Below, in pieces: positions 1 to 64,000 of a stretch of DNA of 64,000 nt. The notes beneath the pieces were generated by a model. It saw nothing but the letters and a program-made list of their open reading frames with translations. It did not search any database and was not told where the DNA came from. This DNA comes from Minisyncoccota bacterium (GTDB lineage Bacteria > Patescibacteriota > Microgenomatia > UBA1400 > UBA12028). The position numbers were made by a program, and so were the translations under genes. The stretch lies in the NCBI GenBank assembly GCA_003487265.1, contig DNEP01000001.1:24572-88571 (forward strand), written 5' to 3'. Numbering within the stretch: position 1 is the first letter of the stretch; every line of letters starts with the position of its first letter.

Positions 1-1321
1 AAGACCCTGGCTGTCGAAGTCCATTTACCGCAACGTTGAACTGTCCGTCGTAGTCTTTTGCAAAATAATCCTTACTTCCCACCATGGCTAAGATTTCACC
101 AGAGGATGGCTCCATCACCACCACCGATCCATTTGTAATGTTGTATTTCTCAACTTTTGCGATTTCTTCTGCAACGGTTTGTTGCGCAATGTCCTGGAAG
201 GGCAGGTCGAGCGATGTGGTTACGGTAAACCCACCGCGTTCAACAATTTCTGGCTCGTACATTTGTTCGAGTTGATCTTTTACATAAAAAACGAAGTGTG
301 GCGCACGAATCGCAACGCCCGTTTTGTTAAACTGCACATTCGGAAGCTCGGCAAGCGCCTGTGATTCAAGTTCCTCAGAAATATATCCATCTTCTTTCAT
401 TCTTCGCAACACTCCGCGCGTTCGCATCTGCCAAAGAGGAGTTCCTTCTTCATCAACTTTTCCACCATAGGGGCTGTACGCACTGGGACGTTGGGGAAGT
501 CCCGCCAGAATCGCAGACTCTAATAGGGTGAGGTCTTCTACACGTTTGTTAAAGTAGACTTCCGCCGCAGCACCGACCCCCATCGAGTTTGAGCCGTACG
601 GAACTTCATTCAAATACATCTGCAAAATTTGATCCTTGGTGAACTTGCGTTCAATCTGAATCGAAAGAAGCATTTGTTTGAACTTGCGCGTCAAGGAATA
701 TTCATTTGTAAGCACCGCGGTTTTCACGAGTTGTTGTGTAAGCGTTGATCCACCAATCAACTTTCCTCTCGTGACCAAGGTCCAAACCATGCGGAACGGC
801 GTAAGCGGATCGATTCCGGTATGTTTGTAAAAATCTTTATCCTCGATTGCAACGGTCGCTTGTTTGAGATAGTCAGGAACCTGTTCTATTTTCACCGGTG
901 TACGGCGAGATTCGTCATACAGGTCGTAGAGCAAGGTTCCATTGCGATCCACGATTTTTGTTGAAAAACCCGATCGGCGCACAATCGCGTTGGGATCGGG
1001 GAGATCTTTGGCAACCCACGCGAGCGCGATGAAAAAAATCACCACGGTTGCAATGGTGCCAAATAAAAACACCAAGGCGGTTAAACGCAAAAATGTGATC
1101 CAGTTCCACGACTTTCTCAGATGAGAAAAAGAGAATTTTCCACGAAAAAAAAGAAAACTAAAGGGATTTGATAACGAAAACCCCCGGAACCGCACGCGGG
1201 GAAGTCGAAACGATTGCATGGCATTCTTCATCGATCGTTTCATCATAAAAAGTGGCGAGCGTCTAGACATAATTCGTTGTTGTATCCTCCATCGAGAAAT
1301 CTCCCACCAAAGAGAAGACAT
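1..1321 (-). CDS. Class A penicillin-binding protein (PBP1A, transglycosylase/transpeptidase). N-terminal part only, because the C-terminus runs past the window start.
   Basis: Minus-strand translation gives an N-terminal TM helix, then the glycosyltransferase-51 motifs EDKDFYKHTGID, GGSTLTQQLVK, RKFKQM and LAGLPQRPSAYSP. The transpeptidase region begins at ...RQPGSS at the window edge. Candidate starts are ATG at 1321, 1270 or 1246. The ORF has no stop inside the window, so it is absent from the supplied track. Confidence 0.8.
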   Translation of the reverse strand, partial: MSSLWWEISRWRIQQRIMSRRSPLFMMKRSMKNAMQSFRLPRVRFRGFSLSNPFSFLFFRGKFSFSHLRKSWNWITFLRLTALVFLFGTIATVVIFFIALAWVAKDLPDPNAIVRRSGFSTKIVDRNGTLLYDLYDESRRTPVKIEQVPDYLKQATVAIEDKDFYKHTGIDPLTPFRMVWTLVTRGKLIGGSTLTQQLVKTAVLTNEYSLTRKFKQMLLSIQIERKFTKDQILQMYLNEVPYGSNSMGVGAAAEVYFNKRVEDLTLLESAILAGLPQRPSAYSPYGGKVDEEGTPLWQMRTRGVLRRMKEDGYISEELESQALAELPNVQFNKTGVAIRAPHFVFYVKDQLEQMYEPEIVERGGFTVTTSLDLPFQDIAQQTVAEEIAKVEKYNITNGSVVVMEPSSGEILAMVGSKDYFAKDYDGQFNVAVNGLRQPGS

Positions 1322-1378
1322 GGAAAGAGTATAACAGAAGATGTGATAAGAGGGAATTCAACGGTTTCCAACAAAACA

Positions 1379-4300
1379 TTAGACGTTCGTTTCAGTCGAC
1401 GCGCGAATTCGCGCTATTTCTTTTTTCATATCTTGAAAAACATATGAATTACGAATGATGTAGATCAACTCGACGGGAATCTTCAATTTCAAATCGGTTA
1501 TTTCCTGAAACAGCGTGATGAGTAATGAAACTTGATCTGGTTTTTTCATTATTCGTTGAACAAAATCTTCCATCCCAACCCGAATCAGCACTCTGTTTGC
1601 TATTCTGGATTTAAGTGAAGTCGATGATACGTGAGGATTTGATTGCACGATCATCTCAATCATGTACTTCAATTCTTGTTCGCCAACAGTACCAGTCATT
1701 AATGTTTGATGTAATTCGCAATCTTGTTTTGACAAGTGAAGATATAAATCGCGATCAAGGATTGCCGTTTGTTCGGCAACATAAAAGTTTCCCTCGTGTG
1801 GATCGGAGTGATATATCACACACTCCTCTCCTTCTCGAACCACTTTATGTTTTTCAAAATCCAATTGATATTGCATAAATGATGTAATTTCCTCAAGACG
1901 ATCTGCAACAATCGCATCTTCTCCGTTTTGTATTCGTGTATTCAATGTGGAGCCTGAAAAATCTTGCGATGCGTGATATTCCGATTTCAACAAAGGTGAA
2001 TAAAAATCAATTTTTGGCACATACAGTGTTCCCTGTGGATTTTCTTGACGATATTGTTCAACAACATGCGTATACGATGTGTCATCCTCAAGAAAGTTCG
2101 AATCATATATTGTTCTCACCACGGTTTCATATGATATTTGATTGAGCATTTTGATGATCCCTAGCTCTCGTTTCCATTTTCTTTTTGACTGCTGTTCTGT
2201 AGCTTGCGTGGCAACCTCTATCGCATGTTTTGTTTCGGTTGTTATCCATTCTGCATTCGAGTTTACGAAACGAAGAACCAGTTTTGTTCCATCCATTTTT
2301 TTCGCGTTCCATACCGAGTGGATACTTCCAGCGGTAATCACATCAGAAATCTCGATTGATCGAAGATATGTATCAAGTTGTACCCTCGATTCGCGCATTT
2401 CTGGTGTATCAGTGTCTTTTGCTAAACACATGTTGTACGCATTTTCCCAAATTTGCGCCTTCACCATGCTGCGATTTTTATCCATCGAATCACGCCACTG
2501 TTTTCTATCCTCTGGTGAGAATTTCCAAAACAAGGTTGAAAATTGCGCCATACGAACAACACCCGCTCCTGCCATCTGAAGAACATCAAGTAAAGAACGA
2601 ATTTGAGATTCGTGTTTTTTTTCTTCAGTTTGCAAATACCGTTCCGATAATTTCTCTAAAATCGCCCTTCTCACACGACCAACTCGTTGCGTCGCCTCAA
2701 AAAGGTTCGATGTTGAAGATATTTTTTTATACATCGTTTTCTGTTCAGTAATATTATCTGTTCTCGAAGAAAGAATCGATTTAAAAGACTCACGTGTCCC
2801 AATGTTTTTGAACAGAGATAGGGTAACATCATCAAACTCATTCGGTGCCCCTTTTTTCTTTTCTATTGCATGAACAAAATAGTCGTAATCAACTAAAGAA
2901 GCATCATATGTTTGAAACAGTTTTTCCTTTAGAGATTGTGCAAGTGGAAATGCGAGCAGCGCTCGATCTGTATGACGTAAAATGTTTTGAAGAAACGTCA
3001 TTCCCAATTGATCCAGATTAAATAAGGAAGAGAAAATGTGAAGAATCTCATTTTTACTCAAATCTAAAATGCCGCCCTTTTCAGAAAACGATCGCAATAA
3101 AATGTAAAAACGCTCAATCGGACCTAATAGATGCAAACGTTCAATACTGTCCGCGAAACTCATAAAAAGATTTTCAAATATTGGTGCCATGACGAACTTT
3201 TTCGTTTCTGGATTATAGCGAAGATACGCATTACTTAATCGTAATTTATTTGAAACGGATTCTGTGTGAACCAGCATAAAAAACCATCGAGCGGCATTTT
3301 GTGTATTCAACCGAATCTTGTCATCAGTCGAGATTGAGCTCACCAACTCGTACGCATGGTCAATTACATGTGAAGCGAAATAATCAGCAGTCGCAACGAT
3401 CGAAGTTTTCATCGATCCATTCATTTTCTGATCCACTGCTTGACCAACATGTTTCCGCAAAAATAGATACTCATCGTAATGCTGAATTTGATCACAGAGA
3501 TATACATATCCCTCATATCCAATGGCGTCTTGTTTTACAGTATAAAAAAGTATCTTTTCACGCAATGAATCAGTTGATATCTTTAATAAATGCAGATACA
3601 TCCGTTGAATAATAAATTCAATTCTCCCCGATGCTGAGTATGGAAAGGCATTCTCCAATATACGAATTTGGTTTAAGATCAACGCTGGGTTGTCTGTGGA
3701 ATCAAATGCGTGTTCGATGTTTTTCATAAGATCGGAATATTCGAGAATCTCCATCAACTCACTTCCGAAAATCTTTTTCGACATCTTTTTCGAATAAGGC
3801 GACACCTTTCCAGATCCAAAGATTTGAAAAATAAATTGATGAAGTTGTTTCTCTTCTGAGATTCCATTATCCCTACTCAACAATACCTGAATCGGTCGTA
3901 GATTTGAAAAATCGGAATAATCCTTTTGATCTCTGTCGTACCACCCAAATACTGTTTTCGATTGAGGAAAAGAAAATTGAGTAAAATTGGTGGATAATAA
4001 TCCGACGTCATAGATTCGCATTGTACTGTCAAGAATGTTCGTTAAAAGATATAAAATGAATTCAGACGACATTGACTCCCACTCGATGTCTGCACTATTT
4101 ATTGTTTCCTCTAAGATAAGTCGGTACTCATCCGCATCTTCATTTTTTGAAAAAAGCGCACGAATAACGAATATTTTTTGTGCTAACTGAAGATATTTTG
4201 ATGAAACTTCAAGATTTGAAAACAACTCCTCAATAAACTCTTCATTCTTCGCAGAAGAAAACGGATACGTATGATATTTTTGAAAATAGTCTCGAAGAGA

Positions 4301-6355
4301 ATCACTTGAGTAGGGAGGATTAGAAAAATATCCAATAGGAAAAGAAAAGTTTTCTTGAAATTTTGCTGGCAAGTGATGAATGAATTCGATATTATAGGGC
4401 GCACGCACTATCATCGTGTCCATTTGTGCAAGCACCGATCGGACATGATCATTGATCCATGAGAGAAGATCTTGCTTCGTTGACATCTGGGGAGGGAATC
4501 TCATTTCAGATGAGAAAAGATATTCTGTTCGTTTTTGGATCTCTTCATACTGTTCAACTGATAGGACTCCCCCTTTCTGCTCTGCTGCAACCTGCAAATC
4601 AGAAAGTAAGGTAAATGACCACTCTTCAGCGACGTCTGTAAATAATTTTTTTGATGTTTCTGGCTCATCTAAACCGTTTGCGTCTATCCATGAAATGACC
4701 ATACTCGAAAAAGGATTTGAATAAAAAGAAAGGTTTTTTCGAATCGATGTCCAAGGCATCCGTTGTAACACGAGAGGATAGGTGAGAAGAAGATCTAGTG
4801 TTTCTTGAATATATTTCCTGTGTAAATCTGGAAAATACGAAAATTCAAGTCGTGATGGAAAAAACACGTTCATAAAAAGCATTTCGATTTCGTCATTCAC
4901 CCTATTTAATGTAAATGTTGGTTCTAAAGATTTTTCACTAGGTATTTGAGTTTCCAAATGAAAAAGTGCTTGCAACAACTCACATACTGTTTGTGAAGAA
5001 AGTCTTGCGTTTTGATCTCGAGAAAGAAGTATCCGCGAAGACGAAATGATCTGTAAAAAATCGGGTTTTCCCTGATTCGTTTTGTATATCTCGTTTCTTC
5101 TCTGAAAATAATCATTGGTTGGCTGGAAAATATCGGACATCTTGTTCAAATAGAACGCCCAATCTTGTCCAGTCATTTGATACAACATGCGCAATTCTTC
5201 AACGTGTCCTCGAACATAAGAACCGCCATAATCGTAAGAGTCTTTTTCCACCTCTTTTTCGAAAAACACGGTGTAGAATCGTTCATCATTTGTCATTTTT
5301 CCACGTGTTCGAGATAGCAACAACCGATAATACTCAACAACAACGCGTTCACACTGTTTTTTTTCTTGTTTCTGCTTTTCCGTTCCCGCCCACCATCTTT
5401 TCTCTCGGATTGTTTCTATTACGTCATATAAATCGCTCGGATGGAGTGTCTGCATCATTTCTATCGCTTCATCCGTTTTAAAATTACGCAACAACCAAGT
5501 GACATACTCTTTTTGTGTAGGCACCAGTGGTTCGGAAAATTCTTCTGAAATGCCGATTGTTTTCTTCATACTCGTTTCAGAATGAAGGACAAAATGTTGT
5601 CCAACCGTTTCCGTTGCGCGCATATCTGCCGTTTGATGTGAAAAATCGCGAGAACGAAGGGACACGTTTTGTAACAGGTAGGATTGACTGTCTTTAATAA
5701 ACTGTTCAAGTTTTCGAATTGCAGAAGCAAATGCAAGTGAGTTGTATCCAGCATTCTCAAGTCGATTTTTAACCAATACGTCTGCTGCAAACTCGTGAAT
5801 CCACTCGTATCCTACATTCGCCACTCCAAAAACGTTTCGCGCAAAGACATCAAGCGATAAATGATTTAATTCGTGTGCTAACACCGACGCAAACTCATCT
5901 TCAGAATGCAGTACGTGAAATAGTGAACTCGAGATCACAAGCGTCCTATCAGACATAACAAGCGCGTTGGGAATAACTCCGCGTTCCAACACAAACACGC
6001 GGACATTTTGCAATTTTGGATCATTTCCGGCAAGTTTATGAACAATATTTTCGAGCCATGTGACGCGTGAGGAATCTTGCTCAATACCATGCACCGCATC
6101 TAGTCGACCATAGACATCTGCATGTTGGCCATTGCTACAGGTGAACTGTTCCCCCCCTTCATACTCGTTTTCCCAATTGTTCCCATACATTCGCATCATG
6201 CGCTGATGCCTTTGAAAAAAAAGAAGATCGTTTTTTTCTTGATGATGTTGAACAGCAGGATGCGCGCCTTCTTTAGATGGAAACCCCTGAAGCCCTATCG
6301 CTGATTGTTCAAAAAACGCAGTTGTCATTGCATTCAGTATATCCAAGTTCGCCAC
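1379..6355 (-). CDS. Giant 1658-aa multidomain protein: N-terminal M48/M56-like zinc metalloprotease (HExxH...E) fused to a C-terminal UbiB/ABC1-type atypical kinase-like domain.
   Basis: Single uninterrupted ORF. N-terminal region contains VLAHELNHL followed by HEFAADV, the HExxH plus downstream Glu pattern of M48-like zincins. C-terminal region contains QMAGAGVVRMAQFSTLF, AGSIHSVWNAKKMDGTKLVLRFV and YHSDPHEGNFYV followed by ILDRDLYL, resembling the UbiB/ABC1 motifs HADPHPGN and (I/L)DFG. The ~1000 aa in between have no motif I recognise. Confidence 0.55.
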   Translation of the reverse strand: MANLDILNAMTTAFFEQSAIGLQGFPSKEGAHPAVQHHQEKNDLLFFQRHQRMMRMYGNNWENEYEGGEQFTCSNGQHADVYGRLDAVHGIEQDSSRVTWLENIVHKLAGNDPKLQNVRVFVLERGVIPNALVMSDRTLVISSSLFHVLHSEDEFASVLAHELNHLSLDVFARNVFGVANVGYEWIHEFAADVLVKNRLENAGYNSLAFASAIRKLEQFIKDSQSYLLQNVSLRSRDFSHQTADMRATETVGQHFVLHSETSMKKTIGISEEFSEPLVPTQKEYVTWLLRNFKTDEAIEMMQTLHPSDLYDVIETIREKRWWAGTEKQKQEKKQCERVVVEYYRLLLSRTRGKMTNDERFYTVFFEKEVEKDSYDYGGSYVRGHVEELRMLYQMTGQDWAFYLNKMSDIFQPTNDYFQRRNEIYKTNQGKPDFLQIISSSRILLSRDQNARLSSQTVCELLQALFHLETQIPSEKSLEPTFTLNRVNDEIEMLFMNVFFPSRLEFSYFPDLHRKYIQETLDLLLTYPLVLQRMPWTSIRKNLSFYSNPFSSMVISWIDANGLDEPETSKKLFTDVAEEWSFTLLSDLQVAAEQKGGVLSVEQYEEIQKRTEYLFSSEMRFPPQMSTKQDLLSWINDHVRSVLAQMDTMIVRAPYNIEFIHHLPAKFQENFSFPIGYFSNPPYSSDSLRDYFQKYHTYPFSSAKNEEFIEELFSNLEVSSKYLQLAQKIFVIRALFSKNEDADEYRLILEETINSADIEWESMSSEFILYLLTNILDSTMRIYDVGLLSTNFTQFSFPQSKTVFGWYDRDQKDYSDFSNLRPIQVLLSRDNGISEEKQLHQFIFQIFGSGKVSPYSKKMSKKIFGSELMEILEYSDLMKNIEHAFDSTDNPALILNQIRILENAFPYSASGRIEFIIQRMYLHLLKISTDSLREKILFYTVKQDAIGYEGYVYLCDQIQHYDEYLFLRKHVGQAVDQKMNGSMKTSIVATADYFASHVIDHAYELVSSISTDDKIRLNTQNAARWFFMLVHTESVSNKLRLSNAYLRYNPETKKFVMAPIFENLFMSFADSIERLHLLGPIERFYILLRSFSEKGGILDLSKNEILHIFSSLFNLDQLGMTFLQNILRHTDRALLAFPLAQSLKEKLFQTYDASLVDYDYFVHAIEKKKGAPNEFDDVTLSLFKNIGTRESFKSILSSRTDNITEQKTMYKKISSTSNLFEATQRVGRVRRAILEKLSERYLQTEEKKHESQIRSLLDVLQMAGAGVVRMAQFSTLFWKFSPEDRKQWRDSMDKNRSMVKAQIWENAYNMCLAKDTDTPEMRESRVQLDTYLRSIEISDVITAGSIHSVWNAKKMDGTKLVLRFVNSNAEWITTETKHAIEVATQATEQQSKRKWKRELGIIKMLNQISYETVVRTIYDSNFLEDDTSYTHVVEQYRQENPQGTLYVPKIDFYSPLLKSEYHASQDFSGSTLNTRIQNGEDAIVADRLEEITSFMQYQLDFEKHKVVREGEECVIYHSDPHEGNFYVAEQTAILDRDLYLHLSKQDCELHQTLMTGTVGEQELKYMIEMIVQSNPHVSSTSLKSRIANRVLIRVGMEDFVQRIMKKPDQVSLLITLFQEITDLKLKIPVELIYIIRNSYVFQDMKKEIARIRASTETNV

Positions 6356-6427
6356 TGAAAAATAGAAGAAAGTTGAGGTACAATAGTGATGTAAACTTCA
6401 TTATCACAATCACAAATAAAGGATCGC

Positions 6428-7597
6428 ATGCACACATCACATTCCGTTCTCACCCGAGGCGTTGAAACGGTTTTACCGTCGGTCGATGGGCTTCAAAAAC
6501 TCATGGATGCAAAAAAGATTCGACTGTATTTGGGAATTGACCCGACGGGGAATCAACTGCATTTAGGTCACGCGGTTGTGTTGCGCAAACTCCAACAGTT
6601 TGTGGAGTTGGGACATGAGGTTATTTTGTTGATCGGGAATGGGACGGTGAAGATTGGCGATCCGACGGGGAAGGATAAAACACGCCCAATGCTCACCGAC
6701 GAGGAAATTGATCAGAACTTTGCAACATGGAAAGAGCAAGCTTCAAAAATCTTGGATTTTTCGCGCATCACAATCAAAAAAAATGGAGATTGGCTCGATC
6801 CGTTGCGTTTTGCGGACTTAGTGAAACTTATGGCAACGACAACGGTCCAACAACTCCTCGAGCGTGACATGTTTCAGGAGCGCATGAAAAACAATCTGCC
6901 TATTTTTGCTCATGAGTTGATCTATCCCTTAATGCAAGGTTTTGATTCTGTCGCGATGGATGTTGATCTTGAAATTGGTGGAAACGATCAACTGTTTAAC
7001 ATGATGGTTGGTCGTCAGTTGCAGAAACAACTGAACAATCGAGAAAAATTTGTGATGAGTGTTCCGCTGTTGGTCGGAAGTGATGGGCGCAAGATGGGAA
7101 AAAGTCTGAATAATTTTATTTCGCTCACCGCGACAGCCGAGGATATGTACGGAAAGTTGATGAGCGTTGTGGACGAGGTGGTGCCGGTGTATTTTGAGTT
7201 GTTGACTGATACTCCTCTGGAAATGATTGAGAAAAGAAAACAACAGGTAGCGGAGGGTGAGCTTCATCCCATGGACTTTAAAAAAGAAATGGCATTTGCG
7301 GTAACGAATTCGATACACGGATCGGATGCGACACATGTTGCTCAAGAAGCGTTTGAGCGCACAATACAGCACAAAGAACTTCCTTCCAATCTTCCAGTTT
7401 TACACGTTGAGGAAAGTGCAACCGTGTTGAGCGCGGTGATTGCTTCTGGGTCGTGCGCGAGTACCGGAGAGGCTCGCCGACTCATCGAGCAGGGTGGAGT
7501 AGAGGTTGATGGAGTGAAGGTGCTTGATGGATTAACGAAACTTTCCATTCCATGCGTATTGAAGGTGGGGAAACGAAATTATTTCCGGGTGGAGTGA
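6428..7597 (+). CDS. tyrS: Tyrosyl-tRNA synthetase
   Basis: Class I HIGH motif in GIDPTGNQLHLGHAV and KMSKS-type motif GRKMGKSLNN. C-terminal S4-like domain (RRLIEQGGVEVDGVKV). Confidence 0.85.
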   Translation: MHTSHSVLTRGVETVLPSVDGLQKLMDAKKIRLYLGIDPTGNQLHLGHAVVLRKLQQFVELGHEVILLIGNGTVKIGDPTGKDKTRPMLTDEEIDQNFATWKEQASKILDFSRITIKKNGDWLDPLRFADLVKLMATTTVQQLLERDMFQERMKNNLPIFAHELIYPLMQGFDSVAMDVDLEIGGNDQLFNMMVGRQLQKQLNNREKFVMSVPLLVGSDGRKMGKSLNNFISLTATAEDMYGKLMSVVDEVVPVYFELLTDTPLEMIEKRKQQVAEGELHPMDFKKEMAFAVTNSIHGSDATHVAQEAFERTIQHKELPSNLPVLHVEESATVLSAVIASGSCASTGEARRLIEQGGVEVDGVKVLDGLTKLSIPCVLKVGKRNYFRVE

Positions 7598-8769
7598 TGA
7601 AACGAGAAGATTCTCAGTTTGATTCGGCCTATCAAGAGATTGTAGAAAAATTACGTCCCGCCCTTCCCGAAAAAGTTCTGCTCAAAAAACCTAATGAGGC
7701 TTTCAAAATTGCCTTAAAATTATTTTCACATGTGAACTACACTGTCTACAAACGTATTTTAACCCATGATTTTGGTAATTGGGGGGAAAGCAGCTTTTTC
7801 CCAACAACTGAATTGTACGAAAGATTTTGTTGGCGACGGCCTACGAACGTAGAACTACCAGATTGGAAAAAATGGATACGTTTAGGAGAAATAGGAAAAG
7901 AAGCATTAACCTTAGTCGGGAAAAGATTCGATTTGCCACCAATTGAAACAAGGGATGGTCCAATAGAATGGTTTGCTCACATCACAACAGGTATTTGGGA
8001 AGGAATAATTGAAATTCAATTCGTTATCAAAAAACCAAAATTTTTCACAGAGGATGTTTTTTCCCAAAAAGATGTTTCTAATGAATCCATTTCAGATCGA
8101 ATCTCAGAAAATATCCCCATCTGGACTACGCGATTGAATCCTGCCGGAGATCGAGCAACACCAACGATGCTTATTTCGGCAATACAGAGAATCACATCTG
8201 AGCTGAATACTACACCTATCAATAAGATGAAGAATGCTGACAAATACTTGAAATCTTTTCAAAATGGTTCAGATAAAACACCCCAATCGACATTAAAGGA
8301 TTTTTTTAAATACGTGATCGAGACTCATTTCACTCGAGAATCTAACCGATATGTTCTACCAAATATATATTTCCTCACAGAGTATCTTTTTAAAGCAATT
8401 CCTGGAAATTTTGCAATCGACCGCATCGAACGAAAACTTTCTTCGAAAATCGAGAACTGCATTCTTACGCTGAGTATACAAATATTACAATCGTTGGGTT
8501 ACAAATCTATACGGTTTATTGATGAACAACAGCAACAATCAATTCAACATCACAGATCGGCCGATAAGATACAGGAATCATTTTCATATAATGAGCTTGG
8601 TTCACTTTTCTTTACTCCAGACGGAAATCCAAACTATCCAAGGCATCCATTCAATCACTCTCATCAAGGAACATCGCTTGGTCTTACGGAACAAGCAAGA
8701 AAATCACTATCACCCGAGCTCATCCAATATTTAATGTCTGTTGACATAAAACTACAAAATTCTACATAA
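7597..8769 (+). CDS. Hypothetical protein (about 390 aa) with no motif I recognise
   Basis: Long ORF. The likely start, ATG at 7597, overlaps the tyrS stop (VMKREDSQF...). Confidence 0.4.
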   Translation: MKREDSQFDSAYQEIVEKLRPALPEKVLLKKPNEAFKIALKLFSHVNYTVYKRILTHDFGNWGESSFFPTTELYERFCWRRPTNVELPDWKKWIRLGEIGKEALTLVGKRFDLPPIETRDGPIEWFAHITTGIWEGIIEIQFVIKKPKFFTEDVFSQKDVSNESISDRISENIPIWTTRLNPAGDRATPTMLISAIQRITSELNTTPINKMKNADKYLKSFQNGSDKTPQSTLKDFFKYVIETHFTRESNRYVLPNIYFLTEYLFKAIPGNFAIDRIERKLSSKIENCILTLSIQILQSLGYKSIRFIDEQQQQSIQHHRSADKIQESFSYNELGSLFFTPDGNPNYPRHPFNHSHQGTSLGLTEQARKSLSPELIQYLMSVDIKLQNST

Positions 8770-8798
8770 TAGAAGATAAGCTACGGAGTAAAAAGTAT

Positions 8799-8900
8799 AT
8801 GTTTTCCAAACGCGCACAAAAAATCTTTCGCATCATTTTCATCTTCATCGCGCTCGCGATGATCTTGGGAACCGTTTCACAAGCCGTGTTGTTTTTTTAA
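8799..8900 (+). CDS. Possible small hydrophobic protein (33 aa, MFSKRAQKIFRIIFIFIALAMILGTVSQAVLFF)
   Basis: ATG preceded by GGAG about 10 nt upstream. It is a single predicted TM helix and sits in an otherwise empty 170-nt gap before recG. It is below the ORF-track cutoff. Confidence 0.25.
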   Translation: MFSKRAQKIFRIIFIFIALAMILGTVSQAVLFF

Positions 8901-8939
8901 TACTCCCACAGATGTGTTTTCGGGTACTACAATACGCAT

Positions 8940-10889
8940 ATGACAAACTCAGGCTTGTTATCGTTTTCCTCATCAATTCAGGATGTTCCTGGAGTTGGAG
9001 AAAAAACGGCGAACACGCTGGAAAAACTCGAGATCATTTCTGTTCAAGATTTGCTCTATCACATTCCATTTCGATATGAAGACTTTCGGGAGCAGAAGGC
9101 GATTGGGGCGGTGGAGGTCGGCGACAAGGTCACCGTTCGCGCGCAGGTACGAAGCATCACAAAGTTTTCCGCAAAAACGCGACACATCGAGATTATCCGC
9201 GCGGTGCTGGAAGATAGCTCGGGGAAAATCGAGGCGACATGGTTTAATCAGGCATATTTGCTTATGCAGTTGCGCAAAGGAAGTGAGGCGTTTTTTAGCG
9301 GAATGGTTGAGGAATTTCACGGAAAAAAGTCGCTGAATAATCCAGCAATTGAAAAGATAGAACACGAGGGGGTTGAGCAGCTTCACAGCGGTCGACTTGT
9401 GCCAATCTATCCTGAAACGCAGGGGATTACTTCACGCATGCTTCGCAAAATGATCGCGACAACATTTCCAAATATTAAGATCGTGGATTCTTTTTCTGAT
9501 CAGTTTTTACACGAGCATCACCTCCATTCATTGGCTGACAGCCTGAAATACCTTCACTTTCCAGATTCGCTCGACGACGTTTTTCGCTATCACAAACGTC
9601 TCGCGTTTGAAGAAGTGTTTGCGCTACTTCAACAATCGCAAGCAGAAAAACACAAGCGTTTATCAATGCGAGCAACGCCACTCAAGATGACGGTCCAGCA
9701 GCGACAACAATTCACCAACGCGCTCCCTTTTTCACTCACGCCAACTCAAACGCAAACCATCATGGATTGTGTGATGGATCTTTCGCAAACATATCCCGCA
9801 CAACGACTTATTCAAGGCGATGTTGGAGCGGGAAAAACAGTTGTCGCGGGATTCACGTTGTACACCTCTGCAATCAATCAACAAAAAGCGTTTTTGATTG
9901 CACCAACGCAAATTCTTGCACAACAACATGACAATTTTCTTACAAAAATCTTTTCTCTTTTGGGTATCAAAACACAACTTGTAATCGCGCAAACACAAAT
10001 CAATCTTGACGCTCAAATATATATCGGAACGCATGCGCTACTATCACAGATAGAAGCGCTACATCCAGCAGTAGTGGTTGTAGATGAAGAGCATCGATTT
10101 GGAGTGGAGCAACGCAACGCATTTGAAAAATCAAAACTAAAAACCAAGCCTCATGTTTTTACCATGACCGCAACACCAATTCCACGCACCGTAGCGCTCA
10201 CTTCGCTTTCACATCTCGACATCAGTACATTAGATATGATCGAATCAAAAAAACGAAAAGTGTTAACAAAACTCGTTTCAGAAAACAAACGAAAAAAAGC
10301 GTACGAATGGATCGATCAAAAATTAGCAGAAAATCAACAACTCATCGTGGTTTGTCCATTTATTTATGAATCAACACAACTTGATCGAATTGAGGTGAAA
10401 TCAGCCGAAAAAACATTTACTGAAATTTCGAAAGCGTTCCCAGATCGCAAAACCGCACTCATTCATGGAAAAGTTGCTCAGGATGAGCGAACAAAAATTC
10501 TGCAAGAAATGCATAACAAAAAAATCCAGATTCTCGTTGCAACCAGCATGATTGAGGTTGGCATTGATTTGCCCGATGCATCAATCATGATAATCGAAGG
10601 GGCGGAACGGTTCGGTCTTGCGCAGTTACATCAGTTGCGAGGTCGGGTGGGGAGAGCGGGTCAACAGGCGTACTGTTTTCTTTTCACCACAACCCCCGAG
10701 TTGCAATCCGATCGATTACAAAAGTTTTGCGAAATCACCGATGGAAATGAACTCGCGGAACTTGATTTACGATCTCGTGGATCCGGGGAAATTGTTGGCA
10801 CACGTCAACACGGGTGGAGTGGGATGCGGTTTGCATCGTTTTTCGATACTTCACTAATTGAGGAATGTAAAAACGCGCTTACTTCTTAG
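8940..10889 (+). CDS. recG: ATP-dependent DNA helicase RecG
   Basis: N-terminal wedge/OB region and the superfamily 2 helicase motifs GDVGAGKT, VVVDEEHRFG, MTATPIPRT and QLHQLRGRVGR. Confidence 0.9.
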   Translation: MTNSGLLSFSSSIQDVPGVGEKTANTLEKLEIISVQDLLYHIPFRYEDFREQKAIGAVEVGDKVTVRAQVRSITKFSAKTRHIEIIRAVLEDSSGKIEATWFNQAYLLMQLRKGSEAFFSGMVEEFHGKKSLNNPAIEKIEHEGVEQLHSGRLVPIYPETQGITSRMLRKMIATTFPNIKIVDSFSDQFLHEHHLHSLADSLKYLHFPDSLDDVFRYHKRLAFEEVFALLQQSQAEKHKRLSMRATPLKMTVQQRQQFTNALPFSLTPTQTQTIMDCVMDLSQTYPAQRLIQGDVGAGKTVVAGFTLYTSAINQQKAFLIAPTQILAQQHDNFLTKIFSLLGIKTQLVIAQTQINLDAQIYIGTHALLSQIEALHPAVVVVDEEHRFGVEQRNAFEKSKLKTKPHVFTMTATPIPRTVALTSLSHLDISTLDMIESKKRKVLTKLVSENKRKKAYEWIDQKLAENQQLIVVCPFIYESTQLDRIEVKSAEKTFTEISKAFPDRKTALIHGKVAQDERTKILQEMHNKKIQILVATSMIEVGIDLPDASIMIIEGAERFGLAQLHQLRGRVGRAGQQAYCFLFTTTPELQSDRLQKFCEITDGNELAELDLRSRGSGEIVGTRQHGWSGMRFASFFDTSLIEECKNALTS

Positions 10890-11853
10890 ATTTTCCCGCA
10901 ACTCGGGCGGCGATCAAGGTAGTAAGCGGTACCGCGGTAATCAAGCCAATGCTGCCAACAAGCGTACGCACGACTTCCTCCGCAATCAACTCGCTGTTGA
11001 GCATGAACCACCACGGTTGACCACTGTTTACAAACAACATTACAAGGGGAAGTGCCACACCCGTATACGCAAGAACAAGCGTGTTCACCATCGACGCAAT
11101 GTGATCGCGACCAACTTCCATCGCGTGATGAAATAATTGTTTCGGGGTCATGGTAGGTTTTGCCTCTTTCAACTCAAAAACAATTGCGGATTGTGAAATG
11201 GTAATGTCGTCTAAAACACCGAGCATACCAATCATGATTCCAGCAAGAAGTAATCCTTGAAAATTGATGCGATCTCCATTTTCAACTAATAAAAATCCCG
11301 CTTCCTCCGATGAAAGTCCTGTTAATCGCGAAAGTTCTACCGCAAGCATCGCAAGTAAGCCTGAAAAAAACAATGAAATCACCGTTGCGATAAGTGCAAC
11401 ATTTGTTTTCTTTCCAAATCCATGCGAAAGGAAAAATGTCACAGGAACAATAATCACCGAGGTCGCTACTGTGATGAAAAGTGGCTCAACACCTTTGAGC
11501 AACATTGGAAGCAAGAAAAACCAAATGATCAAAAAGGAAACTGCCATTCCAATTAATGAAAACAGTCCGCGAAATCGTCCGATAATCAAGGTGCAGAGAA
11601 AAAACGCCAGTCCTAGCCACCCAAGCGCGGGGACGCGGTACACATCGGTAATGAGGAAACGATCACCTTGATCGGATGGTTGTTTGGTTACAATGTAGGT
11701 TTGACCAAGTTCGAAGCGAGAGGTCTGTTTGTCATCAATCGCGTTCTCAGCCAACACAAAGCGCACCGCCCCCGCCTCGTCGATAATACGCACGCGAATT
11801 GCGCCGTTGGAATCAAGTGACTCGATCGTTGCGCGGTAGGACTGTTGGGACAT
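10879..11853 (-). CDS. YibE/F-family integral membrane protein
   Basis: N-terminal soluble segment then multiple TM helices. Conserved-looking GVLDDITISQSAIVFEL segment typical of YibE/F. Its last 11 nt overlap the end of recG (convergent genes). Confidence 0.5.
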   Translation of the reverse strand: MSQQSYRATIESLDSNGAIRVRIIDEAGAVRFVLAENAIDDKQTSRFELGQTYIVTKQPSDQGDRFLITDVYRVPALGWLGLAFFLCTLIIGRFRGLFSLIGMAVSFLIIWFFLLPMLLKGVEPLFITVATSVIIVPVTFFLSHGFGKKTNVALIATVISLFFSGLLAMLAVELSRLTGLSSEEAGFLLVENGDRINFQGLLLAGIMIGMLGVLDDITISQSAIVFELKEAKPTMTPKQLFHHAMEVGRDHIASMVNTLVLAYTGVALPLVMLFVNSGQPWWFMLNSELIAEEVVRTLVGSIGLITAVPLTTLIAARVAGKSKK

Positions 11854-11952
11854 ACTCCTAGTATATCGGTTTGGAGGGGAAAGGGAAGGAAGGGGGAAGT
11901 ATCTTCAAACTTTTTATAAAATAAACTGTTATCTAAATGCTAAAATACCTGT

Positions 11953-13524
11953 ATGCCCGTCAATTCACAAGAACTTCGCAATGACAGCAATCTTGAGTGG
12001 ATGCGGTGGCGCGAATATTTTCATGACGGGTACAGTCGAGTTGAAGAGCTACTTCAATTTCTAGCATTTCTTGATGAGATTGAGGCTAAACCCTTTTCAA
12101 TCGTTGAGCTCAATAAACTGCGATACTTTAAAATCGCACTTGCTGAACCCGCTCTTCGCACGCGCGTTTCTGAATTGGTACATCAACTCATCTGTGAAGA
12201 AAAGTTTCCTCAATTACGTGAGATGCAAGCGTTTGTCCTTTTGCTTTCAAATTGGAACACACTTTCTCCCGAGCAACGCATTTTTCTTCAAAAAGAATAC
12301 ACCACTCCTATTGTGTATGACGATTTTACTGTCATTCCAAACTTGGGAATTCCCACAAGTTCAACTGGGTGGACCTGCGGCGAAATGGAAGAAAAGATGA
12401 TGAGTTCTCATCGACATGTATTGATAGGAAAAAGGCTTTCATTAAAACGAAGCGGGACGAAGGCAACGATCACAGATTCCATTATTGTCGCAAAAAATGG
12501 TGCAATTTTAATCCCATATATGTGGTACGGTCCCGATCAACACTTTCTAGAGCATCTCACACAATTACAACTTCCAAAAACCGTTAGTTACCTCGACAAA
12601 GCATCCGCTTTCCCGAAACTAGGATTGCAAGTCATGCGAAACAGTCCCATTACATTGAACGATGAGGGTTGGCATCCAACATCCAACATGAGAATGATCA
12701 ATCATTTTCGTAATCCTGAAACGGGACTATCAAAATTGCTCGATCGCGACGCAATTGAGAAAGCAGTGTTGAAAAATCCATCGCTTGGGCAACTTGTTAT
12801 TGACTCTTTTGTAACTAAACTCTGCAAACATCCTCTTTTAACTGAAGAAACGCTTCTTCATAGAAAAGTGGGAAGAGATTTTCTCGAAAAGACTCTATCT
12901 GAAAAAGGATTTTCTCCAGATCAATATATCGCAATTCCTGTGGGATCAACTCTTTGGACAACAAGTGAGCAGTCTGATCACGATTTTTTGATGATTTGGC
13001 TTACTGAAAGGATTCCATATGAACTCGAACTTCCAAAAACACCTCACATTGATTTCCAACAACAGACAACCTATATCGATCTATTGGAAAATGAATGGCA
13101 AATTGAACCATTCCTTCATCTTTTTTTAGTTCCCGATGAACTTCTCATTGGAAATATTCCGAGAGCAAGAAAGCTCCGAAAGATACTTCTCTCGATGATG
13201 GTTGTTCGCGAAAACGATGCGACTTGGGTCATCGAACCAAGTCAGTGGGATTTTTATATCAGCAATCGTGTAGAAAACATCAAATCTTGGGGAACATCTC
13301 ATGAAAAAAGAATCGAAAGATATCAGCAAGCTCTTAGAGCTCGCGCTGATCAATCAAGAAATCCAGACTATGTATCCGATTGGGAACATAAATTACGAAT
13401 GCTTCGCACGCCCACTTTGCGCACATTTCTTATGGCGATGACTTTTGGTGATGGATCGATCCATCTCCGTCCTCAGCGACTCGATATCATTCGACCACAG
13501 CGAGAAATCAATAATATCCCCTGA
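11953..13524 (+). CDS. Hypothetical protein (523 aa) with no motif I recognise
   Basis: Long ORF with uniform coding look and no TM segments. Confidence 0.4.
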   Translation: MPVNSQELRNDSNLEWMRWREYFHDGYSRVEELLQFLAFLDEIEAKPFSIVELNKLRYFKIALAEPALRTRVSELVHQLICEEKFPQLREMQAFVLLLSNWNTLSPEQRIFLQKEYTTPIVYDDFTVIPNLGIPTSSTGWTCGEMEEKMMSSHRHVLIGKRLSLKRSGTKATITDSIIVAKNGAILIPYMWYGPDQHFLEHLTQLQLPKTVSYLDKASAFPKLGLQVMRNSPITLNDEGWHPTSNMRMINHFRNPETGLSKLLDRDAIEKAVLKNPSLGQLVIDSFVTKLCKHPLLTEETLLHRKVGRDFLEKTLSEKGFSPDQYIAIPVGSTLWTTSEQSDHDFLMIWLTERIPYELELPKTPHIDFQQQTTYIDLLENEWQIEPFLHLFLVPDELLIGNIPRARKLRKILLSMMVVRENDATWVIEPSQWDFYISNRVENIKSWGTSHEKRIERYQQALRARADQSRNPDYVSDWEHKLRMLRTPTLRTFLMAMTFGDGSIHLRPQRLDIIRPQREINNIP

Positions 13525-13532
13525 AGACCCTC

Positions 13533-13561
13533 TTGCCATCTTGCGGGATCTGGCATACAAT
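13533..13561 (+). promoter_or_regulatory. Sigma70-like promoter (TTGCCA-N17-TACAAT) upstream of rpmF
   Basis: TTGCCA at 13533-13538, a 17-nt spacer, then TACAAT at 13556-13561, about 10 nt before the rpmF ATG. Confidence 0.35.
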
Positions 13562-13570
13562 ACCTCAACT

Positions 13571-13771
13571 ATGGGACCACTTCCAAAACGAAGACACTCG
13601 AAATCTCGTGCGGGCAAGCGCCAAAGCCAGATTCGTCCACCAAAATTGACACTTGTTGTCTGTAAATCGTGTGGTGCGAAAAAGTTGCCTCACACAGAAT
13701 GCCCCGAATGCCACGCTTACGGCTCACCGGCAGCAATACGAGCTGAATCGGCAGCAAAAAAGACCGCATAA
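13571..13771 (+). CDS. rpmF: 50S ribosomal protein L32
   Basis: MGPLPKRRHSKSRAGKRQSQ...CKSCGAKKLPHTECPECHAYG matches the L32 pattern (MAVPKRR.SK.R...R..H, CxxCG...H..C..CG.Y). The ORF-track start at 13445 is an artefactual N-terminal extension. Confidence 0.8.
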   Translation: MGPLPKRRHSKSRAGKRQSQIRPPKLTLVVCKSCGAKKLPHTECPECHAYGSPAAIRAESAAKKTA

Positions 13772-13778
13772 CGACATC

Positions 13779-14210
13779 ATGAACTTGCCTGCCAGTACCC
13801 CTCTCGACCCACGACACATCCGTCGGACCGCACTTGTAAAAGAGGCGTTTTGTCTAGGATTTTCTGGTGCAGATCGAAAAAATATTCGAAAAACAAAAAC
13901 GATTCGCCCCCTTTTAGATCGAGTAGAGGAGATTGACGCGCGCATTCAACTCAGCGCGCCGACATTCCCCCTTCATGAATTAAATAAAATTGACCTTGCA
14001 ATTCTTCGCGTGGGCGTGTATGAATTGATAGAGGGAAAGACTCCAGAGAAAGTTGTGATCAACGAGGCTGTTGAAATTGCGAAAGAATTTGGAGCCGAGA
14101 GTTCGTCGAAGTTTGTAAATGGCGTCCTCGCGGCAATTGCAAAGCAACAACATCAACAAACACCACAACACATCTCAGAAGCGTCTTCCACCCCTCAAAC
14201 AACGCTGTAA
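13779..14210 (+). CDS. nusB: Transcription antitermination factor NusB
   Basis: NKIDLAILRVGVYELIEGKTPEKVVINEAVEIAKEFGAESSSKFVNGVLAAI is a typical NusB core. Start chosen at MNLPAS...; the long ORF-track N-terminus overlaps rpmF. Confidence 0.8.
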   Translation: MNLPASTPLDPRHIRRTALVKEAFCLGFSGADRKNIRKTKTIRPLLDRVEEIDARIQLSAPTFPLHELNKIDLAILRVGVYELIEGKTPEKVVINEAVEIAKEFGAESSSKFVNGVLAAIAKQQHQQTPQHISEASSTPQTTL

Positions 14211-14228
14211 CTGCACGAAGGAACAAAT

Positions 14229-14492
14229 ATGGATCAAACCGCCCAGTCCATCTATAAACGTATTGCTGAAATTGTAAGCGAAGTCACGGGGTCAGAGCTT
14301 TCTGATGTCACCCCTTCGGCTGATCTGCATGAGGATCTTGGCATGTCGGAGATAGAGATCGCGATGCTTGTTTCTCATATTGAAGATGAGTTTGAGATAC
14401 TCCTCCCCAAACGTGAGGTAAAGCGCATGATGAACGTATTTGAACCAGTCCGCGTTGCGAATTTGGTGGAACTCGTGCTCGAAGAAGTATAG
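14229..14492 (+). CDS. Acyl carrier protein-like small acidic protein
   Basis: 87 aa and acidic. DLGMSEIEIAMLVSHIEDEF aligns to the ACP phosphopantetheine-site helix ([20 protein letters not shown]). Position between rpmF/nusB and rnc mirrors the acpP neighbourhoods of other bacteria. Confidence 0.5.
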   Translation: MDQTAQSIYKRIAEIVSEVTGSELSDVTPSADLHEDLGMSEIEIAMLVSHIEDEFEILLPKREVKRMMNVFEPVRVANLVELVLEEV

Positions 14493-14505
14493 AAAACGTA
14501 TACAT

Positions 14506-15216
14506 ATGACACCCACGCTCCCCGATATTCACTCACCATTGCTTCAAAATCAAGTGTGGATTCATCGATCAGCCTTAAATGAGACCGCAGAAGTTGAGGA
14601 ATCGAATGAACGACTTGAGTTTTTGGGCGACGCAGTGCTAGAACTCGCGTGTTCGCGCTACCTCTTCGAACAGTTTCCTCAAGAACCCGAAGGAATGCTC
14701 ACCGCATTACGATCTTCGCTGGTAAAAACCACAACACTCGCCGATATGGCACGAAAATTCGAGATGGGTCAACTCATTCACATGAGCAAAGGTGAGGAAA
14801 AAACGGGCGGAAGAGAAAATGCGTCCATCCTCGCGGATACGTTTGAGGCATTTCTTGGCGCGCTGTACCTCGATCAAGGTTTTGAGCCGGTCGATGCGTT
14901 TTTGCGTGACTGTTTATTTCCATTGGCCTCCGAGATTCGCGCACTTCGACTCGAAAAAGACGACAAGAGCATGCTTCAAGAGTATTTACAGGCCCGAAAA
15001 CTCCCGCTACCGGTCTACAAGGTGATACGAGAAGAGGGTATGGAACATCAAAAGACGTTTACGATGACGGTTGAGGTTGGAAAAGAGGTTTTTGCTCAAG
15101 AAACGGGAAGAAATAAGCAAGAAGCACAACAACGATGCGCGCGTAAAGCGCTCGAAAAACTCACACAACACGACACCCCATCCTTGCACCTCGATCAAAA
15201 AGAATCACTTGAGTAA
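14506..15216 (+). CDS. rnc: Ribonuclease III
   Basis: RNase III signature ERLEFLGDAVLE and the catalytic DTFEAFLGALYLD segment. C-terminal dsRBD (KSMLQEYLQARKLPLPVY...QQRCARKALEKL). Confidence 0.9.
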   Translation: MTPTLPDIHSPLLQNQVWIHRSALNETAEVEESNERLEFLGDAVLELACSRYLFEQFPQEPEGMLTALRSSLVKTTTLADMARKFEMGQLIHMSKGEEKTGGRENASILADTFEAFLGALYLDQGFEPVDAFLRDCLFPLASEIRALRLEKDDKSMLQEYLQARKLPLPVYKVIREEGMEHQKTFTMTVEVGKEVFAQETGRNKQEAQQRCARKALEKLTQHDTPSLHLDQKESLE

Positions 15217-15266
15217 CGAATCGAGGTGTGATACACTTGCTACTCAAACTTTGAAGGAGAAAACGT

Positions 15267-15509
15267 ATGGTTAAGCTAAAATTGGTTCGCACTGGTCGAA
15301 AACGCGTCTACACCTACCGTATTGTGGTGGCAGAGGCGAAAAGCAAGATAAACGGGAAATATATCGACCTCCTTGGACATTACAACCCATCTTCAACACC
15401 AAAAGAGATCGTTCTTGATCTTGTAAAGTACGACGCATGGGTAAAAAAAGGCGCTCAGCCAACGACAACGGTTGCAAGCCTCGCAAAAAGAATGGCAATC
15501 AAAAAATAA
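15267..15509 (+). CDS. rpsP: 30S ribosomal protein S16
   Basis: MVKLKLVRTGRKRVYTYRIVVAEAKSKINGKYIDLLGHYNP is a typical S16 N-terminus. Confidence 0.9.
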   Translation: MVKLKLVRTGRKRVYTYRIVVAEAKSKINGKYIDLLGHYNPSSTPKEIVLDLVKYDAWVKKGAQPTTTVASLAKRMAIKK

Positions 15510-15527
15510 AGGCTTCATTCAAAGACT

Positions 15528-15803
15528 ATGAAATCTCTTCTTGAATACATTGTGAATCACCTCGTTGATCATCCCGAAGATGTGATGATTGAGGAACGCG
15601 AAGCGGAAGGTGTAAAAACCTACATCATTCACGCACACGCCGAAGATCTCGGAAAAATCATTGGAAAACAGGGACATATCATTTTTGCCATTCGAACACT
15701 CGCAAAGGTTCGTGCAGTCAAAGAAGGTATTTTGGTTCGTGTTGAGGTTGCTGAATCAGCGCCTCTTGAGACATCCGAGGCCGTTGGTTCCGAAGCGATC
15801 TAA
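15528..15803 (+). CDS. KH-domain RNA-binding protein (YlqC/UPF0109-like)
   Basis: KH core GKIIGKQGHIIFAIRTL. The gene sits directly after rpsP, as in the rpsP-ylqC arrangement of Firmicutes. Confidence 0.75.
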   Translation: MKSLLEYIVNHLVDHPEDVMIEEREAEGVKTYIIHAHAEDLGKIIGKQGHIIFAIRTLAKVRAVKEGILVRVEVAESAPLETSEAVGSEAI

Positions 15804-15835
15804 TTTTTTTCGACACTATTTTTCTCGTTAAATTT

Positions 15836-16669
15836 TTATCTCTCAAACGGATTTTCTTTTCCCGCAGATTGTGATGCCTCAAGCGCCTGAAGAATCTCAT
15901 TCATATTCACGATTTCCTTCACCGATCGAAGCGTTTTTGCAAAATCGTTGAGTTCGGCACGCAATATTGGTAATGTGTCACCGGTTAACTCGGGAATTGT
16001 GTCCATATAAAATGCAGACACCGTGAGTTTTGAAAGAAAAACCTTTCCAGATTCCGAACTTTCTTTTTCGGTATTTACACCTTCGATTGTTTTTCCAATC
16101 GATGTTTTTGACGATTTTCCCGAGCCTAATTCAATCTTTTCAAGATCGAAAACAGGCGCGATTTTCTGCATTTCGCCGATGTATGTTTGCACTTGTTCTG
16201 CTGTTCCCATAAGTGTAATTTCAAGCGCGAGTTTTGAAACTTCCTCACGACGTTTTTGAGTATTGAGCGATGCTTCATCTGTTGATACCAATCCTGGGGA
16301 GACGGAGATTCCAACAAATCGAACTCCCGTTTGATCGGCGAGTTTTTGTAATGAGTACATACTAATGAGGAAAGGTTTCGACGATGGGAGAAGGGAGTGA
16401 ATCTGCGCGCGTAACTGTTGGTACTCTTCGGTATTAAATTGATCTAAAAATGCGATTCTCGATTGTAATGTGGAAAGATCAGACTGTTGTTTTTTAAGTT
16501 CAGATTGATACGAACGGAACAACTCGAAGCGGGGGAGCATCACTTTCCACACCAAAAGTCCCATCACCACCCAAGCCAATACCGAAAAAAGAAGATATCT
16601 GCGATCACGAAAATTGTTTGCTCGTAGTGCTGAAGTGGTTTTTGCTGAAGATGATGGAAGTATCGGCAT
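15836..16669 (-). CDS. pilO: Type IV pilus assembly protein PilO
   Basis: Single N-terminal TM helix followed by coiled-coil and a periplasmic domain. Last gene of the pilM-pilN-pilO run. Start set at the internal Met (MPILPSS) so it abuts the pilN stop; the ORF-track start at 16843 would overlap pilN by 170 nt. Confidence 0.6.
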   Translation of the reverse strand: MPILPSSSAKTTSALRANNFRDRRYLLFSVLAWVVMGLLVWKVMLPRFELFRSYQSELKKQQSDLSTLQSRIAFLDQFNTEEYQQLRAQIHSLLPSSKPFLISMYSLQKLADQTGVRFVGISVSPGLVSTDEASLNTQKRREEVSKLALEITLMGTAEQVQTYIGEMQKIAPVFDLEKIELGSGKSSKTSIGKTIEGVNTEKESSESGKVFLSKLTVSAFYMDTIPELTGDTLPILRAELNDFAKTLRSVKEIVNMNEILQALEASQSAGKENPFER

Positions 16670-16670
16670 G

Positions 16671-17249
16671 TTATTTTCCTTTTTTCTCGGTTGGAACGGA
16701 GTAGGAGAGTTGACCAGTAATGGTGTACATTCCATCGCCTTTTCGCGAAAAATTCTGCATTGATACCGTGTATTTTTTCTTATCAATCGAGTCTGCGCGC
16801 AATGCGCGAAATGTTTCGATAAACGCAAAAACATCGTTTGCATTGATTACGTACGATAGTGATCGCGACTCGTTTTTCAGGGTGAGATCGGTAAGTACAC
16901 TGCCTTGTTTCACCAACGACTGGAGAAACCGCACCGCGTCTTGTTTTGCAACGCGCTCTTGGTTCATCGAAAAAAGATACGTGACTTTTTGCGCGTAAAT
17001 CACATAATCAAGTTGAATCGCTCTCTTCGATTGCAGTGTTTTTTTGGCCACCTCGATTTGTTTTTTGGCGTTCTCGATTTTATTTTGTAAATACCACGAT
17101 CCTCCCATAACACCGATTAAGAGAACCATAAACATTCCCAAGCCAACCGAGGTAAAAAATGAAATCTGCTTATCTCTGCGCAACTGTCTTTCAAGTTCGC
17201 GTTCGCGGTCACGTAAAAAATTGATGGAAGGAGTTACGGGCATATTCAT
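16671..17249 (-). CDS. pilN: Type IV pilus assembly protein PilN
   Basis: Short cytoplasmic N-terminus with INFLRDRERE and a single TM helix, as in PilN. Its start overlaps the pilM stop by 4 nt. Confidence 0.65.
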   Translation of the reverse strand: MNMPVTPSINFLRDRERELERQLRRDKQISFFTSVGLGMFMVLLIGVMGGSWYLQNKIENAKKQIEVAKKTLQSKRAIQLDYVIYAQKVTYLFSMNQERVAKQDAVRFLQSLVKQGSVLTDLTLKNESRSLSYVINANDVFAFIETFRALRADSIDKKKYTVSMQNFSRKGDGMYTITGQLSYSVPTEKKGK

Positions 17250-18295
17250 AGAACACCCTCAAGCGCATAGCCAAAACTCACAACGTACGATGGAATATCC
17301 GCGGGAAGCACCTTGACTGTTGGCGCAAAAACCATTTGTGATGGAATGAAGGGAGCAATTTCAACTTGGAACTGCTCTGCGAGAATCGCCGAGATCGAGT
17401 TCATCGCCGATCCACCTCCTGCTACCAGTATCTTTTGCACAGTTGCACCCTTAAATGATCCAGAAAAATACTGCATCGCTTTTTGCATTTCGTTCATGAA
17501 CGGTTGAAAAATTGGCATCATTGCTTGTTTAATTTTCCCTTCGAGCTGCGTCTCATCCATGCCGTAGGTTCGTTTGTATTCCTCGGCTTGTGAAGCGGAA
17601 AGCCCCAAACCACGTTCAATGGCGCGACTGAGCACCGCACCACCGTTGGGATACGAATACGTGAACGCGAGTTCGTGGTTGTGCACCACAACCATATCGG
17701 TGGTGGTTGCGCCGATGTTCACGATCAGCGTGGTGGGGAGTGTGTGATCCAAGTTCGCGAGTCGAAAAATCGACATCGTCTGCGTGCCTAATGAGCGCAC
17801 ATCAAGACCAGCTTGATAAAATAAATCAACATAACTCGTGACAAATGTCTTTGAAACGCCAATCATGAGCACACGCATTTTTTGCGAGGGATCGTTTTTT
17901 GGTGGGCGATACAACACTTGATATTCCAACTGAAGATCGTCTGCGGGAATGGGAATGTACTGTTCTGCCTGCCATCCAACCGCCGAGGAAAGTTCTTGAT
18001 CGGAAAGATGGGGCATTTCTACGATTTTTGTTGAAACAAACGCCTCGGGAAGTCCAACATGCACTTCTCCAGAAGGAATAGTTTGATCCTTTATCATGTG
18101 CTTGAGAAGTTCGACAAATCGATCGCGGTCGGCTTGTTGCGATGGAATCACCAGTCCAAGCGGATTGGCGATCATTGATGCGCGCTCAACGATGAACGCA
18201 TTTTTTTGCTGTCGCAACGCAACCGTTTTTATCGAGTATGTTCCGACATCTAATCCAATATGTAATCCCATGGGCAGTCCTTTACCTATCATCAT
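17246..18295 (-). CDS. pilM: Type IV pilus assembly ATPase-like protein PilM (actin-like fold)
   Basis: GLDVGTYSIKTVAL start and an actin/FtsA-like phosphate motif series (IGATTTDMVVV, LVAGGGSAM). Position upstream of pilN-pilO. Confidence 0.75.
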   Translation of the reverse strand: MMIGKGLPMGLHIGLDVGTYSIKTVALRQQKNAFIVERASMIANPLGLVIPSQQADRDRFVELLKHMIKDQTIPSGEVHVGLPEAFVSTKIVEMPHLSDQELSSAVGWQAEQYIPIPADDLQLEYQVLYRPPKNDPSQKMRVLMIGVSKTFVTSYVDLFYQAGLDVRSLGTQTMSIFRLANLDHTLPTTLIVNIGATTTDMVVVHNHELAFTYSYPNGGAVLSRAIERGLGLSASQAEEYKRTYGMDETQLEGKIKQAMMPIFQPFMNEMQKAMQYFSGSFKGATVQKILVAGGGSAMNSISAILAEQFQVEIAPFIPSQMVFAPTVKVLPADIPSYVVSFGYALEGVL

Positions 18296-18304
18296 AGCAA
18301 ACGT

Positions 18305-19168
18305 TTACGGTGTTGTCTTTACAATATCGGTCCCAGAAATCATAGAAAATTCAAGAAAAGAGAGGGGCATGGGGAGCGATCGAATCACTTGAATCGCTTT
18401 TTTTTCATCCCCGTCGGTGTTTTCCGCCTTCGCAACAACGCTCCATTGAACGGCATCCGATCCTAACGCCGTGCCGGAAACTCGAATGTTTGTATCGGAA
18501 GAAAGCGCACGAACAGAAAACACACGTTCTTCACTTGTCGATGAATTTCCTGGAGAAAATTCTAATCTGCGTGTAAAGGCGGAGTTTCCATCTGCGCTTA
18601 TATCTTCACCCGATGCTTCAAAACAGGTGGGATCGGACGGATCTTCGGGATCACAGTCTCTTCCGTTATAGGCTGCCGTTTTCGACCAATACGTATTCGA
18701 TGTCGCAGAATAAAAGTAGCGAGTAATCAACAATGATGCTTGTTGCGCACCACCTTCGGGTGGATTTTTCTGATTCCATTCGAGAACAAGCGTTCCCGCA
18801 CTATCCACAGGAACCGCCAGAGGAATCATTACCGACTCACCTTCGAGAAGTGAAAAATCGAGTTTTTCGAGTTGTGGAGTAATCGCGTACTCTCCGTATC
18901 CATCCACACTTCCCGAAACCGCGTCGTTTGAAAATGAATCCGCCTGAGACAGCGCCTCTTCCAGCACGGTCTCTGCCGATTGAAAGGTTGAGGAACTGTT
19001 CTGTTCCTGACGTGAAAGTGCAATATCTTGCACCGATCGATTCGCAACCGACACGCCCACCCCTAATACAACCGCCATCACAAGCATCGCGATAAGCGCG
19101 ACTTGCCCCGACTGTTTTGCGTATTGCCGTTCGGTATACAAATGAAAATCTGGAAAAAAATGTTTCAT
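18305..19168 (-). CDS. PilX-like minor pilin / pilus-associated membrane protein
   Basis: N-terminus QSGQVALIAMLVMAVVLGVGVSVANRS resembles the PilX_N helix. It is followed by a secreted-type domain with conserved Cys pairs, and lies between the pseudopilin genes and pilM. Confidence 0.45.
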   Translation of the reverse strand: MKHFFPDFHLYTERQYAKQSGQVALIAMLVMAVVLGVGVSVANRSVQDIALSRQEQNSSSTFQSAETVLEEALSQADSFSNDAVSGSVDGYGEYAITPQLEKLDFSLLEGESVMIPLAVPVDSAGTLVLEWNQKNPPEGGAQQASLLITRYFYSATSNTYWSKTAAYNGRDCDPEDPSDPTCFEASGEDISADGNSAFTRRLEFSPGNSSTSEERVFSVRALSSDTNIRVSGTALGSDAVQWSVVAKAENTDGDEKKAIQVIRSLPMPLSFLEFSMISGTDIVKTTP

Positions 19169-19190
19169 ATGTTCATTGTACGCAATGTTC

Positions 19191-19706
19191 TCATTTTCTC
19201 AAAGTCACGGTTGTCTGAAATACTTGCGTGGCGGGAACAGCAACCGAACGTTCTTGCTTAATTTGTAGTCCAAAAGAAATGCTCACCGAACTGTACGTTT
19301 CTCCAACCCCCGTTGAGCAAGAAAACGTGAGTGGATATGCATCGGGAACGAGCACAAACGCATCCGTAAAATAGGAAACCGAACTGCCGGAAGCGCTCGC
19401 GATTCTATCACTATCTGTTTGAAGCGTTGTTTTTCCAAAATCAGCATTAATCAACTCAAGATGATCTGATTCACACACAGAAATCCGCTGCGCGTTTCGC
19501 ACCATCGCCTCAAGGTGGGTGAGGGCAACGCTTCCCTGTTGTTTGAGATCGGTGCTAATCGAGATGTGCTCATCACTTCGAAGCGTTGTGAGAAACACGC
19601 CAACAATCGCAGATGAAATCAGCACAAAAACCGAAATCACGATGATCAGCTCGATGAGCGTAAAACCACGTTGACTTGATTTTGATTTGTGATTAATCTT
19701 CATCAA
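19191..19706 (-). CDS. Prepilin-type (pseudopilin/minor pilin) protein
   Basis: Prepilin N-terminal motif QRGFTLIELIIVISVFVL with Glu at +5. Confidence 0.7.
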   Translation of the reverse strand: MMKINHKSKSSQRGFTLIELIIVISVFVLISSAIVGVFLTTLRSDEHISISTDLKQQGSVALTHLEAMVRNAQRISVCESDHLELINADFGKTTLQTDSDRIASASGSSVSYFTDAFVLVPDAYPLTFSCSTGVGETYSSVSISFGLQIKQERSVAVPATQVFQTTVTLRK

Positions 19707-20218
19707 TCAATCCTTTTTTTGTAGTTCATCTCTAAAGATGAGGATAGTTCGGCATCGGATCCATCATCTAACCGTGCTTGCGATACTGCGGTAACCTCAT
19801 CGGCTGTGATGGTAATCACGACCGTTCGCAAAAAAGAGGTTGTGGGAATAAAATCTGTACATCCGTCAACTGTCGTTAAAAAGGTTTCGGTATTCAAGGT
19901 TGTTCCGTCCACAACCGTTGGAAGCGCGGGGAGCGTGGGAACACACCACACGCTGTGTGAATCGGCGGTTGCGGTTTGAAGAGAGGCAACAAACTCCGCC
20001 CAACCTACTTTTTCCCGATACGCGTGCAACCACTCAAGCGGTTGTTTTGCATAGTACACGAGATGTTGATGTTGTTCGCTTGATCGTTGTGAGCGAACGA
20101 CAAGCGTAATCGTTGACATCACCGCCACCAGCGCAATTGATACAATGGCAAGCGCGACCAAAACCTCGATCAGTGATGACCCTCGTTGTTTTTTTGCTGA
20201 AATAAAAAAAGCGTTCAT
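19703..20218 (-). CDS. Prepilin-type minor pilin
   Basis: QRGSSLIEVLVALAIVSIALV prepilin methylation/cleavage motif. 4-nt overlap with the downstream gene. Confidence 0.65.
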   Translation of the reverse strand: MNAFFISAKKQRGSSLIEVLVALAIVSIALVAVMSTITLVVRSQRSSEQHQHLVYYAKQPLEWLHAYREKVGWAEFVASLQTATADSHSVWCVPTLPALPTVVDGTTLNTETFLTTVDGCTDFIPTTSFLRTVVITITADEVTAVSQARLDDGSDAELSSSLEMNYKKRID

Positions 20219-20220
20219 TG

Positions 20221-20733
20221 TTATGGGATCTCCACAAGGTTCGCATCCGAAATACTACCCGAATCATCAATGGTAATGGCGATATGTCGATCGGTTGCTC
20301 CGATTTTTCGCAAATGCAAGGTTGTTGTTTCCATCGAAGAAGCGCCGATCCCCCGCACAGGCGTCGCGAATCGAATGATTGCAGGTTCTTCAAATTCATA
20401 TCCCGCGGGAAACGGGATGTACGTAATTGAAGGGGTACTTGGATCACAGATCGCGTTAATCTGATATTGATAGGAATAGAGATCAAATAACACTTGATAT
20501 CCTGTTAATGGACTCGTCGAACAATCGGCCGGTTTTTCCCCACTCAGCGCGCTTTTTTGAACCTTTCGCAAGGTTGTCACCGCTTCTTTTCCCGCGTGTA
20601 ACAACGACTGCGTTTCATTGTATTGATTGAATCCCGCCACAGAAACTCCAAGAAATAACATCATAATTGCAACGGAGACAAGCAACTCGATCAAGGTAAA
20701 ACCATGATGAACAGAAACAGAGGCAGTGTGCAT
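20221..20733 (-). CDS. Prepilin-type minor pilin
   Basis: HHGFTLIELLVSVAIMMLFL prepilin motif. Confidence 0.7.
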   Translation of the reverse strand: MHTASVSVHHGFTLIELLVSVAIMMLFLGVSVAGFNQYNETQSLLHAGKEAVTTLRKVQKSALSGEKPADCSTSPLTGYQVLFDLYSYQYQINAICDPSTPSITYIPFPAGYEFEEPAIIRFATPVRGIGASSMETTTLHLRKIGATDRHIAITIDDSGSISDANLVEIP

Positions 20734-20766
20734 AGAAAAAGTATACCGTATTTTGTGAGGAGAAGG

Positions 20767-21207
20767 TTAGGGGTTTTCAAAACAACACGAAAACGGCTTC
20801 GCCGTACCCGAACAAGTCATTCCATCCTGAGTTGATGTTTCAAAATTCGCACAGAGCGAGTACGATTTATTGTCTGCACTCGGTGTGTAACTGTACACGT
20901 ACGGTGCGTCGTTTTGCGGATCGTACATTGAGGGGACAGAGAGGTAACTCGCACCGTTTAAAGTTGTAATCATTCCATCCCAAGTTTCATCGCTGGGATA
21001 GGTCAACAGTGGAGGTTGAGAGCGATACATTTCCAGCGCTGTGCGCACTTGACTCAAATCGGCTTTACGCTTTCCGTCGCGGGCTTTTGCGGATGACGCG
21101 GTGTAACTCACAATACCAATCGTCGCCAACAACGCGAGAATTGTCGTTGCGACAAGAAGTTCTATCATGGTAAATCCAAAAGATGATTTATTTTGAAAAC
21201 GTAACAT
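20767..21207 (-). CDS. Type IV pilin / GspG-like pseudopilin
   Basis: SFGFTMIELLVATTILALLATIG followed by ARDGKRKADL, a GspG/PulG-like signature. Confidence 0.75.
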   Translation of the reverse strand: MLRFQNKSSFGFTMIELLVATTILALLATIGIVSYTASSAKARDGKRKADLSQVRTALEMYRSQPPLLTYPSDETWDGMITTLNGASYLSVPSMYDPQNDAPYVYSYTPSADNKSYSLCANFETSTQDGMTCSGTAKPFSCCFENP

Positions 21208-21228
21208 ATCGCATGCTTTCTCGTATTG

Positions 21229-21642
21229 TTATTGCTGTTCCTTCACACAAAAATATGGACTTCCCGCATCCGAACTAAAGGTACACGTCGTATTTTCACT
21301 GTTTCCTTTAAGATTCTCCAACGGAGCGCAAATACAGTAGGTGGATGTACTACAGTTATTCGTGTAGTATATCCACTCCGATTGATTTTTTGGATCAACG
21401 GGAACTCCTGCGGGGAGATAATCGGTTGTGGGGACACAGTCTGCGGGATAGTTTCCGGCATTCGCCTTTTGCTGTTCAAGTGCAGATTGCCACGCTCGCA
21501 TATCGGCTTTTCGTTTTCCGTCGCGGGCGGTTTTTTGACCGTTGGTGTAGCTCACCGCACTAACGCTGAGCAAAATTCCAATGATTGAAATCACAACGAG
21601 TAACTCAAGCAAGGTAAATCCGAACGACTTGATGTGTTTCAT
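21229..21642 (-). CDS. Type IV pilin / GspG-like pseudopilin (paralog of the 20767-21207 gene)
   Basis: MKHIKSFGFTLLELLVVISIIGILLSV followed by ARDGKRKADM. Start moved to the internal Met (ATG at 21642) because the ORF-track N-terminal extension is non-pilin sequence. Confidence 0.75.
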   Translation of the reverse strand: MKHIKSFGFTLLELLVVISIIGILLSVSAVSYTNGQKTARDGKRKADMRAWQSALEQQKANAGNYPADCVPTTDYLPAGVPVDPKNQSEWIYYTNNCSTSTYCICAPLENLKGNSENTTCTFSSDAGSPYFCVKEQQ

Positions 21643-21724
21643 AGTACTAGTATGGGTATCGGGCAAGAGCCTGTCAAGCGAGAAATCGATATTCGGTGTT
21701 GTCGAACCAGCGTTTGCCATATGA

Positions 21725-24700
21725 TTACGGTGCGATCTCGAACCAATCGTACGTTGATTTTTTCAAGGAATCAGGAGCGTTCAACACCAGATCGGGTCGG
21801 ACAAAAAACACTTCCGCGGGAGAGTCGTTGTTTCCAATTCCACTCAAGTTTCGCTCAAGATTAAATCCTTGCCATCCCACAAAAGTTCCCGCACCAATGA
21901 ACTGCGTGTCACCCGAGCCGTCGGTATTGGTACCTGTTGAGATTGTTCCATCGGCAACATACACCCCTTGAACCATTGCCTCTGCAAGCGCGGTTTCTGC
22001 GTATGCTTCCATTTCAAGTTCGTCGGCACTCAACGGCTCCGCAAGTCCCAATGATGCATCAATGGAGATATCTCCACTCGCAACAATCATTAAGAAACCA
22101 CCCAGCTCTACCGTGATTTGGTTTTCGATCACAACATCTCCATCGACAACAAGAATGGCACGCATGGATGATGGAATGGTGAGATCTCCGTTTACGACAA
22201 TTGTATCTGAAGCGAAAAACGCATCCGCGTCTGCGTTGGCGTACGGTTGGGTAAACAAAGATGTATCCGAAAGTTCATGCGGAAGCGCTTGGTTTGTGAA
22301 ATCGTCTACGGGAACTGCGGGAAGATTGAGCATCTGTTTGAGATACGCATATCCCGTTTTTTCTGCACTTGTGGATAGGGTCGCATATTTTTCTGCATCT
22401 TTTTCATCTTCAGCACGAATCGAACCGTTCCCCAACGAAATATCGGAAAGCATCTCGCCGATTAGCGGGAATCCCGAGGTGTTGTCCCGTCCATACGTGG
22501 GATTTGGATTTCCATGGGCGTATTTTTGCATAAGCGTATACGAAGTGGGTGTGCGTAGGGGAATTGCTTGACCAATCGATCCATTTCCTCCTCGTGAGGG
22601 AAGCGCGCCCACCATCACGCTCCCACCAAAAACTTGAAACCACGCATCGGAAACACTCAAAACCGTATAATCTTGCGTGATTACATCGTCTGAAACAACC
22701 GAAATCGTTGGAGTCGTTTGAGGACAGACGAGTCCGTAGCCGGGCAAACCAAATATCGTGCCGTTTGTGATGCTAGGGCGGTATGTGGTGGCTTGATCTA
22801 ATCCTAAGGTTGGTACTTGCACACTATATCCCCCAAGCACATCTGCGGAATCGTTATATGATCCAAAATCTGTTGAAGAATATGAAATAGACGGGAGCGG
22901 ATCGGTAATTGGAGTACCCGGTGTACAGGTTGATGATTCGGTAATGGTTCCCTGAATTGTTGCGACACAAGAATCATTTTCTATTTGTGGGTGCTCGGTT
23001 GAACAAAAATGCGTTCCCGTACGCGTCCCTCCATCACAGACATCCGGCTCCCAATCGATGGTATCGGAACAGTACACAGCGTTGTCGTTTTCGGAACACG
23101 ACACATACCCCACACTCTCACAATCAACTGTTCCTCCATAGGCTTCATATGAACAAAACGGATTCCCCGAACACAACGGCTGGGGATCGGCTTCGTCGGT
23201 GTGAACCGAACAATGAAAATAATAATCTTCAGAAGAAACGATAAGATCATCTATTGAAGCGGTGCACGATTCTCCTGCGGATGCAGAACATTCATCAAGC
23301 TTGTAGACCGTTTCTCCAAATGCGTTCACTTTAAGAATGGTGTTCGTTTCGGATGTTGGAGGCGCGAGAAGATCGTCTCCATCTCGTTGCTCAGCAAAAA
23401 TTCGCACTATTGCGTTATTCAGCGACCCCCCTGTTCCCGTTGCCGAAACGGAAACCAATTCGTTTTGATCGGTCCCCGATAAAGTCGAAACCGTAATTGA
23501 ACAAGTGGAGTTGTCAACTACGGGCGGAGGAGTCGTGGACTGTTGACACGGTTGATACTGTGAAGAAGGAATAATCGTCCATTCTGCAGGCCACGCATCG
23601 GTTGGATTTGCCCGATATCGAGAAAGCACCGTAAGATTTCCCTGGTAAGTTATTGATGCGTCACCAATCACATGCATTCCTTGGACAGGATAGGGGACTC
23701 CTCCGTGAATATGAAAGTGTTGATCGTCGAACATTGCCAGTTCCGTTTGTGGATCCTCTCCACCCAAAGAAAGTTTGTACACCCCAGAAATTCCCATTAA
23801 TGCATCGGGGTCTGCGGGCCACGGGTTGTACCAATCTCCCGCACCATACGCACCAAATGCAAAAGCCGCTTGCAAGTTCCCATCGCTCCCTGGTCCCGCG
23901 GGTTCACGCTGAATCTTGAATTGATAATACCCATCAACTGGTGGAACAAAATACCCAATGTATGATGTGAGCGTCCACCCTCGGCACTCATCCATCGCAA
24001 AATACGGAATAGTGCTTGAAATGGGTTGAAACGGAGCGCCTGCCGCCCATCTTGTGTCAACATACGCAGAATCAGGAAGATATTCGTACGCAAACCGCAT
24101 CCATCCCGATGCGCTACTCAAGCTTCGATACACGCGCAGACCCGAGGTTGGTTCACCCGTAGGAACCGATCCATCTGCATTACACGCTGATGCGATTGGA
24201 CCAGAAGTTGAACACGATGAGGGTGGGGGTGGCGTTTCTCCACCTTCACCGCCACCTGGGAGCGTTGAACCGGGGCAACACCCGAGGAGTTGCCAGCGTT
24301 CAAAAGGTTCACCTGGAACATAGCTTTGTTCATCCCGCAACACATCGCAGTCTGAATATCCGTGAACGGTGCAGTCGCCAACACAACTGCCATCGTACCC
24401 TGCATTGAATAGATTATCGGACTCTGGCACACATGGGCAGGTAGTTTCACCCTTAAGAATCGGATCGTAACAAAGATCATCCGCTTGAGAACACCACCCT
24501 TTGCATTGACCAATATTCCACATACGAGTGGCAGAGGAATAATACTCACCCGATCCGCGCAACGTGCAGTAATTTGTCCCATCTAAGGTGTACGCATTGC
24601 ACGTCGAACTCTGAGAAATCGTCGTTTCTGCACATGCTTGTCCTCCTTCAGCGACCCGACAAGAAGAGACCACGGAAATTCCAGTCGTCGCATCTTGAGG

Positions 24701-24793
24701 ACAGGTGAGTCCATCACCACAGTACTGATCCGCACGAACCATCCCAACAGAACCAAAGCTCAAAAAACAAAAAAGGACAAGAATTTTTTTCAT
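21725..24793 (-). CDS. Large (1022 aa) Cys-rich secreted protein with a PA14-like segment, a candidate pilus-associated adhesin
   Basis: Signal peptide MKKILVLFCFLSFGSVGMVRA. More than 60 Cys in CxxC/CxC-rich modules. The segment LTSYIGYFVPPVDGYYQFKI...DDQHFHIHGG resembles the PA14 core (GYF.PP.tG.Y.F). It sits directly upstream of the minor-pilin block, where PilY1/PilC-type tip adhesins usually lie. Confidence 0.45.
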   Translation of the reverse strand: MKKILVLFCFLSFGSVGMVRADQYCGDGLTCPQDATTGISVVSSCRVAEGGQACAETTISQSSTCNAYTLDGTNYCTLRGSGEYYSSATRMWNIGQCKGWCSQADDLCYDPILKGETTCPCVPESDNLFNAGYDGSCVGDCTVHGYSDCDVLRDEQSYVPGEPFERWQLLGCCPGSTLPGGGEGGETPPPPSSCSTSGPIASACNADGSVPTGEPTSGLRVYRSLSSASGWMRFAYEYLPDSAYVDTRWAAGAPFQPISSTIPYFAMDECRGWTLTSYIGYFVPPVDGYYQFKIQREPAGPGSDGNLQAAFAFGAYGAGDWYNPWPADPDALMGISGVYKLSLGGEDPQTELAMFDDQHFHIHGGVPYPVQGMHVIGDASITYQGNLTVLSRYRANPTDAWPAEWTIIPSSQYQPCQQSTTPPPVVDNSTCSITVSTLSGTDQNELVSVSATGTGGSLNNAIVRIFAEQRDGDDLLAPPTSETNTILKVNAFGETVYKLDECSASAGESCTASIDDLIVSSEDYYFHCSVHTDEADPQPLCSGNPFCSYEAYGGTVDCESVGYVSCSENDNAVYCSDTIDWEPDVCDGGTRTGTHFCSTEHPQIENDSCVATIQGTITESSTCTPGTPITDPLPSISYSSTDFGSYNDSADVLGGYSVQVPTLGLDQATTYRPSITNGTIFGLPGYGLVCPQTTPTISVVSDDVITQDYTVLSVSDAWFQVFGGSVMVGALPSRGGNGSIGQAIPLRTPTSYTLMQKYAHGNPNPTYGRDNTSGFPLIGEMLSDISLGNGSIRAEDEKDAEKYATLSTSAEKTGYAYLKQMLNLPAVPVDDFTNQALPHELSDTSLFTQPYANADADAFFASDTIVVNGDLTIPSSMRAILVVDGDVVIENQITVELGGFLMIVASGDISIDASLGLAEPLSADELEMEAYAETALAEAMVQGVYVADGTISTGTNTDGSGDTQFIGAGTFVGWQGFNLERNLSGIGNNDSPAEVFFVRPDLVLNAPDSLKKSTYDWFEIAP

Positions 24794-24841
24794 GCACTCT
24801 CATTATGCAATGAGATGGAGTGAAGCACAATATTTCATTCG

Positions 24842-25408
24842 TTATCGTGATAGACGAATGGATAGTGCGGGAATAATCCGAGAAACTCCCTGCCTATACT
24901 GAACCCAATCGTTCGAAGAAGAAAACGTGGACGCGTACTGCAATAGATTGCAAAGACGCGTTCCATGTTGACATTCAAGTAAAATGTCTTTTTGCTGCAG
25001 TGACTGTACCGATCCAATATAGTCCACTTGAATTTGATCACCCTTTTTAAGAAACCGTTTGTATTCTTCCAACGTTTTTGGACGAACAAATGCATCTGAT
25101 TTCGAAACCAACGGAAGTGGATCAATCGAAAGAAGATCAAATGTACCAGATAACAACACACGCTCGGATCGTTTCTTGCCAAATTGATCCACATATCCAA
25201 CCTGCACACTCAACACGCCATTTTCTTCGAGAACATCCTCAACTTTTGCTTGAAATGGAGAAACTTGAACCGTTCCCCCAAAAAGTGTGTAAGTCTGATC
25301 AACTGGGGGAGACTGAGGATTGTTTTTGCGGAACAAAAAAAAGACAGCAACGACAGCTCCCAAAATGAGAACAGCTAAAAGAACGCGGAGGGATGTTAAT
25401 TTCTTCAT
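24842..25408 (-). CDS. Hypothetical membrane-anchored protein (188 aa)
   Basis: N-terminal TM/signal anchor (LLAVLILGAVVAVFFL) then a soluble domain. Located inside the pilus locus. Confidence 0.4.
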   Translation of the reverse strand: MKKLTSLRVLLAVLILGAVVAVFFLFRKNNPQSPPVDQTYTLFGGTVQVSPFQAKVEDVLEENGVLSVQVGYVDQFGKKRSERVLLSGTFDLLSIDPLPLVSKSDAFVRPKTLEEYKRFLKKGDQIQVDYIGSVQSLQQKDILLECQHGTRLCNLLQYASTFSSSNDWVQYRQGVSRIIPALSIRLSR

Positions 25409-25447
25409 TCAACTATAATATCACACAACTCATATCATTAAGTTCAG

Positions 25448-28120
25448 TTATGGTGCATTTGGCTCGATAAGAGTTGTAGATCCAATTAGCGCAACATCCT
25501 TTGATACTTGGATTGTGGGATACGCTCCAGAGTTAATGAACGCGAGAAATTGATTGTGAAACTCAGTATCTTGCACTTCTTGATATACACTCGTGACATA
25601 ATCTCTCGGAACTGTTGAAAAATGAACAAGCATGCTACCAATTAGATCTCCTGCTTTGAATAGACGTATATATTCTTCAACTACTTTCACGGTTGTTTGA
25701 TGATCTTTGTACTCTCCCGTTTCTGTCTGAATATCTTCAAGAAATAACATTGAACCACCTGTTGCACTCATCGTCAAGTCTGGCATTAATCCATCAATCC
25801 AATACGCGTATAGTTGTTTACCATATTGTGTGACCATCAACCTCTCAAGAACGCGAACCGTCTGTTCTTTATCTTCAAGATTCTGAAATGTTTTCTCAAC
25901 CACTCGCCATTGACCCGTAAATACCCCCATAAACTCATCAGTAGTCAGTGTAAAAAGATCTGGTGCTCTTCCATACGTTCTCACCTTGTGATATTTCAGC
26001 ATCGTCTTGTTTGGCGTCGACTCATTCCCAGGGAACCATCCAGTCTTCCACAGTTCCTCCACACTCGGCACGGCGTGGCGCCACATGGTTTGGATATCAT
26101 CCTTGTCAAACCAATCCAACTTACGCCATTCACTCGTTTCGGGATCAAGAATCGCCATGTGCATATCGTTCATGGTGTTGGTGAGCACCGTCGCCCGCGT
26201 AAGTTGACCATTTAAGGACACATCGGCTTCATGCACAAGATAAGTCTGCGTGAGATCAAGATTGAACTCAATCGCGAATTGATACGCTTCGGCGGTCCAC
26301 CACCCATTTTGCATCAACACGTACTCAATCTCGCCACCTTTTTTTTCAAGCGCAACGCGCCCGTCGCTTGTTTGGACAGGCGAATAGTCTTCGAGTTTAA
26401 TCTTCACGTCGCGCGAAAACAACGCGCCATCTTCAGATAACGTTCCTTTCGCATCGCTCATCCACGATGGATTTTCAATTGAAGATGCTCGCAAATTCAA
26501 ACTAAATCGCGCTTCACCAGCACCAACAAACTCCAACCAAGGAATGTCTTGATACTCGATCTTTGAACCCATTTCTTTCGCCTGCTCAAGCGGAATCTGA
26601 ATACCCCAACCCTCACCCGTCTTCGGATCGACATACTCAACATACGCGCGCCCAGAAGAACCAACAGGAGCGGGACCTTCAACGCGATTTTCAACAAGAA
26701 CAGCACCCAAACTTTCGAGTTGCAGTCGCCATTCAGATCCAATATTCAACAGTTTCCACTCCACAAACACCCCGTTCTGTGTCCCCACGAACTGTTCTTT
26801 TCCATCTGGGGTCACCGCGAGAAACTGGCTTCCTTTTTTGGCAATATACACTTCTTTTTCTTCCTGCGAGTCCGAAAGCGAAATGATGTGTGATTGTGGT
26901 CGGGTAAGTTGAATTCCACTCCCAATCAAAGTCTCCATCCCATAATACGTGATAACCCACGTGTTAATGCCATCCATTTCCTTCAACACGGCAAGAGGGG
27001 AATCTTGATCGGAATCTTCAAAATGGATTTCTGTGTCGTTCTCAGTAAAAACATACTGCGCAACTGAAGAGAATCCTAAATCATTCGCCAATGATTTCGC
27101 CGTTTCTGCAAACGTTTGCGGAACTTCCGTAGGCGCTGGCTGTGGCAGAGCCTCGACCGTCACTTCGGGAGTGGTAATTGGTTGAAGTGCTCCCGCTACG
27201 GCATCAATGGGGAGAAAGAGAGAAAGAAGTGAAAAACCTGTTGCAGAAGTCATCTTCGCCATAAGCTCAGTATATTGTTGATTGGAAACTTTCTTTGGAG
27301 CTCCAAACAGTACGCTTTCAACTTCACCTGTAAATACACCATTTTCATCGACAGGATAATAGAAAAATTCTGCAACGATGGCATATCCATCCTTTTCTGG
27401 AGTGATATAGATTGCAAAATGCGTATTTGGTTTTGTGACTTCCTTGCCACTTACAATAACAGTTTTTTCAGTTGAAAATAAAAATATATCCGTTTCCCCC
27501 TCATGCGTTTTTCTAATCTGATCCACAACTGCGGTTTGCGTCGGAACGGCAGTGGGTGCTGTCGTTGGTGTGGATGGAGTATTCGAAGAAGATTCCTCAG
27601 TTGTTACGTCTTTTAAATCCTCAAGGAATAACTCAGAAAACTCTGGTGTTTGAGTTGGGAGAGGAGGTGGGAACAATGTCACCTCTTGTTCATTTCGATA
27701 TGTCAAACTCGCGGGAATATATACAGCCGATTCACCATCATATAAAAGTGGATAGACAATTGTGGCATTATCCGTAGCAATAACAATGATTTGTAGTTGA
27801 TATCTAGAAAAATCGAGAGTTTTATGCTCTCGTTTAAACTCTTCGTAGTAAGAAGCAACGCGAGTCGCAACATCTTTGGCAACAACGTTCCAAGACACGA
27901 TCGAGTTTGGAAATTCAACAGACAATAACTGTTGTTCAATTTCCTCCGCATCTGAAGTCGCAGGAAAAATAAACTCTTCTTTTTGTGTTTGATCTTGAGA
28001 TTGTGTTTCGATTTGCGCTTCCTGAGTTGAAAGCGCCTGAGATGCACCCGAACACGCTTCGAGTGCGACTGCTCCAGCTGTGAAAGCAATCCCCACTCTA
28101 TACAGGTTTCTCTCGCTCAT
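25448..28120 (-). CDS. Large (890 aa) putative lipoprotein / secreted protein
   Basis: N-terminal signal with the lipobox-like VALEACSG. Low-complexity Thr/Pro/Glu-rich linker regions. No enzymatic motif recognised. Confidence 0.4.
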   Translation of the reverse strand: MSERNLYRVGIAFTAGAVALEACSGASQALSTQEAQIETQSQDQTQKEEFIFPATSDAEEIEQQLLSVEFPNSIVSWNVVAKDVATRVASYYEEFKREHKTLDFSRYQLQIIVIATDNATIVYPLLYDGESAVYIPASLTYRNEQEVTLFPPPLPTQTPEFSELFLEDLKDVTTEESSSNTPSTPTTAPTAVPTQTAVVDQIRKTHEGETDIFLFSTEKTVIVSGKEVTKPNTHFAIYITPEKDGYAIVAEFFYYPVDENGVFTGEVESVLFGAPKKVSNQQYTELMAKMTSATGFSLLSLFLPIDAVAGALQPITTPEVTVEALPQPAPTEVPQTFAETAKSLANDLGFSSVAQYVFTENDTEIHFEDSDQDSPLAVLKEMDGINTWVITYYGMETLIGSGIQLTRPQSHIISLSDSQEEKEVYIAKKGSQFLAVTPDGKEQFVGTQNGVFVEWKLLNIGSEWRLQLESLGAVLVENRVEGPAPVGSSGRAYVEYVDPKTGEGWGIQIPLEQAKEMGSKIEYQDIPWLEFVGAGEARFSLNLRASSIENPSWMSDAKGTLSEDGALFSRDVKIKLEDYSPVQTSDGRVALEKKGGEIEYVLMQNGWWTAEAYQFAIEFNLDLTQTYLVHEADVSLNGQLTRATVLTNTMNDMHMAILDPETSEWRKLDWFDKDDIQTMWRHAVPSVEELWKTGWFPGNESTPNKTMLKYHKVRTYGRAPDLFTLTTDEFMGVFTGQWRVVEKTFQNLEDKEQTVRVLERLMVTQYGKQLYAYWIDGLMPDLTMSATGGSMLFLEDIQTETGEYKDHQTTVKVVEEYIRLFKAGDLIGSMLVHFSTVPRDYVTSVYQEVQDTEFHNQFLAFINSGAYPTIQVSKDVALIGSTTLIEPNAP

Positions 28121-28132
28121 ACGTGTATTGTA

Positions 28133-28933
28133 TCACAAAAGACCAAAATACCACGAAAGAAGCGGTTCACCCCAAATCAAAGAGAGAACTGACCCAAGAA
28201 TCAAAAACGGGGCAAACGGTACAACCTGCCCAAACTTCTTTTTTCGCGCAACGAGCAGGGCAACCGCCACCACCGCCCCAATAATAAATGCGAGATACAC
28301 CGCCAAAATCGTCTGCGGAAACCCCAAAATCAAACCCAATGGAAACATAAACTTCACATCTCCAAGTCCCATCCCGCGCCCCTTCGTTATACGAACCAGC
28401 GCATAAAAAAGGAGAGAAAATCCGAACGCGGATGCAATCGCCATCCAATAGTCATATGGTTGGAAAATCCCCGCGATAAGGAGGGCGGAACGGTACATCA
28501 GCGCCAACACAGAAAGCACCACTACCAGCACATCAGGAATGACATATTTAAACAAATCGATGAAAAAAACCAAAATAAAAATAATCCCCACGACCAACCA
28601 AAAGGCCGGCTGAAGATAGGTAAACGGCGCGCGGGCGAGCTGGAAAAAGGTAAACCCAATCAAGTACCACCACACAAACATCACACCAGTAATCGCTTCG
28701 ATCAGCGGATAACTCGCATCGATGCGCTTGTGGCAGGTGCGACACCGCCCCCGAAGCGCCAAAAACGACAACAACGGAATGTTTTCATACCAAGCAAGTT
28801 GACGCTTACAATGATCGCAGTAGGACCGCCCATACACGAACGATTCTCCTCGAGTCATGCGATAGATCACCACATTCAGAAACGACCCAATTGCCGAACC
28901 AAACGCAAACAAAAACAGCATCATCACAATCAT
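28133..28933 (-). CDS. pilD: Prepilin peptidase (A24 family) PilD
   Basis: N-terminal tetra-Cys zinc motif (CDHCKRQ...CRTCHKRI) and about 8 TM helices with conserved Asp regions (ALMYRSALL...GLGDVKF). 4-nt overlap with the upstream gene. Confidence 0.85.
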   Translation of the reverse strand: MIVMMLFLFAFGSAIGSFLNVVIYRMTRGESFVYGRSYCDHCKRQLAWYENIPLLSFLALRGRCRTCHKRIDASYPLIEAITGVMFVWWYLIGFTFFQLARAPFTYLQPAFWLVVGIIFILVFFIDLFKYVIPDVLVVVLSVLALMYRSALLIAGIFQPYDYWMAIASAFGFSLLFYALVRITKGRGMGLGDVKFMFPLGLILGFPQTILAVYLAFIIGAVVAVALLVARKKKFGQVVPFAPFLILGSVLSLIWGEPLLSWYFGLL

Positions 28934-29613
28934 AGAAAGATGTTAATCCCAAACACGATTTCGATAATCTGGCCGATCCAATAGGAAAGGAAGAGGAGTA
29001 AGAACCCAACCACCGCCCAGGTGATGCGGTTTTTTCCCGCTTCTTGCGCCTTTTGGTCCGTCGCCCCGAGGAGCATCTCGAAACCTCCCCAGACGATCAT
29101 TACGAACAGGGTAAATCCCGCAAATGCAAACAGGAATGGAAACGAGTAGGCGATGATTTGACCAAGCGTGAGGGTAGAGGGATCCACTCCAACATTTTGC
29201 GAACCAATTTTGTTGAGCTGGATCGCGTTGTTGATTGTGTCTCGCATTTTCGCGGGGTTGAGGGGGAGAGGGGGTGGGTTTGCTCCAGTGGGAATTAATG
29301 CTGGAGTCAACACGCAATCTTCAAAACAAATTTGACCATCAAAACTTGGTGCGCAACACGCAACTTCATCGGGTTCATAATCTGCATGACATGTCGTCAA
29401 TTGGGGTGACACGCATAATCCACACTCAATCGCACAAGAAACGATCTTATCATTTGAAACAGATGAAGAATATGAATATAGTTCTCCAAAATCAGTCTTT
29501 TGATAACACTCTGTCCCTTCTTTACAAGAATATACAGGTGCAGCCTGCGCAACGCCTCCCCACACAAAAACACTTGTGAAAAACAAAGTGAGAAAAAGAA
29601 AGGTTTTTTTCAT
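28930..29613 (-). CDS. Cys-rich secreted protein with a C-terminal two-helix membrane hairpin (VirB2/TrbC-pilin-like architecture)
   Basis: Signal peptide MKKTFLFLTLFFTSVFVWGGVAQA and a Cys-rich extracellular domain with about 14 Cys. The C-terminus has hydrophobic helix 1 (YSFPFLFAFAGFTLFVMIVWGGFEMLLGA), a short charged loop (TDQKAQEAGKNR) and hydrophobic helix 2 (ITWAVVGFLLLFLSYWIGQIIEIVFGI). Confidence 0.4.
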   Translation of the reverse strand: MKKTFLFLTLFFTSVFVWGGVAQAAPVYSCKEGTECYQKTDFGELYSYSSSVSNDKIVSCAIECGLCVSPQLTTCHADYEPDEVACCAPSFDGQICFEDCVLTPALIPTGANPPPLPLNPAKMRDTINNAIQLNKIGSQNVGVDPSTLTLGQIIAYSFPFLFAFAGFTLFVMIVWGGFEMLLGATDQKAQEAGKNRITWAVVGFLLLFLSYWIGQIIEIVFGINIFL

Positions 29614-29614
29614 C

Positions 29615-30502
29615 TTAAAATCCTGGTAACTTCAAAATGTCTACGCCGATTGTTCGTAAAATGACCATCGAAAAAATGATGAATAAAAGACCACTTATCG
29701 CCGCGGTGATGTTGTTCTTTGCTTCATCAACCTTTTTTGGTTCTCCTTGACTTGTGGTAAGTTGAAAAGCTGCAGCAAGGATGGTGAGCAACACCACACC
29801 ACCGCCAATACTCAGACTTAAGCGCACAATCGACACAATGATTCCCTCAGGGGAACTCGGGATACACCCTATCGCGGTCCAGATGCCTTTCTCAAAAGTG
29901 TTCCCAGCACATGTCGTATTTAATGGATCCCCAGTCACACATTGACAACACACCGCGCGATCATCGGCATTTGAAATTTGTTTACAAGGATTAAAAGTAC
30001 TAGAAAAAATTGCAGGGTACTGACAAATTTTTTGGAAATTATATTCAACACATTTTTGATCAGGATCAATACAATCATCTTTCTTTCCATCATTGTCTAT
30101 ATCGGTACATGCTTGACCTAAATATCCTTCATAACTCGAGAGAGATGAATTTTCTAAAGAAGGATAACATATATGTTTTTCAATTCTTGATGGGGGACTA
30201 TTAGGAATTGGAATATACGCACTTAAAACAACAGAGCACCCTTCGATTGTTAAACATGAACTTGTATTCAAATTTTCCCGAGGGTTATCGCACTGAAAAA
30301 GTTTTGAACTACATTGATCTAAACCCGAACCAGCAGGGTTAACCGATTCTACAGAATACCCAGAATCTACGTGATCAGTACAACCATCAAAAGTTGTTGC
30401 TGCAGCCCGAACTTCGGCTCTAGGCAAAAAAGCCAAAAAGACAAAAAGAAAAACCACAAATACGGCCAAAAATCCCGATAATACTCGTTGTTTTTCCTTC
30501 AC
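29615..30502 (-). CDS. Cys-rich secreted protein, paralog of the 28930-29613 gene, with the same C-terminal two-helix hairpin
   Basis: Same architecture: signal-like VLSGFLAVFVVFLFVFLAFL, a Cys-rich domain, and a C-terminal helix / short charged loop (TTSQGEPKKVDEAKNN) / helix. Probable GTG start at 30502, immediately preceded by TATAAT; the ORF-track ATG at 30610 is an alternative. Confidence 0.4.
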   Translation of the reverse strand: MKEKQRVLSGFLAVFVVFLFVFLAFLPRAEVRAAATTFDGCTDHVDSGYSVESVNPAGSGLDQCSSKLFQCDNPRENLNTSSCLTIEGCSVVLSAYIPIPNSPPSRIEKHICYPSLENSSLSSYEGYLGQACTDIDNDGKKDDCIDPDQKCVEYNFQKICQYPAIFSSTFNPCKQISNADDRAVCCQCVTGDPLNTTCAGNTFEKGIWTAIGCIPSSPEGIIVSIVRLSLSIGGGVVLLTILAAAFQLTTSQGEPKKVDEAKNNITAAISGLLFIIFSMVILRTIGVDILKLPGF

Positions 30503-30656
30503 GTCTTCAATTATACACACTCCTCGTGGTGTTGTGCAGTGCGAAAATGCAAAACCAACGTGGGCTTTCAGTTTCAATATCACGCATCCAAGAACGGCCT
30601 CTAAACCCAAAGACCGCCCCTTTCGGGGCGGTCTGCGTTTTCAACATAAGCAGGTT

Positions 30657-31322
30657 TTACGGAAGACAGAGGAGTTCGTTTACATAGACGTCTTCGATTC
30701 CATAGTTCCCATCACCATCTCCATTCGGACAAGCGATTTCTTTGATTCCCGTTTCGTATCCACTGTTTACACAGTTTCGAATTGCTTCTCGCTTGAATGC
30801 TCCAGAAGATGGCATGAAACATGCGTACATCGTTGCGTCGGAGCCCTCAGGTTTGTAGGCAAAAATCATGTAGTTTTCCTGATTTTCCAATCGAGAAATA
30901 TATCCTGATTTCACCTCACCAGAAGTACTCAACAAATCAAGCCATGCCGATTCGGGGGAAAGACGACATGCGCCCTCACCAAAAAGTGCAGTCCCATACC
31001 CATCATCCATCGTTACTCCACAAAACTCACCAGCGGTGTCTGGCATAACAACCGTAGGTTGTTGATTATCTTCCGTAGGTGCGGTTTCTCCATCAGTCGA
31101 GATTTCATTCCACGGATACTTTTCCGCACTTGCGTAGTAGCGATCAACCGCATTAATCAACTGCGCGGCATCGGATCGCATACGCGTATCTCTTCCTTTA
31201 TTGATTTGTTCAATTGGGTTAATAGATGACAACACCGCCGTTGCGAGTGCGCCAATAACCGCGATCACGACGAGCAGTTCGATCATCGTAAAACCTGCGG
31301 TTTTCATAAATGACTTCAGCAT
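30657..31322 (-). CDS. pilA: Type IV major pilin PilA-like
   Basis: MLKSFMKTAGFTMIELLVVIAVIGALATAVL is a class III signal peptide with Gly at -1, Phe at +1 and Glu at +5. GGAG lies 7 nt upstream of this ATG. Directly downstream of pilC. Confidence 0.8.
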   Translation of the reverse strand: MLKSFMKTAGFTMIELLVVIAVIGALATAVLSSINPIEQINKGRDTRMRSDAAQLINAVDRYYASAEKYPWNEISTDGETAPTEDNQQPTVVMPDTAGEFCGVTMDDGYGTALFGEGACRLSPESAWLDLLSTSGEVKSGYISRLENQENYMIFAYKPEGSDATMYACFMPSSGAFKREAIRNCVNSGYETGIKEIACPNGDGDGNYGIEDVYVNELLCLP

Positions 31323-31381
31323 TTGTACTCCTTCACTTTTATTCAAACGACCTGATGGTCTGTATACGCATTGTGGTCATA

Positions 31382-32584
31382 TTAGAACTGACTTGTCAAG
31401 TTGTAGATCGGCATAATAATTGCAAGAATCAAGAACATCACGCCAACACCCAAGATCACCATAATAATTGGCTCAAGAAGAGTGGAAAGATTTTTCACCA
31501 TGTGTTCACTTTCGGACTCGAAATACGCCGAAACTTTTAACAGCACTTCGTCCAATTTTCCTGTTTCTTCACCAACCGCGCTCATTTGCGAAACGAGTGG
31601 CGGAAACAACTCGGATTTGGTAAGCGACTCGGAAAGCGGGACCCCTTTTTCGACATCGGTGGCCACTTCGTGCAACGCGTCGCGAAACAGCACATTGTCC
31701 ATCGACTCCGCAACAATTTGCAACGTCGAAAGCAAAGACACACCCGCCCCCAATAACAACGAGATTGTTCGAGTAAACTCGGTCATCATCGACAACACGC
31801 GAATTCTTCCAAAAACTGGAATCTTCAACAACAGTTTGTCGACGATAAACTCGCCGGTGGGGGTCGTTTTCCATAATCGAAAAATGTACACTCCACCAAT
31901 CACCGCTCCCACAAAAAAATACCAGTTTGTCGCCATAAAGTTTGAGGTGCTGATTAATATTTTTGTTGGCAACGGAAGCTCGGCATTAAATCCTTCGTAC
32001 ATTGTGGTGAGTTTTGGAATAACCATCACCATCATTAAAAACGCGACAATAATCATTCCCACAAACACAATGGCTGGATAAATCAGCGCGCCTTTTGTTT
32101 TCGCACGAAACTCGAACGATTTTTCCATGTTATCCGCAAGTCGGTGTAACACCTGATCCAACATTCCCGCGGCCTCACCCGAACGAACCAACGCAATATA
32201 CACTTTAGAAAAAATCCCTCGGTGTTTTTCGAGCGCGTCACCAAAAGAAGTTCCCCCTTCAACATCATGCGATAAACTCAAAACCACACGCTGCATCGCG
32301 GGACGCGATTGTTGAACCAAAATGCCAAACGATTCGGTGAGCGTAAGACCAGAAGTGATCATGGTAGAAAGTTGGCGCGTAAAGTTCACCAAGTCAGCGG
32401 CCTTCACGCGATCCATTGAAAGTGAAAGATCGTTAAGGATTGAGTTCGAGGATTGTGACAACGAAATAATGAACAAGTTCTTTTCTTTAAGCAGTGACGC
32501 TGCCTGATGTGGAGAGTTCGCCTCAATACGACCTTTAATCGTTTGCGCTTGATCTGTTCGAACCACGTATTTATAAAATGGCAT
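31382..32584 (-). CDS. pilC: Type IV pilus inner-membrane platform protein PilC (GspF family)
   Basis: 400 aa with two repeated GspF domains and TM segments (ALIYPAIVFVGMIIVAFLMMVMVIPKL, PIIMVILGVGVMFLILAIIMPIY). Confidence 0.8.
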   Translation of the reverse strand: MPFYKYVVRTDQAQTIKGRIEANSPHQAASLLKEKNLFIISLSQSSNSILNDLSLSMDRVKAADLVNFTRQLSTMITSGLTLTESFGILVQQSRPAMQRVVLSLSHDVEGGTSFGDALEKHRGIFSKVYIALVRSGEAAGMLDQVLHRLADNMEKSFEFRAKTKGALIYPAIVFVGMIIVAFLMMVMVIPKLTTMYEGFNAELPLPTKILISTSNFMATNWYFFVGAVIGGVYIFRLWKTTPTGEFIVDKLLLKIPVFGRIRVLSMMTEFTRTISLLLGAGVSLLSTLQIVAESMDNVLFRDALHEVATDVEKGVPLSESLTKSELFPPLVSQMSAVGEETGKLDEVLLKVSAYFESESEHMVKNLSTLLEPIIMVILGVGVMFLILAIIMPIYNLTSQF

Positions 32585-32593
32585 TTCGTCCTT

Positions 32594-33712
32594 TTATCCT
32601 TGATTTTCTTGCGTTGCAGATGTTGACACTGGATCCACACGAACCGGCTCCGTGGTCGACCGAACCGTTATCTTTTCGAGATCGTCTGGTCGGAGCGCGT
32701 ATTTTTCCGCCTCTTCATACGAAATCTTTCCCTCCATGACCAACTGAGCGAGAGAAGATTCAATGGTAATCATGCCATCACCCGCAGACGTTTGAATCAC
32801 GTTATCAAGTTGGAATGTTTTTCCATCGCGAATGAGATTGCGCACCGCGCCATTCGCCATCAACACCTCGACCGCAGCACACCGTTTTCCGTCTAACGAA
32901 GGCACGAGTCGCTGTGATAACACGGATTGAATTGACATCGCCAACTGCGATCGGATCTGCGCTTGTTGTGCCGCGGGGAACACATCAATAATACGATCAA
33001 TCGTTTGAGAAGCGCTGTTTGTATGCAACGTCGCGAACACAAGGTGTCCCGTCTCTGCTACGGTGAGCGCGGCCGCAATCGTTTCGTAATCGCGCATCTC
33101 TCCGACCAGTACCACGTCTGGGTCTTCGCGGAGCGCCGATCGAAGCGCGATCTCCCAAGAATGGGTATCCGCATGCAACTCACGTTGAGAAATAATCGAG
33201 TGGATCGGTTTGTGCACAAACTCAATTGGATCCTCAATTGTCAGAATGTGTTCACTGCGCGTTTTATTTATTTGATCAATAATAGCGGCAAGCGTTGAGG
33301 ATTTCCCGTGCCCGGTGGGACCGGTCACCAATACTAATCCTTGTTTCATCGTAGAAAATTGATTGCACACTTCTGGCATTCCCAAATCTTCAAGAGATTT
33401 GATTTTTGAGGGGATCAACCGGAGCGCCGCGGTCCATTCGCCCTGCGTGTGATACACATTGACACGAAATCGACCAAACTCGCCGAATTGATATCCAAAA
33501 TCAACTTCTTTGTTCACATTCAACAACTCGCGCTGTTCGGGGGCGAGAAGGGGAGTGATTGCTTCGCGAATCGTTTGCGAAGTTAATGGTTCGGTGTTGG
33601 GAATCGCACCAAGACGACCATGCACACGCAACATTGGGGGGATCCCCAAAAGCAAGTGCAGATCTGATGCATCTTGTTGAACAACTTGTGAAAGCATTGA
33701 TTGAATGTCCAT
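32594..33712 (-). CDS. pilT: Twitching-motility retraction ATPase PilT
   Basis: Walker A GPTGHGKSST, the Asp box TIEDPIEF, the PilT-type His box, and the AIRNLIREGK-like segment (AVRNLIRDGK). Confidence 0.85.
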   Translation of the reverse strand: MDIQSMLSQVVQQDASDLHLLLGIPPMLRVHGRLGAIPNTEPLTSQTIREAITPLLAPEQRELLNVNKEVDFGYQFGEFGRFRVNVYHTQGEWTAALRLIPSKIKSLEDLGMPEVCNQFSTMKQGLVLVTGPTGHGKSSTLAAIIDQINKTRSEHILTIEDPIEFVHKPIHSIISQRELHADTHSWEIALRSALREDPDVVLVGEMRDYETIAAALTVAETGHLVFATLHTNSASQTIDRIIDVFPAAQQAQIRSQLAMSIQSVLSQRLVPSLDGKRCAAVEVLMANGAVRNLIRDGKTFQLDNVIQTSAGDGMITIESSLAQLVMEGKISYEEAEKYALRPDDLEKITVRSTTEPVRVDPVSTSATQENQG

Positions 33713-33765
33713 CTTTCTCCTTTTATCTATTAATTTTTTATCTATTGATTCAGTATGGCGTTTTT

Positions 33766-35592
33766 TTATGTTTGTGCAACGCGCAGCACTTCCTCAATTG
33801 TTGTAATTCCTTCAAGCACCTTGAGATATCCATCTTGTTTCATTAAAATCATGCCATCGAGCACCGCTTGTTTTTCAATCTCGCTCGCGGGTTTTCGTTC
33901 GAGAATCAACTTCCCAATTTTTTCGGTCACCAACAGTACCTCATAAATTCCGACGCGCCCCTTGTACCCCGTACCGCCGCAAGTTTCACATCCTTTTCCC
34001 TTAAATATTTTGATCTCGGTTTTTTTATTTGTTTGCATCCATCCATCGAGGAGCTCACCAAGATATGATTTTATGTCATCTTTCACCGGCTGTTCTGGAT
34101 CGTACTGTTCTGCGCACACCGAACACACTCTGCGCAACACACGTTGCGCCATTACCACCGTCATCGAGCTGGCGAGCAAGAACGGCTCCGCTTCCATATC
34201 AAGAAGACGGGGAAGTGCGCCCGCGGCGGAGTTTGTGTGAAGTGTTGAAAAGACCAAGTGACCTGTGAGCGATGCTTGAATCGCAAGCTCCGCCGTTTCT
34301 TTATCGCGAATCTCTCCAACCATGATAATGTTTGGATCTTGTCGCAAAAACGCGCGCAAACCCGACGCAAAGGTGAGACCTGCTTGTGGGTTCACTTGGA
34401 CCTGATTAATTCCGAGCATCTGATACTCGACAGGATCTTCAAGTGTGACAATATTTAATTTCGGCGTGTTGATTTTATTCAGCAACGAGTACAGCGTTGT
34501 CGTCTTTCCTGAACCCGTGGGCCCCGTGACAAGAACGATTCCGTGCGGAACATGCGCGGCCGCTTCGAGATTCTTCAACGCACTCCCACGCAGTCCCAAT
34601 TCGGGAAGTGTGGGTACTCCACCCGTTTTCTTTAACAACCGCATCACGATTTTTTCACCATGAACGGTTGGAAGAGTAGAAACACGAAGGTCAACTTCTT
34701 CTTTGTCCATGCGAAACGTGAAACGGCCATCTTGCGGAATACGTTTTTCGTCAATCTTGAGATCGGATAAAATCTTGATGCGAGAAACCACCGCTTCGTG
34801 CACTGATTTTGGTAAGATGAGTTTTTCCTGCAAAATACCATCAATACGATAGCGCACGCGCGTTTTTTCCTCAAGCGGTTCGATATGCACATCCGATGCT
34901 CGCGCCTTCATCGCAAAGGTCACAACCGTTTCCACAATTTTCGCGATTGGAGCCTCACGAATGACATTCGCAAGCGATTTTGCATCAAAGGTTCGAAGCT
35001 TTACTTGTTCATCCGAGTTTGAGGTGTCCTTGATCGCAGCGGAAACCTCCGCCGACAAACTTTGGGCGTATCGTTCGGCAATTGCCTGCTCAATATCGGA
35101 AAGGGTGGAGTAGTGCGCGGTAACACGCATTCCCGTTTTTTTCTCGATGAAATCAATCGCACCCAAATCGAGTGGATTCACCATCGCGAGTTCGAGCGTA
35201 CGCGCTTCCTGATCGATGCTAAATGGAATCAAACGATACCGACGCGCCAAACCTTCGGGAATCTGCGAAAGCGCCTCGGGGGAACTTCCCACCGCCAACA
35301 CATCGATGTAAGGAACGGTATAGAATTCCGATCTCGCCTTTGCCAAGGTGACTTCATCAACAATCTTTTTTTGTTCAATAATCGAGTCAATCGGCTCACC
35401 CGTATTGACGTGCATTAAACTCACTTGATCAAACTGCGCTTGAGAAATGGATTGTTGCTTGAGCAAAACATCAAGAACGGTTCCGCTTTGAATCGTGGAT
35501 GCAACTTGCACACCTTGACTCACTTGCGGTGGTATTTGTGATTGCGTTTGTGGTTGTGTTTGCGCCGAAACATCGCCTTGGGCAGGTGTCAT
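33766..35592 (-). CDS. pilB: Type IV pilus assembly ATPase PilB (GspE family)
   Basis: N-terminal GspII_E-like domain, Walker A GPTGSGKTTT, the Asp box TLEDPVEY, and a tetra-Cys zinc motif (CSVCAEQY...CETCGGTGYKGRVGIYEVL). Confidence 0.85.
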   Translation of the reverse strand: MTPAQGDVSAQTQPQTQSQIPPQVSQGVQVASTIQSGTVLDVLLKQQSISQAQFDQVSLMHVNTGEPIDSIIEQKKIVDEVTLAKARSEFYTVPYIDVLAVGSSPEALSQIPEGLARRYRLIPFSIDQEARTLELAMVNPLDLGAIDFIEKKTGMRVTAHYSTLSDIEQAIAERYAQSLSAEVSAAIKDTSNSDEQVKLRTFDAKSLANVIREAPIAKIVETVVTFAMKARASDVHIEPLEEKTRVRYRIDGILQEKLILPKSVHEAVVSRIKILSDLKIDEKRIPQDGRFTFRMDKEEVDLRVSTLPTVHGEKIVMRLLKKTGGVPTLPELGLRGSALKNLEAAAHVPHGIVLVTGPTGSGKTTTLYSLLNKINTPKLNIVTLEDPVEYQMLGINQVQVNPQAGLTFASGLRAFLRQDPNIIMVGEIRDKETAELAIQASLTGHLVFSTLHTNSAAGALPRLLDMEAEPFLLASSMTVVMAQRVLRRVCSVCAEQYDPEQPVKDDIKSYLGELLDGWMQTNKKTEIKIFKGKGCETCGGTGYKGRVGIYEVLLVTEKIGKLILERKPASEIEKQAVLDGMILMKQDGYLKVLEGITTIEEVLRVAQT

Positions 35593-35617
35593 AGAATCAT
35601 AGTATCATACATGAACC

Positions 35618-36322
35618 ATGTTTCACCACGCGCTTCTGTGCATTACAGATTTTTTTCTCCACAATGAACCAAGCGTTCAATCTTCAACTGGTATTTTCTT
35701 GAATCAGATCAAGTCATATACCCCCTTTGCTGTTACAGAACATACACCAGACTTCATACATCTCTACGCCGACGAAAAAAAATCAAAAATCTCAATCGAA
35801 CAGGTACGAGAACTCATCGCATCACTTCAACAACAACCACTCAAATCGACCCATACTATTGCGTTACTTTCACAAGCGCATCTTCTTTCAATTGAGGCAC
35901 AACAAGCGCTCCTCAAAACACTCGAAGAACCACCAAAACACGCACAGATTATTCTCTGCGCACCCTCGACAACTGCCGTACTTCCAACCATCCTCTCACG
36001 ATGTTCTTACATTTTTCTTACAGACGACACAACCCAACCAACTCAACCAAACTCAGAGAATCTCGACACCCTTCCCAACACAATCACTGAAATATTGCGA
36101 TACACCGATACTTTTTCGAACACAATGGAAGGCCGCGAAAAAGCAATCACACTTCTCACGCAAATAATCAATTCAGAAAAACAAAAACTCGAGAAAACTC
36201 CAACGAAACAAAAAACAAATGAATTAAAATATCTTTTGCTTGCGCATAAACAACTGCAGGCGAATGTGCATGTGAAACTTGTGCTCGAACATCTGTGCTT
36301 TTCAATTCGTAATACAAAATAA
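35618..36322 (+). CDS. holB: DNA polymerase III delta-prime subunit-like clamp-loader protein (HolB-like), apparently lacking an intact Walker A
   Basis: ALLKTLEEPP and ILSRCSYIF clamp-loader (AAA+ sensor) motifs. Only 234 aa. Confidence 0.55.
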   Translation: MFHHALLCITDFFLHNEPSVQSSTGIFLNQIKSYTPFAVTEHTPDFIHLYADEKKSKISIEQVRELIASLQQQPLKSTHTIALLSQAHLLSIEAQQALLKTLEEPPKHAQIILCAPSTTAVLPTILSRCSYIFLTDDTTQPTQPNSENLDTLPNTITEILRYTDTFSNTMEGREKAITLLTQIINSEKQKLEKTPTKQKTNELKYLLLAHKQLQANVHVKLVLEHLCFSIRNTK

Positions 36323-36378
36323 AAACACAACTTGCAAAAACAGAAAAAATAGACTACATTGATTCCTCGTTCGTGTGA

Positions 36379-38415
<2,037 letters not shown>

Positions 38416-38426
38416 AAAGGAAGAGA

Positions 38427-38909
38427 ATGGAAACAGATCAACTTTCCCCAAGTCCTTTTGGAAACGAGCAAGGGGAGCCAGACGCATACAGAAATCAAGA
38501 TCAACCGTCCGAGGATACTACTGTAGGGGAAATAATCTATCCCATCGATGAACGTGGACAAATTGTGTGGAAAAAATCTGGAAAAGATGCTGACACTCAA
38601 CCAAGTATTTTTGATAAATATAAAGATCGCGATACAGATAAAAACAATGATCCCAAAAATGCTCCGGAAATGACGCAAGCCGTTCGAGAAGCGATTACCC
38701 CACTGATTCCTGAGGCAGAAAAGGCAGCAGAAATCGAAAGATATGTTGGACAAGCAATACTCGAAATTCGAGGTTCTAATCAATCTAAAGTACGTGGTGA
38801 ACTAGTGAAGGATGAAAAAGTACATTTATATGCGCGATTACTCATGATATCGAGGGGTCTTTCCTTACAACAAGCACTCGAATATGTCGTAGATGATATA
38901 CGCTCATAG
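38427..38909 (+). CDS. Hypothetical acidic protein (160 aa)
   Basis: ORF between gyrB and ppa. No motif recognised. Confidence 0.35.
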   Translation: METDQLSPSPFGNEQGEPDAYRNQDQPSEDTTVGEIIYPIDERGQIVWKKSGKDADTQPSIFDKYKDRDTDKNNDPKNAPEMTQAVREAITPLIPEAEKAAEIERYVGQAILEIRGSNQSKVRGELVKDEKVHLYARLLMISRGLSLQQALEYVVDDIRS

Positions 38910-38944
38910 TGTTAACACAGTATACGCAATTTATAGGAGGGCCC

Positions 38945-39583
38945 ATGTCCGACACACCAGATCTAAAAAAACTTCTCTTCTTCATCGAGATTCCCGCGGG
39001 GAGCTCGATCAAGTATGAAATCGACGAAGACACTGGCCTCCTCATGGCCGATCGCTTCCTGCATACCCAGATGACGTATCCCACAAACTACGGATTCATT
39101 ATGGGGACCGAAGGAAAAGACGGCGACCCCGTTGACGCACTTGTGCTGTCCAGCCAACCCGTCGCCCCAGGCGTCGGAATGAAAGGTCACCTTATTGGTG
39201 TGCTCGAAATGGAAGATGAAGAGGGAAGCGACAACAAAATGATCGCGGTCCCCGACAAAAAAGTCGACCCCATTTTTGGCGCGTATGAATCAATTGAAGA
39301 CGTGCCTCAACACATCAAAGACGTCATCAAACACTTTTTTGATCACTACAAAGAACTCGAAAAAGGAAAATTCGTCAAAACACACGAGTTTAAATCCAGA
39401 GAAGATGCCGAAAAAGAAGTCGCTGAATCATTTGTCGAAGGCGATGACGACTCCGAAGACGATTGTTGCTGTGGAGAATACTCTTGCGATTCCTGCAACG
39501 GCGAAAAATCATGTGAACATTGTTGCCAAGAGTGTTGCAAAAACTGCTGTGACGAAAAACACGAACACTCGGCGGGAAAATAA
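38945..39583 (+). CDS. ppa: Inorganic pyrophosphatase (family I) with an unusual C-terminal Cys-rich tail
   Basis: Family I PPase core (YPTNYGFI, GDPVDALVL, KMIAVPDKKVDP). It is followed by an extra tail, DDCCCGEYSCDSCNGEKSCEHCCQECCKNCCDEKHEHSAGK, with 13 Cys and 3 His in 41 aa. Confidence 0.8.
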   Translation: MSDTPDLKKLLFFIEIPAGSSIKYEIDEDTGLLMADRFLHTQMTYPTNYGFIMGTEGKDGDPVDALVLSSQPVAPGVGMKGHLIGVLEMEDEEGSDNKMIAVPDKKVDPIFGAYESIEDVPQHIKDVIKHFFDHYKELEKGKFVKTHEFKSREDAEKEVAESFVEGDDDSEDDCCCGEYSCDSCNGEKSCEHCCQECCKNCCDEKHEHSAGK

Positions 39584-39607
39584 TCAAAACAGTAAAAAAA
39601 GAAACAT

Positions 39608-42430
39608 ATGGCGGACGAAAACACACAACCAGTTGAAGAAATCGAAACGATCATTGAAACCGATCTTGAAAATACAGCGGAATCTGTTGTGGAATCGCCG
39701 TCCGCCAGTTCTGACACCCCAAGTCCAGTCAACCCCGCAACCCCCGTTGCCGCAGTCTCGGCTTTCATATCCAAACTCGTGAACATGAACGACCAGCGCG
39801 ACCCCGTCCAAACGGACTACGGCTTGGTCAAGCCAATGCCGATCGTGCAGGAAATGGAAAAATCCTACCTCGACTACGCGATGAGCGTGATCGTTGCCCG
39901 CGCGCTCCCAGATGTTCGCGATGGATTAAAGCCCGTACATCGCAGAATTCTGTTCGCGATGAAAGGAATGGGGCTTCACTGGAACACCGCCTATAAAAAA
40001 TCAGCGAGAATCGTCGGAGAGGTTTTGGGTAAATATCACCCGCACGGCGATACCGCGGTGTACGACGCGCTCGTTCGTTTAGCGCAAGATTTCAGCATGC
40101 GCTACCAATTGGTTGATGGGCAGGGGAACTTCGGATCGGTTGATGGTGACTCGCCAGCAGCCATGCGTTACACCGAAGCGCGCCTCACAAAAATTTCCGA
40201 GGAACTCCTCGGTGATATCGATAAAAATACCGTCGAGTTCATCGACAACTTTGACGGATCGCAACAAGAACCAACCGTTTTACCAAGCCGACTCCCGAAC
40301 TTGCTCCTCATGGGTGCAGAGGGAATCGCGGTGGGAATGGCAACAAAAATTCCACCACACAACATCACCGAAGTCGCAAATGCCATGATAGCGACGGTGC
40401 AATCATCAGCTGTTGAACTCGATGAAGAAACACTCGCGCTCACAAAAGAACCAACTCCCGATTCCATGCAAACCGCAGATTCGCAAAAACTTGCAGGCAC
40501 ACTGCAAACAAACATCACCATTCCTGAAATCTTGGAGCACATTCAAGGACCAGACTTTCCAACAGGTGGAGAGATGTTTGATTGGGCACAGATTAAAGAA
40601 GCATACGAAACGGGGAAGGGGAGAGTGGTGCTTCGGGCGGTCGCTTCGATCGAGGAAGCAAAATCAGGAAAATTTCAAATCATTATCACAGAACTGCCAT
40701 ATCAAGTTAACAAGTCGCGCCTTGTTGCAAAAATTGCGGATCTCGTTCGCGACAAAGTGCTTGTGGGAATTAGCGATCTGCGCGACGAGTCCGACCGCGA
40801 TGGACTTCGCATTATGATCGAACTCAAAAAAGACGCAAAACCAAAAGCGGTCCTCAACAACCTCTACAAACACACCGAGTTGCAATCCAGTTTCCCAATG
40901 AACATGGTTGCGCTTAATTCCGAAGGCACACCTCAACTCATGAACGTGAAAACTGTTCTTTCAGAATACCTCAAACATCGTCAGCTTGTGGTGATTCGAC
41001 GTTCACAATTTGAACTCAAATCGGCAAAAGATCGCGCGCATATCTTGGAAGGTTTGCTCATTGCCCTTTCAAATCTTGACGCCGTGATCGAAACGATTCG
41101 CAAATCACCAGACAGCGAAATTGCACGACAGCGCTTAATGGAACGCTTCAAACTCAGTGAAATTCAAGCAATCGCGATTCTCGACATGCAACTGCGAAGA
41201 CTTGCCGCGCTTGAGCGTAAAAAAATCGAAGAAGAATACAACCTCATCAAACAAACCATCGACAATCTTGTCACAATTCTTTCACAGCCACTCAAAGTGC
41301 TCGAAATTATCACGCAGGAAACGAAGAATCTCATTGAAGTCTATGGCGATGCTCGAAGAACAAAACTCCACAAAGGAAAAATCGGCGAGTTTAGCGAGGA
41401 AGATTTAATCGCAAACGACCCCATGATCGTCACCATCACCGAAACGGGATACATCAAGCGCATGAATCCCAGCACCTACCGCACACAACACCGCGGAGGC
41501 AAGGGTGTCACAGGAATGACCACAAAAGACGAAGACGCAATCATGAATATTCTGACCGCGAGCGCGCATGATTCCATGCTTATGTTCACAAACAAAGGAC
41601 GTGTGTTCAAGTTGAAGGTGCACGAACTCCCCGAGTCCAGTCGCCAAGCAAAAGGCACGAGCATTGTGAATCTTGTCAACCTTTCACCAGAAGAGCGCAT
41701 TCAATCTATCCTCACCATGGACGATAAAAAGGTTGATGCAACCGCATATATTGCACTCGCCACGCGCAAGGGATTGGTGAAGAAAACACCACTCAAGGAA
41801 TATCAGAACATTCGCACGAACGGCATCATCGCAATCATTTTGAAAGAAGGCGACGAGCTTGTGTGGGGAAAAATCACCAGTGGAACACACGATGTGATGT
41901 TAATTACGCATGATGGAAAATCTATTCGCTTCCCGGAAAGTGAGATCAAATCAACCAAGCGAGACACGCAAGGCGTAACCGCAATCGCACTCAAAAACGA
42001 TGACTATGTGGTTGGCGTTGAAGCAATTCCCACAAAAATCGAACCGTTACTCGACAAACGACGTAAACAATACCTTCATTTGCTTGTGATTACCGAAAAA
42101 GGAATGGGAAAACGCACCGAACTCACCGAGTACCCCGCGCAAAAAAGGGCAGGGCAGGGAGTGAAAGTGAGCGAGTTGTCCGACAAAACCGGCATGATCA
42201 CCAGCGCCGTCGCCGTTGATCAAACCATCGATGAAGTCATGCTTACCACAAAAGACGCACAGGTGATTAAACTTCCGTTGAAAAATATTCCTGTCTTGAA
42301 GCGACCAACACAGGGTGTGATTCTCATGCGATTCTCTTCAAAAGGAGATAAAGTTGTCGCAGTTGCGTTAACAAAGAAACCGTTAGATGATGATGAAGAA
42401 TCAGAATTCGATAGCGAAAAGAAAGAATAA
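39608..42430 (+). CDS. gyrA: DNA gyrase subunit A
   Basis: [32 protein letters not shown], the active-site Tyr region [10 protein letters not shown], and C-terminal beta-pinwheel repeats. About 60-75 aa of N-terminal extension, so the true start may be the internal Met at 39785. An insertion of about 35 aa lies before GPDFPTGG. Confidence 0.95.
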
Positions 42431-42439
42431 AGGAGGCCG

Positions 42440-43210
42440 ATGACCTGTTTTCCAAACCCAATCTCAAAGCTACTTGGTGCGGGACTCACCGTTGCGGTGT
42501 GCACCGGCGCGTTCTTTCTCGTCGCGCGCTCACTTGGTCCCATTCCCGTGTATATGAATCAGATCACCACAAATAAATATGGCACATTTGATGTGACGGG
42601 AACCTCAAGTGTGACCACCACCCCCGACAAAGCATCGTTTAGCGTCGGCGTTTCGTTCAACGAATCAACCGCAAAATCCGCGCAGGAAAAAGCGGATAAG
42701 GCGATAGCCTCAATCACAAAGGAATATCTCGATATGGGAATTGAAAAAAAAGACATTAAAACGATCAACTATTCCTTGTATCCCAACTATGATTATAGTA
42801 ATGGATCGCGAGCAACAAATGGGTATTCCGTAAACGCGACACTCCAAGTCAGCGTCACCGACTTTGCTCTTTTGAACACCGCGATCGACAAGGCGACCGC
42901 AATTGGCGCGAATCAGATCAATGCGGTCCAGTTTTCTCTTAGCGACACCAAACGGAAAGAAGTCGAGAAGGAAGCGCGCGAGTTGGCTGTTGCCGATGCA
43001 AAAGACCGCGCGGAATCTTTAGCGGGGACTGCGGGAATTCGACTAGGGAAAGTGATGAACATTATTGAAACAAACTTAAGCTTTCCACGCCCCATGTACG
43101 AGATGGCAAAAGTGATGACCGCTTCCGAAGACAGTAGTGTCCAAACGCAGGTTGAACCAGGCACAACAACCGTGAACATGAGCATTATGTTGAGTTATGA
43201 GACAAAATAG
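42440..43210 (+). CDS. SIMPL/DUF541-family periplasmic protein
   Basis: N-terminal TM anchor then the SIMPL pattern (GTFDVTGTSSVTTTPDKASFSVGV...INYSLYPNYDY...YSVNATLQVSV...AIGANQINAVQFSL...AKDRAESLAG). Confidence 0.7.
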   Translation: MTCFPNPISKLLGAGLTVAVCTGAFFLVARSLGPIPVYMNQITTNKYGTFDVTGTSSVTTTPDKASFSVGVSFNESTAKSAQEKADKAIASITKEYLDMGIEKKDIKTINYSLYPNYDYSNGSRATNGYSVNATLQVSVTDFALLNTAIDKATAIGANQINAVQFSLSDTKRKEVEKEARELAVADAKDRAESLAGTAGIRLGKVMNIIETNLSFPRPMYEMAKVMTASEDSSVQTQVEPGTTTVNMSIMLSYETK

Positions 43211-43298
43211 AAGTGTTAATACTCTTATCACACTACGAACAGCAATTGAGACAAGACTCTACGAGCTTCAGCATCCATTGGAATAAATCTCTTTCTCC

Positions 43299-44231
43299 TC
43301 ATCCCTCCGAATGAAACTTCTTGTGCGCCTCGCGTAGTTGCCCCTGCGTCACATGCGTGTAGATCTGCGTTGTGGCGATGTTCTTGTGCCCAAGCATCTC
43401 CTGCACATCGCGCAAGTTCGCTCCGTTGACCAACAAGTCGGTCGCAAAAGAATGTCGCAATCCGTGAGGTGAGATCTTAATCGGCAGATGCGCGCGTCGA
43501 CAGTACAGGTCAACTATTCGCTGGACCGACCGCACCGTCAACCGCATCTTCTTTCCATCTTCGGTAATCCCAGGCTTGGTCCCCGAATATCGAATAAACA
43601 ACGGCTTCCAATCATCCGTTCGCGTCGCCAAATACTCCTTAATCCAGTCTGCCGATCGCTCACTCAAAAAAACCACGCGGTGCTTCCGACCTTTTCCAAT
43701 AACCCCAAACTCGCGACGCTCGAGATCAATCGTGTCGCGATCCAACGCCACCAACTCGCTCACGCGCAAACCCGTGCTAAACAGCACTTCTAATAGCACG
43801 CGATCCCGCAACCCTCGCGGAGAGTGCAAATCCGGCTTATCCATCAGTCGCTTAACTTGTTCATAGCGCAAGAACTTCATCGACCGAGATTCGGCCTTCG
43901 GCAACTCAATCTTCTCTGGTGAGAGCACTTGTATATCTCGTTTTGTGAGCCATTTAAACATCGAGCGCAACGCAATGACGTGATACGACTGCGTCGTTTT
44001 TGAAAGAACAGTTCCATGCACGTCCACGAACTCCGAAAGGTACACGCGGTACTTTCGAATATCATCCAAGGTAATTTTTTCAAGTGTTTGGATTTTTTGC
44101 GACTCACACCAATCGGCGAAGCGATGAAGGTAATGTTCATAATCCCGAATTGTGAGCTTGCTCAGGTTGCGCTCGACGTCGGCGTACTCAAGATATCCTA
44201 AAAGAGCCTCGTTTGGGCGGGAAAGATTCAT
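43299..44231 (-). CDS. xerD: Tyrosine site-specific recombinase (XerC/XerD family)
   Basis: N-terminal SAM-like domain and a C-terminal catalytic domain with R...HGLRHSFAT...LGHKNIATTQIYTHV, giving the R-H-R-Y tetrad. Confidence 0.8.
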   Translation of the reverse strand: MNLSRPNEALLGYLEYADVERNLSKLTIRDYEHYLHRFADWCESQKIQTLEKITLDDIRKYRVYLSEFVDVHGTVLSKTTQSYHVIALRSMFKWLTKRDIQVLSPEKIELPKAESRSMKFLRYEQVKRLMDKPDLHSPRGLRDRVLLEVLFSTGLRVSELVALDRDTIDLERREFGVIGKGRKHRVVFLSERSADWIKEYLATRTDDWKPLFIRYSGTKPGITEDGKKMRLTVRSVQRIVDLYCRRAHLPIKISPHGLRHSFATDLLVNGANLRDVQEMLGHKNIATTQIYTHVTQGQLREAHKKFHSEG

Positions 44232-44451
44232 CGCATTCCACCTCGATATAGTATTATTTCTGTATTGTTATAGGTTGTTGGCAACCGATGCGTTTTCCTG
44301 CTAAATGACTCAAGAGTAGGGAAGGGTTGATATATCCGTTCTTTTTGAGGTTGTGCCTTTTCGGCATTTATTCGCATGTTTTGTCGATTTTTTGGTGATT
44401 TTTACTCAAAATACTGTATTTAGTATGCAACATAGTCGGGAAGTTGTCAAC

Positions 44452-44493
44452 ATTGTGCGACATAGTGAGGAGTAGCTCATTATTGTGCGACAT
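44452..44493 (+). repeat. Two direct copies of the motif ATTGTGCGACAT(G), 30 nt apart, inside a 1.17-kb ORF-free region. A third, slightly divergent copy (ATTGTGCGACGTG) lies at 45051-45063 within a short inverted repeat (GTCGCA-N13-TGCGAC).
   Basis: Exact 12-mer at 44452-44463 and 44482-44493. Related copy at 45051-45063. Confidence 0.5.
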
Positions 44494-45402
44494 GAGAGTT
44501 GTTTTTGGATTCTGCCGCGAGCAACGAAAATCAACTAAGTTAGCTACAGCCCACGCAAAATATTTTTCTATTGCGATAGAAGCTTCTACTATCTTTCACA
44601 CAATCGATACCTATTTCAGTTTTGCGAGCGAGAACGAGGCTTTCGCGTACCTGTTTTAGCAAGCGTTCCATATATGAGCGGCTTCAACAATATATTGATA
44701 CATCAATCTCTTTTTACAACACCCCACCTCTGAACGACCGCGTAGAATGCCCAATTTCGGCTTTTTCTCGATCTGAACGTGCAATGTATCGTCGCAATTG
44801 TGGGCAAATCATCTGGAAACCTCACAAATCCATCAGTACCACACAAAAAATCGACGATATAAAAAAGAAGGCATAATCTCTTCGGGTGAGTTTCGGTTTT
44901 TCAAAAACAGGGCATCAGAAACAATAGGGAGCATCAATGACATGCCAAATAGGAGATTGGAATCGGGAGGAATTTAGAAGCAAAATGAAAAAATAAAAAT
45001 GAATTCATAAGCACTCCCCCGAACCCCATCTTTAGTGTCGCAAAAGTATTATTGTGCGACGTGGCAGAGATAGCATTTTATATCTCAATTTCCAAAAGAG
45101 AGTGCACTCTCTTTATTCCTCACAAACAGAAAATAAATTCCACTCGCTCCTCTCGGTAACCAATCCCGCATTCCAAGCCAAACTCCGTTCTCCGTCTACG
45201 CCACTCACGCAGGACACATACACCGAGCTTCGGGTATTTTTCTCCGCAGTTCACCAGACGTGGTATCTGGATCTTGAAGTTTTCCACATTCTTGAATCTG
45301 TTGTTTTCAATTCGTGAAAAGTCCTATAACTATTTTCACGAAAGGATACTAACTATATCACTTCCTCTGCAATACAGGATGCCTCCAAAAGCTCCACCTC
45401 CC

Positions 45403-46170
45403 CTACTTCCACATGGCGAACGAAAAATATGCGATCAATGAAATAAAAAACACCACCAGATATTCCCACACCGTATTCTTGAACATTTTTCCCTGCATTG
45501 TTGTTGTTTCAACTCCGAGAACGACATAGCTTGCCGACATGGTAAGCAACGATTGCGACCAAATCGAAGAAGGCAAAAACGACATCAACAACGCAATCTG
45601 TGCCAAGACAAGTCCATACACCGTCATCCGGCGGTACAGTTCAGCAGACAACGTACGACTTAACTCCATCGGCCATAACGCGAACAATCCCAAGATCTCT
45701 CCCAAAAGAAAAAACAGCACCCCATTAACCAACCAGTTCATGTTTTGTGAAAAGATCGTGTTTGAAAACAAGAAACAAACGAATAGGATTATAAACATGT
45801 TCACCGACTGCCCCGCGCGTAACAACTGGATTCCCCTCGCCTTCGCCACACTAAAAATATTTTCCATCAATAAAATCGCGTACATTCCCACTCCGAAAAA
45901 CACCAAAATTGCAACTTTCGTCCAGATATGTTCAGGGAGTAAATAATAGAAAACCGCCACCGCCAGCGCATAGACCGACGGCATCGGCACGATGGTAAGC
46001 CACTCAATCCCATTCAGATCCTCAAAGAGCGCCCAAGCCGTCACCGCGTAGGTAACCAACAAGAAAAACCCAATACCAAGTAACCGAAAGTCCAACGGAA
46101 TGTACTGTAACCCAAACAGCCCAAACGAAAGAAAAACCGCGCTTAAAAAGAATTTTTCACGTCTACGCAT
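45403..46170 (-). CDS. Polytopic integral membrane protein (255 aa, about 8 TM helices), function unknown
   Basis: Strongly hydrophobic ORF with multiple predicted helices. Confidence 0.45.
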   Translation of the reverse strand: MRRREKFFLSAVFLSFGLFGLQYIPLDFRLLGIGFFLLVTYAVTAWALFEDLNGIEWLTIVPMPSVYALAVAVFYYLLPEHIWTKVAILVFFGVGMYAILLMENIFSVAKARGIQLLRAGQSVNMFIILFVCFLFSNTIFSQNMNWLVNGVLFFLLGEILGLFALWPMELSRTLSAELYRRMTVYGLVLAQIALLMSFLPSSIWSQSLLTMSASYVVLGVETTTMQGKMFKNTVWEYLVVFFISLIAYFSFAMWK

Positions 46171-46189
46171 GCAGATATCCTTTCATGAC

Positions 46190-46756
46190 TCACTCCGTTG
46201 TTGTCAGTGCATCTTGAGGCATGTTCATGTACACCGCCTCCACATCGTCGTGTTCCTCAAACGCATCGAATAATTCCATCACTTGCGTTTTTTGCTCTTC
46301 ATCTTCAAGTTCAAGTGGAATTGTTGAAACATACTCATCGCCCGATCGCGCAAACAAGTACATCGCCGACCCAGGTCCTCCCAATGAACCACCCGCCTTG
46401 TCGAAAAGGTGGCGAATCTCCGCGCCGGTGCGCATTTTGTTGTCGGTCCGCACAATCACCAAAAATCCAACGCCGTGTGGACCGTATCCTTCATACGTCA
46501 CCTCTTCGAGTTGACCACCGTCACCCACACCTTGACCACGCTTAATCGCACGCTGAATATTTTCATTTGGCATGTTTGCCTGTCGCGCTTTATCAACCGC
46601 AATACGCAATGAAGGATTCATGTTCGGATCACCATTTCCAGATGCGCGCACCGCAATCATGATATTTTTTGTAAGCTGCGTGAAAATCTTGGCACGTTTT
46701 TTGTCCTCAATTGACTTTTTAACGTGAATATTCGCCCATTTTGAATGTCCAGACAT
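46190..46756 (-). CDS. yebC: YebC/PmpR-family transcriptional regulatory protein
   Basis: MSGHSKWANIHVKKSIEDKKRAKIFTQLTKNIMIAVRASGNGDPNMNPSLRIAVDKARQANMPNENIQRAIKRG matches the YebC N-terminus. The C-terminal part is shorter than usual. Confidence 0.75.
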   Translation of the reverse strand: MSGHSKWANIHVKKSIEDKKRAKIFTQLTKNIMIAVRASGNGDPNMNPSLRIAVDKARQANMPNENIQRAIKRGQGVGDGGQLEEVTYEGYGPHGVGFLVIVRTDNKMRTGAEIRHLFDKAGGSLGGPGSAMYLFARSGDEYVSTIPLELEDEEQKTQVMELFDAFEEHDDVEAVYMNMPQDALTTTE

Positions 46757-46859
46757 ATTCCTCCTTACAAACAATCATAAAAAGACTTGAGAGCGAACTA
46801 GGTATGTTTGTATCGCTATGATACACCAGACTACTCGCTCAGGCGAGCCCAAATAACGC

Positions 46860-47831
46860 TTGAATCGTAAAGTTTTTCGTGTAATATCAGACTATCCTGC
46901 CAGAAATGGAGTTTATATGAGCAAATATGAAGCGTATCGTGCAAATCATCCAGAACTCATTGCAAAGGGGCGTGGAATTGTTGGTCAGGAAAAAGAATCC
47001 CGACAAGAGACCTCTCCTCGAGAATTCACAAGAAAAGCAGTTCGAGAAGGGATTGATCTTTTGAATCACATCTTTGAAGCGCAAAAACTCCGTCGAGTGT
47101 TATTGACAATCTACAATCACTGGTTTGAGTCAAGAATTGGACAAAAAGAGGCGCTCCTTCAAAGAAATGCGAAGATTACGGATGTTGTTATTGATTTATA
47201 TATTGAATATAACGACTATATGCAAAAAAACCCAAGACTAGAAATCGTTCCAGCTATGGAACAAATGTGGATTGTCCATCATCTTTTGTTTCAACTCTTT
47301 GGAATACCGTTCGAAGAACAATTACAGCTCACTTCTCAAACTGCTGATGCCATCATCGAATACATGGGAACAACTGACTCAGTAACACCCGAATCATTGG
47401 AAGAAGAACGAGATATGTTGGCACAACTCAATCGAGTATATACGACATTTTCCAAAGAATATTCAAATCTGCGTTACTTCATTGCGCATGCGCGCCTCAG
47501 CAGTACTCCAGAGAGTAGTATGAGGGAAATCTTCCACGATTTTCTCAATCGTGCATACGGTTTTGATTTACAAGAAATGGAGCTTGCTCAACAAAGAAAT
47601 GAAGGAATGGATGCTCTAACTCTGGTGATCGCAACAAAATCGGGTGTTATTCAACTTCCATTCTTAGATTTTTTTGGGGAAAAGCTCACAATCGATGAAC
47701 AGCAAATTCTCGAACAAGTCATCGATGAATATATCCAATCAAGAAGACCTGATCTTTCTCCAGAAAAGACGCCGAAAGCCGAAGACATTTTGAAAATGGG
47801 TAGTTTAGAAATTATGAATCTCCATTTGTAA
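46860..47831 (+). CDS. Hypothetical protein (323 aa)
   Basis: ORF only. No motif recognised. An alternative start lies at the Met at 46917. Confidence 0.35.
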   Translation: MNRKVFRVISDYPARNGVYMSKYEAYRANHPELIAKGRGIVGQEKESRQETSPREFTRKAVREGIDLLNHIFEAQKLRRVLLTIYNHWFESRIGQKEALLQRNAKITDVVIDLYIEYNDYMQKNPRLEIVPAMEQMWIVHHLLFQLFGIPFEEQLQLTSQTADAIIEYMGTTDSVTPESLEEERDMLAQLNRVYTTFSKEYSNLRYFIAHARLSSTPESSMREIFHDFLNRAYGFDLQEMELAQQRNEGMDALTLVIATKSGVIQLPFLDFFGEKLTIDEQQILEQVIDEYIQSRRPDLSPEKTPKAEDILKMGSLEIMNLHL

Positions 47832-47900
47832 TCAATCTTCTCCTCTCCCCCAATCCCCGTTCTTGACACGACCCTATTTTCTGCTACTCTTGAAGAATTC

Positions 47901-48635
47901 ATGAATACACTCACTTCTCTCGAATCTCAAGCCATTCGGTTTGCATCAAAACAAGAATGGGATAGCGCAATCCAAACAAATCTTCAGATCTTGGATCAAG
48001 ATCCAGAAAATCTGTCCGGATTAAAACGACTCGGCTATTGTTACCTTCACAAGGGTGAACAAAAACGCGCATGTGAGGTCTATACAAAAATCCTTGAACT
48101 TGATCCGTACTGCTCAATTGCAAAAAAATATCTGGAGCTCGCAAAATCAAAACACACCATCGCGGGGTGCGTTTCATTTGATTCTGAACAGTTCATCGAG
48201 GAACCAGGGAAAACAAAAACCGCCACCCTCGCTCGACTCGCCGATGCCTCTACGTTACAGCACATTCCAATCGGTATTCCATGTACCTTAACAGTGAAAT
48301 CACATTGGATCAGCGTCATCACAAATGCTGGCGAGTACCTCGGTGCACTTCCCGAAGATCTTTCGCATATTCTTACAAAACTTATTCAAGGTGGAAACAC
48401 CTACTCTGTGATTGTGAAATCGGTAAGCAAAGCGCACTGCACCGTGTTTATTAAAGAGCTCACACGATCCTCAACATACCAACACACCCCCTCCTTCCCT
48501 TCACTCACCTATTCCAGCGGACCACAGCTCCACGAAAAATATCTCATCGATGATCTCGATGATGAATCGGGTGATTCTTCTGATGAAACAGATCAGACAG
48601 ATGAAACTCCCGAAGACAACGACTCAGATCGATAA
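47901..48635 (+). CDS. TPR-like repeat protein with an acidic C-terminal tail
   Basis: N-terminal helical repeats (LKRLGYCYLHKGEQKRACEVYTKILELDPY) and a C-terminal DDLDDESGDSSDETDQTDETPEDNDSD tail. Confidence 0.4.
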   Translation: MNTLTSLESQAIRFASKQEWDSAIQTNLQILDQDPENLSGLKRLGYCYLHKGEQKRACEVYTKILELDPYCSIAKKYLELAKSKHTIAGCVSFDSEQFIEEPGKTKTATLARLADASTLQHIPIGIPCTLTVKSHWISVITNAGEYLGALPEDLSHILTKLIQGGNTYSVIVKSVSKAHCTVFIKELTRSSTYQHTPSFPSLTYSSGPQLHEKYLIDDLDDESGDSSDETDQTDETPEDNDSDR

Positions 48636-48649
48636 TCCAGAGTACATCC

Positions 48650-49657
48650 TCAATCGGAAATAAATATCACGATATCGGCTCTCCATTTCCTCGCTTCGTT
48701 TTCATCAACTCGCAATTGTGCTTGAGGAAACATGCGCGTGATCATGCGGGAAACAACGGCGGTCGTTTGTGATTTGGACGAAACAACAATTTCTGGTTTT
48801 TCCAACTGTGTTGGTGTTTGCGTAATTTGAATCACATCAACCCCCATGTTCATCAGCGCACGAGCGATTTTTGTCGCCTGCCCCTGTTTTCCCGAAGCAT
48901 TGACAACACTCACCATTAACCCTTCTTTACGCAGGTTTACATCTGCAAGTACGTCAAGTGCGAATGGATCAAATCGAGATGGATTCACACGAAATGCGCC
49001 ATCATCCCCTTTGACAAAAAATTGTGAGGAAACGCCGTCCACAATTGAAACTTGATCCTTCCGCAATGATTTCACGAACGACAACAGTTCATATCTCTCA
49101 CGTTGCAAAAAATTCCACTTCTCCACCACTTCAATAATTTCTCGTTGTGATGTTGGAAGCGCGTCTCCACGAATAACCGCACGCACATCAACACCCAACC
49201 CATTTCGTACAACTTCAAGCGGAAACGTGTCAGGAAGGTTTTCCATCTCGCGTAGCCCTAACAAGCTCGAAGCGGGAACCTCTCCATATCCCCGCAAAGT
49301 ATCAACAAGTAATGCATCGGGTAATGCAACGATTGTAACCGCCGATTTTGACCGATCTATCGTAAAAATGGCCAATGTCCGCTTTGGTAAACGGTCAGGA
49401 CGTTCTTCGGCAAATAAAAATGAGATCGAACTACTCTCGCTCCACAACTTTGGATGTGAAAAAAATACCCATCCCACGACTACTCCAATACCTATCACAA
49501 CAAGTGAAACGAAAAACACAACAAGTCGTACAAAACGACGCGATTTTTTTTCTTCAATATTCTGCTCTTCGAATCGAATACTCCTTGGTGCTTTTGCAAG
49601 CGCACCGGTTCGTAAACTTGAAAAACGAGCAGAACGGGCAGATCGAATGAAGCTCAT
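48650..49657 (-). CDS. LytR_C-domain cell-envelope protein (LCP-like)
   Basis: N-terminal TM anchor. The C-terminal segment GLMVSVVNASGKQGQATKIARALMNMGVDVIQI resembles the LytR_C domain. 4-nt overlap with the tgt stop. Confidence 0.4.
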   Translation of the reverse strand: MSFIRSARSARFSSLRTGALAKAPRSIRFEEQNIEEKKSRRFVRLVVFFVSLVVIGIGVVVGWVFFSHPKLWSESSSISFLFAEERPDRLPKRTLAIFTIDRSKSAVTIVALPDALLVDTLRGYGEVPASSLLGLREMENLPDTFPLEVVRNGLGVDVRAVIRGDALPTSQREIIEVVEKWNFLQRERYELLSFVKSLRKDQVSIVDGVSSQFFVKGDDGAFRVNPSRFDPFALDVLADVNLRKEGLMVSVVNASGKQGQATKIARALMNMGVDVIQITQTPTQLEKPEIVVSSKSQTTAVVSRMITRMFPQAQLRVDENEARKWRADIVIFISD

Positions 49658-50820
49658 ACACGCAGCATCCTCTCGCGCAACTGCTCACACAATCGAATCA
49701 TCGATCGCACGTTGTGAATACTCGCGAGACGATAATACGCGAGTTCTTTCGCATAAAACAGATGACGCAGATACGCGCGCGAATATCCCGCAACGCATGT
49801 CGCGCAATCACACGTTTGATCTATCACCGCGTGGTCGTGTGTAAATGTGGCGTTTCCAATCTGTAATCGGCCATTGGGATATGGTGATGAAAATCGCCAA
49901 GATTCCGGATCCGCGTCACCAACTAGTTCGCCCACATACAACGCGCCGTTTCTCGCAATACGCGTCGGAGCGACGCAATCAAACATGTCAAATCCCGCGC
50001 GAACCGCGTCGATAATATTTTGCGGATCGTGTCCAAGACCCATCGCGTACCTTGGTTTATCTTTCGGCAACATGGACTCAATCCACTCCATTAACTCAAC
50101 CGTTCCCTCCATGTTATACCCAACCGTTTCCCCTCCGACCGCGATTCCATCAAACGGAAGTGCGGAGATTTCCCGCGCGGAGCGCTCGCGCAACGCGCGA
50201 ACCATGCCACCTTGAATAATGCCAAACAGCGATTGATATTTCCCGTACGCCGTTTTCCGTTGCGCGTTTTCCCATGTGTTTACGCACCGTTCCGCCCAGC
50301 GCGTCGTCCGATCCACCGCCTCCTCGACCTCCTCAACCGAAGCAGAATCATGCGACAGTTGATCAAAACACATCATGATATCCGCGCCGATGACCTGCTG
50401 GATCTCCACCGCGCGCTCGGGGGTGAACAGATGTTTTGAACCATCATATATTGAGGTAAACTCAACCCCGTTTTCCGAAATGTGTGTGGTTCGCACTCCA
50501 CCTTTGCGCACAATCTGCTCACCTAAACTAAACACTTGAAATCCACCCGAGTCAGTTAAAATCGGCCGATCCCATCGCATAAATTCGTGTAATCCACCCG
50601 CTTCTCGGATCACGTCGAGTCTGGGTTTCAGATACAAGTGATATGTATTTCCAAGTAAAATTTGCGCCTGTGTTTGCGCGACATCCTCGCTTGATAATGC
50701 CTTCACCGTTCCACGAGTCCCAACCGGCATATAGATCGGCGTTTTTACCACACCATGCTCGGTCACAAACTCCCCCGCTCTCGCCCGCCCTTTTGTTGCC
50801 AATACCCGAAATGAAAACAT
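49654..50820 (-). CDS. tgt: Queuine tRNA-ribosyltransferase (tRNA-guanine transglycosylase)
   Basis: TKGRARAGEFVTEHGVVKTPIYMPVGTRG, LGNTYHLYLKP, the catalytic LTDSGGFQVFSL, and the zinc motif CDCATCVAGYSRAYLRHL. Start moved to the internal Met (ATG at 50820); the ORF-track 52-aa N-terminal extension looks spurious. Confidence 0.85.
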   Translation of the reverse strand: MFSFRVLATKGRARAGEFVTEHGVVKTPIYMPVGTRGTVKALSSEDVAQTQAQILLGNTYHLYLKPRLDVIREAGGLHEFMRWDRPILTDSGGFQVFSLGEQIVRKGGVRTTHISENGVEFTSIYDGSKHLFTPERAVEIQQVIGADIMMCFDQLSHDSASVEEVEEAVDRTTRWAERCVNTWENAQRKTAYGKYQSLFGIIQGGMVRALRERSAREISALPFDGIAVGGETVGYNMEGTVELMEWIESMLPKDKPRYAMGLGHDPQNIIDAVRAGFDMFDCVAPTRIARNGALYVGELVGDADPESWRFSSPYPNGRLQIGNATFTHDHAVIDQTCDCATCVAGYSRAYLRHLFYAKELAYYRLASIHNVRSMIRLCEQLRERMLRV

Positions 50821-50850
50821 ACGCCTATTGTACGATATAATCTCTCTCTT

Positions 50851-51906
50851 ATGATTCTTTCTGATTTTGACTATCATCTTCCGCAAGAACGCATCGCACA
50901 AACGCCGCTCGCTACTCGCGATCACAGCCGATTGCTTTGCGTAAATCGTGCGACACAAGAGATCACACATCATCATTTTTATGATCTTCCCAACCTGCTT
51001 ACCGAAAACGACGTGTTGGTGATGAATAACTCAAAAACGATTCCTGCGCGCGTGTTTGCACACAAAATAACAGGAGGAAAACTTGAGCTCTTGTTTTTAA
51101 AATGCCTCGATCAATCCGAAAATTCCGAAACGTGGGAGGTGCTTTCCACTCCCGCGATCAAACCTTTACAGACCGTTATTTTTGATCAAACAGAGATATC
51201 CGCAACCTGCACCGAAGATCACGGATACACCAAACATCTGCGCGTAGACACACAAAGCGAATCCGTCCTTCAGCTGTTACATCGCATCGGCACCATGCCA
51301 ACGCCTCACTACATTAAAGAAAAGTTGCAAGATCAAGAACGGTATCAAACGATTTATGCAAAATTTGATGGCTCCGCCGCCACCCCCACCGCCGGCCTTC
51401 ACTTCACCACCGAACTGCTCGAAAAACTGCATCAAAAAAAGATTGAAACCATTGAACTCACCCTTCACGTTGGACTGGGAACGTTCCTCCCCGTAAAAGT
51501 TGAGGACATCACCAAACATGCGATGCATCAAGAATGGTATGAACTCACAAACGAACAAGCCAAGCGTATCAATCAAGCGAAAAAAAGCGGAAAACGCATC
51601 GTTGCGGTTGGCACAACCTCGGTTCGCACACTCGAAACCTGTGCGAATCCCGATGGAACAGTGCGAGCAGAAACAGGAAGTACCTCGATCTTTATCTATC
51701 CCCCATACACGTTCAAAACTGTTGATGCGATGATCACCAACTTTCACCTCCCAAAATCGACACTCCTCATGCTTATTTCAGCCTTTGCCACCGAAAAGGG
51801 CGAGTTTTCAACCTTTCAGGACTCCCTTGTGGGCAAAGCCTACCTCGAGGCAATCGCGCAAGAATATCGTTTCTTTTCGTTCGGCGACGCAATGCTGATC
51901 GAATAA
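50851..51906 (+). CDS. queA: S-adenosylmethionine:tRNA ribosyltransferase-isomerase
   Basis: DFDYHLPQERIAQTPLATRDHSRLL N-terminus, GLHFT, VAVGTTSVRTLE and NFHLPKSTLLMLISAF are typical QueA segments. Confidence 0.9.
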   Translation: MILSDFDYHLPQERIAQTPLATRDHSRLLCVNRATQEITHHHFYDLPNLLTENDVLVMNNSKTIPARVFAHKITGGKLELLFLKCLDQSENSETWEVLSTPAIKPLQTVIFDQTEISATCTEDHGYTKHLRVDTQSESVLQLLHRIGTMPTPHYIKEKLQDQERYQTIYAKFDGSAATPTAGLHFTTELLEKLHQKKIETIELTLHVGLGTFLPVKVEDITKHAMHQEWYELTNEQAKRINQAKKSGKRIVAVGTTSVRTLETCANPDGTVRAETGSTSIFIYPPYTFKTVDAMITNFHLPKSTLLMLISAFATEKGEFSTFQDSLVGKAYLEAIAQEYRFFSFGDAMLIE

Positions 51907-51921
51907 GGTATAATGGCCTAG

Positions 51922-53232
51922 ATGACCTCAACTTTTCATTTTGACTCATACGAACTCAAGGAAGATCGACAGACTATCGCGTTTTTCTACCATCTTCAAC
52001 TTGAAGATGCCACGCACAATTTTGTTGAAACACTACAACTGCACGCGCCGATCCCCGTTTCCTATTCTCAAAAGCTCCTCAAAAACTATCTTCTTTCACT
52101 TCATCTTGCACTTGGAATTTCGTACTGGAAGCTCACCTGCTCAAACAGCGTTCTCGTCCATTCCGGTGAACTTTCCGATCAACAAGCGGAGTTTTGGAAC
52201 ACGACCTACGGTATTGGACTTGGCGAGTTCTACTACAAAAACCAAATTGATTTTCGTGCGATAAAACCTTTCATTGGAACGCATGTCGCACAATCATTTG
52301 CTTCAAATACACAACCAAAACCCGAAAAATATCTCATTGGAATTGGCGGAGGAAAAGATTCGCTCGTTACACTCGAGGTAATGAAACAGCACGCACTCCC
52401 GTTCGATTCATTCATCGTTGATTCAGGTTTTTTATTTTCACATCCGCTGCATACCGTGAGCGAACACCTGCAATCACAGTTATATGTGAATCGACACCTT
52501 GACCCCTCTCTTTTTCAACTCAATAGTTTGGGAACCTACTATAACGGGCATATTCCCGTATCTATGATCTTCGCATTCATTGGAACCTTTGTTGCATCGG
52601 CATTCGGATATTCCGCTTTTGTCGTTTCGAACGAAGCAAGCTCAAACGAAGGAAATGTGCAGTACCTTGGATTTGAGATCAATCATCAATGGAGCAAATC
52701 GACGACGTTTGAAAAACTTTTTCAACAGTACCTCACCACATTCGGCGAACAAACATCACGCTATTTTTCTTTTCTTCGACCGTTAAATGACCTTCAAATT
52801 TCGGCCCTTTTTTCGCAGATGACGCAATATCATGCCGTGTCCACTAGTTGCAATCAAGCGTTTCGTATCACAAATACCACCACACCTGTACGATGGTGCA
52901 AGTCGTGCGCAAAATGTGTGTTTACCTACCTCATGATGAAACCTTTTCTTACCCCAGATCAACGAAATACCTTGTTCGATGGCTCTTTTCCGATTGAACG
53001 CAATTCAGACCTTATCGCACAACTCCGAGGAGAAAAAGACACAAAACCATTCGACTGTGTCGGCACACCCGAAGAAGTTGTTCAAGCGATGCGACTCGCA
53101 AACCATCAAACACTTTCTTCAACTGAAGTACTTTCGTATGGTGAAGAATCGCTCATTCCCACCCCCCTTCGCGAGATCGTTCGTGAGGCACACAAGCAGG
53201 CAATTTCCATTATTCAGAAAGCAACATTATGA
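51922..53232 (+). CDS. Uncharacterised PP-loop (N-type ATP pyrophosphatase) superfamily protein, possibly tRNA-modification related
   Basis: IGIGGGKDSLVTLEV fits the SGGxDS PP-loop at about residue 150, after a 140-aa N-terminal extension. C-terminal WCKSCAKC Cys cluster. It lies 15 nt downstream of queA on the same strand. Confidence 0.45.
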   Translation: MTSTFHFDSYELKEDRQTIAFFYHLQLEDATHNFVETLQLHAPIPVSYSQKLLKNYLLSLHLALGISYWKLTCSNSVLVHSGELSDQQAEFWNTTYGIGLGEFYYKNQIDFRAIKPFIGTHVAQSFASNTQPKPEKYLIGIGGGKDSLVTLEVMKQHALPFDSFIVDSGFLFSHPLHTVSEHLQSQLYVNRHLDPSLFQLNSLGTYYNGHIPVSMIFAFIGTFVASAFGYSAFVVSNEASSNEGNVQYLGFEINHQWSKSTTFEKLFQQYLTTFGEQTSRYFSFLRPLNDLQISALFSQMTQYHAVSTSCNQAFRITNTTTPVRWCKSCAKCVFTYLMMKPFLTPDQRNTLFDGSFPIERNSDLIAQLRGEKDTKPFDCVGTPEEVVQAMRLANHQTLSSTEVLSYGEESLIPTPLREIVREAHKQAISIIQKATL

Positions 53233-54461
53233 TTATTTCTGAAATTCAAAAACATCAAACAGTAGTTATTCTTGGCTACGGAAAAGAAGGAAAAGCGACC
53301 GAGGAATTTATAAAAAGAGTGCATCCGACTGCAAAGATCATCATCGCCGATCAATCGTGCGATCCCGAGTATCTTCAGGCACAGTTCAAAGGTGATCTAG
53401 TTATAAAAACGCCGGGAATTCCCGCGAACCTGCTCCAAGTTCCGTTCACAACCGCAACAAATATCTATTTTTCAAACTGTCGCGCAAAAAAAATCGCGAT
53501 CACGGGATCAAAAGGGAAAAGCACCACAAGCGCACTCATCACTCACGTTTTAAACTCTACCGGTCACTCGTGTAAACTTTTGGGAAATATTGGAACACCG
53601 ATGATCTCGGCTGTTTTTGAACTCGATGCCATTCACGTCATCGAGCTTTCAAGTTATCAGCTGGCGGAGTTCACCGGCACACCCGATATCGCCGTGATCA
53701 CCAACCTTTTTCCCGAGCACATGAACTATCATGGATCACTTGATTCGTATTACGAAGCGAAAAAACAGCTGATCGCGCGAATGAGTGAAAATCAATTTTT
53801 CGTGTTCAATCCTGATGTTCCAAAACTTGTAGAATGGTCCACGCAAACGCGCGCAACTGCCGTTCCCTATCTCCCCACCCTTCCCTGCGCAATTGAAGAA
53901 ACGCATCTCATTGGTGAGCACAATCATCACAACATGCGCGGGGCATATACCGTTGCAAAGTTATTTGAGATTTCTGATACCCAAATCGCCGAGGCGCTCA
54001 AAACCTTCATCCCACTTCCCCACCGTCTGCAAAATCTCGGCGTGCATGCGGGAATCACATGGATCGACGACGCGATCTCCACCACGCCCGAGTCGACGAT
54101 TGCAGGGCTCGAAGCGGTGAAAGAAACAATCGGAAAAGTCGACACGATTTTCCTCGGCGGACTTGACCGCGGATATGATTTTTCAAACCTCGCCCCCGCG
54201 CTGAAAGCAGCTGGCATCACAACCATCATCTTTTTTCCAGATTCTGGCGAAAAAATCGAACACATCTTAAAAGATCAAGGATTTACCGTACAACACGCGC
54301 TACACACCACGTCGATGCAAGAAGCCGTCGCCTTCGCACACGAACACACCCACGTGGGCGGTACCGCACTGCTTTCTTGCGCATCCCCAAGCTACTCCGT
54401 TTGGAAAAACTTTGAAGAAAAAGGTGATGCGTTTCAATCAGAGGTACAAAGACTCACGTAA
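53229..54461 (+). CDS. murD: UDP-N-acetylmuramoylalanine--D-glutamate ligase
   Basis: Mur ligase P-loop ITGSKGKSTTSAL and the central NLFPEHMNYHGS (MurD NLxPDHLDRHG) segment. C-terminal Mur_ligase_C with HRLQ. Confidence 0.75.
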   Translation: MIISEIQKHQTVVILGYGKEGKATEEFIKRVHPTAKIIIADQSCDPEYLQAQFKGDLVIKTPGIPANLLQVPFTTATNIYFSNCRAKKIAITGSKGKSTTSALITHVLNSTGHSCKLLGNIGTPMISAVFELDAIHVIELSSYQLAEFTGTPDIAVITNLFPEHMNYHGSLDSYYEAKKQLIARMSENQFFVFNPDVPKLVEWSTQTRATAVPYLPTLPCAIEETHLIGEHNHHNMRGAYTVAKLFEISDTQIAEALKTFIPLPHRLQNLGVHAGITWIDDAISTTPESTIAGLEAVKETIGKVDTIFLGGLDRGYDFSNLAPALKAAGITTIIFFPDSGEKIEHILKDQGFTVQHALHTTSMQEAVAFAHEHTHVGGTALLSCASPSYSVWKNFEEKGDAFQSEVQRLT

Positions 54462-54654
54462 AAAAACGAAACAATGCGCGTTGCGCAACTCACCGTCACG
54501 CCGTGCATTGGTCTGCACACGCGAACCTCCAAACTTTCTGAACAACAAAAACGATCCTACGTGAACAGCGACGACGGGATACATGCATCAACATTTGGAA
54601 AACAACAAATCGCAAGAGAAATGGTGAGGTTTTAAGGATTTGTTTGATTCTAAT

Positions 54655-55368
54655 TTATTTCTGTTTCAGGAACTTTTTTACTTGATCTGACCCACTGTTT
54701 ATTGGTTGTTTAAAAACAATAAAATCGGGGAATACATGAGCAAATATCATATGTTGATTGTTTGCATTAAATATAAAACATATCTTACCCAGATCTCTGT
54801 TGAGAGACAGCTTTATAAGTGTCTCATGTATGTTTTCAAATATCTTCAGAGTTAACTCTGACTCAGAAGTATTCTGCAATATAATACAATAATTGTAGGC
54901 AACGCTGTAACGTAATATTTTAGTTTTTATGCAAGAAATCAAACCTTTCTCGCTTACTTCATCTCTATATCGTTTTAGTTCAAATTCGGCATATCCTGTA
55001 AATTTGTTTTTTATTATCACATCGGGAGGATCCTGCTTGAATTTTTCCAGATCTGTGTATGAAGTTATTGTGTCTTTATAATGATTAAAAGTGTCTTTTA
55101 AATAAAAGCAAATCTCAGAATCTTCACCAAAATCTTCATATAAAAGGAGAATTGCAACCCAGTATTCGTAATCTTTGGAGTTTACTGAATTCTTGCTCCA
55201 CTTCATCGCCAAGTCTCTTAGGATGATATTATTGATGATCCTTCCTTCCAATCTAACCTCTAAAGTTTTATTTAACAAAGATAATTCGACAGGAAGTAAT
55301 AACAGATCGATCAACTCTTTGACTGTAAAACACGCCATTACTTTAGTTTTGACTTTACACAACTTCAT
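54655..55368 (-). CDS. Hypothetical protein in a markedly AT-rich segment (compositional outlier)
   Basis: 237-aa ORF. Local GC is visibly lower than in flanking genes (long A/T runs). No motif recognised. Confidence 0.35.
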   Translation of the reverse strand: MKLCKVKTKVMACFTVKELIDLLLLPVELSLLNKTLEVRLEGRIINNIILRDLAMKWSKNSVNSKDYEYWVAILLLYEDFGEDSEICFYLKDTFNHYKDTITSYTDLEKFKQDPPDVIIKNKFTGYAEFELKRYRDEVSEKGLISCIKTKILRYSVAYNYCIILQNTSESELTLKIFENIHETLIKLSLNRDLGKICFIFNANNQHMIFAHVFPDFIVFKQPINSGSDQVKKFLKQK

Positions 55369-55445
55369 AATTCAATTTCAAAATACCTCATTATTTCCTC
55401 AGTCTTGCATGGACACCGCTGATAAAAATTTGCGCTTTTTTCCCC

Positions 55446-56228
55446 TCAATCTTTTGTAGTATTCACCCTCTCTACCACCTCCATCACCCGCCTCAAATCC
55501 TCTGCTAATTCGCACACAACCTGTACTCGTTGCTTTGTTTCTGGATTGATAAACTCGATCTTTTCTGCATGCAGAAAGAGACGCGGACACCACAACAAAT
55601 CGTTCTGCAGACGACGACCGCTCCCGTAAAAAACATCGCTCACCAACGGATGATGAAGGTACTTCATGTGCGCGCGAATTTGATGCGTGCGCCCCGTTCG
55701 AGGCATGACGCGAACATACGACAGCCCTGCATCTCCAATCCCCTCGGTTTGTTCAGGTGAAACAGCATACTCCTTCATCACGACATAATCCGTTTCGCTC
55801 ACTTTTCCCGAAGGATCAACCGTATACGACTGCCTATTCGTTTGAGAACGCGCCAGCGGCAACGCAATGGTCCCCGCCCGTGCGCCAAAAACGCCATGCA
55901 CGAGCGCCAAATATTCTTTATGAACCGTTCGATCTTGAAACTGCTTCATCAGCGCAAAAAGTGTTGTGGGATTTTTTGCAATTAAGAGACACCCGCTCGT
56001 GTCACGATCGATACGATGCGCCATTCCCGACCGCTGTTGGTACACCGCGCCTTCTTCCGTCTCTACTTGCTTTGGAAACCATTCCCGACGCTCACACCAG
56101 TCCTGAATCGTTTCCTCGCGCACGGTGCTTGCGCGATTCACCACCACACCCGCGGGCTTCTCAATCACGAGCAACAACTCATTTTCAAACAGAATCTTTG
56201 GTGCTAGCTTGGTTACGTTGACGTTCAT
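55446..56228 (-). CDS. RluA-family 23S rRNA/tRNA pseudouridine synthase
   Basis: HRIDRDTSGCLLIAKN catalytic Asp motif and HQIRAHM. Confidence 0.85.
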   Translation of the reverse strand: MNVNVTKLAPKILFENELLLVIEKPAGVVVNRASTVREETIQDWCERREWFPKQVETEEGAVYQQRSGMAHRIDRDTSGCLLIAKNPTTLFALMKQFQDRTVHKEYLALVHGVFGARAGTIALPLARSQTNRQSYTVDPSGKVSETDYVVMKEYAVSPEQTEGIGDAGLSYVRVMPRTGRTHQIRAHMKYLHHPLVSDVFYGSGRRLQNDLLWCPRLFLHAEKIEFINPETKQRVQVVCELAEDLRRVMEVVERVNTTKD

Positions 56229-56655
56229 GCCTGTATTGTACCGCAATCAGCGCAATTGCAGAGAACACAAGTACAAAATCAGCAAGATTGTTCTTCACAC
56301 TCGAACCAAAAACTGAGATCGTAATCCAGTCGCGCACCGATCCATACATCAATCGATCGAATAGATTTGACCAAATTGCCCCACAAATAATTCCTATCCA
56401 CATCATAGAAAGCCCAAATTTTTTGAAATGTTTCAGTAAAAAGACATACACCACGGCCACCGCCAGAATAAGCTCATTGGGTATTTTCAAACCAAACGAA
56501 ACCCCCTCATTCATCACCACAGATCCAAAGTGAGTTGCAGTCGATTTTGAAACTTGATCAAGCAAAAAAACAATACTAAATGGTACTATCCACCGTAGGA
56601 TCGATCTCCAGTCGTGCGAAAGGAATTGGAGCACCCGTGTTTGCATCAAGTCCAT
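56185..56655 (-). CDS. lspA: Lipoprotein signal peptidase (signal peptidase II)
   Basis: 4 TM helices with the conserved NEGVSFG (NxGxAFG), DRLMYGSVRDW and NLADF boxes. Overlaps neighbouring genes at both ends. Confidence 0.8.
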   Translation of the reverse strand: MDLMQTRVLQFLSHDWRSILRWIVPFSIVFLLDQVSKSTATHFGSVVMNEGVSFGLKIPNELILAVAVVYVFLLKHFKKFGLSMMWIGIICGAIWSNLFDRLMYGSVRDWITISVFGSSVKNNLADFVLVFSAIALIAVQYRHERQRNQASTKDSV

Positions 56656-56914
56656 ATGTTCCCTTCTCCATACGATCCAGCGCCAAAGTCACACGCGCTA
56701 ATGATTCATCCAGCGTGGAGTCCATTACTTCGGATTCAATCAGTCGCACTTCTTCTGTCGCGTCCGCATCAGAACTCGCGTTATCCGACAAACGATCCTC
56801 GTCATTTACAGGACTTTCTTCTTGAACGCGTGCCAGCATCTTTGTCACTCGCATTTTTTGATCGAGCAACTTTTTTTTCAACACCGAAATTTGATCTTGG
56901 GTTAAATGATTCAT
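56576..56914 (-). CDS. DksA/TraR-family-like protein lacking the zinc-finger cysteines
   Basis: Coiled-coil N-terminus plus the C-terminal YGLDANTGAPIPFARLEIDPTVDS, which aligns with the DksA C4 region (C..CG..I...RLEA.P....C..C) but has every Cys replaced. Confidence 0.4.
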   Translation of the reverse strand: MNHLTQDQISVLKKKLLDQKMRVTKMLARVQEESPVNDEDRLSDNASSDADATEEVRLIESEVMDSTLDESLARVTLALDRMEKGTYGLDANTGAPIPFARLEIDPTVDSTI

Positions 56915-56931
56915 GCGGTGACTATATCAGA

Positions 56932-57708
56932 TTATGATGTGCGTTTCAACAAACCTCGACCAGATCTCACGTACAAAAGCACTGCTCCAAATATCAACAC
57001 AAACAAATGAAACACCCAATCAATGGGAAACAAAAACACCTTTAATTGTGCAGGTGAAACCATCGTCAGAAGCAAATGGAACAAACCATACGTAATACAA
57101 AACGTCGCAACAAGAAAACCTGTTTGGGCGGTTTTTCGATTCACGCGATACCATAAAAATGTTCGGTACACTCCCTCGAGTTTCCATAACAAAAAGAATT
57201 GAATCAAATAAAAAATTGCACTGTAGAGTTGCGTGGGATGCCGTTTATCAAAAACATTGGGAAACGACATCCCGATTGGAAGCGTTGTGGCAGTCCCAAA
57301 TCCCGTTCCACTGAAAAAGGTCCCCACCGATGCAAAAAATAAGAATAAACTCAACCCCATCACGAAAAAGTCGGCGATTTCGAATGTTTTGAGTTTTTTA
57401 TGCGCGGTAAGCCGAAATAACACCACCCACCCCACAATTAACCCCGTCACACCAAACAACCCAGGGAACTCAAAAAGCGAAAACCACCGAACAACCGACA
57501 GTCCGAATATATCTGCGTGCGCAAGAATAAACCCCACACGTGCACCAATGTACCCCCAAAACACCGTTGAAAACAAAACGTCAAATAAATCGGAAAGATC
57601 ATAGTACTCTTCTCTCCCCTTTTTCCAAATCACAAAACTCGCAAAAAAGAATCCGAGTGCAAGAAAAAGTCCATATGAAAAAAAACGTAAAACTGGAATC
57701 ACATTCAT
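56932..57708 (-). CDS. lgt: Prolipoprotein diacylglyceryl transferase
   Basis: Polytopic membrane protein with the conserved GARVGFILAH...KRHPTQLYSAIFYL segment (Lgt signature H..P.QLYE). Confidence 0.75.
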   Translation of the reverse strand: MNVIPVLRFFSYGLFLALGFFFASFVIWKKGREEYYDLSDLFDVLFSTVFWGYIGARVGFILAHADIFGLSVVRWFSLFEFPGLFGVTGLIVGWVVLFRLTAHKKLKTFEIADFFVMGLSLFLFFASVGTFFSGTGFGTATTLPIGMSFPNVFDKRHPTQLYSAIFYLIQFFLLWKLEGVYRTFLWYRVNRKTAQTGFLVATFCITYGLFHLLLTMVSPAQLKVFLFPIDWVFHLFVLIFGAVLLYVRSGRGLLKRTS

Positions 57709-57777
57709 GATGATAGTGTATCATGAGCGAAAATTTTCGCGCTAGATTCTCATCTCACAGTTCGCTATACTTGTCGA

Positions 57778-58230
57778 ATGCTTTCAATCGCGCACTGCGC
57801 AACGGGCGCATTTCTTGCCACAAAACTACAAAACCCGCTGTTGTTTGTTCCAATCACGCTCGGATCGCATTATGTTGAAGATTGGATCAAACATTGGGAT
57901 GTTGGCACTGGGCTTTCACATGGCTTACGCAAACGATCAACCGCGTTTCTCCTTGAACTCATCGATCTTGCTGTTGCGGGCGGTGTGGTTTTTGCACTCT
58001 ACCCCCTGCGATTCCCACTCACGTGGAGTTCAATTATTCCGTACGTCGGTGCGTTTGTTGCGCTGATCCCAGACTTCCTTGAGGCACCGCGAAACTTTTT
58101 GAAATGGGAGCCGTGGTTTCTCAAACCGTTCAACGCGTTCCACCACCATATTCATCGCTCGATTCCCAATATGTGGGTTGGGCTTGCACCTCAGGTGCTT
58201 GTGCTTCTTTTCATCTTTTTCGCAAAATAA
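57778..58230 (+). CDS. Hypothetical membrane protein (150 aa)
   Basis: Hydrophobic ORF with 4 predicted helices. Confidence 0.35.
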   Translation: MLSIAHCATGAFLATKLQNPLLFVPITLGSHYVEDWIKHWDVGTGLSHGLRKRSTAFLLELIDLAVAGGVVFALYPLRFPLTWSSIIPYVGAFVALIPDFLEAPRNFLKWEPWFLKPFNAFHHHIHRSIPNMWVGLAPQVLVLLFIFFAK

Positions 58231-58278
58231 AATCAGAAAAATGCGATATAATCAGATCTCTAGTCCGAGCTTCACCTT

Positions 58279-58362
58279 GCCGGGGTGCTGAAATGGTAGA
58301 CAGGCTAGTCTCAAAAACTGGTGAGCTTTACGCTCATGAGGGTTCAAGTCCCTCCCTCGGCA
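58279..58362 (+). tRNA. tRNA-Leu (anticodon CAA)
   Basis: GCCGGGGTG...AATGGTAGA...CTAGT-CTCAAAA-ACTGG...long variable arm TGAGCTTTACGCTCA...GAGGGTTCAAGTCCCTC-CCTCGGC-A. Aligns closely with a bacterial tRNA-Leu cloverleaf with anticodon loop CUCAAAA. No CCA is encoded. Confidence 0.85.
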
Positions 58363-58395
58363 CAGAAAAGACGCATCAATACTATGTACAATAAA

Positions 58396-59526
58396 CTATA
58401 TTTTCCGATACCTCGTCGTCGCCCCTTGACCAACTCGCTCGATCACCTTGAGAGCTAAAAGTTTATTCAGTATTTGGTTTATCGTTGACCTCGGAATACC
58501 AGTTTCGGTTGAAATTTCTTTCGGCGTTGTTTCCAAAATCTTCCCCAAATACTGCCATGCAACCGACTGCTGAGGTGAAAGAATTGTTTCGATATTTGTT
58601 TGCGTGAGTAACTGTATCGCCATTTGAGACTGAGTTAGCAATATATCTAAGAAAAAGTTGAGCCATGACGATATATCAGGTTGCCCTGTTCTTAACGCTT
58701 TTTGACTTTTCCTAAGAGCTAAATAGTATTCAGGTTTATTATCCTCTATAAGTTTTTCATGAGATACATAGGGCATATAAGCGTAGTTTTGTTGTAGAAG
58801 TAATAAATTTGTTATGATTCTAGACAATCTACCATTACCATCTTCAAATGGGTGAATATTTAAAAATTCGACCAAAAAGTTTCCAATTACAAGAAGTGGA
58901 TGATAGGTGTTCTTTTGTAATGCCGTCTTCGTCCAATCAATAAGCTCAAACATTTCTTTTGGTGTTAACCAAGCTTTTGTTGTTTCAAATAAGATGCCAA
59001 CCGATTTTCCTTCCTCATTAATCATCCCAACCGCATTCTCTCTCTTTTTGTAATCACCACGATGAAAAACATCTTTTTCAACATTTTTAAGCAGTTCTTT
59101 GTGAAAATGCTTGATCAAGTTCTCGTTGAAGACAAGCGTCTGCCATGAATTAAAGACGTTTTGTAAAAGTTCATAATACCCGCGCGCTTCCTGCTCATCC
59201 CTATTGCTGAATTTTTGGATAGAAATACCTCGAAGCATTTGTTCAATATCTTCGTCAGACATTTTTGAACCTTCTATGCGAGTCGAGGAACCCGTAGAAG
59301 TGACCAGGACTGATTTTTTCAGTCGCCCAAGAATTTGAGGGCTTAGCTTCGCACTTCCCTCCCATTTCCCCTTGAATCCTTCAATCTGGGCGATCTTAAG
59401 CCAGAGGTCTTGCGGAATATTATTCAGTCTCAAATCGAATGTACTATTCATATATGTAAGATTATATAAGGTTATGTAAGATCCGTCAATATCCATCCCA
59501 TTAAACAGGTTTTTGGAAAAAACCAC
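58396..59526 (-). CDS. Fic-family protein (putative AMPylase) with a C-terminal winged-HTH
   Basis: Fic motif HPFEDGNGRLSRI. The C-terminal ...TGIPRSTINQILNKLLALKVIERVGQGATTRY is a wHTH. The gene is clearly AT-rich relative to neighbours and starts 34 nt from the tRNA-Leu 3' end. Confidence 0.8.
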   Translation of the reverse strand: MVFSKNLFNGMDIDGSYITLYNLTYMNSTFDLRLNNIPQDLWLKIAQIEGFKGKWEGSAKLSPQILGRLKKSVLVTSTGSSTRIEGSKMSDEDIEQMLRGISIQKFSNRDEQEARGYYELLQNVFNSWQTLVFNENLIKHFHKELLKNVEKDVFHRGDYKKRENAVGMINEEGKSVGILFETTKAWLTPKEMFELIDWTKTALQKNTYHPLLVIGNFLVEFLNIHPFEDGNGRLSRIITNLLLLQQNYAYMPYVSHEKLIEDNKPEYYLALRKSQKALRTGQPDISSWLNFFLDILLTQSQMAIQLLTQTNIETILSPQQSVAWQYLGKILETTPKEISTETGIPRSTINQILNKLLALKVIERVGQGATTRYRKI

Positions 59527-59851
59527 CTTTTCCAGTTCTATACATATTTGTATAGAACCAGAAACGCAAAAAATGCATTATCTCCGCTTGAAAATGTGCT
59601 ATCATAATCTAATGCAGGAAATTGCTCGTTCTTTGTTTGATCCCACTTCTATCTGGTTTTTCGTATTTCAATCTGTGGTTTGGTTTGGGGTATGTATTGT
59701 TGCAACAGTATCAGTCGCGACTAAATCAACATACGACACCTCGTATCATTCATTCAAATCGCACATGGGAATGTTTTTGCTGTTTATCACTCTCACCACC
59801 GCGCTTATTTACATAATGTTCGCGCAACCAACCTCCGCAAATACGGTCTAA
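59513..59851 (+). CDS. Possible small 2-TM membrane protein (112 aa)
   Basis: ORF with two hydrophobic helices, in the AT-rich block between the Fic gene and dnaB. Weak support. Confidence 0.25.
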   Translation: MEKTTFSSSIHICIEPETQKMHYLRLKMCYHNLMQEIARSLFDPTSIWFFVFQSVVWFGVCIVATVSVATKSTYDTSYHSFKSHMGMFLLFITLTTALIYIMFAQPTSANTV

Positions 59852-59881
59852 TTTCACACTTCGCGTTCATTTCAAAACATC

Positions 59882-61189
59882 CTAGCGCTTCTGTTCCATG
59901 CCATAAAACTTGATACGATCTCCGCGGAAATACAAGTCAATCGTGCGCAACGGACCGTTTCTGTGCTTTGAAAGGTTGAGCTTCACATGCTCCTGCGCCT
60001 CGTCTTCCTCACGGTACAAGAACATGACAACGTCGGAATCTTGCTCGATCGATCCACTTTCACGAAGATCGGACAGTTGAGGTTGCTTTGTTCCTCGACT
60101 TTCAACCGCACGATTCAACTGCGAAAGCGCCAAAACGGGGACCTTTAATTCGCGCGCCAAGTTTTTCAAACCTTGAGAGATCTCCGAAACTTCTTGCACA
60201 CGATTGTCTGTGGTGTACCCACGCATCAACTGCAAATAATCGACAACAATCAAATCAAGACCGTGCTCCGCCATCAACCGACGCGCTTTTGTTCGCACTT
60301 CAAGGATTGACTGTCCGGGAGTGTCATCAAAAAACAACGGGGCCTCGGCTAAAATACCCATTGCTTCGCTGAGTTTGTCGAAATCTTCGTCGGTCAACTT
60401 TCCCGTTTTCAATCGCCATGCATCAATATCCGCCTGACTCACCAATAAACGGTCAACCATCTCTTCCTTGCTCATTTCCAGCGCGAAATATCCAACCACT
60501 TTATGCTCCACAACCGCCACGTGTTGCGCGATTGCCAGAGCAAATGCGGTTTTCCCGATACCGGGGCGCGCGGCGAGAATTAAAAGGTTTGATTTCTGCA
60601 TTCCCGCAAGCGTGTTGTCCAGATCAGCAAATCCCGTCGCGACACCACGCAACGATCCGCTGTTTTTTTGAAGCTCGTCCAAACGATCAAAACTTTCTGC
60701 GAGTGTTTTTTTTAGTGGAACAAAGCTTCGTTCGAGGTGTTTTTGAGAAATACTGAAGATTTTTTGTTCGGCGGTGTCCAACACAGTCGAGGTTTCAATT
60801 TGTTCGCTAAACGAAAGTTCGGAAAGTTCGCCCGCCAATGCAATCAACGCGCGTTTGATCGCGTGATTCTTGATGATCTTGGCGTATTCTTCAACATGCG
60901 CACTTGTTGGAACGCGTGTCGCGAGCTCGGCTAAGCGCGCAGATCCTCCGATTTTTTTGAACGATCCGAGTTTTTTCAACCCATTTGTGACCGTCACAAT
61001 ATCGATCGGACTCAAGTCCTTGTACAACTCAATCATCGCAAGATAAATCTGGGAGTTTCGCTCATCGTAGAAATGTTGTGGCTCAAGAACCTCTGCAACG
61101 CGCACAAGTGCCTCGTGATCGATGAGCAACGCGCCAAGAACGCTTTCTTCAGCTTCTAGATTGTGCGGTGGGATTTTCATGTCTGGCAT
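59882..61189 (-). CDS. dnaB: Replicative DNA helicase DnaB
   Basis: N-terminal PHNLEAEESVLGALL, Walker A PGIGKTAFALAIAQ, the RecA-like H2/H3/H4 motifs (LIVVDYLQLM, LSQLNRAVESR) and SGSIEQDSDVVMFLYR. Confidence 0.9.
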   Translation of the reverse strand: MPDMKIPPHNLEAEESVLGALLIDHEALVRVAEVLEPQHFYDERNSQIYLAMIELYKDLSPIDIVTVTNGLKKLGSFKKIGGSARLAELATRVPTSAHVEEYAKIIKNHAIKRALIALAGELSELSFSEQIETSTVLDTAEQKIFSISQKHLERSFVPLKKTLAESFDRLDELQKNSGSLRGVATGFADLDNTLAGMQKSNLLILAARPGIGKTAFALAIAQHVAVVEHKVVGYFALEMSKEEMVDRLLVSQADIDAWRLKTGKLTDEDFDKLSEAMGILAEAPLFFDDTPGQSILEVRTKARRLMAEHGLDLIVVDYLQLMRGYTTDNRVQEVSEISQGLKNLARELKVPVLALSQLNRAVESRGTKQPQLSDLRESGSIEQDSDVVMFLYREEDEAQEHVKLNLSKHRNGPLRTIDLYFRGDRIKFYGMEQKR

Positions 61190-61259
61190 ACGGTTTTTTC
61201 CTACACAACGCGAGCGAGGCAGAGCGCGGAATCGCGCAAAAATACAATACTGTTTCGAT

Positions 61260-61925
61260 CTACTCTTTCGACGAGCTCATCACCACTAACTCAGTTTCTT
61301 CGGGCAACGAACCGACAGAAATCGAGAACTCTGTCACGGGTTCTTTTGAAAGCCCATACAGTTTGAGAAAATCTGCAAGCGGAGCGAGCTGTTCGTACTC
61401 CCCTTTGCTCGAATCCGTTTTAAAATGCATGGGGATCACATATGAAGGATTAATCTGCTTGATTGTGGCAAGCGCCTGTTTTGGATCAATCGTAAACACT
61501 CCTCCAACAGGGCAAAGCAACACATCAACCGCACCCAACGCGCTCACCTGTTCTTCAGTTAAGAGATGGCCTAGATCACCAAGATGTGAAATCACAAGAT
61601 CTTCCGCTTGAACGGTAAAAATAATATTGGTCCCTCGTTGCGCCCCCTGCTCAGCATCGTGAAAGCTGGGGATCCCAAAAATTGAGATTCCACCAACCTC
61701 GTACTCGCCTGGAGCATCAATCACAAATGACTTTTCTCGCTTCGTTGAAGGTTGGACTTTCGAAATAGCATTGTGATCATCGTGTGTATGTGAAATCGTC
61801 ACAATATCACCCGTTACCTTTTTTAATACTTCACCGACGTTCGGATCGGCGTATGGATCCATAACAACGGTCCCCAACGAAGTTTTAATCTGAAAACAAG
61901 AATGACCAAGATAAGATATTTTCAT
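61260..61925 (-). CDS. Metallo-beta-lactamase-fold metal-dependent hydrolase
   Basis: MKISYLGHSCF...HTHDDHNA is the MBL motif HxHxDH. Start set at the internal Met (ATG at 61925). Confidence 0.7.
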   Translation of the reverse strand: MKISYLGHSCFQIKTSLGTVVMDPYADPNVGEVLKKVTGDIVTISHTHDDHNAISKVQPSTKREKSFVIDAPGEYEVGGISIFGIPSFHDAEQGAQRGTNIIFTVQAEDLVISHLGDLGHLLTEEQVSALGAVDVLLCPVGGVFTIDPKQALATIKQINPSYVIPMHFKTDSSKGEYEQLAPLADFLKLYGLSKEPVTEFSISVGSLPEETELVVMSSSKE

Positions 61926-62049
61926 ATGACGAATCTTAACTTGTTTCGCGTCGAGGTGCAAGCGATGAACGAATACGTTTAAAAATCATTTTTGGATATA
62001 TCCTCTTCCCTTTTGACTCAAGATTGCGTAGAATACCATTCACCTCATT

Positions 62050-62553
62050 ATGAAAAAGGAAATCATTTTTGCGATTATTGCCGGTCTTGTCGTTGGTGCG
62101 ATTGTGGTTTTTGGAGTGTACACCGCAAATCAATCACTCAAGAAAAAAGAGCAAGACTCGATAAAAAAAATCGAGGATCAGCCATCAAGACTTCCCCCAC
62201 AAAACACAGAGCTTACCATTATTTCCCCAGAAGAAAACGCGTTCACCGATCAGGAACAAATCGTTGTCGCGGGAAAATCAGTTCCCCTTGCCGACGTACT
62301 CCTTCTTGTGAATGAAGAAGAGTACCTCACCACAACAGATGACCAAGGAAACTTTTCTTTCGAGGTAACGCTTTTGGGCGGATCGAACGCGCTATCTATC
62401 TATGTGACGTTGCAAGACGGAAAACAGATTATGGAAACCCGCATGGTTGTGTTTAGTACAGCTGATTTCGACGCAGAAGAAGCGACTTCATCAGCAAAAA
62501 CCGGAAAAACCGCAACAACGTCGGGAACACCTTCAAAAGCAGGAACACCATGA
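62050..62553 (+). CDS. Hypothetical membrane-anchored protein (167 aa)
   Basis: N-terminal TM helix then a soluble domain with a Thr/Ser-rich tail. Confidence 0.35.
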   Translation: MKKEIIFAIIAGLVVGAIVVFGVYTANQSLKKKEQDSIKKIEDQPSRLPPQNTELTIISPEENAFTDQEQIVVAGKSVPLADVLLLVNEEEYLTTTDDQGNFSFEVTLLGGSNALSIYVTLQDGKQIMETRMVVFSTADFDAEEATSSAKTGKTATTSGTPSKAGTP

Positions 62554-63233
62554 AACACCTCTTAACTTTTTTTTCTCTATTTTTTCTCTTTACCTCTACT
62601 GTGATTGCGCAAACTACAGACCAACTCGCAACATCATCAAGTGAGTCGTCCACCGAAGCCACAATGCAAGAAAACATTCGCGAACGCATTGGGAAAGTGA
62701 TTGAAACCATCGGAGACACACTCGAAACACGAAAAAAGTCTGCTGTGGTTGGGGTGATCGAAAAACTCACAGAAGAATCGGTGACGATCAAAACAAAATC
62801 GGGCTCGAGCGAAACTGTGATGATCAATCCGGAAAAACTCACGGTGTTGCGGCTTCCGCAATTAACTTCCGCAACAATTCAAGACATGGAGATTGACCAA
62901 TTTGTCGTCGTGATGGGCTACTTGGGTAAAGAAAAGGTGCTCGAAGCTCGACGAATCCTCCTTTCTCCCGAGATTTTATTTCCCGCACGACACGCCGTAG
63001 TGTATGGCGTCATTGATTCAATAACCTCAACAAAAATCGGCGTGACCATGCGCGACGGAAATCTGCGAAGCATTCCCCTCTCGAAAAAAACAGTCTACAA
63101 AATGACCGATGGAAAGCTTCCAACCACCACTCAAAAAAAAGCAGAGTTTATTGAAGGAAAAAAAGTACTCGTTCTCACCCTTTCTTCTGAAAACGCAAGC
63201 GCAAGTGCCACCCTCGTACGACGCATTGAGTAA
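62550..63233 (+). CDS. Hypothetical secreted protein (227 aa)
   Basis: Signal peptide MKHLLTFFSLFFLFTSTVIAQ. 4-nt overlap with the upstream gene. Confidence 0.35.
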   Translation: MKHLLTFFSLFFLFTSTVIAQTTDQLATSSSESSTEATMQENIRERIGKVIETIGDTLETRKKSAVVGVIEKLTEESVTIKTKSGSSETVMINPEKLTVLRLPQLTSATIQDMEIDQFVVVMGYLGKEKVLEARRILLSPEILFPARHAVVYGVIDSITSTKIGVTMRDGNLRSIPLSKKTVYKMTDGKLPTTTQKKAEFIEGKKVLVLTLSSENASASATLVRRIE

Positions 63234-63296
63234 CACCTTTCCTCATTTCTTCCCAGATATCCACCCGATCTTTCGCCTGATATTGACAAAATTGCC

Positions 63297-63791
63297 TTGA
63301 GTGGTACCATCTCAAGTCTTATGGCAAAAAAAACAGAAAATATTGTATTACTCTTAAAAACCACTCCTACCTTTCTTGCCCAGTATCTCCTCCCTCTTTT
63401 TCTTTATTTTAAAAATAACATTCAAGAAGCAGAATTACCCTTTGAAGAGACAGAACTGTGTTCTTTAATTCAGGAATTAAGTCTTCCTCCAATCCTATTT
63501 CTTGAAGGGTTCATTTTATGGCTTGCACTATTTTCAACGAAAGAATTTCTTAAAGACACTCTAACCTATTTTTCTCATCTTTTTGTTCTTGCAGGAATCA
63601 GCTTTATCGTTTTGCACGGTCTTCCAGATGTAGAATCACTTAAACAAGTATTTGATGAACAACAAATATCGCAAATAGAACAAAATATGTTTATCTATTT
63701 TCCAATTGTGCCACTTTTGGGTATTTGGGTCGCAGGAAAACTCAGCAACAAAATTAAAGGCGTTTTTATCCCCAAAAAAGCAAAGCACTAA
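63297..63791 (+). CDS. Hypothetical membrane protein (164 aa)
   Basis: ORF with 3-4 hydrophobic helices. Confidence 0.3.
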   Translation: MSGTISSLMAKKTENIVLLLKTTPTFLAQYLLPLFLYFKNNIQEAELPFEETELCSLIQELSLPPILFLEGFILWLALFSTKEFLKDTLTYFSHLFVLAGISFIVLHGLPDVESLKQVFDEQQISQIEQNMFIYFPIVPLLGIWVAGKLSNKIKGVFIPKKAKH

Positions 63792-63833
63792 CTTTCATCC
63801 CAAGTCACCAACGCACTCAAGGCATTGCTTTTC

Positions 63834-63861
63834 CCCAACTTTGTCGTATACTATCCCCTAA
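63834..63861 (+). promoter_or_regulatory. Sigma70-like promoter (TTGCTT-N16-TATACT) followed by a boxA-like element (GCTTTCGAACAAATGTCG at 63968-63985), a possible rRNA-operon leader
   Basis: Near-consensus -35 and -10 hexamers with a 16-nt spacer. About 110 nt downstream, GCTTTCGAACAA resembles the rrn antitermination boxA (GCTCTTTAACAA). No ORF follows before the window ends. Confidence 0.3.
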
Positions 63862-64000
63862 AGCGTTATCAGCGGAGTCACGATCCGCGAGCTCCGAGCC
63901 AAATACTCGGCGGAAAGCTAAACCGAATACTTAGCAGTCGATGTCGCTACGCGGAGTCGGCCTGAGAGCTTTCGAACAAATGTCGAAAGAAGAAGGATGG

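What the first reader, a model, noticed from the sequence alone, without database searches (positions are those of the whole stretch)
28930..30610. Tandem paralogous Cys-rich secreted proteins with a VirB2/TrbC-pilin-like C-terminal helical hairpin, wedged between pilA and pilD
Two adjacent genes (227 aa and about 296-331 aa) share one architecture. Each has a signal peptide, a Cys-rich extracellular domain, and a C-terminal pair of long hydrophobic helices separated by a short charged loop:
- gene 1: ...FAFAGFTLFVMIVWGGFEMLLGA-TDQKAQEAGKNR-ITWAVVGFLLLFLSYWIGQIIEI
- gene 2: ...IVRLSLSIGGGVVLLTILAAAFQL-TTSQGEPKKVDEAKNN-ITAAISGLLFIIFSMVIL

This helix-loop-helix is the defining architecture of conjugative/type IV secretion pilins (VirB2/TrbC), not of type IV pilus pilins. 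Yet the genes sit inside a type IV pilus operon, and the second overlaps pilD by 4 nt.

They could be a second filament subunit type, membrane-embedded anchors, or something new. The upstream paralog appears to have its own promoter-like TATAAT directly before a GTG start.
Basis: partly seen in the sequence, partly recalled or inferred. Interest (0 to 1): 0.7.

Follow-up and report, generated by a model that had tools for sequence, protein, structure and literature searches.

The report
T4SS-type pilin pair in pilus operon
Two adjacent genes in a groundwater Microgenomates (CPR) genome encode secreted, cysteine-rich proteins that end in the two-helix membrane hairpin of the already described Patescibacterial VirB2-like "T4SS pilin" family (Pfam PF18895). 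This conserved gene pair normally sits next to type IV secretion genes and has been moved into the type IV pilus operon only in this species, so it is an ordinary family member in an unusual place.

Summary
Two minus-strand genes lie between pilA and pilD: geneU (30502..29615, 295 aa from the GTG start) and geneD (29613..28930, 227 aa). Each has a Sec-type signal peptide, a Cys-rich ectodomain (16 and 10 Cys) and a C-terminal helix-loop-helix.

The hairpins match Pfam PF18895 (T4SS_pilin). GeneD scores 32.5 bits, above the 26.6 cut-off; geneU scores 25.4-25.7, just below it. This family, and its tandem low-identity arrays in Microgenomatia, were described in 2023-2025 papers.

The two genes are ancient, distinct subfamilies, related only in the C-terminal ~125 aa (21% identity). 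GeneU followed by geneD is a tightly coupled pair in about 78 of 80 species surveyed.

In those species the pair sits beside SpoIID (71/80), VirB6/TrbL-like genes (26/80) and sometimes VirB4. It is never within 10 kb of pilB/T/C/D (0/80). The three closest pilus loci have pilA directly followed by pilD.

The pilus-operon position is therefore a species-specific relocation behind the ancestral pilD promoter, reproduced in at least 24 independent contigs. No T4SS gene lies in the window, but a published table lists VirB4 as present in this genome.

Verdict: a new member of a known kind, of low to moderate interest. A functional link to the type IV pilus is not supported by conservation.

The parts
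30657..31346 (-). pilA-like major type IV pilin (prepilin motif KTAG|FTMIELLVV). It is the upstream neighbour and context, not part of the pair.
   Evidence: PF07963 N_methyl, E 2e-5, and TIGR02532.
30611..30634 (-). Intrinsic-terminator-like hairpin after pilA (10-bp stem with 8 G-C pairs, then a T-rich tail).
   Evidence: Equivalent hairpins follow pilA in relatives L089-L091.
30510..30538 (-). Promoter-like TGCACA-17-TATAAT. The -10 box ends 7 nt before the GTG of geneU. Probably the ancestral pilD promoter, giving a very short leader or a leaderless mRNA.
   Evidence: 10 of 12 matches. A -10-like box lies 8-12 nt before the pilD ATG in L089-L091. Function is inferred, not shown.
29615..30502 (-). 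geneU: 295-aa 'long' T4SS_pilin-family protein. It has a signal peptide (aa 1-34), a variable Cys-rich ectodomain and a conserved Cys-containing pre-hairpin module (aa ~150-217, motif GIWTAIGCIP).
   Evidence: PF18895 25.4-25.7 bits against a cut-off of 26.6. 261 homologues, many named 'pilin'. Family HMM 211.6 bits. AlphaFold pLDDT is 81-93 per 10-residue block over aa 171-290.
29636..29851 (-). geneU C-terminal helix-loop-helix (aa 218-289), with loop TTSQGEPKKVDEAKNN.
   Evidence: PF18895 aligns to aa 219-284.
28930..29613 (-). geneD: 227-aa 'short-type' T4SS_pilin-family protein with a signal peptide at aa 1-24. Its stop overlaps the pilD start by 4 nt.
   Evidence: PF18895 32.5 bits, above the 26.6 cut-off. 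Family HMM 148 bits. Homologues are 131-163 aa and match only the C-terminal part.
29164..29541 (-). geneD N-terminal part of the mature protein (aa 25-150), carrying the Cys-rich insertion (10 Cys between aa 30 and 100). No credible relatives were found.
   Evidence: phmmer against 1.84 billion representatives found only the protein itself and two repeat-driven hits. AlphaFold pLDDT is below 50.
28951..29166 (-). geneD C-terminal helix-loop-helix (aa 150-221), with loop GATDQKAQEAGKNR.
   Evidence: PF18895 aligns to aa 160-211.
28133..28933 (-). pilD prepilin peptidase. Its ATG overlaps geneD's stop (ATGA), so translational coupling is inferred.
   Evidence: PF06750 and PF01478. The ATGA overlap is read from the sequence.

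Best explanation
GeneU and geneD are the 'long' and 'short' members of a conserved two-gene module of VirB2-like pilin-family proteins (Pfam PF18895, T4SS_pilin). This family is typical of Patescibacteria, and especially of Microgenomatia.

Proposed mechanism, with shown and inferred steps marked:

1. Each protein is exported by Sec and cut by signal peptidase I, not by PilD. This is inferred from n-h-c signal peptides and the absence of a prepilin motif.
2. The C-terminal helix-loop-helix inserts into the membrane with the short Lys/Arg-containing loop on the cytoplasmic side. The disulfide-bonded ectodomain stays outside. This is inferred from topology and from the even Cys counts, all upstream of helix 1.
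3. As for VirB2/TraA pilins, the membrane pool is probably extracted and polymerised by the genome's T4SS (VirB4, VirB6-like). The product would be a filament or conduit with the N-terminal ectodomains on its surface, serving contact with a host cell. This rests on family membership, on the T4SS neighbourhood of the orthologous pairs in other species, and on the published essentiality of such pilin arrays in Southlakia epibionticum. No such filament has yet been observed for any member.
4. The tight geneU-geneD spacing, conserved across species, suggests the two are made together and act together. This is inference.

In this species alone, the module has been moved from its usual SpoIID/T4SS neighbourhood into the gap between the ancestral pilD promoter and pilD. 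It is therefore probably co-transcribed with pilD and the genes downstream of it. The gene arrangement is shown; co-transcription is inferred. This is a lineage-specific rearrangement, not evidence that the proteins are parts of the type IV pilus.
For: - Family membership: PF18895 hits in both proteins. 121/123 and 37/37 family members also hit PF18895.
- Link to canonical pilins: 44/123 members give weak PF04956 TrbC/VirB2 hits, best E 8.3e-5, and 4 hit T4SS_CagC.
- Distinct subfamilies: the geneU HMM scores geneU 211.6 bits and geneD 32.9 bits. The geneD HMM scores geneD 148 and geneU 56.7.
- Conserved pair: geneU followed by geneD in 78 of the loci analysed. About 60 of 78 have a gap of -4 to +10 nt.
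- Usual neighbourhood: SpoIID 71/80, an 865-aa protein 28/80, TrbL/VirB6-like 26/80, VirB4 4/80.
- No pilus link elsewhere: pilB/T/C/D 0/80. The closest pilus loci have pilA-pilD adjacent, with the same terminator and -10 box.
- The arrangement is real: it is seen in at least 24 independent contigs.
- T4SS in the genome: the source genome GCA_001001575.1 is listed as VirB4-positive (PMC12102498 Table S1).
- Literature: 441 VirB2-like arrays of 2-11 genes, mean identity 25%, abundant in Microgenomatia (PMC12102498). The pilin array is essential in S. epibionticum (PMC10633639; PMC12857230).
Against: - GeneU scores about 1 bit below the Pfam gathering threshold. Neither window protein hits PF04956 at E <= 1.
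- Profile searches against PDB sequences find no VirB2/TraA.
- No T4SS gene lies in the 64-kb window.
- In the nearest relatives of the pair (L001, L003, L066) the module is also detached from VirB6/VirB4-like genes, so dependence on the T4SS is not demonstrated.
- Large ectodomains (about 125-185 aa) on a VirB2-type subunit are atypical for solved conjugative pili.
- No Patescibacterial VirB2-like filament has been observed.
Confidence: 0.65

Rival explanations
1. The proteins are membrane-anchored surface proteins or adhesins that never polymerise. In this view the PF18895 hairpin serves in Patescibacteria as a two-helix membrane anchor, displaying variable, disulfide-rich or Ig-like ectodomains on the cell surface.
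For: - Ectodomains are large and hypervariable. GeneD's N-terminal domain is an orphan.
- GeneD-type lengths range from 55 to 543 aa.
- Some geneU relatives carry Big_1, Big_3_5 or Invasin_D3 Ig-like domains.
- In several relatives the pair lies away from VirB4/VirB6 genes.
- The fold is a generic hairpin.
- No filament has been seen for this family.
Against: - The family shows weak but recurrent similarity to TrbC/VirB2 and CagC.
- There is frequent synteny with VirB6-like and VirB4 genes.
- The small members of about 100 mature residues are VirB2-sized.
- The arrays are essential together with the T4SS in S. epibionticum (PMC10633639).
Confidence: 0.25
2. The pair has become a working part of the type IV pilus machine in this lineage. 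It could be a second filament subunit, a membrane platform or anchor, or an adhesin delivered by the pilus.
For: - The pair lies between pilA and pilD and is coupled to pilD by a 4-nt overlap.
- It sits behind the promoter-like element that precedes pilD in relatives.
- The arrangement is stable across at least 24 contigs of this species.
- In L001 and L066 the pair lies about 6-7 kb from the pilM-O end of the pilus locus.
Against: - The position is not conserved: 0 of 80 loci have pilB/T/C/D nearby.
- The three closest pilus loci lack any PF18895 gene.
- There is no prepilin motif, so the proteins are not PilD substrates.
- Type IV pili are complete without such proteins in all relatives.
Confidence: 0.07
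3. The hairpins are chance hydrophobic segments of unrelated secreted or lipoprotein-like proteins, and the Pfam hits are hydrophobicity artefacts.
For: - Pfam scores are modest (25-33 bits).
- Other membrane-protein families give weak hits to family members (RseC_MucC in 46/123).
Against: - Specific conserved motifs are shared with hundreds of homologues (WTAIGCIP...IPGFG; FVMIVWGGFEML...SYWIGQI).
- Family HMM scores are 148-212 bits.
- The pair order and spacing are conserved in about 78 species.
- Neither protein has a lipobox.
Confidence: 0.02

Closest known systems
Patescibacterial VirB2-like pilin arrays (Pfam PF18895 T4SS_pilin): Quinonero-Coronel et al. 2025, PMC12102498; the S. epibionticum essential pilin array, Wang et al. 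2023, PMC10633639
   Same: - HMM family, Sec signal peptide and C-terminal two-helix hairpin.
- Tandem genes with about 20-25% identity, in a Microgenomatia host.
- Orthologous pairs in relatives lie next to VirB6-like or VirB4 genes.
- The source genome carries VirB4.
   Different: - Here the pair lies inside a type IV pilus operon, away from any T4SS gene.
- GeneD carries an orphan 10-Cys insertion.
- GeneU belongs to a 'long' subfamily with a conserved Cys-containing module before the hairpin.
- The papers read here do not mention the fixed long-then-short pair next to SpoIID ('SpoIID' occurs 0 times in PMC12102498).
Canonical conjugative pilins VirB2/TrbC/TraA (PF04956; T-pilus 8EXH, F-pilus; archaeal Ced/conjugation pilins such as 8DFU)
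   Same: - Signal peptide followed by two hydrophobic helices joined by a short charged loop.
- Weak PF04956 hits in 44 of 123 family members.
   Different: - The two window proteins give no PF04956 hit.
- They carry ectodomains of about 125-185 aa in front of the hairpin.
- The host is a monoderm.
- Polymerisation, lipid binding and cyclisation are untested.
Mycoplasma ICE pilin-like conjugal transfer protein (NCBIfam NF045849, Mbov_0395 family)
   Same: Sub-threshold HMM similarity across the hairpin (31.3 and 18.2 bits against a cut-off of 40). It is also a monoderm T4SS (MPF-FATA-like) context.
   Different: The scores are below the cut-off, the locus is chromosomal with no ICE context, and the window proteins have extra ectodomains.
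Type IV pilins (PilA and minor pilins, which are PilD substrates)
   Same: Genomic position only. They are also secreted filament-subunit-like proteins.
   Different: GeneU and geneD have no G|FxxxE N-methylation motif and no single N-terminal hydrophobic helix. The hairpin is C-terminal, and they are not found in the pilus loci of relatives.
Pam pili of CPR bacteria (bioRxiv 10.64898/2026.03.03.709456)
   Same: CPR-specific surface filament proteins found in Saccharimonadia and Microgenomatia, with paired cysteines.
   Different: Pam pilins are Ig-like subunits assembled by donor-strand exchange with chaperone-like partners. GeneU and geneD instead end in a helical membrane hairpin. That paper does not mention T4SS.

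Membership tests
PF18895 T4SS_pilin (Patescibacterial VirB2-like pilins) | Match to the family HMM at or above Pfam's gathering score (26.6 bits) | tested here: met
   GeneD scores 32.5 bits, E 9.4e-8. GeneU scores 25.4-25.7 bits, E 1.2-1.5e-5, which is 1 bit short. The collection's precomputed annotation still lists PF18895.6 for it (P0010), and 37/37 of its homologues match.
PF18895 T4SS_pilin (Patescibacterial VirB2-like pilins) | Cleavable Sec signal peptide plus two C-terminal hydrophobic helices separated by a short charged loop | tested here: met
   Hydropathy segments and AlphaFold helices. Signal peptides were read from the sequence. No dedicated signal-peptide predictor was available.
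PF18895 T4SS_pilin (Patescibacterial VirB2-like pilins) | Occurrence in tandem arrays of divergent copies | tested here: met
   The two copies are adjacent and share 21% identity over 127 aa. Relatives carry 2-12 pilin-like ORFs per 20 kb. The literature reports arrays of 2-11 genes with mean identity 25%.
PF18895 T4SS_pilin (Patescibacterial VirB2-like pilins) | Genomic association with T4SS genes (virB4, virB6/trbL, prgI) | tested here: not met
   No T4SS-neighbour family is detected in the 64-kb window. Orthologous pairs in other species do show the association: TrbL-like 26/80, VirB4 4/80. The genome is listed as VirB4-positive. In the literature only 1135 of 1948 assemblies have the pilin near virB4, so this feature is not obligatory.
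PF18895 T4SS_pilin (Patescibacterial VirB2-like pilins) | Assembly into an extracellular filament by the T4SS | not testable with these tools
   No experimental structure or filament has been reported for any member of this family.
PF04956 TrbC/VirB2 conjugative pilins | Match to the TrbC/VirB2 HMM | tested here: not met
   Neither window protein hits at E <= 1. 44 of 123 relatives hit weakly, best E 8.3e-5. PDB profile searches found no VirB2/TraA.
PF04956 TrbC/VirB2 conjugative pilins | VirB2-like fold (helical hairpin superposable on solved conjugative pilins) | tested here: inconclusive
Type IV pilins (PilD substrates) | Class III signal peptide with the G|F/M-xxx-E N-methylation motif (PF07963/TIGR02532) | tested here: not met
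   Neither geneU nor geneD gives an N_methyl hit. PilA and five minor pilins in the same window do.
Type IV pilus locus component | Conserved presence in the type IV pilus loci of relatives | tested here: not met
   0 of 80 loci carrying the pair have pilB/T/C/D within 10 kb. All three closest pilD loci have pilA directly followed by pilD and no PF18895 gene.

The most novel reading that the evidence does not exclude
The geneU-geneD module is an autonomous two-subunit surface device that does not strictly need neighbouring T4SS genes. It travels as a cassette: beside SpoIID in most genomes, beside tyrS/uppS in L001 and L066, and behind the pilD promoter here. In this lineage it would have been wired into the type IV pilus regulon so that pilus-mediated host capture and VirB2-like contact or conduit formation are expressed as one programme. 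There might even be physical cooperation between the two machines.
Probability: 0.07. Interest if true: 0.6.

Novelty: new member of a known kind. Interest (0 to 1): 0.25.

Why it matters
VirB2-like pilins in a monoderm T4SS are one of the notable oddities of Patescibacteria. They are essential for epibiotic growth in the one species tested, yet no filament has been seen.

This locus adds little to that question. It does supply three modest points:

- The 'arrays' in Microgenomatia contain a fixed, tightly coupled long-then-short pair of distinct subfamilies, which hints at a heteromeric unit.
- That pair almost always sits divergently next to SpoIID, a possible stand-in for the missing VirB1 cell-wall enzyme.
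- The pair can move as a cassette, here into a type IV pilus operon behind the pilD promoter. This would give natural co-expression of the two host-contact systems.

None of these changes the classification of the proteins.

Tried and rejected
- **PDB sequence searches.** Profiles of both families found no conjugative pilin, only light-harvesting and rhodopsin noise.
- **Foldseek against PDB.** The geneU model gave nothing significant; all hits were generic helical hairpins.
- **afdb50.** The library was not available.
- **The search for related loci.** The full-length geneU alignment failed because it had no conserved stretch. A 90-aa hairpin alignment worked.
- **T4SS remnant downstream of pilD.** I tested whether the 890-, 188- and 1022-aa genes are diverged versions of the 865-, 281- and 982-aa or TrbL-like genes that follow the pair elsewhere. 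HMM and hhalign searches were both negative (probability <= 0.5%). Rejected.
- **Shared Cys-rich domain.** I tested whether the Cys-rich domains of geneU, geneD and the 1022-aa protein are related. They are not.
- **GeneD N-terminal domain.** A search of 1.84 billion representatives found only two repeat-driven, non-credible hits.
- **Misassembly.** Rejected: the same gene order occurs in at least 24 independently assembled contigs.
- **Pam pili.** This CPR donor-strand-exchange pilus has a different fold and assembly logic.
- **The 331-aa TTG start for geneU.** Rejected in favour of GTG 30502, because the longer form overlaps the pilA terminator and its N-terminus is not signal-peptide-like.
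Full report
**What is there**

The window comes from a Microgenomates (CPR/Patescibacteria) groundwater genome. GeneD is identical to UX04_C0003G0045 of Microgenomates group bacterium GW2011_GWF2_45_18.

A long type IV pilus locus lies on the minus strand:

- pilB 35592..33766, pilT 33712..32594, pilC 32584..31382
- a pilA-like pilin, 31346..30657
- the two genes of the finding
- pilD 28933..28133
- three large genes without Pfam domains (890, 188 and 1022 aa)
- five N_methyl minor pilins, a PilX-like gene and pilM, followed by two further genes with no Pfam match

The flanks are housekeeping genes: gyrB, gyrA, holB, ppa, recG, tyrS, rnc and nusB.

**Check of the observation**

GeneD runs from ATG 29613 to 28930 (227 aa). 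GeneU has a maximal ORF from TTG 30610 (331 aa). That form would run through a strong terminator-like hairpin after pilA (30634-30611; 10-bp stem, 8 G-C pairs).

The GTG at 30502 gives 295 aa with a proper signal peptide, KEKQR followed by a hydrophobic core and VRA|AA. One independent annotation uses this start. A TGCACA-17-TATAAT match ends 7 nt before this GTG.

GeneU's stop is 1 nt from geneD's ATG. GeneD's stop overlaps the pilD ATG (ATGA).

- The signal peptides are followed by ectodomains with 16 and 10 Cys. All Cys lie before the first hairpin helix. Cys content is 5.4% and 4.4%, against a window median of 0.8%.
- Each has two long C-terminal helices. In geneD they span aa 150-182 and 187-221, and pLDDT over the hairpin is about 77-87. 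In geneU they span aa 218-250 and 255-289, and pLDDT is above 90 over most of the hairpin.

The two proteins resemble each other only across the last ~125 residues (21% identity, E 0.009). The ectodomains are unrelated to each other.

**What the proteins are**

Both hairpins match Pfam PF18895 (T4SS_pilin). GeneD scores 32.5 bits, above the 26.6-bit cut-off. GeneU scores 25.4-25.7, just below it. Both give sub-threshold hits to NCBIfam NF045849, the Mycoplasma ICE pilin-like conjugal transfer protein. Neither hits TrbC/VirB2 PF04956 at E <= 1, and neither carries the type IV prepilin motif.

At family level the link to canonical conjugative pilins is visible. Of 123 geneD-type relatives, 121 hit PF18895. 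Of these relatives, 44 also hit PF04956 weakly (best E 8.3e-5) and 4 hit the Helicobacter VirB2 homologue family T4SS_CagC. All 37 geneU-type relatives hit PF18895.

**Two old subfamilies that travel as a pair**

GeneU has 261 homologues at E <= 0.001, among the candidates the word index retrieved. They are mostly about 400 aa. They share a conserved C-terminal region (GIWTAIGCIPT...hairpin...IPGFG) preceded by conserved cysteines, and many are named 'pilin' by NCBI.

GeneD's homologues are short (131-163 aa) and share FVMIVWGGFEML...SYWIGQI. HMMs built from each group separate the two window proteins cleanly: 211.6 against 32.9 bits, and 148 against 56.7 bits.

I surveyed 80 species-representative genomes that encode a geneU-type hairpin. 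GeneU is followed by geneD on the same strand in essentially all of them, giving 78 analysable pairs among the loci analysed. In about 60 pairs the gap between the genes is -4 to +10 nt. The tandem is therefore an ancient, probably translationally coupled module, not a recent duplication.

GeneD-type lengths vary widely, from 55 to 543 aa. The N-terminal region of this geneD (aa 25-150), which carries all ten cysteines, has no credible relative among 1.84 billion representative proteins. Some geneU relatives carry Ig-like domains in the variable part.

**Where the pair normally lives**

Counts within 10 kb of the pair in the survey:

| Neighbour | Loci out of 80 |
|---|---|
| SpoIID, usually divergent and directly upstream | 71 |
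| 865-aa protein | 28 |
| TrbL/VirB6-like protein | 26 |
| VirB4-like ATPase (three of the four also with PrgI-like and TraC-like genes) | 4 |
| pilB, pilT, pilC or pilD | 0 |

Many loci hold further pilin-like ORFs, up to 12 per 20 kb.

Only L001 and L066 place the pair near pilus genes. There it sits beside tyrS, on the far side of the same tyrS-recG-nusB-rnc-rpsP block that borders the pilus locus in the window.

I also looked from the pilus side. The three closest PilD relatives (53-56% identity to the window's PilD) have the same chromosomal synteny: gyrB-holB-pilB-pilT-pilC-pilA-pilD-minor pilins-pilM, then the KH-domain gene, rpsP, rnc and nusB as far as each locus extends. In each, pilA is directly followed by pilD across a 100-140-nt spacer. 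None has a PF18895 gene, and none has the 890/188/1022-aa genes.

That spacer contains a terminator hairpin and a -10-like box 8-12 nt before the pilD ATG. This is the same layout as upstream of geneU in the window. The pair was therefore inserted between the ancestral pilD promoter and pilD.

The arrangement is not an assembly artefact. It recurs in at least 24 independently assembled contigs from JGI, ENA, Logan and a second NCBI MAG.

The window contains no T4SS-neighbour gene and no further pilin-like ORF. The source assembly GCA_001001575.1 is nevertheless listed as VirB4-positive in Table S1 of PMC12102498.

**Comparison with the literature**

- Quinonero-Coronel et al. 2025 (PMC12102498) searched 3,035 Patescibacteria genomes with PF04956 and PF18895. 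They report VirB2-like pilins in 1,948 VirB4-positive assemblies, with the pilin near virB4 in only 1,135. They found 441 arrays of 2-11 tandem pilin genes, with mean identity 25%, especially in Microgenomatia and Saccharimonadia.
- Wang et al. 2023 (PMC10633639) showed that the T4SS and its pilin array are essential in Southlakia epibionticum.
- A 2025 review (PMC12857230) highlights these as the only pilin-bearing T4SSs of monoderms, and notes that a pilus is still only a possibility.

The protein family, its VirB2-like interpretation and its tandem organisation are therefore already known.

**Most likely mechanism**

1. The proteins are exported by Sec and cleaved by signal peptidase I.
2. 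The hairpin inserts into the membrane with the Lys/Arg-bearing loop inside and the disulfide-bonded ectodomain outside.
3. By analogy with VirB2/TraA, the distant T4SS extracts and polymerises the subunits into a filament or conduit that displays the ectodomains for host contact.
4. The conserved coupling suggests that the two subunits act together.

Family membership and topology are shown or directly readable. Polymerisation and dependence on the T4SS are inferred.

The main rival is a non-polymerising membrane anchor for variable surface domains. A role inside the type IV pilus is unlikely, because the position is unique to this species and the proteins lack prepilin features. What the relocation probably does achieve is co-expression with pilD and the downstream pilus genes.

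**Verdict**

This is a correct and careful observation of a known family. The VirB2-like reading is supported at family level. The implied link to the type IV pilus, and the suggestion of novelty, are not supported. It is a new member of a known kind in a lineage-specific genomic position.

Noticed in passing
window 21725-28120 (- strand): Three large genes sit between pilD and the minor pilins: 890 aa (lipoprotein-like N-terminus), 188 aa, and 1022 aa (secreted, 35 Cys). The three closest pilus loci lack them and go straight from pilD to the minor pilins. No homologue occurs in any fetched locus, they have no Pfam domain, and hhalign finds no relation to the T4SS-neighbour families. This is a second lineage-specific insertion in the pilus operon.
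   Followed up: partly
window 26795-27268 (aa 285-442 of the 890-aa protein): An internal segment weakly resembles PilA aa 8-170 (24% identity, pairwise E 3e-4). It includes a degenerate prepilin-like 'TSATGFSLLSLFLPIDAVAGAL'. It may be a pilin-derived module embedded in a large protein, or chance.
   Followed up: partly
loci L009-L088 (e.g. L006:8161-9858, L008:8086-9852): A SpoIID-domain gene lies divergently and directly upstream of the long-then-short pilin pair in 71 of 80 surveyed Microgenomatia genomes. It may be the cell-wall-remodelling partner that replaces the VirB1 reported as missing from most of these systems. 'SpoIID' does not occur in the main T4SS survey paper.
   Followed up: partly
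window 30503-30656; L089:7903-8000; L090:7889-8000; L091:7864-8000: The spacer after pilA holds a terminator hairpin followed by a -10-like box only 7-12 nt before the next start codon. This layout is conserved across genera. It suggests attenuated read-through from pilA plus a very short-leader or leaderless transcript for the next gene (here starting with GTG).
   Followed up: partly
loci L001, L003, L066: In the relatives whose pair is closest to the window's, the module is flanked by uppS and mevalonate-pathway genes. In L001 and L066 tyrS replaces SpoIID on the upstream side. The two-gene module therefore moves as a cassette within chromosomes.
   Followed up: partly
loci L025, L027, L043, L056, L065 and others: Some relatives carry up to 12 pilin-like ORFs within 20 kb. 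Some geneU-type relatives have Ig-like domains (Big_1, Big_3_5, Invasin_D3) in the variable N-terminal part, which suggests adhesin-like ectodomains.
   Followed up: no
window 39608-42430 (+): GyrA is 940 aa, and its DNA_topoisoIV domain is matched in two separate stretches starting at residue 98. It may carry an N-terminal extension or an insertion.
   Followed up: no
window 1379-6355 (-): A 1658-aa ORF whose only recognisable domain is an N-terminal M48 peptidase segment (aa 97-177). It sits divergently next to tyrS, at the position the pilin pair occupies in L001 and L066.
   Followed up: no

Follow-up and report, generated by a model that had tools for sequence, protein, structure and literature searches.

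Can a soluble pyrophosphatase (PPase) double as a metal-binding protein by means of a metallothionein-like tail? This question is raised by the ppa gene found at positions 38945–39583 (+) of the window analyzed here, i.e., the whole stretch of 64,000 nucleotides of genomic DNA. From its ATG start to its TAA stop, which is included in these coordinates, the gene encodes a family I inorganic PPase of 212 amino acids (aa) that ends in a Cys-rich tail. Soluble PPases are among the best-studied enzymes. Full-text searches of the literature gave no description of Cys-rich tails of soluble PPases or of metallothioneins of the CPR bacteria, while a 2024 review of microbial PPases has no occurrence of the word "cysteine" and discusses C-terminal extensions only for membrane PPases. 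A Cys-rich tail on a family I PPase is therefore new with respect to the accessible literature, in which it would stand as a de novo metallothionein-like tail on a known enzyme.

The Pyrophosphatase Core

The ppa start codon is preceded by a Shine-Dalgarno-like AGGAGG (38935–38940, +), which was read from the sequence and lies 4 nt 5′ of the ATG. The first 164 residues of the ppa product (38945–39436, +) make up a Cys-free catalytic core that carries the equivalents of known active-site residues. The Pfam family PF00719 (Pyrophosphatase) matched aa 13–162 with an E-value of 3.2e-51 and a score of 173.6 bits (cut-off 23.5), and this match spanned profile positions 2–148 of 153. BLASTP alignment to E. 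coli Ppa showed 46% identity across aa 10–163. The active-site residues of the E. coli enzyme, which we take to be E20, K29, E31, R43, Y51, Y55, D65, D67, D70, D97, D102, K104, Y141, and K142, all have equivalents in this alignment (14 of 14; i.e., E15, K23, E25, R37, Y45, Y49, D59, D61, D64, D91, D96, K98, Y135, and K136 of the window PPase). Thirteen of these equivalents were invariant in an alignment of 62 sequences, and Y45 was nearly so (at least 90%).

The AF2 model had pLDDT values above 90 in the core and below 50 from residue 167 on. When compared to the PDB with Foldseek, the modeled core matched solved PPases with target-normalized TM-scores of 0.85–0.89 and E-values of about 1e-17 to 1e-18, in agreement with the OB-like beta-barrel and two helices of family I PPases. 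The claim of the first-pass annotation that the family I core is complete is thus well founded, given that all active-site equivalents are there and that the modeled core resembles solved PPases so closely. In fold and in aligned active-site residues, the core of the window protein is like those of the family I soluble PPases (PF00719), such as E. coli Ppa and S. acidocaldarius 1QEZ. The window protein differs from these PPases in an extra 48-residue extension that is acidic and rich in Cys, whereas the solved relatives and the tail-less homologues stop at most about 34 residues past the HYK motif. Consistently, none of the 43 solved PPases matched by phmmer had an extension beyond the core. 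Judged from its sequence, the ppa product is an active-looking, cytoplasmic family I PPase that is predicted to be Mg2+-dependent. Bacterial PPases of family I are homohexamers.

The Cys-Rich Tail of the Window Protein

The last 41 aa of the window PPase are DDCCCGEYSCDSCNGEKSCEHCCQECCKNCCDEKHEHSAGK. This is exactly the sequence quoted in the first-pass annotation, which had also counted its 3 His correctly but had given 13 Cys; our recount gave 12. No Cys is present in residues 1–171, and all 12 Cys of the protein sit in the tail. As read from the sequence, the core is followed by an acidic linker, EGDDDSEDD (aa 165–173; 39437–39463, +), most of which belongs to the low-confidence part of the AF2 model. 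Next comes the Cys-rich segment CCCGEYSCDSCNGEKSCEHCCQECCKNCC (aa 174–202; 39464–39550, +), in which the 12 Cys form a CCC run, a CxxC motif, and three CC pairs. The protein ends in DEKHEHSAGK (aa 203–212; 39551–39580, +), which includes an HxH motif and a C-terminal Lys. Cys accounts for 12 of the 41 tail residues (29%) and Tyr for a single one, and tail and linker together are strongly acidic (calculated pI of the tail, 4.26).

With the Cys frequency of the window (1.1%), a stretch of 41 aa would contain 12 or more Cys with a probability of 1.8e-14 per position and of about 3e-10 across the long open reading frames (ORFs) of the window. No comparable segment was found in the other plausible ORFs of the window or in 0.93 Mb of related loci, and the tail is confined to the PPase.

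Integrity of the Reading Frame

Contigs encoding the identical 212-aa protein numbered at least 24 (30 index blocks), and 14 of them belonged to the 50–200 kb class. They stem from different samples (JGI, ENA, and Logan assemblies), and the same neighbor genes were found in all of them. The first-pass annotation had noted that the tail could be the product of a sequencing or assembly frameshift or of read-through, or that it could be limited to this genome with a stop codon in the relatives. The former is contradicted by the occurrence of the exact protein in several samples (at least 24 contigs), and the latter by tails in 49 + 34 homologue clusters. A frameshift origin was also considered because the +1 frame is open over the tail (ORF 39276–39782), and it was rejected because only frame 0 is conserved among the homologues. 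Tandem Repeats Finder detected no repeat in the tail DNA, so simple slippage does not explain the tail of the window protein. The tail is real, and its reading as an artefact is already refuted. Two alternative-frame ORFs run over the tail into gyrA, one of 168 aa at 39276–39782 (+) and one of 146 aa at 39346–39786 (−). Both result from the GAx/TGy/AAa codon composition as low-complexity by-products and are not conserved genes.

A variant of 150 aa, P0003, matches the window PPase at 100% identity over 142 codons and then diverges. It was found on two short, low-coverage contigs (L090 and L091) that share 662–731 nt with the window at 100% identity. The shared block, which covers the end of the 160-aa ORF upstream of ppa and ppa codons 1–142, corresponds to window positions 38640–39370, L090 positions 2765–3426, and L091 positions 1–731. 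Both contigs leave the shared sequence within an A-run, at window position 39370, and continue as unrelated DNA encoding a membrane protein; L090 also breaks on the upstream side of the shared block. P0003 was considered as a tail-less allele and rejected as such, given that short low-coverage contigs with junctions into unrelated DNA indicate an anomalous copy. The window copy is the intact one because its sequence past the junction at 39370 is homologous to other PPases. P0003 either arose through chimeric assembly or represents a genuine recombinant or mobile copy.

Distribution of the Tail Among CPR Pyrophosphatases

PPases were considered tail-bearing when at least 3 Cys followed the HFFxHYK motif, and the set of 50 tail-bearing PPases consisted of 49 database clusters plus the window protein. 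A search of homologous PPases for the tail, which the first-pass annotation had proposed, revealed tails of the same composition in 49 of the 58 nearest homologues. In the first homologue search, essentially all matches above about 60% identity carried the tail, whereas more distant PPases ended at about 161–166 aa and had no Cys. The length past HFFxHYK varied from 14 to 34 aa in tail-less homologues (median 31) and from 40 to 96 aa in tail-bearing ones (median 62), which agrees with the earlier claim that canonical PPases lack such an extension. The close homologues were from bacteria named as Candidatus Pacebacteria, Woesebacteria, and "Saccharimonadia" (CPR/Patescibacteria), and the database annotation of the homologues is plain "inorganic diphosphatase."

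In a neighbor-joining tree of the cores, the 50 tail-bearing PPases formed one clade with six tail-less members scattered inside it. From their placement in this tree, the six look like secondary losses. A second clade of CPR PPases was reached via locus L069 and is about 53% identical to the window protein; 34 of its 119 top matches had Cys-rich tails, often with His at the end. The tail is thus conserved in two CPR clades, and therefore the trait is either ancient with many losses or was gained more than once. A scan of GTDB genomes, which mostly yielded distant PPases, identified tails in 2 of 80 loci among those listed. No decayed tail and no separate Cys-rich ORF was found downstream of tail-less ppa genes.

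Composition of the Tails and Selection on Their Cysteines

When the 50 tails were pooled, Cys made up 25% of the residues, Glu 17%, Gly 13%, Lys 13%, and Asp 12%, while Phe, Trp, Leu, Ile, and Tyr were close to 0. The number of Cys per tail varied from 3 to 16 (median 9, n = 50). The motif CxC was present in 46 of the 50 tails, and CC and CxxC were each present in 37. A C-terminal Lys was found in 44 of the 50 tails, and 18 had a poly-Lys end with at least 3 Lys within the last 8 residues. At least 3 His followed the HYK motif in 17 of the 50, at least 2 His were among the final 12 residues in 14, and many tails had His-rich ends of the HxHxH type. In 48 of the 50 tail-bearing proteins the core was free of Cys.

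Within subfamilies the Cys patterns are fixed, such as CxCxCxxCEGxxCxCDxxGCCCxGxCxCK and CDCDCKGGEDCKCxxxxCxCCGECGCK. Pairwise comparisons within subfamilies showed that 630 of 717 Cys sites were conserved (88%, a value that is inflated in gappy groups since alignment programs favor Cys-Cys columns), compared to 49% of the other tail sites and 86% of core sites. In the near-gapless groups A, B, C, F, and G, Cys conservation was still 88–100%. In the pairs P0043/P0044 and P0032/P0038, all 21 Cys were kept, although 13 of the 21 codons had switched between TGT and TGC and 23 of the 43 other tail residues had been replaced. The Cys positions are under selection. Because Cys is kept while Cys codons and other tail residues change, these comparisons show purifying selection on the tail thiols themselves.

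Gene Neighborhood

The ppa gene lies between gyrB (36436–38415, +; Pfam DNA_gyraseB, Toprim, and HATPase_c), the upstream member of the gyrB-ppa-gyrA cluster, and gyrA (39608–42430, +; Pfam DNA_topoisoIV and DNA_gyraseA_C), which starts 24 nt after the ppa stop. An ORF of 160 aa (38427–38909, +), which is acidic (calculated pI 4.67) and has no Pfam match, is found between gyrB and ppa. The first-pass annotation had described this order and the acidity of the 160-aa product, and both descriptions hold. The four genes run in one direction and are separated by 11, 35, and 24 nt, and no terminator-like site was found between gyrB and gyrA on the + strand. Given these short gaps, the shared direction, and the result for terminators, gyrB, the 160-aa ORF, ppa, and gyrA are presumably co-transcribed.

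The same annotation had regarded this context as odd, with ppa inserted between the gyrase genes, a view that the comparison with other genomes overturns. The order gyrB-ppa-gyrA (within 35618–43210 of the window) was identified by tblastn in about 30 CPR loci of the genome collection (e.g., L007–L010, L022, L037, L053, L087–L089, and L092), with or without a PPase tail. The gene holB was often found upstream in these loci, and genes for SIMPL-domain and integrase-family (XerC/D-like) proteins were sometimes found downstream. The order was also present in all 4 close relatives examined and in one tail-less member of the clade. Most of these relatives' loci had holB together with a type IV pilus cluster on the upstream side, and SIMPL-domain and integrase-family (XerC/D-like) genes on the downstream side. 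In the scan of the genome collection, none of the archaeal or other non-CPR loci fetched had this order. By this distribution, gyrB-ppa-gyrA is a deep synteny of the whole clade and has no relation to the tail, and ppa is not a recent insertion, since the order is kept in about 30 CPR loci that include tail-less PPases.

Only the small ORFs flanking ppa vary, and those of the relatives are unrelated to the 160-aa ORF and to each other. Apart from a C-terminal match in L090, tblastn detected no homologue of the 160-aa ORF in any other locus fetched. By these comparisons the 160-aa ORF is lineage-specific filler, and it is the only such part of the context. In L090, the last ~66 aa of the 160-aa ORF (window 38709–38909) recur unchanged at the C-terminus of a 557-aa ORF (1292–2965) with no Pfam match on record. 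This 557-aa gene may have left the 160-aa ORF as a remnant, or the two may share a domain.

Some further features of these loci were observed. On L086, the Candidatus Pacebacteria contig that encodes the closest named homologue (P0002), gyrB carries an intein (PF14890; 1–2050). The gyrA region of this contig (3172–7053) has ~3.9 kb without a called gene, followed by a short GyrA C-terminal fragment, and this gyrA may also be intein-bearing or disrupted. In the window, a 1658-aa ORF at 1379–6355 (−) has a short Peptidase_M48 segment (aa 97–177) as its only Pfam match. A 376-aa protein encoded at 58396–59526 (−) combines Fic/DOC with a C-terminal winged helix of the MarR/TrmB type, and its gene adjoins dnaB (59882–61189).

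Searches for Relatives of the Tail and for Helper Genes

When five tails were compared to Pfam with hmmscan (E ≤ 10), no family was matched, whether of metallothioneins (such as SmtA/BmtA), of Fe-S proteins, or of any other kind. The tail alone (50 aa) had 0 matches at E ≤ 1e-3 among 1.84 billion representative proteins, and a 42-aa profile built from 11 well-aligned tails yielded 967 word candidates, none at E ≤ 1. The tail thus does not behave as a detectable homologous domain, which limits what these searches can say about fusions to proteins other than PPase. The DNA pattern for CxCKGGxxC had 5 matches in JGI metagenome contigs, with 0 PPases among them and none convincing. Through this pattern, short Cys-rich open frames with the sequence VPDVNCCWSGC(E/D/N)CGCDCKGGDDC... 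were observed on three JGI contigs (L095, 360–386; L098, 1051–1077; L099, 1572–1598) and are unrelated to PPase.

No radical SAM, thioredoxin, metal-transport, or metal-homeostasis genes were found within ±10 kb of ppa or among the 30 other window ORFs scanned. A Cys-rich precursor of the SCIFF/ranthipeptide type was considered and rejected, given that the tail is part of an enzyme and that no radical SAM family was found in these regions.

Proposed Function of the Tail

In our best overall reading, which the sequence evidence leads us to rate at a probability of roughly 0.5, the tail is a metallothionein-like extension that would buffer or sequester metal and would also protect the Mg-dependent active site. 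Each PPase subunit ends in about 45 flexible, acidic residues that include 12 Cys thiolates, 3 His, and many Asp and Glu. The tail would be disordered when metal-free and would wrap soft metal ions into metal-thiolate clusters in the manner of metallothioneins. Zn2+, Cu+, or Cd2+ would be the likely metals and Ni, Co, Fe2+, and As(III) further candidates. Six such tails would be displayed per hexameric particle, and an abundant, constitutively expressed enzyme would double as a thiol-based metal buffer or store of the cell. The tail would in addition shield the Mg2+-dependent active site from thiophilic metals.

This reading follows from the many conserved thiols, their CxC, CC, and CxxC spacing, the frequent HxH ends, the hydrophilic disordered chain, and the rapid change of all but the Cys. 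The unstructured tail of the AF2 model is what would be expected of an apo-metallothionein, low AF2 confidence being no specific evidence. The metal-storing Cys/His tails of H. pylori HspA and of SlyD, which are compared below, set a precedent among housekeeping proteins. Against the reading, the tail is dispensable, as its range from 3 to 16 Cys and the six tail-less lineages inside the clade imply, and it has no similarity to any metallothionein or other Pfam family at E ≤ 10, nor were metal-homeostasis genes found in the scanned window ORFs or within ±10 kb. The abundant Asp and Glu of the tail would be compatible with hard cations as well, or with a role as an autoinhibitory acidic plug. 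The proposal of a metal-binding module in the first-pass annotation stands as the best reading because of the composition and the selection on Cys positions; the binding itself is what we infer. That the tail binds metal is probable, and the odds are somewhat better than for the reading as a whole. The physiological role proposed here is put forward tentatively, at rather less than even odds.

Four other explanations were weighed against this reading. Disulfide formation or metal loading could switch PPase activity by means of a redox- or metal-gated tail that folds onto the basic pyrophosphate-binding site or alters hexamer assembly. Acidic, Cys-containing C-terminal extensions regulate some chloroplast enzymes. 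The strong acidity of the tail and linker, a disordered chain long and flexible enough to reach the active site, the conserved Cys, and the existence of short versions with 3–5 Cys, which would be poor metal stores, are all consistent with such a switch. A switch, however, needs two to four Cys, while the tails have a median of 9 and up to 16. Their number and spacing vary freely between subfamilies although the core is fixed, many tails end in poly-Lys rather than in acidic residues, and no thioredoxin-type partner gene is nearby, which together make gating unlikely. Less likely again is the ligation of [2Fe-2S] or [4Fe-4S] clusters by single tails or by tails shared between hexamer subunits, with the PPase acting as an iron/redox sensor or cluster carrier. 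The many conserved Cys, the groundwater samples from which these organisms come, and their probably anaerobic life would suit it, as would a precedent in a different pyrophosphatase, Asp1 of S. pombe, which is reported to host a [2Fe-2S] cluster (PMC8038993). The tails lack the ferredoxin-type CxxCxxCxxxCP spacing, though, and are dominated by CxC and CC, which are typical of metal-thiolate clusters. A disordered hydrophilic chain with a variable number of Cys would also offer no protected pocket, and no Fe-S Pfam family was matched.

The tail might instead serve in localization or tethering, with acylated Cys and/or a polybasic end (KKKGKK in many homologues) binding to membrane, nucleic acid, or a partner such as gyrase. 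The frequency of C-terminal Lys (44 of 50) and of Lys-rich ends (18 of 50) and the location of ppa in a gyrB-gyrA cluster speak for this explanation. It is very unlikely, given that the tail of the window protein has no polybasic end and that the synteny with gyrase is equally present with tail-less PPases. To our knowledge, moreover, there is no established mechanism for S-acylation of cytoplasmic bacterial proteins. An artefact of frameshift or read-through, or neutral junk in the form of a functionless low-complexity expansion, has the smallest probability of all and is hardly credible. The fast evolution of tail length and sequence, the lack of a tail in some lineages, and the 150-aa variant P0003 without a tail could be cited in its favor. 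They are outweighed by an identical ORF in at least 24 assemblies, tails in 83 other homologue clusters, the retention of Cys despite synonymous codon turnover, the lack of a tandem DNA repeat under the tail, and the anomalous nature of P0003, which is known from two short low-coverage contigs joined to unrelated DNA.

Comparison with Known Metal-Binding Proteins

Metallothioneins have a high Cys content, CxC, CC, and CxxC motifs, Lys rather than Arg, and few aromatic or aliphatic residues, and they are disordered without metal. Both the tail of the window protein and the set of 50 tails have this composition of high Cys, CxC/CC/CxxC motifs, and few hydrophobic residues. With 25–29% Cys, Lys but not Arg, and near-zero aromatic and aliphatic residues, they are like the eukaryotic metallothioneins, the bacterial SmtA/BmtA, and the mycobacterial MymT. 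They are unlike metallothioneins in that the tail is the in-frame C-terminus of a 212-aa enzyme rather than a small free-standing protein. They also differ from classical metallothioneins in a much higher content of Asp and Glu and in having no match to a metallothionein Pfam family at E ≤ 10.

A further comparison is with SlyD, a PPIase/chaperone that acts as a monomer and whose tail has a role in hydrogenase maturation. Like the PPase tail, the C-terminus of SlyD is a disordered extension rich in His, Cys, and acidic residues, and it likewise sits on a housekeeping enzyme of the cytosol. Cys is far more abundant in the PPase tail, and the two tails are not homologous. The SlyD tail binds Ni2+ and Zn2+ (PMC3292732). 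Similarly, the C-terminal extension of the H. pylori GroES homologue HspA binds two Ni per monomer and functions in storage and detoxification (PMC5116745). Domain B of HspA and the PPase tail are both lineage-specific C-terminal extensions of roughly 27–45 residues, rich in metal-ligand residues, on an essential oligomeric housekeeping protein. The HspA tail is dominated by His (8 His and 4 Cys), whereas the PPase tail is dominated by Cys (12 Cys and 3 His). The two tails share no sequence homology and belong to different host proteins in different phyla, and metal binding by the PPase tail is a prediction. As a disordered, lineage-specific, ligand-rich extension, the PPase tail would be a functional analogue only of the HspA and SlyD tails, the closest such cases on record.

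Another published parallel is the thioredoxin-metallothionein chimera "TrxA" of Runella aurantiaca (2026), for which metal binding and tolerance were shown in E. coli (PMC13578184). In this protein, as in the PPase, a bacterial housekeeping enzyme is followed by a C-terminal Cys-rich metal-binding region, which in the PPase is a predicted one. The Cys-rich domain of the chimera is 98% identical to Synechococcus SmtA and its thioredoxin part is 96% identical to enterobacterial TrxA; this single sequence could be a construct-like fusion, and the chimera is an object of another kind. In contrast, the PPase tail is de novo and family-wide, in 80+ clusters.

Implications

If the proposed function is correct, the conserved and selected metallothionein-like tail on >80 clusters of CPR PPases would be a new accessory module of the PPase family and a rare bacterial fusion of an enzyme with a metallothionein. 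Short Cys-rich tails such as CDCDCKGGEDCKCxxxCxCCGECGCK could also serve as compact metal-binding tags. A more far-reaching scenario, which we consider doubtful as a whole, is that the Microgenomates/Pacebacteria-type CPR have made their PPase hexamer into a metallothionein particle tethered to an enzyme, whose six tails would provide tens of thiolates, and that at least two PPase clades acquired or retained this trait. Such a particle would be the main cytoplasmic buffer for Zn, Cu, Cd, or As in ultra-small cells without classical metal-homeostasis genes, and it would possibly couple PPase activity to the metal or redox state. The tail, if it functions as proposed, would thus be a clue to metal handling in genome-reduced, ultra-small cells.

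Follow-up and report, generated by a model that had tools for sequence, protein, structure and literature searches.

Within the window, that is, the whole 64-kb stretch of DNA that was analysed, the genes for an XerC/D/A-like tyrosine recombinase (xer) and a DUF5656-like membrane protein, both on the minus strand, are separated by a gap at 44232–45402. As a sequence-only reading of this DNA had pointed out, the gap lies between these two genes, is the longest non-coding stretch of the window, and contains no real open reading frame (ORF). The runner-up is about 400 nt long, and the small ORFs of the gap (≤87 aa) show no protein-level conservation in 68 syntenic gaps. Small proteins were also sought as six-frame segments compared with the 68 syntenic gaps, which matched only via the translated recombination-type site described below, and the ORFs after this site were discarded as T-rich artefacts without conservation. 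In relatives, the gap is a long conserved non-coding region, and the order of the module, yebC-DUF5656-gap-site-gap-xer, is conserved in Microgenomates. The features of the locus are as follows.

43299–44231, minus strand: xer, encoding a single XerC/D/A-like tyrosine recombinase of 310 aa (NCBIfam profiles, PDB alignment)
44422–44450, minus strand: putative xer promoter, with −35 TTGACA at 44450–44445, a 17-nt spacer, and −10 CATACT at 44427–44422
44452–44463, minus strand: candidate proximal Xer half-site, ATGTCGCACAAT on the minus strand, matching the full site's right arm exactly
44482–44493, minus strand: candidate distal Xer half-site, upstream of the proximal one by a 30-nt repeat unit
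44980–45030: A/T-rich tract, then C-rich tract GCACTCCCCCGAACCCC, both beside the left arm of the core site
45035–45062, plus strand: dif-type core site of 28 bp, 11-6-11 (sequence reading, conservation, IMEX junctions, AGGGGA switch), with left arm GTGTCGCAAAA at 45035–45045, centre GTATTA at 45046–45051, and right arm TTGTGCGACGT at 45052–45062
45091–45114, minus strand: terminator-like hairpin AAAGAGAGTG/CACTCTCTTT followed by TTTT, ending about 35 nt before the site
45221–45242, minus strand: variant of the conserved AAAACCCGAAT motif, forming a small hairpin, AAAAATACCCGAAGCTCGGTGT on the minus strand
45280–45288, plus strand: DnaA-box-like site TTTTCCACA, one mismatch to TTATCCACA, pointing toward the site
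45310–45360, minus strand: extended −10-like box TGATATAGTT at 45360–45351, present in 60 of 69 relatives, and after it an inverted repeat CGTGAAAA/TTTTCACG enclosing TTATAGGAC
45403–46170, minus strand: gene for the DUF5656-like membrane protein, the conserved left neighbour of the module

The repeated motif that had drawn attention to the gap, ATTGTGCGACRT, was found at the positions named in the earlier reading and is commoner than background in the 64-kb window: with up to one mismatch it matches six times versus 1.1 expected, a count reached by none of 100 shuffles, and exact TTGTGCGAC matches four times versus 0.83 expected. Direct reading of the sequence recovered the exact pair of ATTGTGCGACAT at 44452–44463 and 44482–44493, spaced by 30 nt, and the A-rich tract near 44990, which extends over about 44980–45005. 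The third copy, ATTGTGCGACGTG at 45051–45063, and its inverted repeat, GTCGCA (45037–45042) and TGCGAC (45055–45060), are likewise present, except that the spacer between the two halves, previously given as 13 nt, is 12 nt long. A fourth exact copy, at 52283–52294 on the minus strand, lies within a MurL-like ORF and is probably a chance occurrence. On the minus strand, the C-rich tract by the core site reads GGGGTTCGGGGGAGTGC and contains one copy of a GGGGAG-type polar motif; a pyrimidine-rich block 20–27 nt from the core shows moderate conservation among the relatives' loci.

The third copy of the motif forms the right arm of a site of 28 bp, GTGTCGCAAAA-GTATTA-TTGTGCGACGT, in which two imperfectly inverted arms of 11 bp each enclose the centre. 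The full 24-nt core has no second copy in the 64-kb window, and alignment to syntenic relatives brought out the core site as a conserved block: of 80 related Microgenomates genomes, 73 have it once per locus, upstream of xer. Each of the loci retrieved holds a single core site. In the logo of 72 loci, the arms are nearly invariant and the six central bases are variable (GTATTA, GTTATA, GTAATA, TGTATA, and others), the information content being limited to about 32 bp at the core site. Of 120 loci from other lineages, 111 have the site in intergenic DNA. The idea that the site sits in a long hairpin of RNA or DNA was rejected, since the complementarity of the flanks equals that of shuffled controls (2.64 versus 2.58 pairs) and an extended hairpin is absent. 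That the complementarity ends at the arms fits a protein–DNA site and does not fit an RNA stem.

Nine of 113 IMG/VR loci were found to carry, in addition to the full site, a second site 5.1–5.9 kb off in direct orientation, which consists of the host's exact central 6 bp and the right arm, with an unrelated left arm. The nine inserts between such sites are inovirus-like elements. These junction loci belong to other, uncultured lineages without an adjacent xer, and not to the source genome or its xer-linked relatives; an empty-site relative is also available (L209). In four elements examined, which have four different centres, genes for a Zot-like ATPase and a rolling-circle Rep are present in the insert, and no integrase match was found among the Zot-like, Rep, or other ORFs scanned in these four. 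A hybrid site that keeps the host's 6-bp centre and right arm is the mark of Xer-mediated (IMEX) integration.

Neither the window nor any of the 80 genome loci contains a hybrid site of this kind (centre plus one arm). This result bears on the earlier proposal that the gap was left behind by an integrated mobile element with the adjacent recombinase as its integrase; the motif copies would then be remnants of att sites. Such an origin could account for a tyrosine recombinase lying beside a repeated short motif, and for a population variant that differs by one 30-nt unit. The recombinase, however, is a core gene, with orthologues of 58–66% identity in 80 Microgenomates genomes and fixed synteny with yebC, DUF5656, gyrA, and SIMPL across the Microgenomates; the core-gene order yebC-DUF5656-site-xer is itself conserved, and the neighbourhood has no Pfam match to a typical mobile-element gene, several neighbours having no Pfam match at all. 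An element scar is thus extremely improbable.

The xer product carries the full catalytic set R-K-HxxR-H-Y, and its alignment to XerD 1a0p, the best PDB match (3.9e-39), shows GLRVSEL, GKGRKHR, HGLRHS, LGH, and IYTHV. The XerD, XerC, and XerA profiles match the protein at 1e-63 to 1e-73, with scores that stay below the NCBIfam cut-offs for the XerD equivalog (TIGR02225; 247.3 versus 329.6), the XerC equivalog (TIGR02224; 242.9 versus 335.15), and XerA (212 versus 220, the score nearest its cut-off); the XerS cut-off was not reached either (126 versus 267), and XerH 5jjv was only the seventh PDB match (7e-16). At the position of the RQ motif through which XerD contacts FtsK-gamma (as defined in PMC2958812), the alignment to 1a0p reads V-R-S in Xer. 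No second xer gene was seen at the locus, and no FtsK gene was found within the 64-kb window.

Upstream of xer, the putative promoter scored 10 of 12 in the promoter scan, its −10 box being only CATACT and the implied 5′ UTR being about 185 nt. The proximal half-site abuts the −35 box at a distance of 2 nt. In the relatives' sequences upstream of xer, 12 of the 42 half-sites, from 12 relatives, show the same register of half-site, 2 nt, and −35/−10, as against 1.6% of control positions. Moreover, 47 of 91 GTCGYAMAA half-sites in relatives fall within the 400 nt upstream of xer, which constitute 3.6% of the sequence, an enrichment of about 14-fold. In one strain variant (L006), a single 30-nt unit, exactly 44452–44481, is missing. 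As judged from these sequences, the interpretation of the 30-nt-spaced copies as half-sites at the xer promoter, not full sites, is supported, and Xer may autoregulate its own gene through them.

Alternatively, the motif might be the operator of an ordinary transcription factor, such as a YebC/PmpR-family neighbour, that acts on xer and the neighbouring genes with no binding of Xer. The palindromic nature of the site, the copies at the xer promoter, and the conserved neighbour yebC, which is annotated as a DNA-binding regulator, would all accord with an operator. Lone half-sites, however, are odd for dimeric regulators and natural for Xer monomers; the distance of the full site from any promoter ranges between 0.3 and 4 kb and its orientation can flip, and the same core site occurs in lineages with neither xer nor yebC nearby. 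Furthermore, a variable 6-bp centre that is exactly matched in the prophage junctions behaves as a crossover region. It is therefore very unlikely that the motif is an ordinary operator.

The surroundings of the site are marked by a polar motif. In the window, AGGGGA occurs on the plus and minus strands at a ratio of 14:1 to the left of the site and 0:12 to its right (Fisher, 7.5e-7), the strand switch falling between 40617 and 45399, and across 73 relatives the corresponding ratios are 248:43 and 19:165. AGGGGA ranks first among converging 6-mers, AGGGGAG tops the 7-mers, and AGGGGAGA tops the 8-mers, with AGGGGA about 3 times over-represented on the strand directed toward the site. The bias persists in genes of both strands, in intergenic DNA, and in all distance bins to 7 kb, and it opposes the weak GC skew on the left flank; a coding-strand artefact was ruled out by the counts split by gene strand. 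In this respect, the AGGGGA(G) convergence on the site resembles that of KOPS on dif.

The GC skew shows no sign change at the site: both flanks are positive, in locus orientation, in 57 of 67 relatives, at +0.143 versus +0.055, a step of only about 0.09, and in the window the GC3 skew is negative on either side. Because the sign is unchanged, the site does not lie at a skew-defined terminus by the classical criterion. The dif-type site and the AGGGGAG polarity mark one point, across which the GC skew keeps its sign.

Skew of the same sign on either side would be expected from unidirectional replication with an adjacent origin and terminus (a hypothesis of PMC7143001), and the origin and terminus of related Microgenomates whose GC skew is monotonic have been suggested to be co-located (PMC7143001). 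The locus might then serve replication control, as oriC or as a co-located origin and terminus, with the palindrome bound by the replication machinery and not by Xer. The DnaA box aimed at the site is conserved in several lineages: 38 of 69 relatives have a perfect TTATCCACA in its place, with no change of strand, and in other lineages the box lies 167–285 nt from the site. The density of DnaA boxes is 0.66 per kb in the gaps versus 0.07 per kb outside, one relative (L084) has three perfect boxes, and the A/T-rich tract beside the site and the length of the conserved non-coding region would also suit an origin. Most gaps, however, contain only 1–2 boxes, and that of the window a single imperfect one. 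The sequence-only reading had reported no DnaA-box repeats; the absence of a cluster stands, and the conserved single box at 45280–45288 had been missed. Its further judgement that an oriC assignment is unsupported agrees with the one 1-mismatch box in the window, the 1–2 boxes per gap in relatives, and the lack of a skew minimum. The converging AGGGGA, moreover, is expected of a terminus or dif and not of an origin, in other lineages convergent genes flank the site in 40 of 62 cases, the window skew is not uniform (near 0 at 1–24 kb), and the IMEX junctions of other lineages point to crossover in the central 6 bp. That neither dnaA nor dnaN was named near the module counts weakly, as the neighbours were compared with 16 window proteins only, neither DnaA nor DnaN among them, and many were left without a name. 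Replication control as the main function of the locus is considered quite unlikely.

Between about 45090 and 45360, the flank of the site is conserved and strand-specific, containing the extended −10-like box, the DnaA box, small hairpins, and the terminator-like hairpin. These elements could mean that the gap is mainly a structured non-coding RNA (ncRNA) gene, running on the minus strand from about 45350 to 45090, with the motifs as parts of the RNA or signals for it. The ordered motif series opens with the extended-minus-10-like TGATATAGT in 60 of 69 gaps and includes the k-mer AACCCGAA about 190 nt before the site (61 forward and 2 reverse occurrences in 69 gaps) and a small conserved hairpin, AAAACC-CGAAUA-GGUUUU, whose AAAACC/GGUUUU pairing is seen in the consensus fold. 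It closes in the hairpin and T-run about 35 nt before the site; 26 relatives, every one from the Pacebacteria-like group, have a similar purine/pyrimidine hairpin with a T-run that ends 20–41 nt ahead of the site. The promoter-like box and the terminator-like hairpin would leave room for a transcript of about 45090–45350. As a general promoter consensus, TGATATAGT was rejected, no repeat of it being found elsewhere in the window.

The search for known RNA families, however, gave nothing in favour of an ncRNA: Rfam 15, a scan of which the sequence-only reading had suggested for this gap, matches none in the window, the gap included, or in 16 relatives, at either the gathering threshold or E ≤ 10. 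ARAGORN also found nothing in the gap. RNAalifold yielded 0 conserved pairs in 14 other-lineage sequences and weak covariation in a 6-sequence subgroup. Copies of TTTTCAC, TAGCCTGG, and TATAGGAC, among other motifs, face either way, form direct repeats, and appear in a permuted order, a pattern that suggests protein sites. In addition, the 28-bp site has no extended stem, and an RNA gene leaves the half-sites at the xer promoter, the IMEX junctions, and the polarity switch unexplained. With neither an Rfam match nor convincing covariation, a structured ncRNA, which had been among the options listed earlier, is unlikely to be what the gap mainly encodes. The flank at 45090–45360 may be accessory or regulatory DNA, or may give rise to a short non-coding transcript directed toward the site.

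Collectively, it may be concluded that the gap likely carries the cis-acting DNA that belongs to an Xer/dif-type module with a single recombinase in a Microgenomates (CPR/Patescibacteria) bacterium, an interpretation drawn from sequence. A dif-like recombination site with regulatory sites had been the first of four unranked options in the sequence-only reading, and it is the one supported here. The 28-bp copy is very probably the site where the replicated chromosomes of this ultra-small bacterium unlink. Presumably, two monomers of the adjacent Xer would bind the arms of the core, and two sites would synapse and recombine, turning chromosome dimers into monomers; an FtsK-type, KOPS-reading translocase may bring the site copies together by means of the polarity reversal of AGGGGA(G). 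Xer bound to the promoter half-sites would feed back on its own transcription, repression being the likelier sign. In this clade, segregation polarity appears uncoupled from replication-linked base composition. A more far-reaching and doubtful idea is that DnaA or replication is wired directly to Xer/dif. Such wiring might take the form of DnaA gating a promoter that reads into dif, or else of neighbouring origin and terminus with replication running mostly in one direction, an arrangement suggested for related Microgenomates (PMC7143001).

In full-text literature searches, no description was found of chromosome-dimer resolution in CPR/Patescibacteria, nor was any found in the literature of dif, Xer, or KOPS in CPR. 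This group makes up a large share of bacterial diversity. The locus provides the group with a candidate dif, a cognate single Xer, and a candidate guide motif, AGGGGAG, together with evidence of small filamentous phages hijacking the site. In metagenome-assembled genomes, the site and motif may serve as a landmark for converging chromosome-arm polarity and help to identify integrated inovirus-like elements together with their CPR hosts. The layout of half-sites on a promoter offers a testable case of a possibly self-regulating Xer recombinase, and the mismatch between skew and polarity, with a DnaA box beside dif, bears on how these small genomes replicate.

Among known systems, linkage of gene and site is described as a hallmark of the single-recombinase systems XerS/difSL, of Lactococcus and Streptococcus, and XerH/difH, of Helicobacter and Campylobacter (PMC5357621), which resemble the present module in having a single Xer whose gene forms a module with the site and imperfectly symmetric arms around a short centre; in addition, a polar guide motif converges on difSL in L. 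lactis (PMC3384302). The Xer described here, however, falls outside both families (XerS score, 126 versus 267; XerH 5jjv, 7e-16 versus 4e-39 for XerD), its site has a 6-bp centre in contrast to the 11-bp centre of difSL and a different core sequence, and it lies 0.3–4 kb from xer, whereas the XerS and XerH sites are directly adjacent to the gene. For these two systems, we found no description of half-sites at the recombinase promoter or of a DnaA-box-bearing flank.

XerA/dif of Archaea is likewise similar in its single recombinase, the XerA score of 212 being nearest its cut-off (220), and in the conserved sequences that flank the site. In crenarchaea, the site is close to xerA, and archaeal XerA works without FtsK, its polar sequences being 4-mers (PMC2958812). 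The present module differs in its bacterial lineage, its core, and its KOPS-like polar motif of 6–8 nt. XerL/dif of the Legionellales shares a lineage-specific single recombinase and a site revealed by elements that carry a mimic of it, the discovery of the Legionella dif through the dif-mimicking element LME-1 providing a precedent (PMC9765430); that system was proven genetically, whereas the one described here, with a different protein and site and with inovirus-like prophages, is known from sequence. The plasmid sites cer and psi also combine an Xer core with a few hundred base pairs of conserved non-coding DNA on one side (PMC5357621). The site described here is chromosomal, and its flank motifs (the DnaA box, TGATATAGT, and others) are unrelated to the PepA, ArgR, and ArcA sites; an accessory role of the flank, by analogy with cer and psi, is a conjecture.

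Compared with XerCD/dif of E. coli and most bacteria, one xer was seen at the locus, the arms are of one type, the scores do not reach the cut-offs for XerC and XerD, the recombinase lacks the RQ motif by which XerD contacts FtsK-gamma, and the GC skew keeps its sign at the site. The likeness lies in the 28-bp 11-6-11 form of the site and in a recombinase closest in sequence to XerD and XerC, and the arm TTGTGCGAC resembles the XerC-side arm of E. coli dif, TTATGCGCACC. As in XerCD/dif with FtsK-KOPS, the site is where a polar motif that is G-rich and over-represented changes direction, and, as with XerCD/dif, integrase-less filamentous phages (IMEX) appear to use the site in other lineages.

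The non-coding gap (44232-45402) between xer and the gene for a DUF5656-like membrane protein was found to be real. As the sequence-only reading had stated, it is the longest non-coding stretch of the window (runner-up, ~400 nt), and its short ORFs proved unconserved as protein on comparison of 68 syntenic gaps. A structured RNA had been offered among the explanations; the Rfam check of the gap gave no match, and ARAGORN likewise none. The two copies of ATTGTGCGACAT were confirmed by reading the sequence, and the motif is above background, with 6 matches at ≤1 mismatch against 1.1 expected, a number reached in 0 of 100 shuffles; the 9-mer TTGTGCGAC has 4 occurrences in the window (0.83 expected). 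The third copy, ATTGTGCGACGTG at 45051-45063, lies in an inverted repeat as described, except that the spacer is not N13, the real form being GTCGCA-N12-TGCGAC. A fourth exact ATTGTGCGACAT (52283-52294, minus strand), within a MurL-like ORF (51922-53232), is probably due to chance. The features concerned are as follows.

43299-44231, minus strand: xer, bounding the gap on one side
44452-44463 and 44482-44493: the two copies of ATTGTGCGACAT
45035-45062: putative dif-type core site, GTGTCGCAAAA-GTATTA-TTGTGCGACGT, unique in the window
45280-45288: TTTTCCACA, the window's DnaA-box counterpart
45403-46170, minus strand: DUF5656-like membrane gene, bounding the gap on the other side

When 80 orthologous xer loci were compared with the gap, a single outstanding block (45037-45060) emerged, and, judged from this sequence conservation, the third motif copy is part of a dif-type core site. 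One copy of the site is present in 73 of the 80 loci, the other 7 mostly having a short upstream flank, and the loci give the consensus TTAYGTCGYAAAA-GTWWTA-TTGTGCGACATAA, with information content limited to ~32 bp, in which the arms are invariant and the 6-bp centre is variable. Pairing past the arms is absent (2.64 pairs, as compared with 2.58 in controls); since the complementarity ends at the arms, the site is a protein-DNA site, not a long hairpin. The Xer orthologues (58-66% identity) are from Microgenomates/'Pacebacteria'-type CPR genomes; these retain the gene order yebC-DUF5656-gap-site-gap-xer as well as the long non-coding interval, with 0.5-4.7 kb between DUF5656 and xer. In many relatives (L012-L034), a tRNA gene occurs about 1-2.5 kb downstream of xer; the sole tRNA of the window is at 58279-58362. 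Elsewhere in the window, an inorganic pyrophosphatase ORF (38909-39583) has an unusual Cys-rich C-terminal tail (…CCCGEYSCDSCNGEKSCEHCCQECCKNCCDEKHEH).

Both copies of ATTGTGCGACAT, spaced by 30 nt, represent half-sites and have the same sequence as the right arm. When the relatives were searched with GTCGYAMAA, leaving out the full site, half-sites were found to cluster just ahead of xer: 47 of 91 matches lie within 400 nt of it on the upstream side, a stretch that makes up 3.6% of the sequence, and most of these upstream ones share one orientation. In the window and 12 relatives, exactly 2 nt separate a half-site from the -35/-10 pair downstream of it (control positions, 1.6%), the register in the window being ATGTCGCACAAT-gTTGACA-17-CATACT. 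From these arrangements we infer that Xer may bind its own promoter. Identical Xer protein and the same 1171-nt gap are encoded by 23 groundwater metagenome contigs; a strain variant (L006, an ERZ27254805 contig) lacks exactly the 30-nt unit 44452-44481 and thus has one motif copy, or promoter half-site, fewer, and in another (L007) the 2 nt 45086-45087 are missing. The block GGATATATCAACCCTT (44323-44338, minus strand), which precedes the xer start codon by about 100 nt, is conserved in L010, and its k-mer GATATATCA was found again in about 20 gaps; the block may serve as a second promoter or as an element of the 5' UTR.

The flank between DUF5656 and the site carries an ordered, strand-specific motif series common to the relatives, comprising TGATATAGT (60 of 69 gaps, often as 10-nt tandem copies), the DnaA box TGTGGATAA (without mismatch in 38 of 69 gaps), TATAGGAC, TTTTCAC, TGCAAGAAT, and AAAACCCGAAT, together with a hairpin and T-run ending ~35 nt before the site. 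In other lineages, a DnaA box directed at the site lies 167-285 nt away in 17 of 62 and 20 of 87 loci (~0.3 expected). A conserved RNA fold was sought in the flank and none was found; the flank may act as accessory or regulatory DNA or give rise to a short transcript. Across several lineages (the window, relatives' gaps, and L103-L322), TTATCCACA or TTTTCCACA is directed at the site from 170-480 nt, and the xer-linked locus L084 has two more perfect DnaA boxes between the promoter half-site and the xer ORF.

In metagenomes, the pattern GTCGYAAAA-N5-ATTGTRCGAC was widespread, mostly away from xer, being intergenic in 111 of 120 loci and flanked by convergent genes in 40 of 62. It is also carried by 113 IMG/VR stretches, 9 of which have a second site 5.1-5.9 kb away in direct orientation; this second site has exactly the central 6 bp of the local full site and the same right arm, with an unrelated left arm. 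These ~5.1-5.9-kb inserts are inovirus-like prophages, integrated in other uncultured lineages at this site and flanked by a full and a hybrid site, the hybrid junctions stemming from lineages other than the xer-linked group; no such site pair was found among 80 genome or 120 metagenome loci. The prophage-bearing loci are L279 (2195-7631), L215, L249, L253, L275, L305, L307, L309, and L316, and L209, a relative of L279, has an empty site. Four elements examined have four different central regions and encode a Zot-like assembly ATPase and a rolling-circle Rep; no integrase match was obtained among these and the other ORFs scanned. The full-site/hybrid-site layout is that of integrative elements exploiting Xer (IMEX; PMC5357621), and therefore the 6 central bases are taken as the crossover region; the same element-based logic revealed dif in Legionella (PMC9765430). 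In L279, a 77-aa ORF (2300-2533) and ~380 nt by the right arm are duplicated, at the prophage end and in the chromosomal flank after 7631, which could be a leftover of earlier integration or a dif-adjacent factor. In L141, L095, L105, L128, L152, and L190, from another lineage, a TrwB/TraG/HerA-type coupling ATPase gene adjoins the site on the right, with murG and a possible ftsQ-like gene lacking a Pfam match on the opposite side.

A sign change of GC skew was sought at the site and none was found, the flank means being +0.143 and +0.055 in locus orientation and both flanks being positive in 57 of 67 loci; GC3 skew in the window is negative on either side over tens of kb. Over the whole loci L061, L078, and L084, GC skew is very strong (0.2-0.5) and does not differ in sign between the flanks, matching the chromosome-wide G/C strand disparity reported for related UBA1400 Microgenomates (PMC7143001).

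A k-mer polarity test gave a sharp reversal at the site, with AGGGGA, AGGGGAG, and AGGGGAGA ranked first among converging 6-, 7-, and 8-mers, respectively. The window has 27 copies of AGGGGA (9421-63859; 14.9 expected), with plus-to-minus ratios of 14:1 left and 0:12 right of the site; at the strand switch, the final plus-strand copy is at 40617 and the earliest minus-strand copy at 45399. Totals in 73 relatives are 248:43 left and 19:165 right, and the left-flank bias is present in plus-strand genes (99:19), minus-strand genes (45:5), and intergenic DNA (104:19), the right flank mirroring it. The bias extends through all distance bins up to 7 kb, is followed rather than opposed by 65 vs 2 loci on the left and 56 vs 5 on the right; AGGGGA is ~3x over-represented on the strand toward the site. 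In L061 and L078, the bias runs counter on the left flank to their strong GC skew, with small counts; such opposition is absent from L084.

Collectively, the gap is best explained, from the sequence comparisons, as the cis elements of a putative lineage-specific single-recombinase Xer/dif module, which would consist of a dif-type core where the polarity switches, a xer promoter with Xer half-sites, and a conserved DnaA-box-bearing flank. The literature searched contained no account of dif, Xer, or KOPS in CPR. The Xer protein has the full set of catalytic residues and resembles XerD, XerC, and XerA to a similar degree; its scores lie under all NCBIfam equivalog cut-offs, and XerS and XerH are distant from it. 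At the position where XerD has the 'RQ' motif, defined as its contact for FtsK-gamma (PMC2958812), it has V-R-S. In its behaviour, AGGGGA resembles guide motifs of the KOPS type, which converge toward dif (PMC2958812, PMC3384302), and AGGGGA(G) is a candidate KOPS-like guide sequence of this clade.
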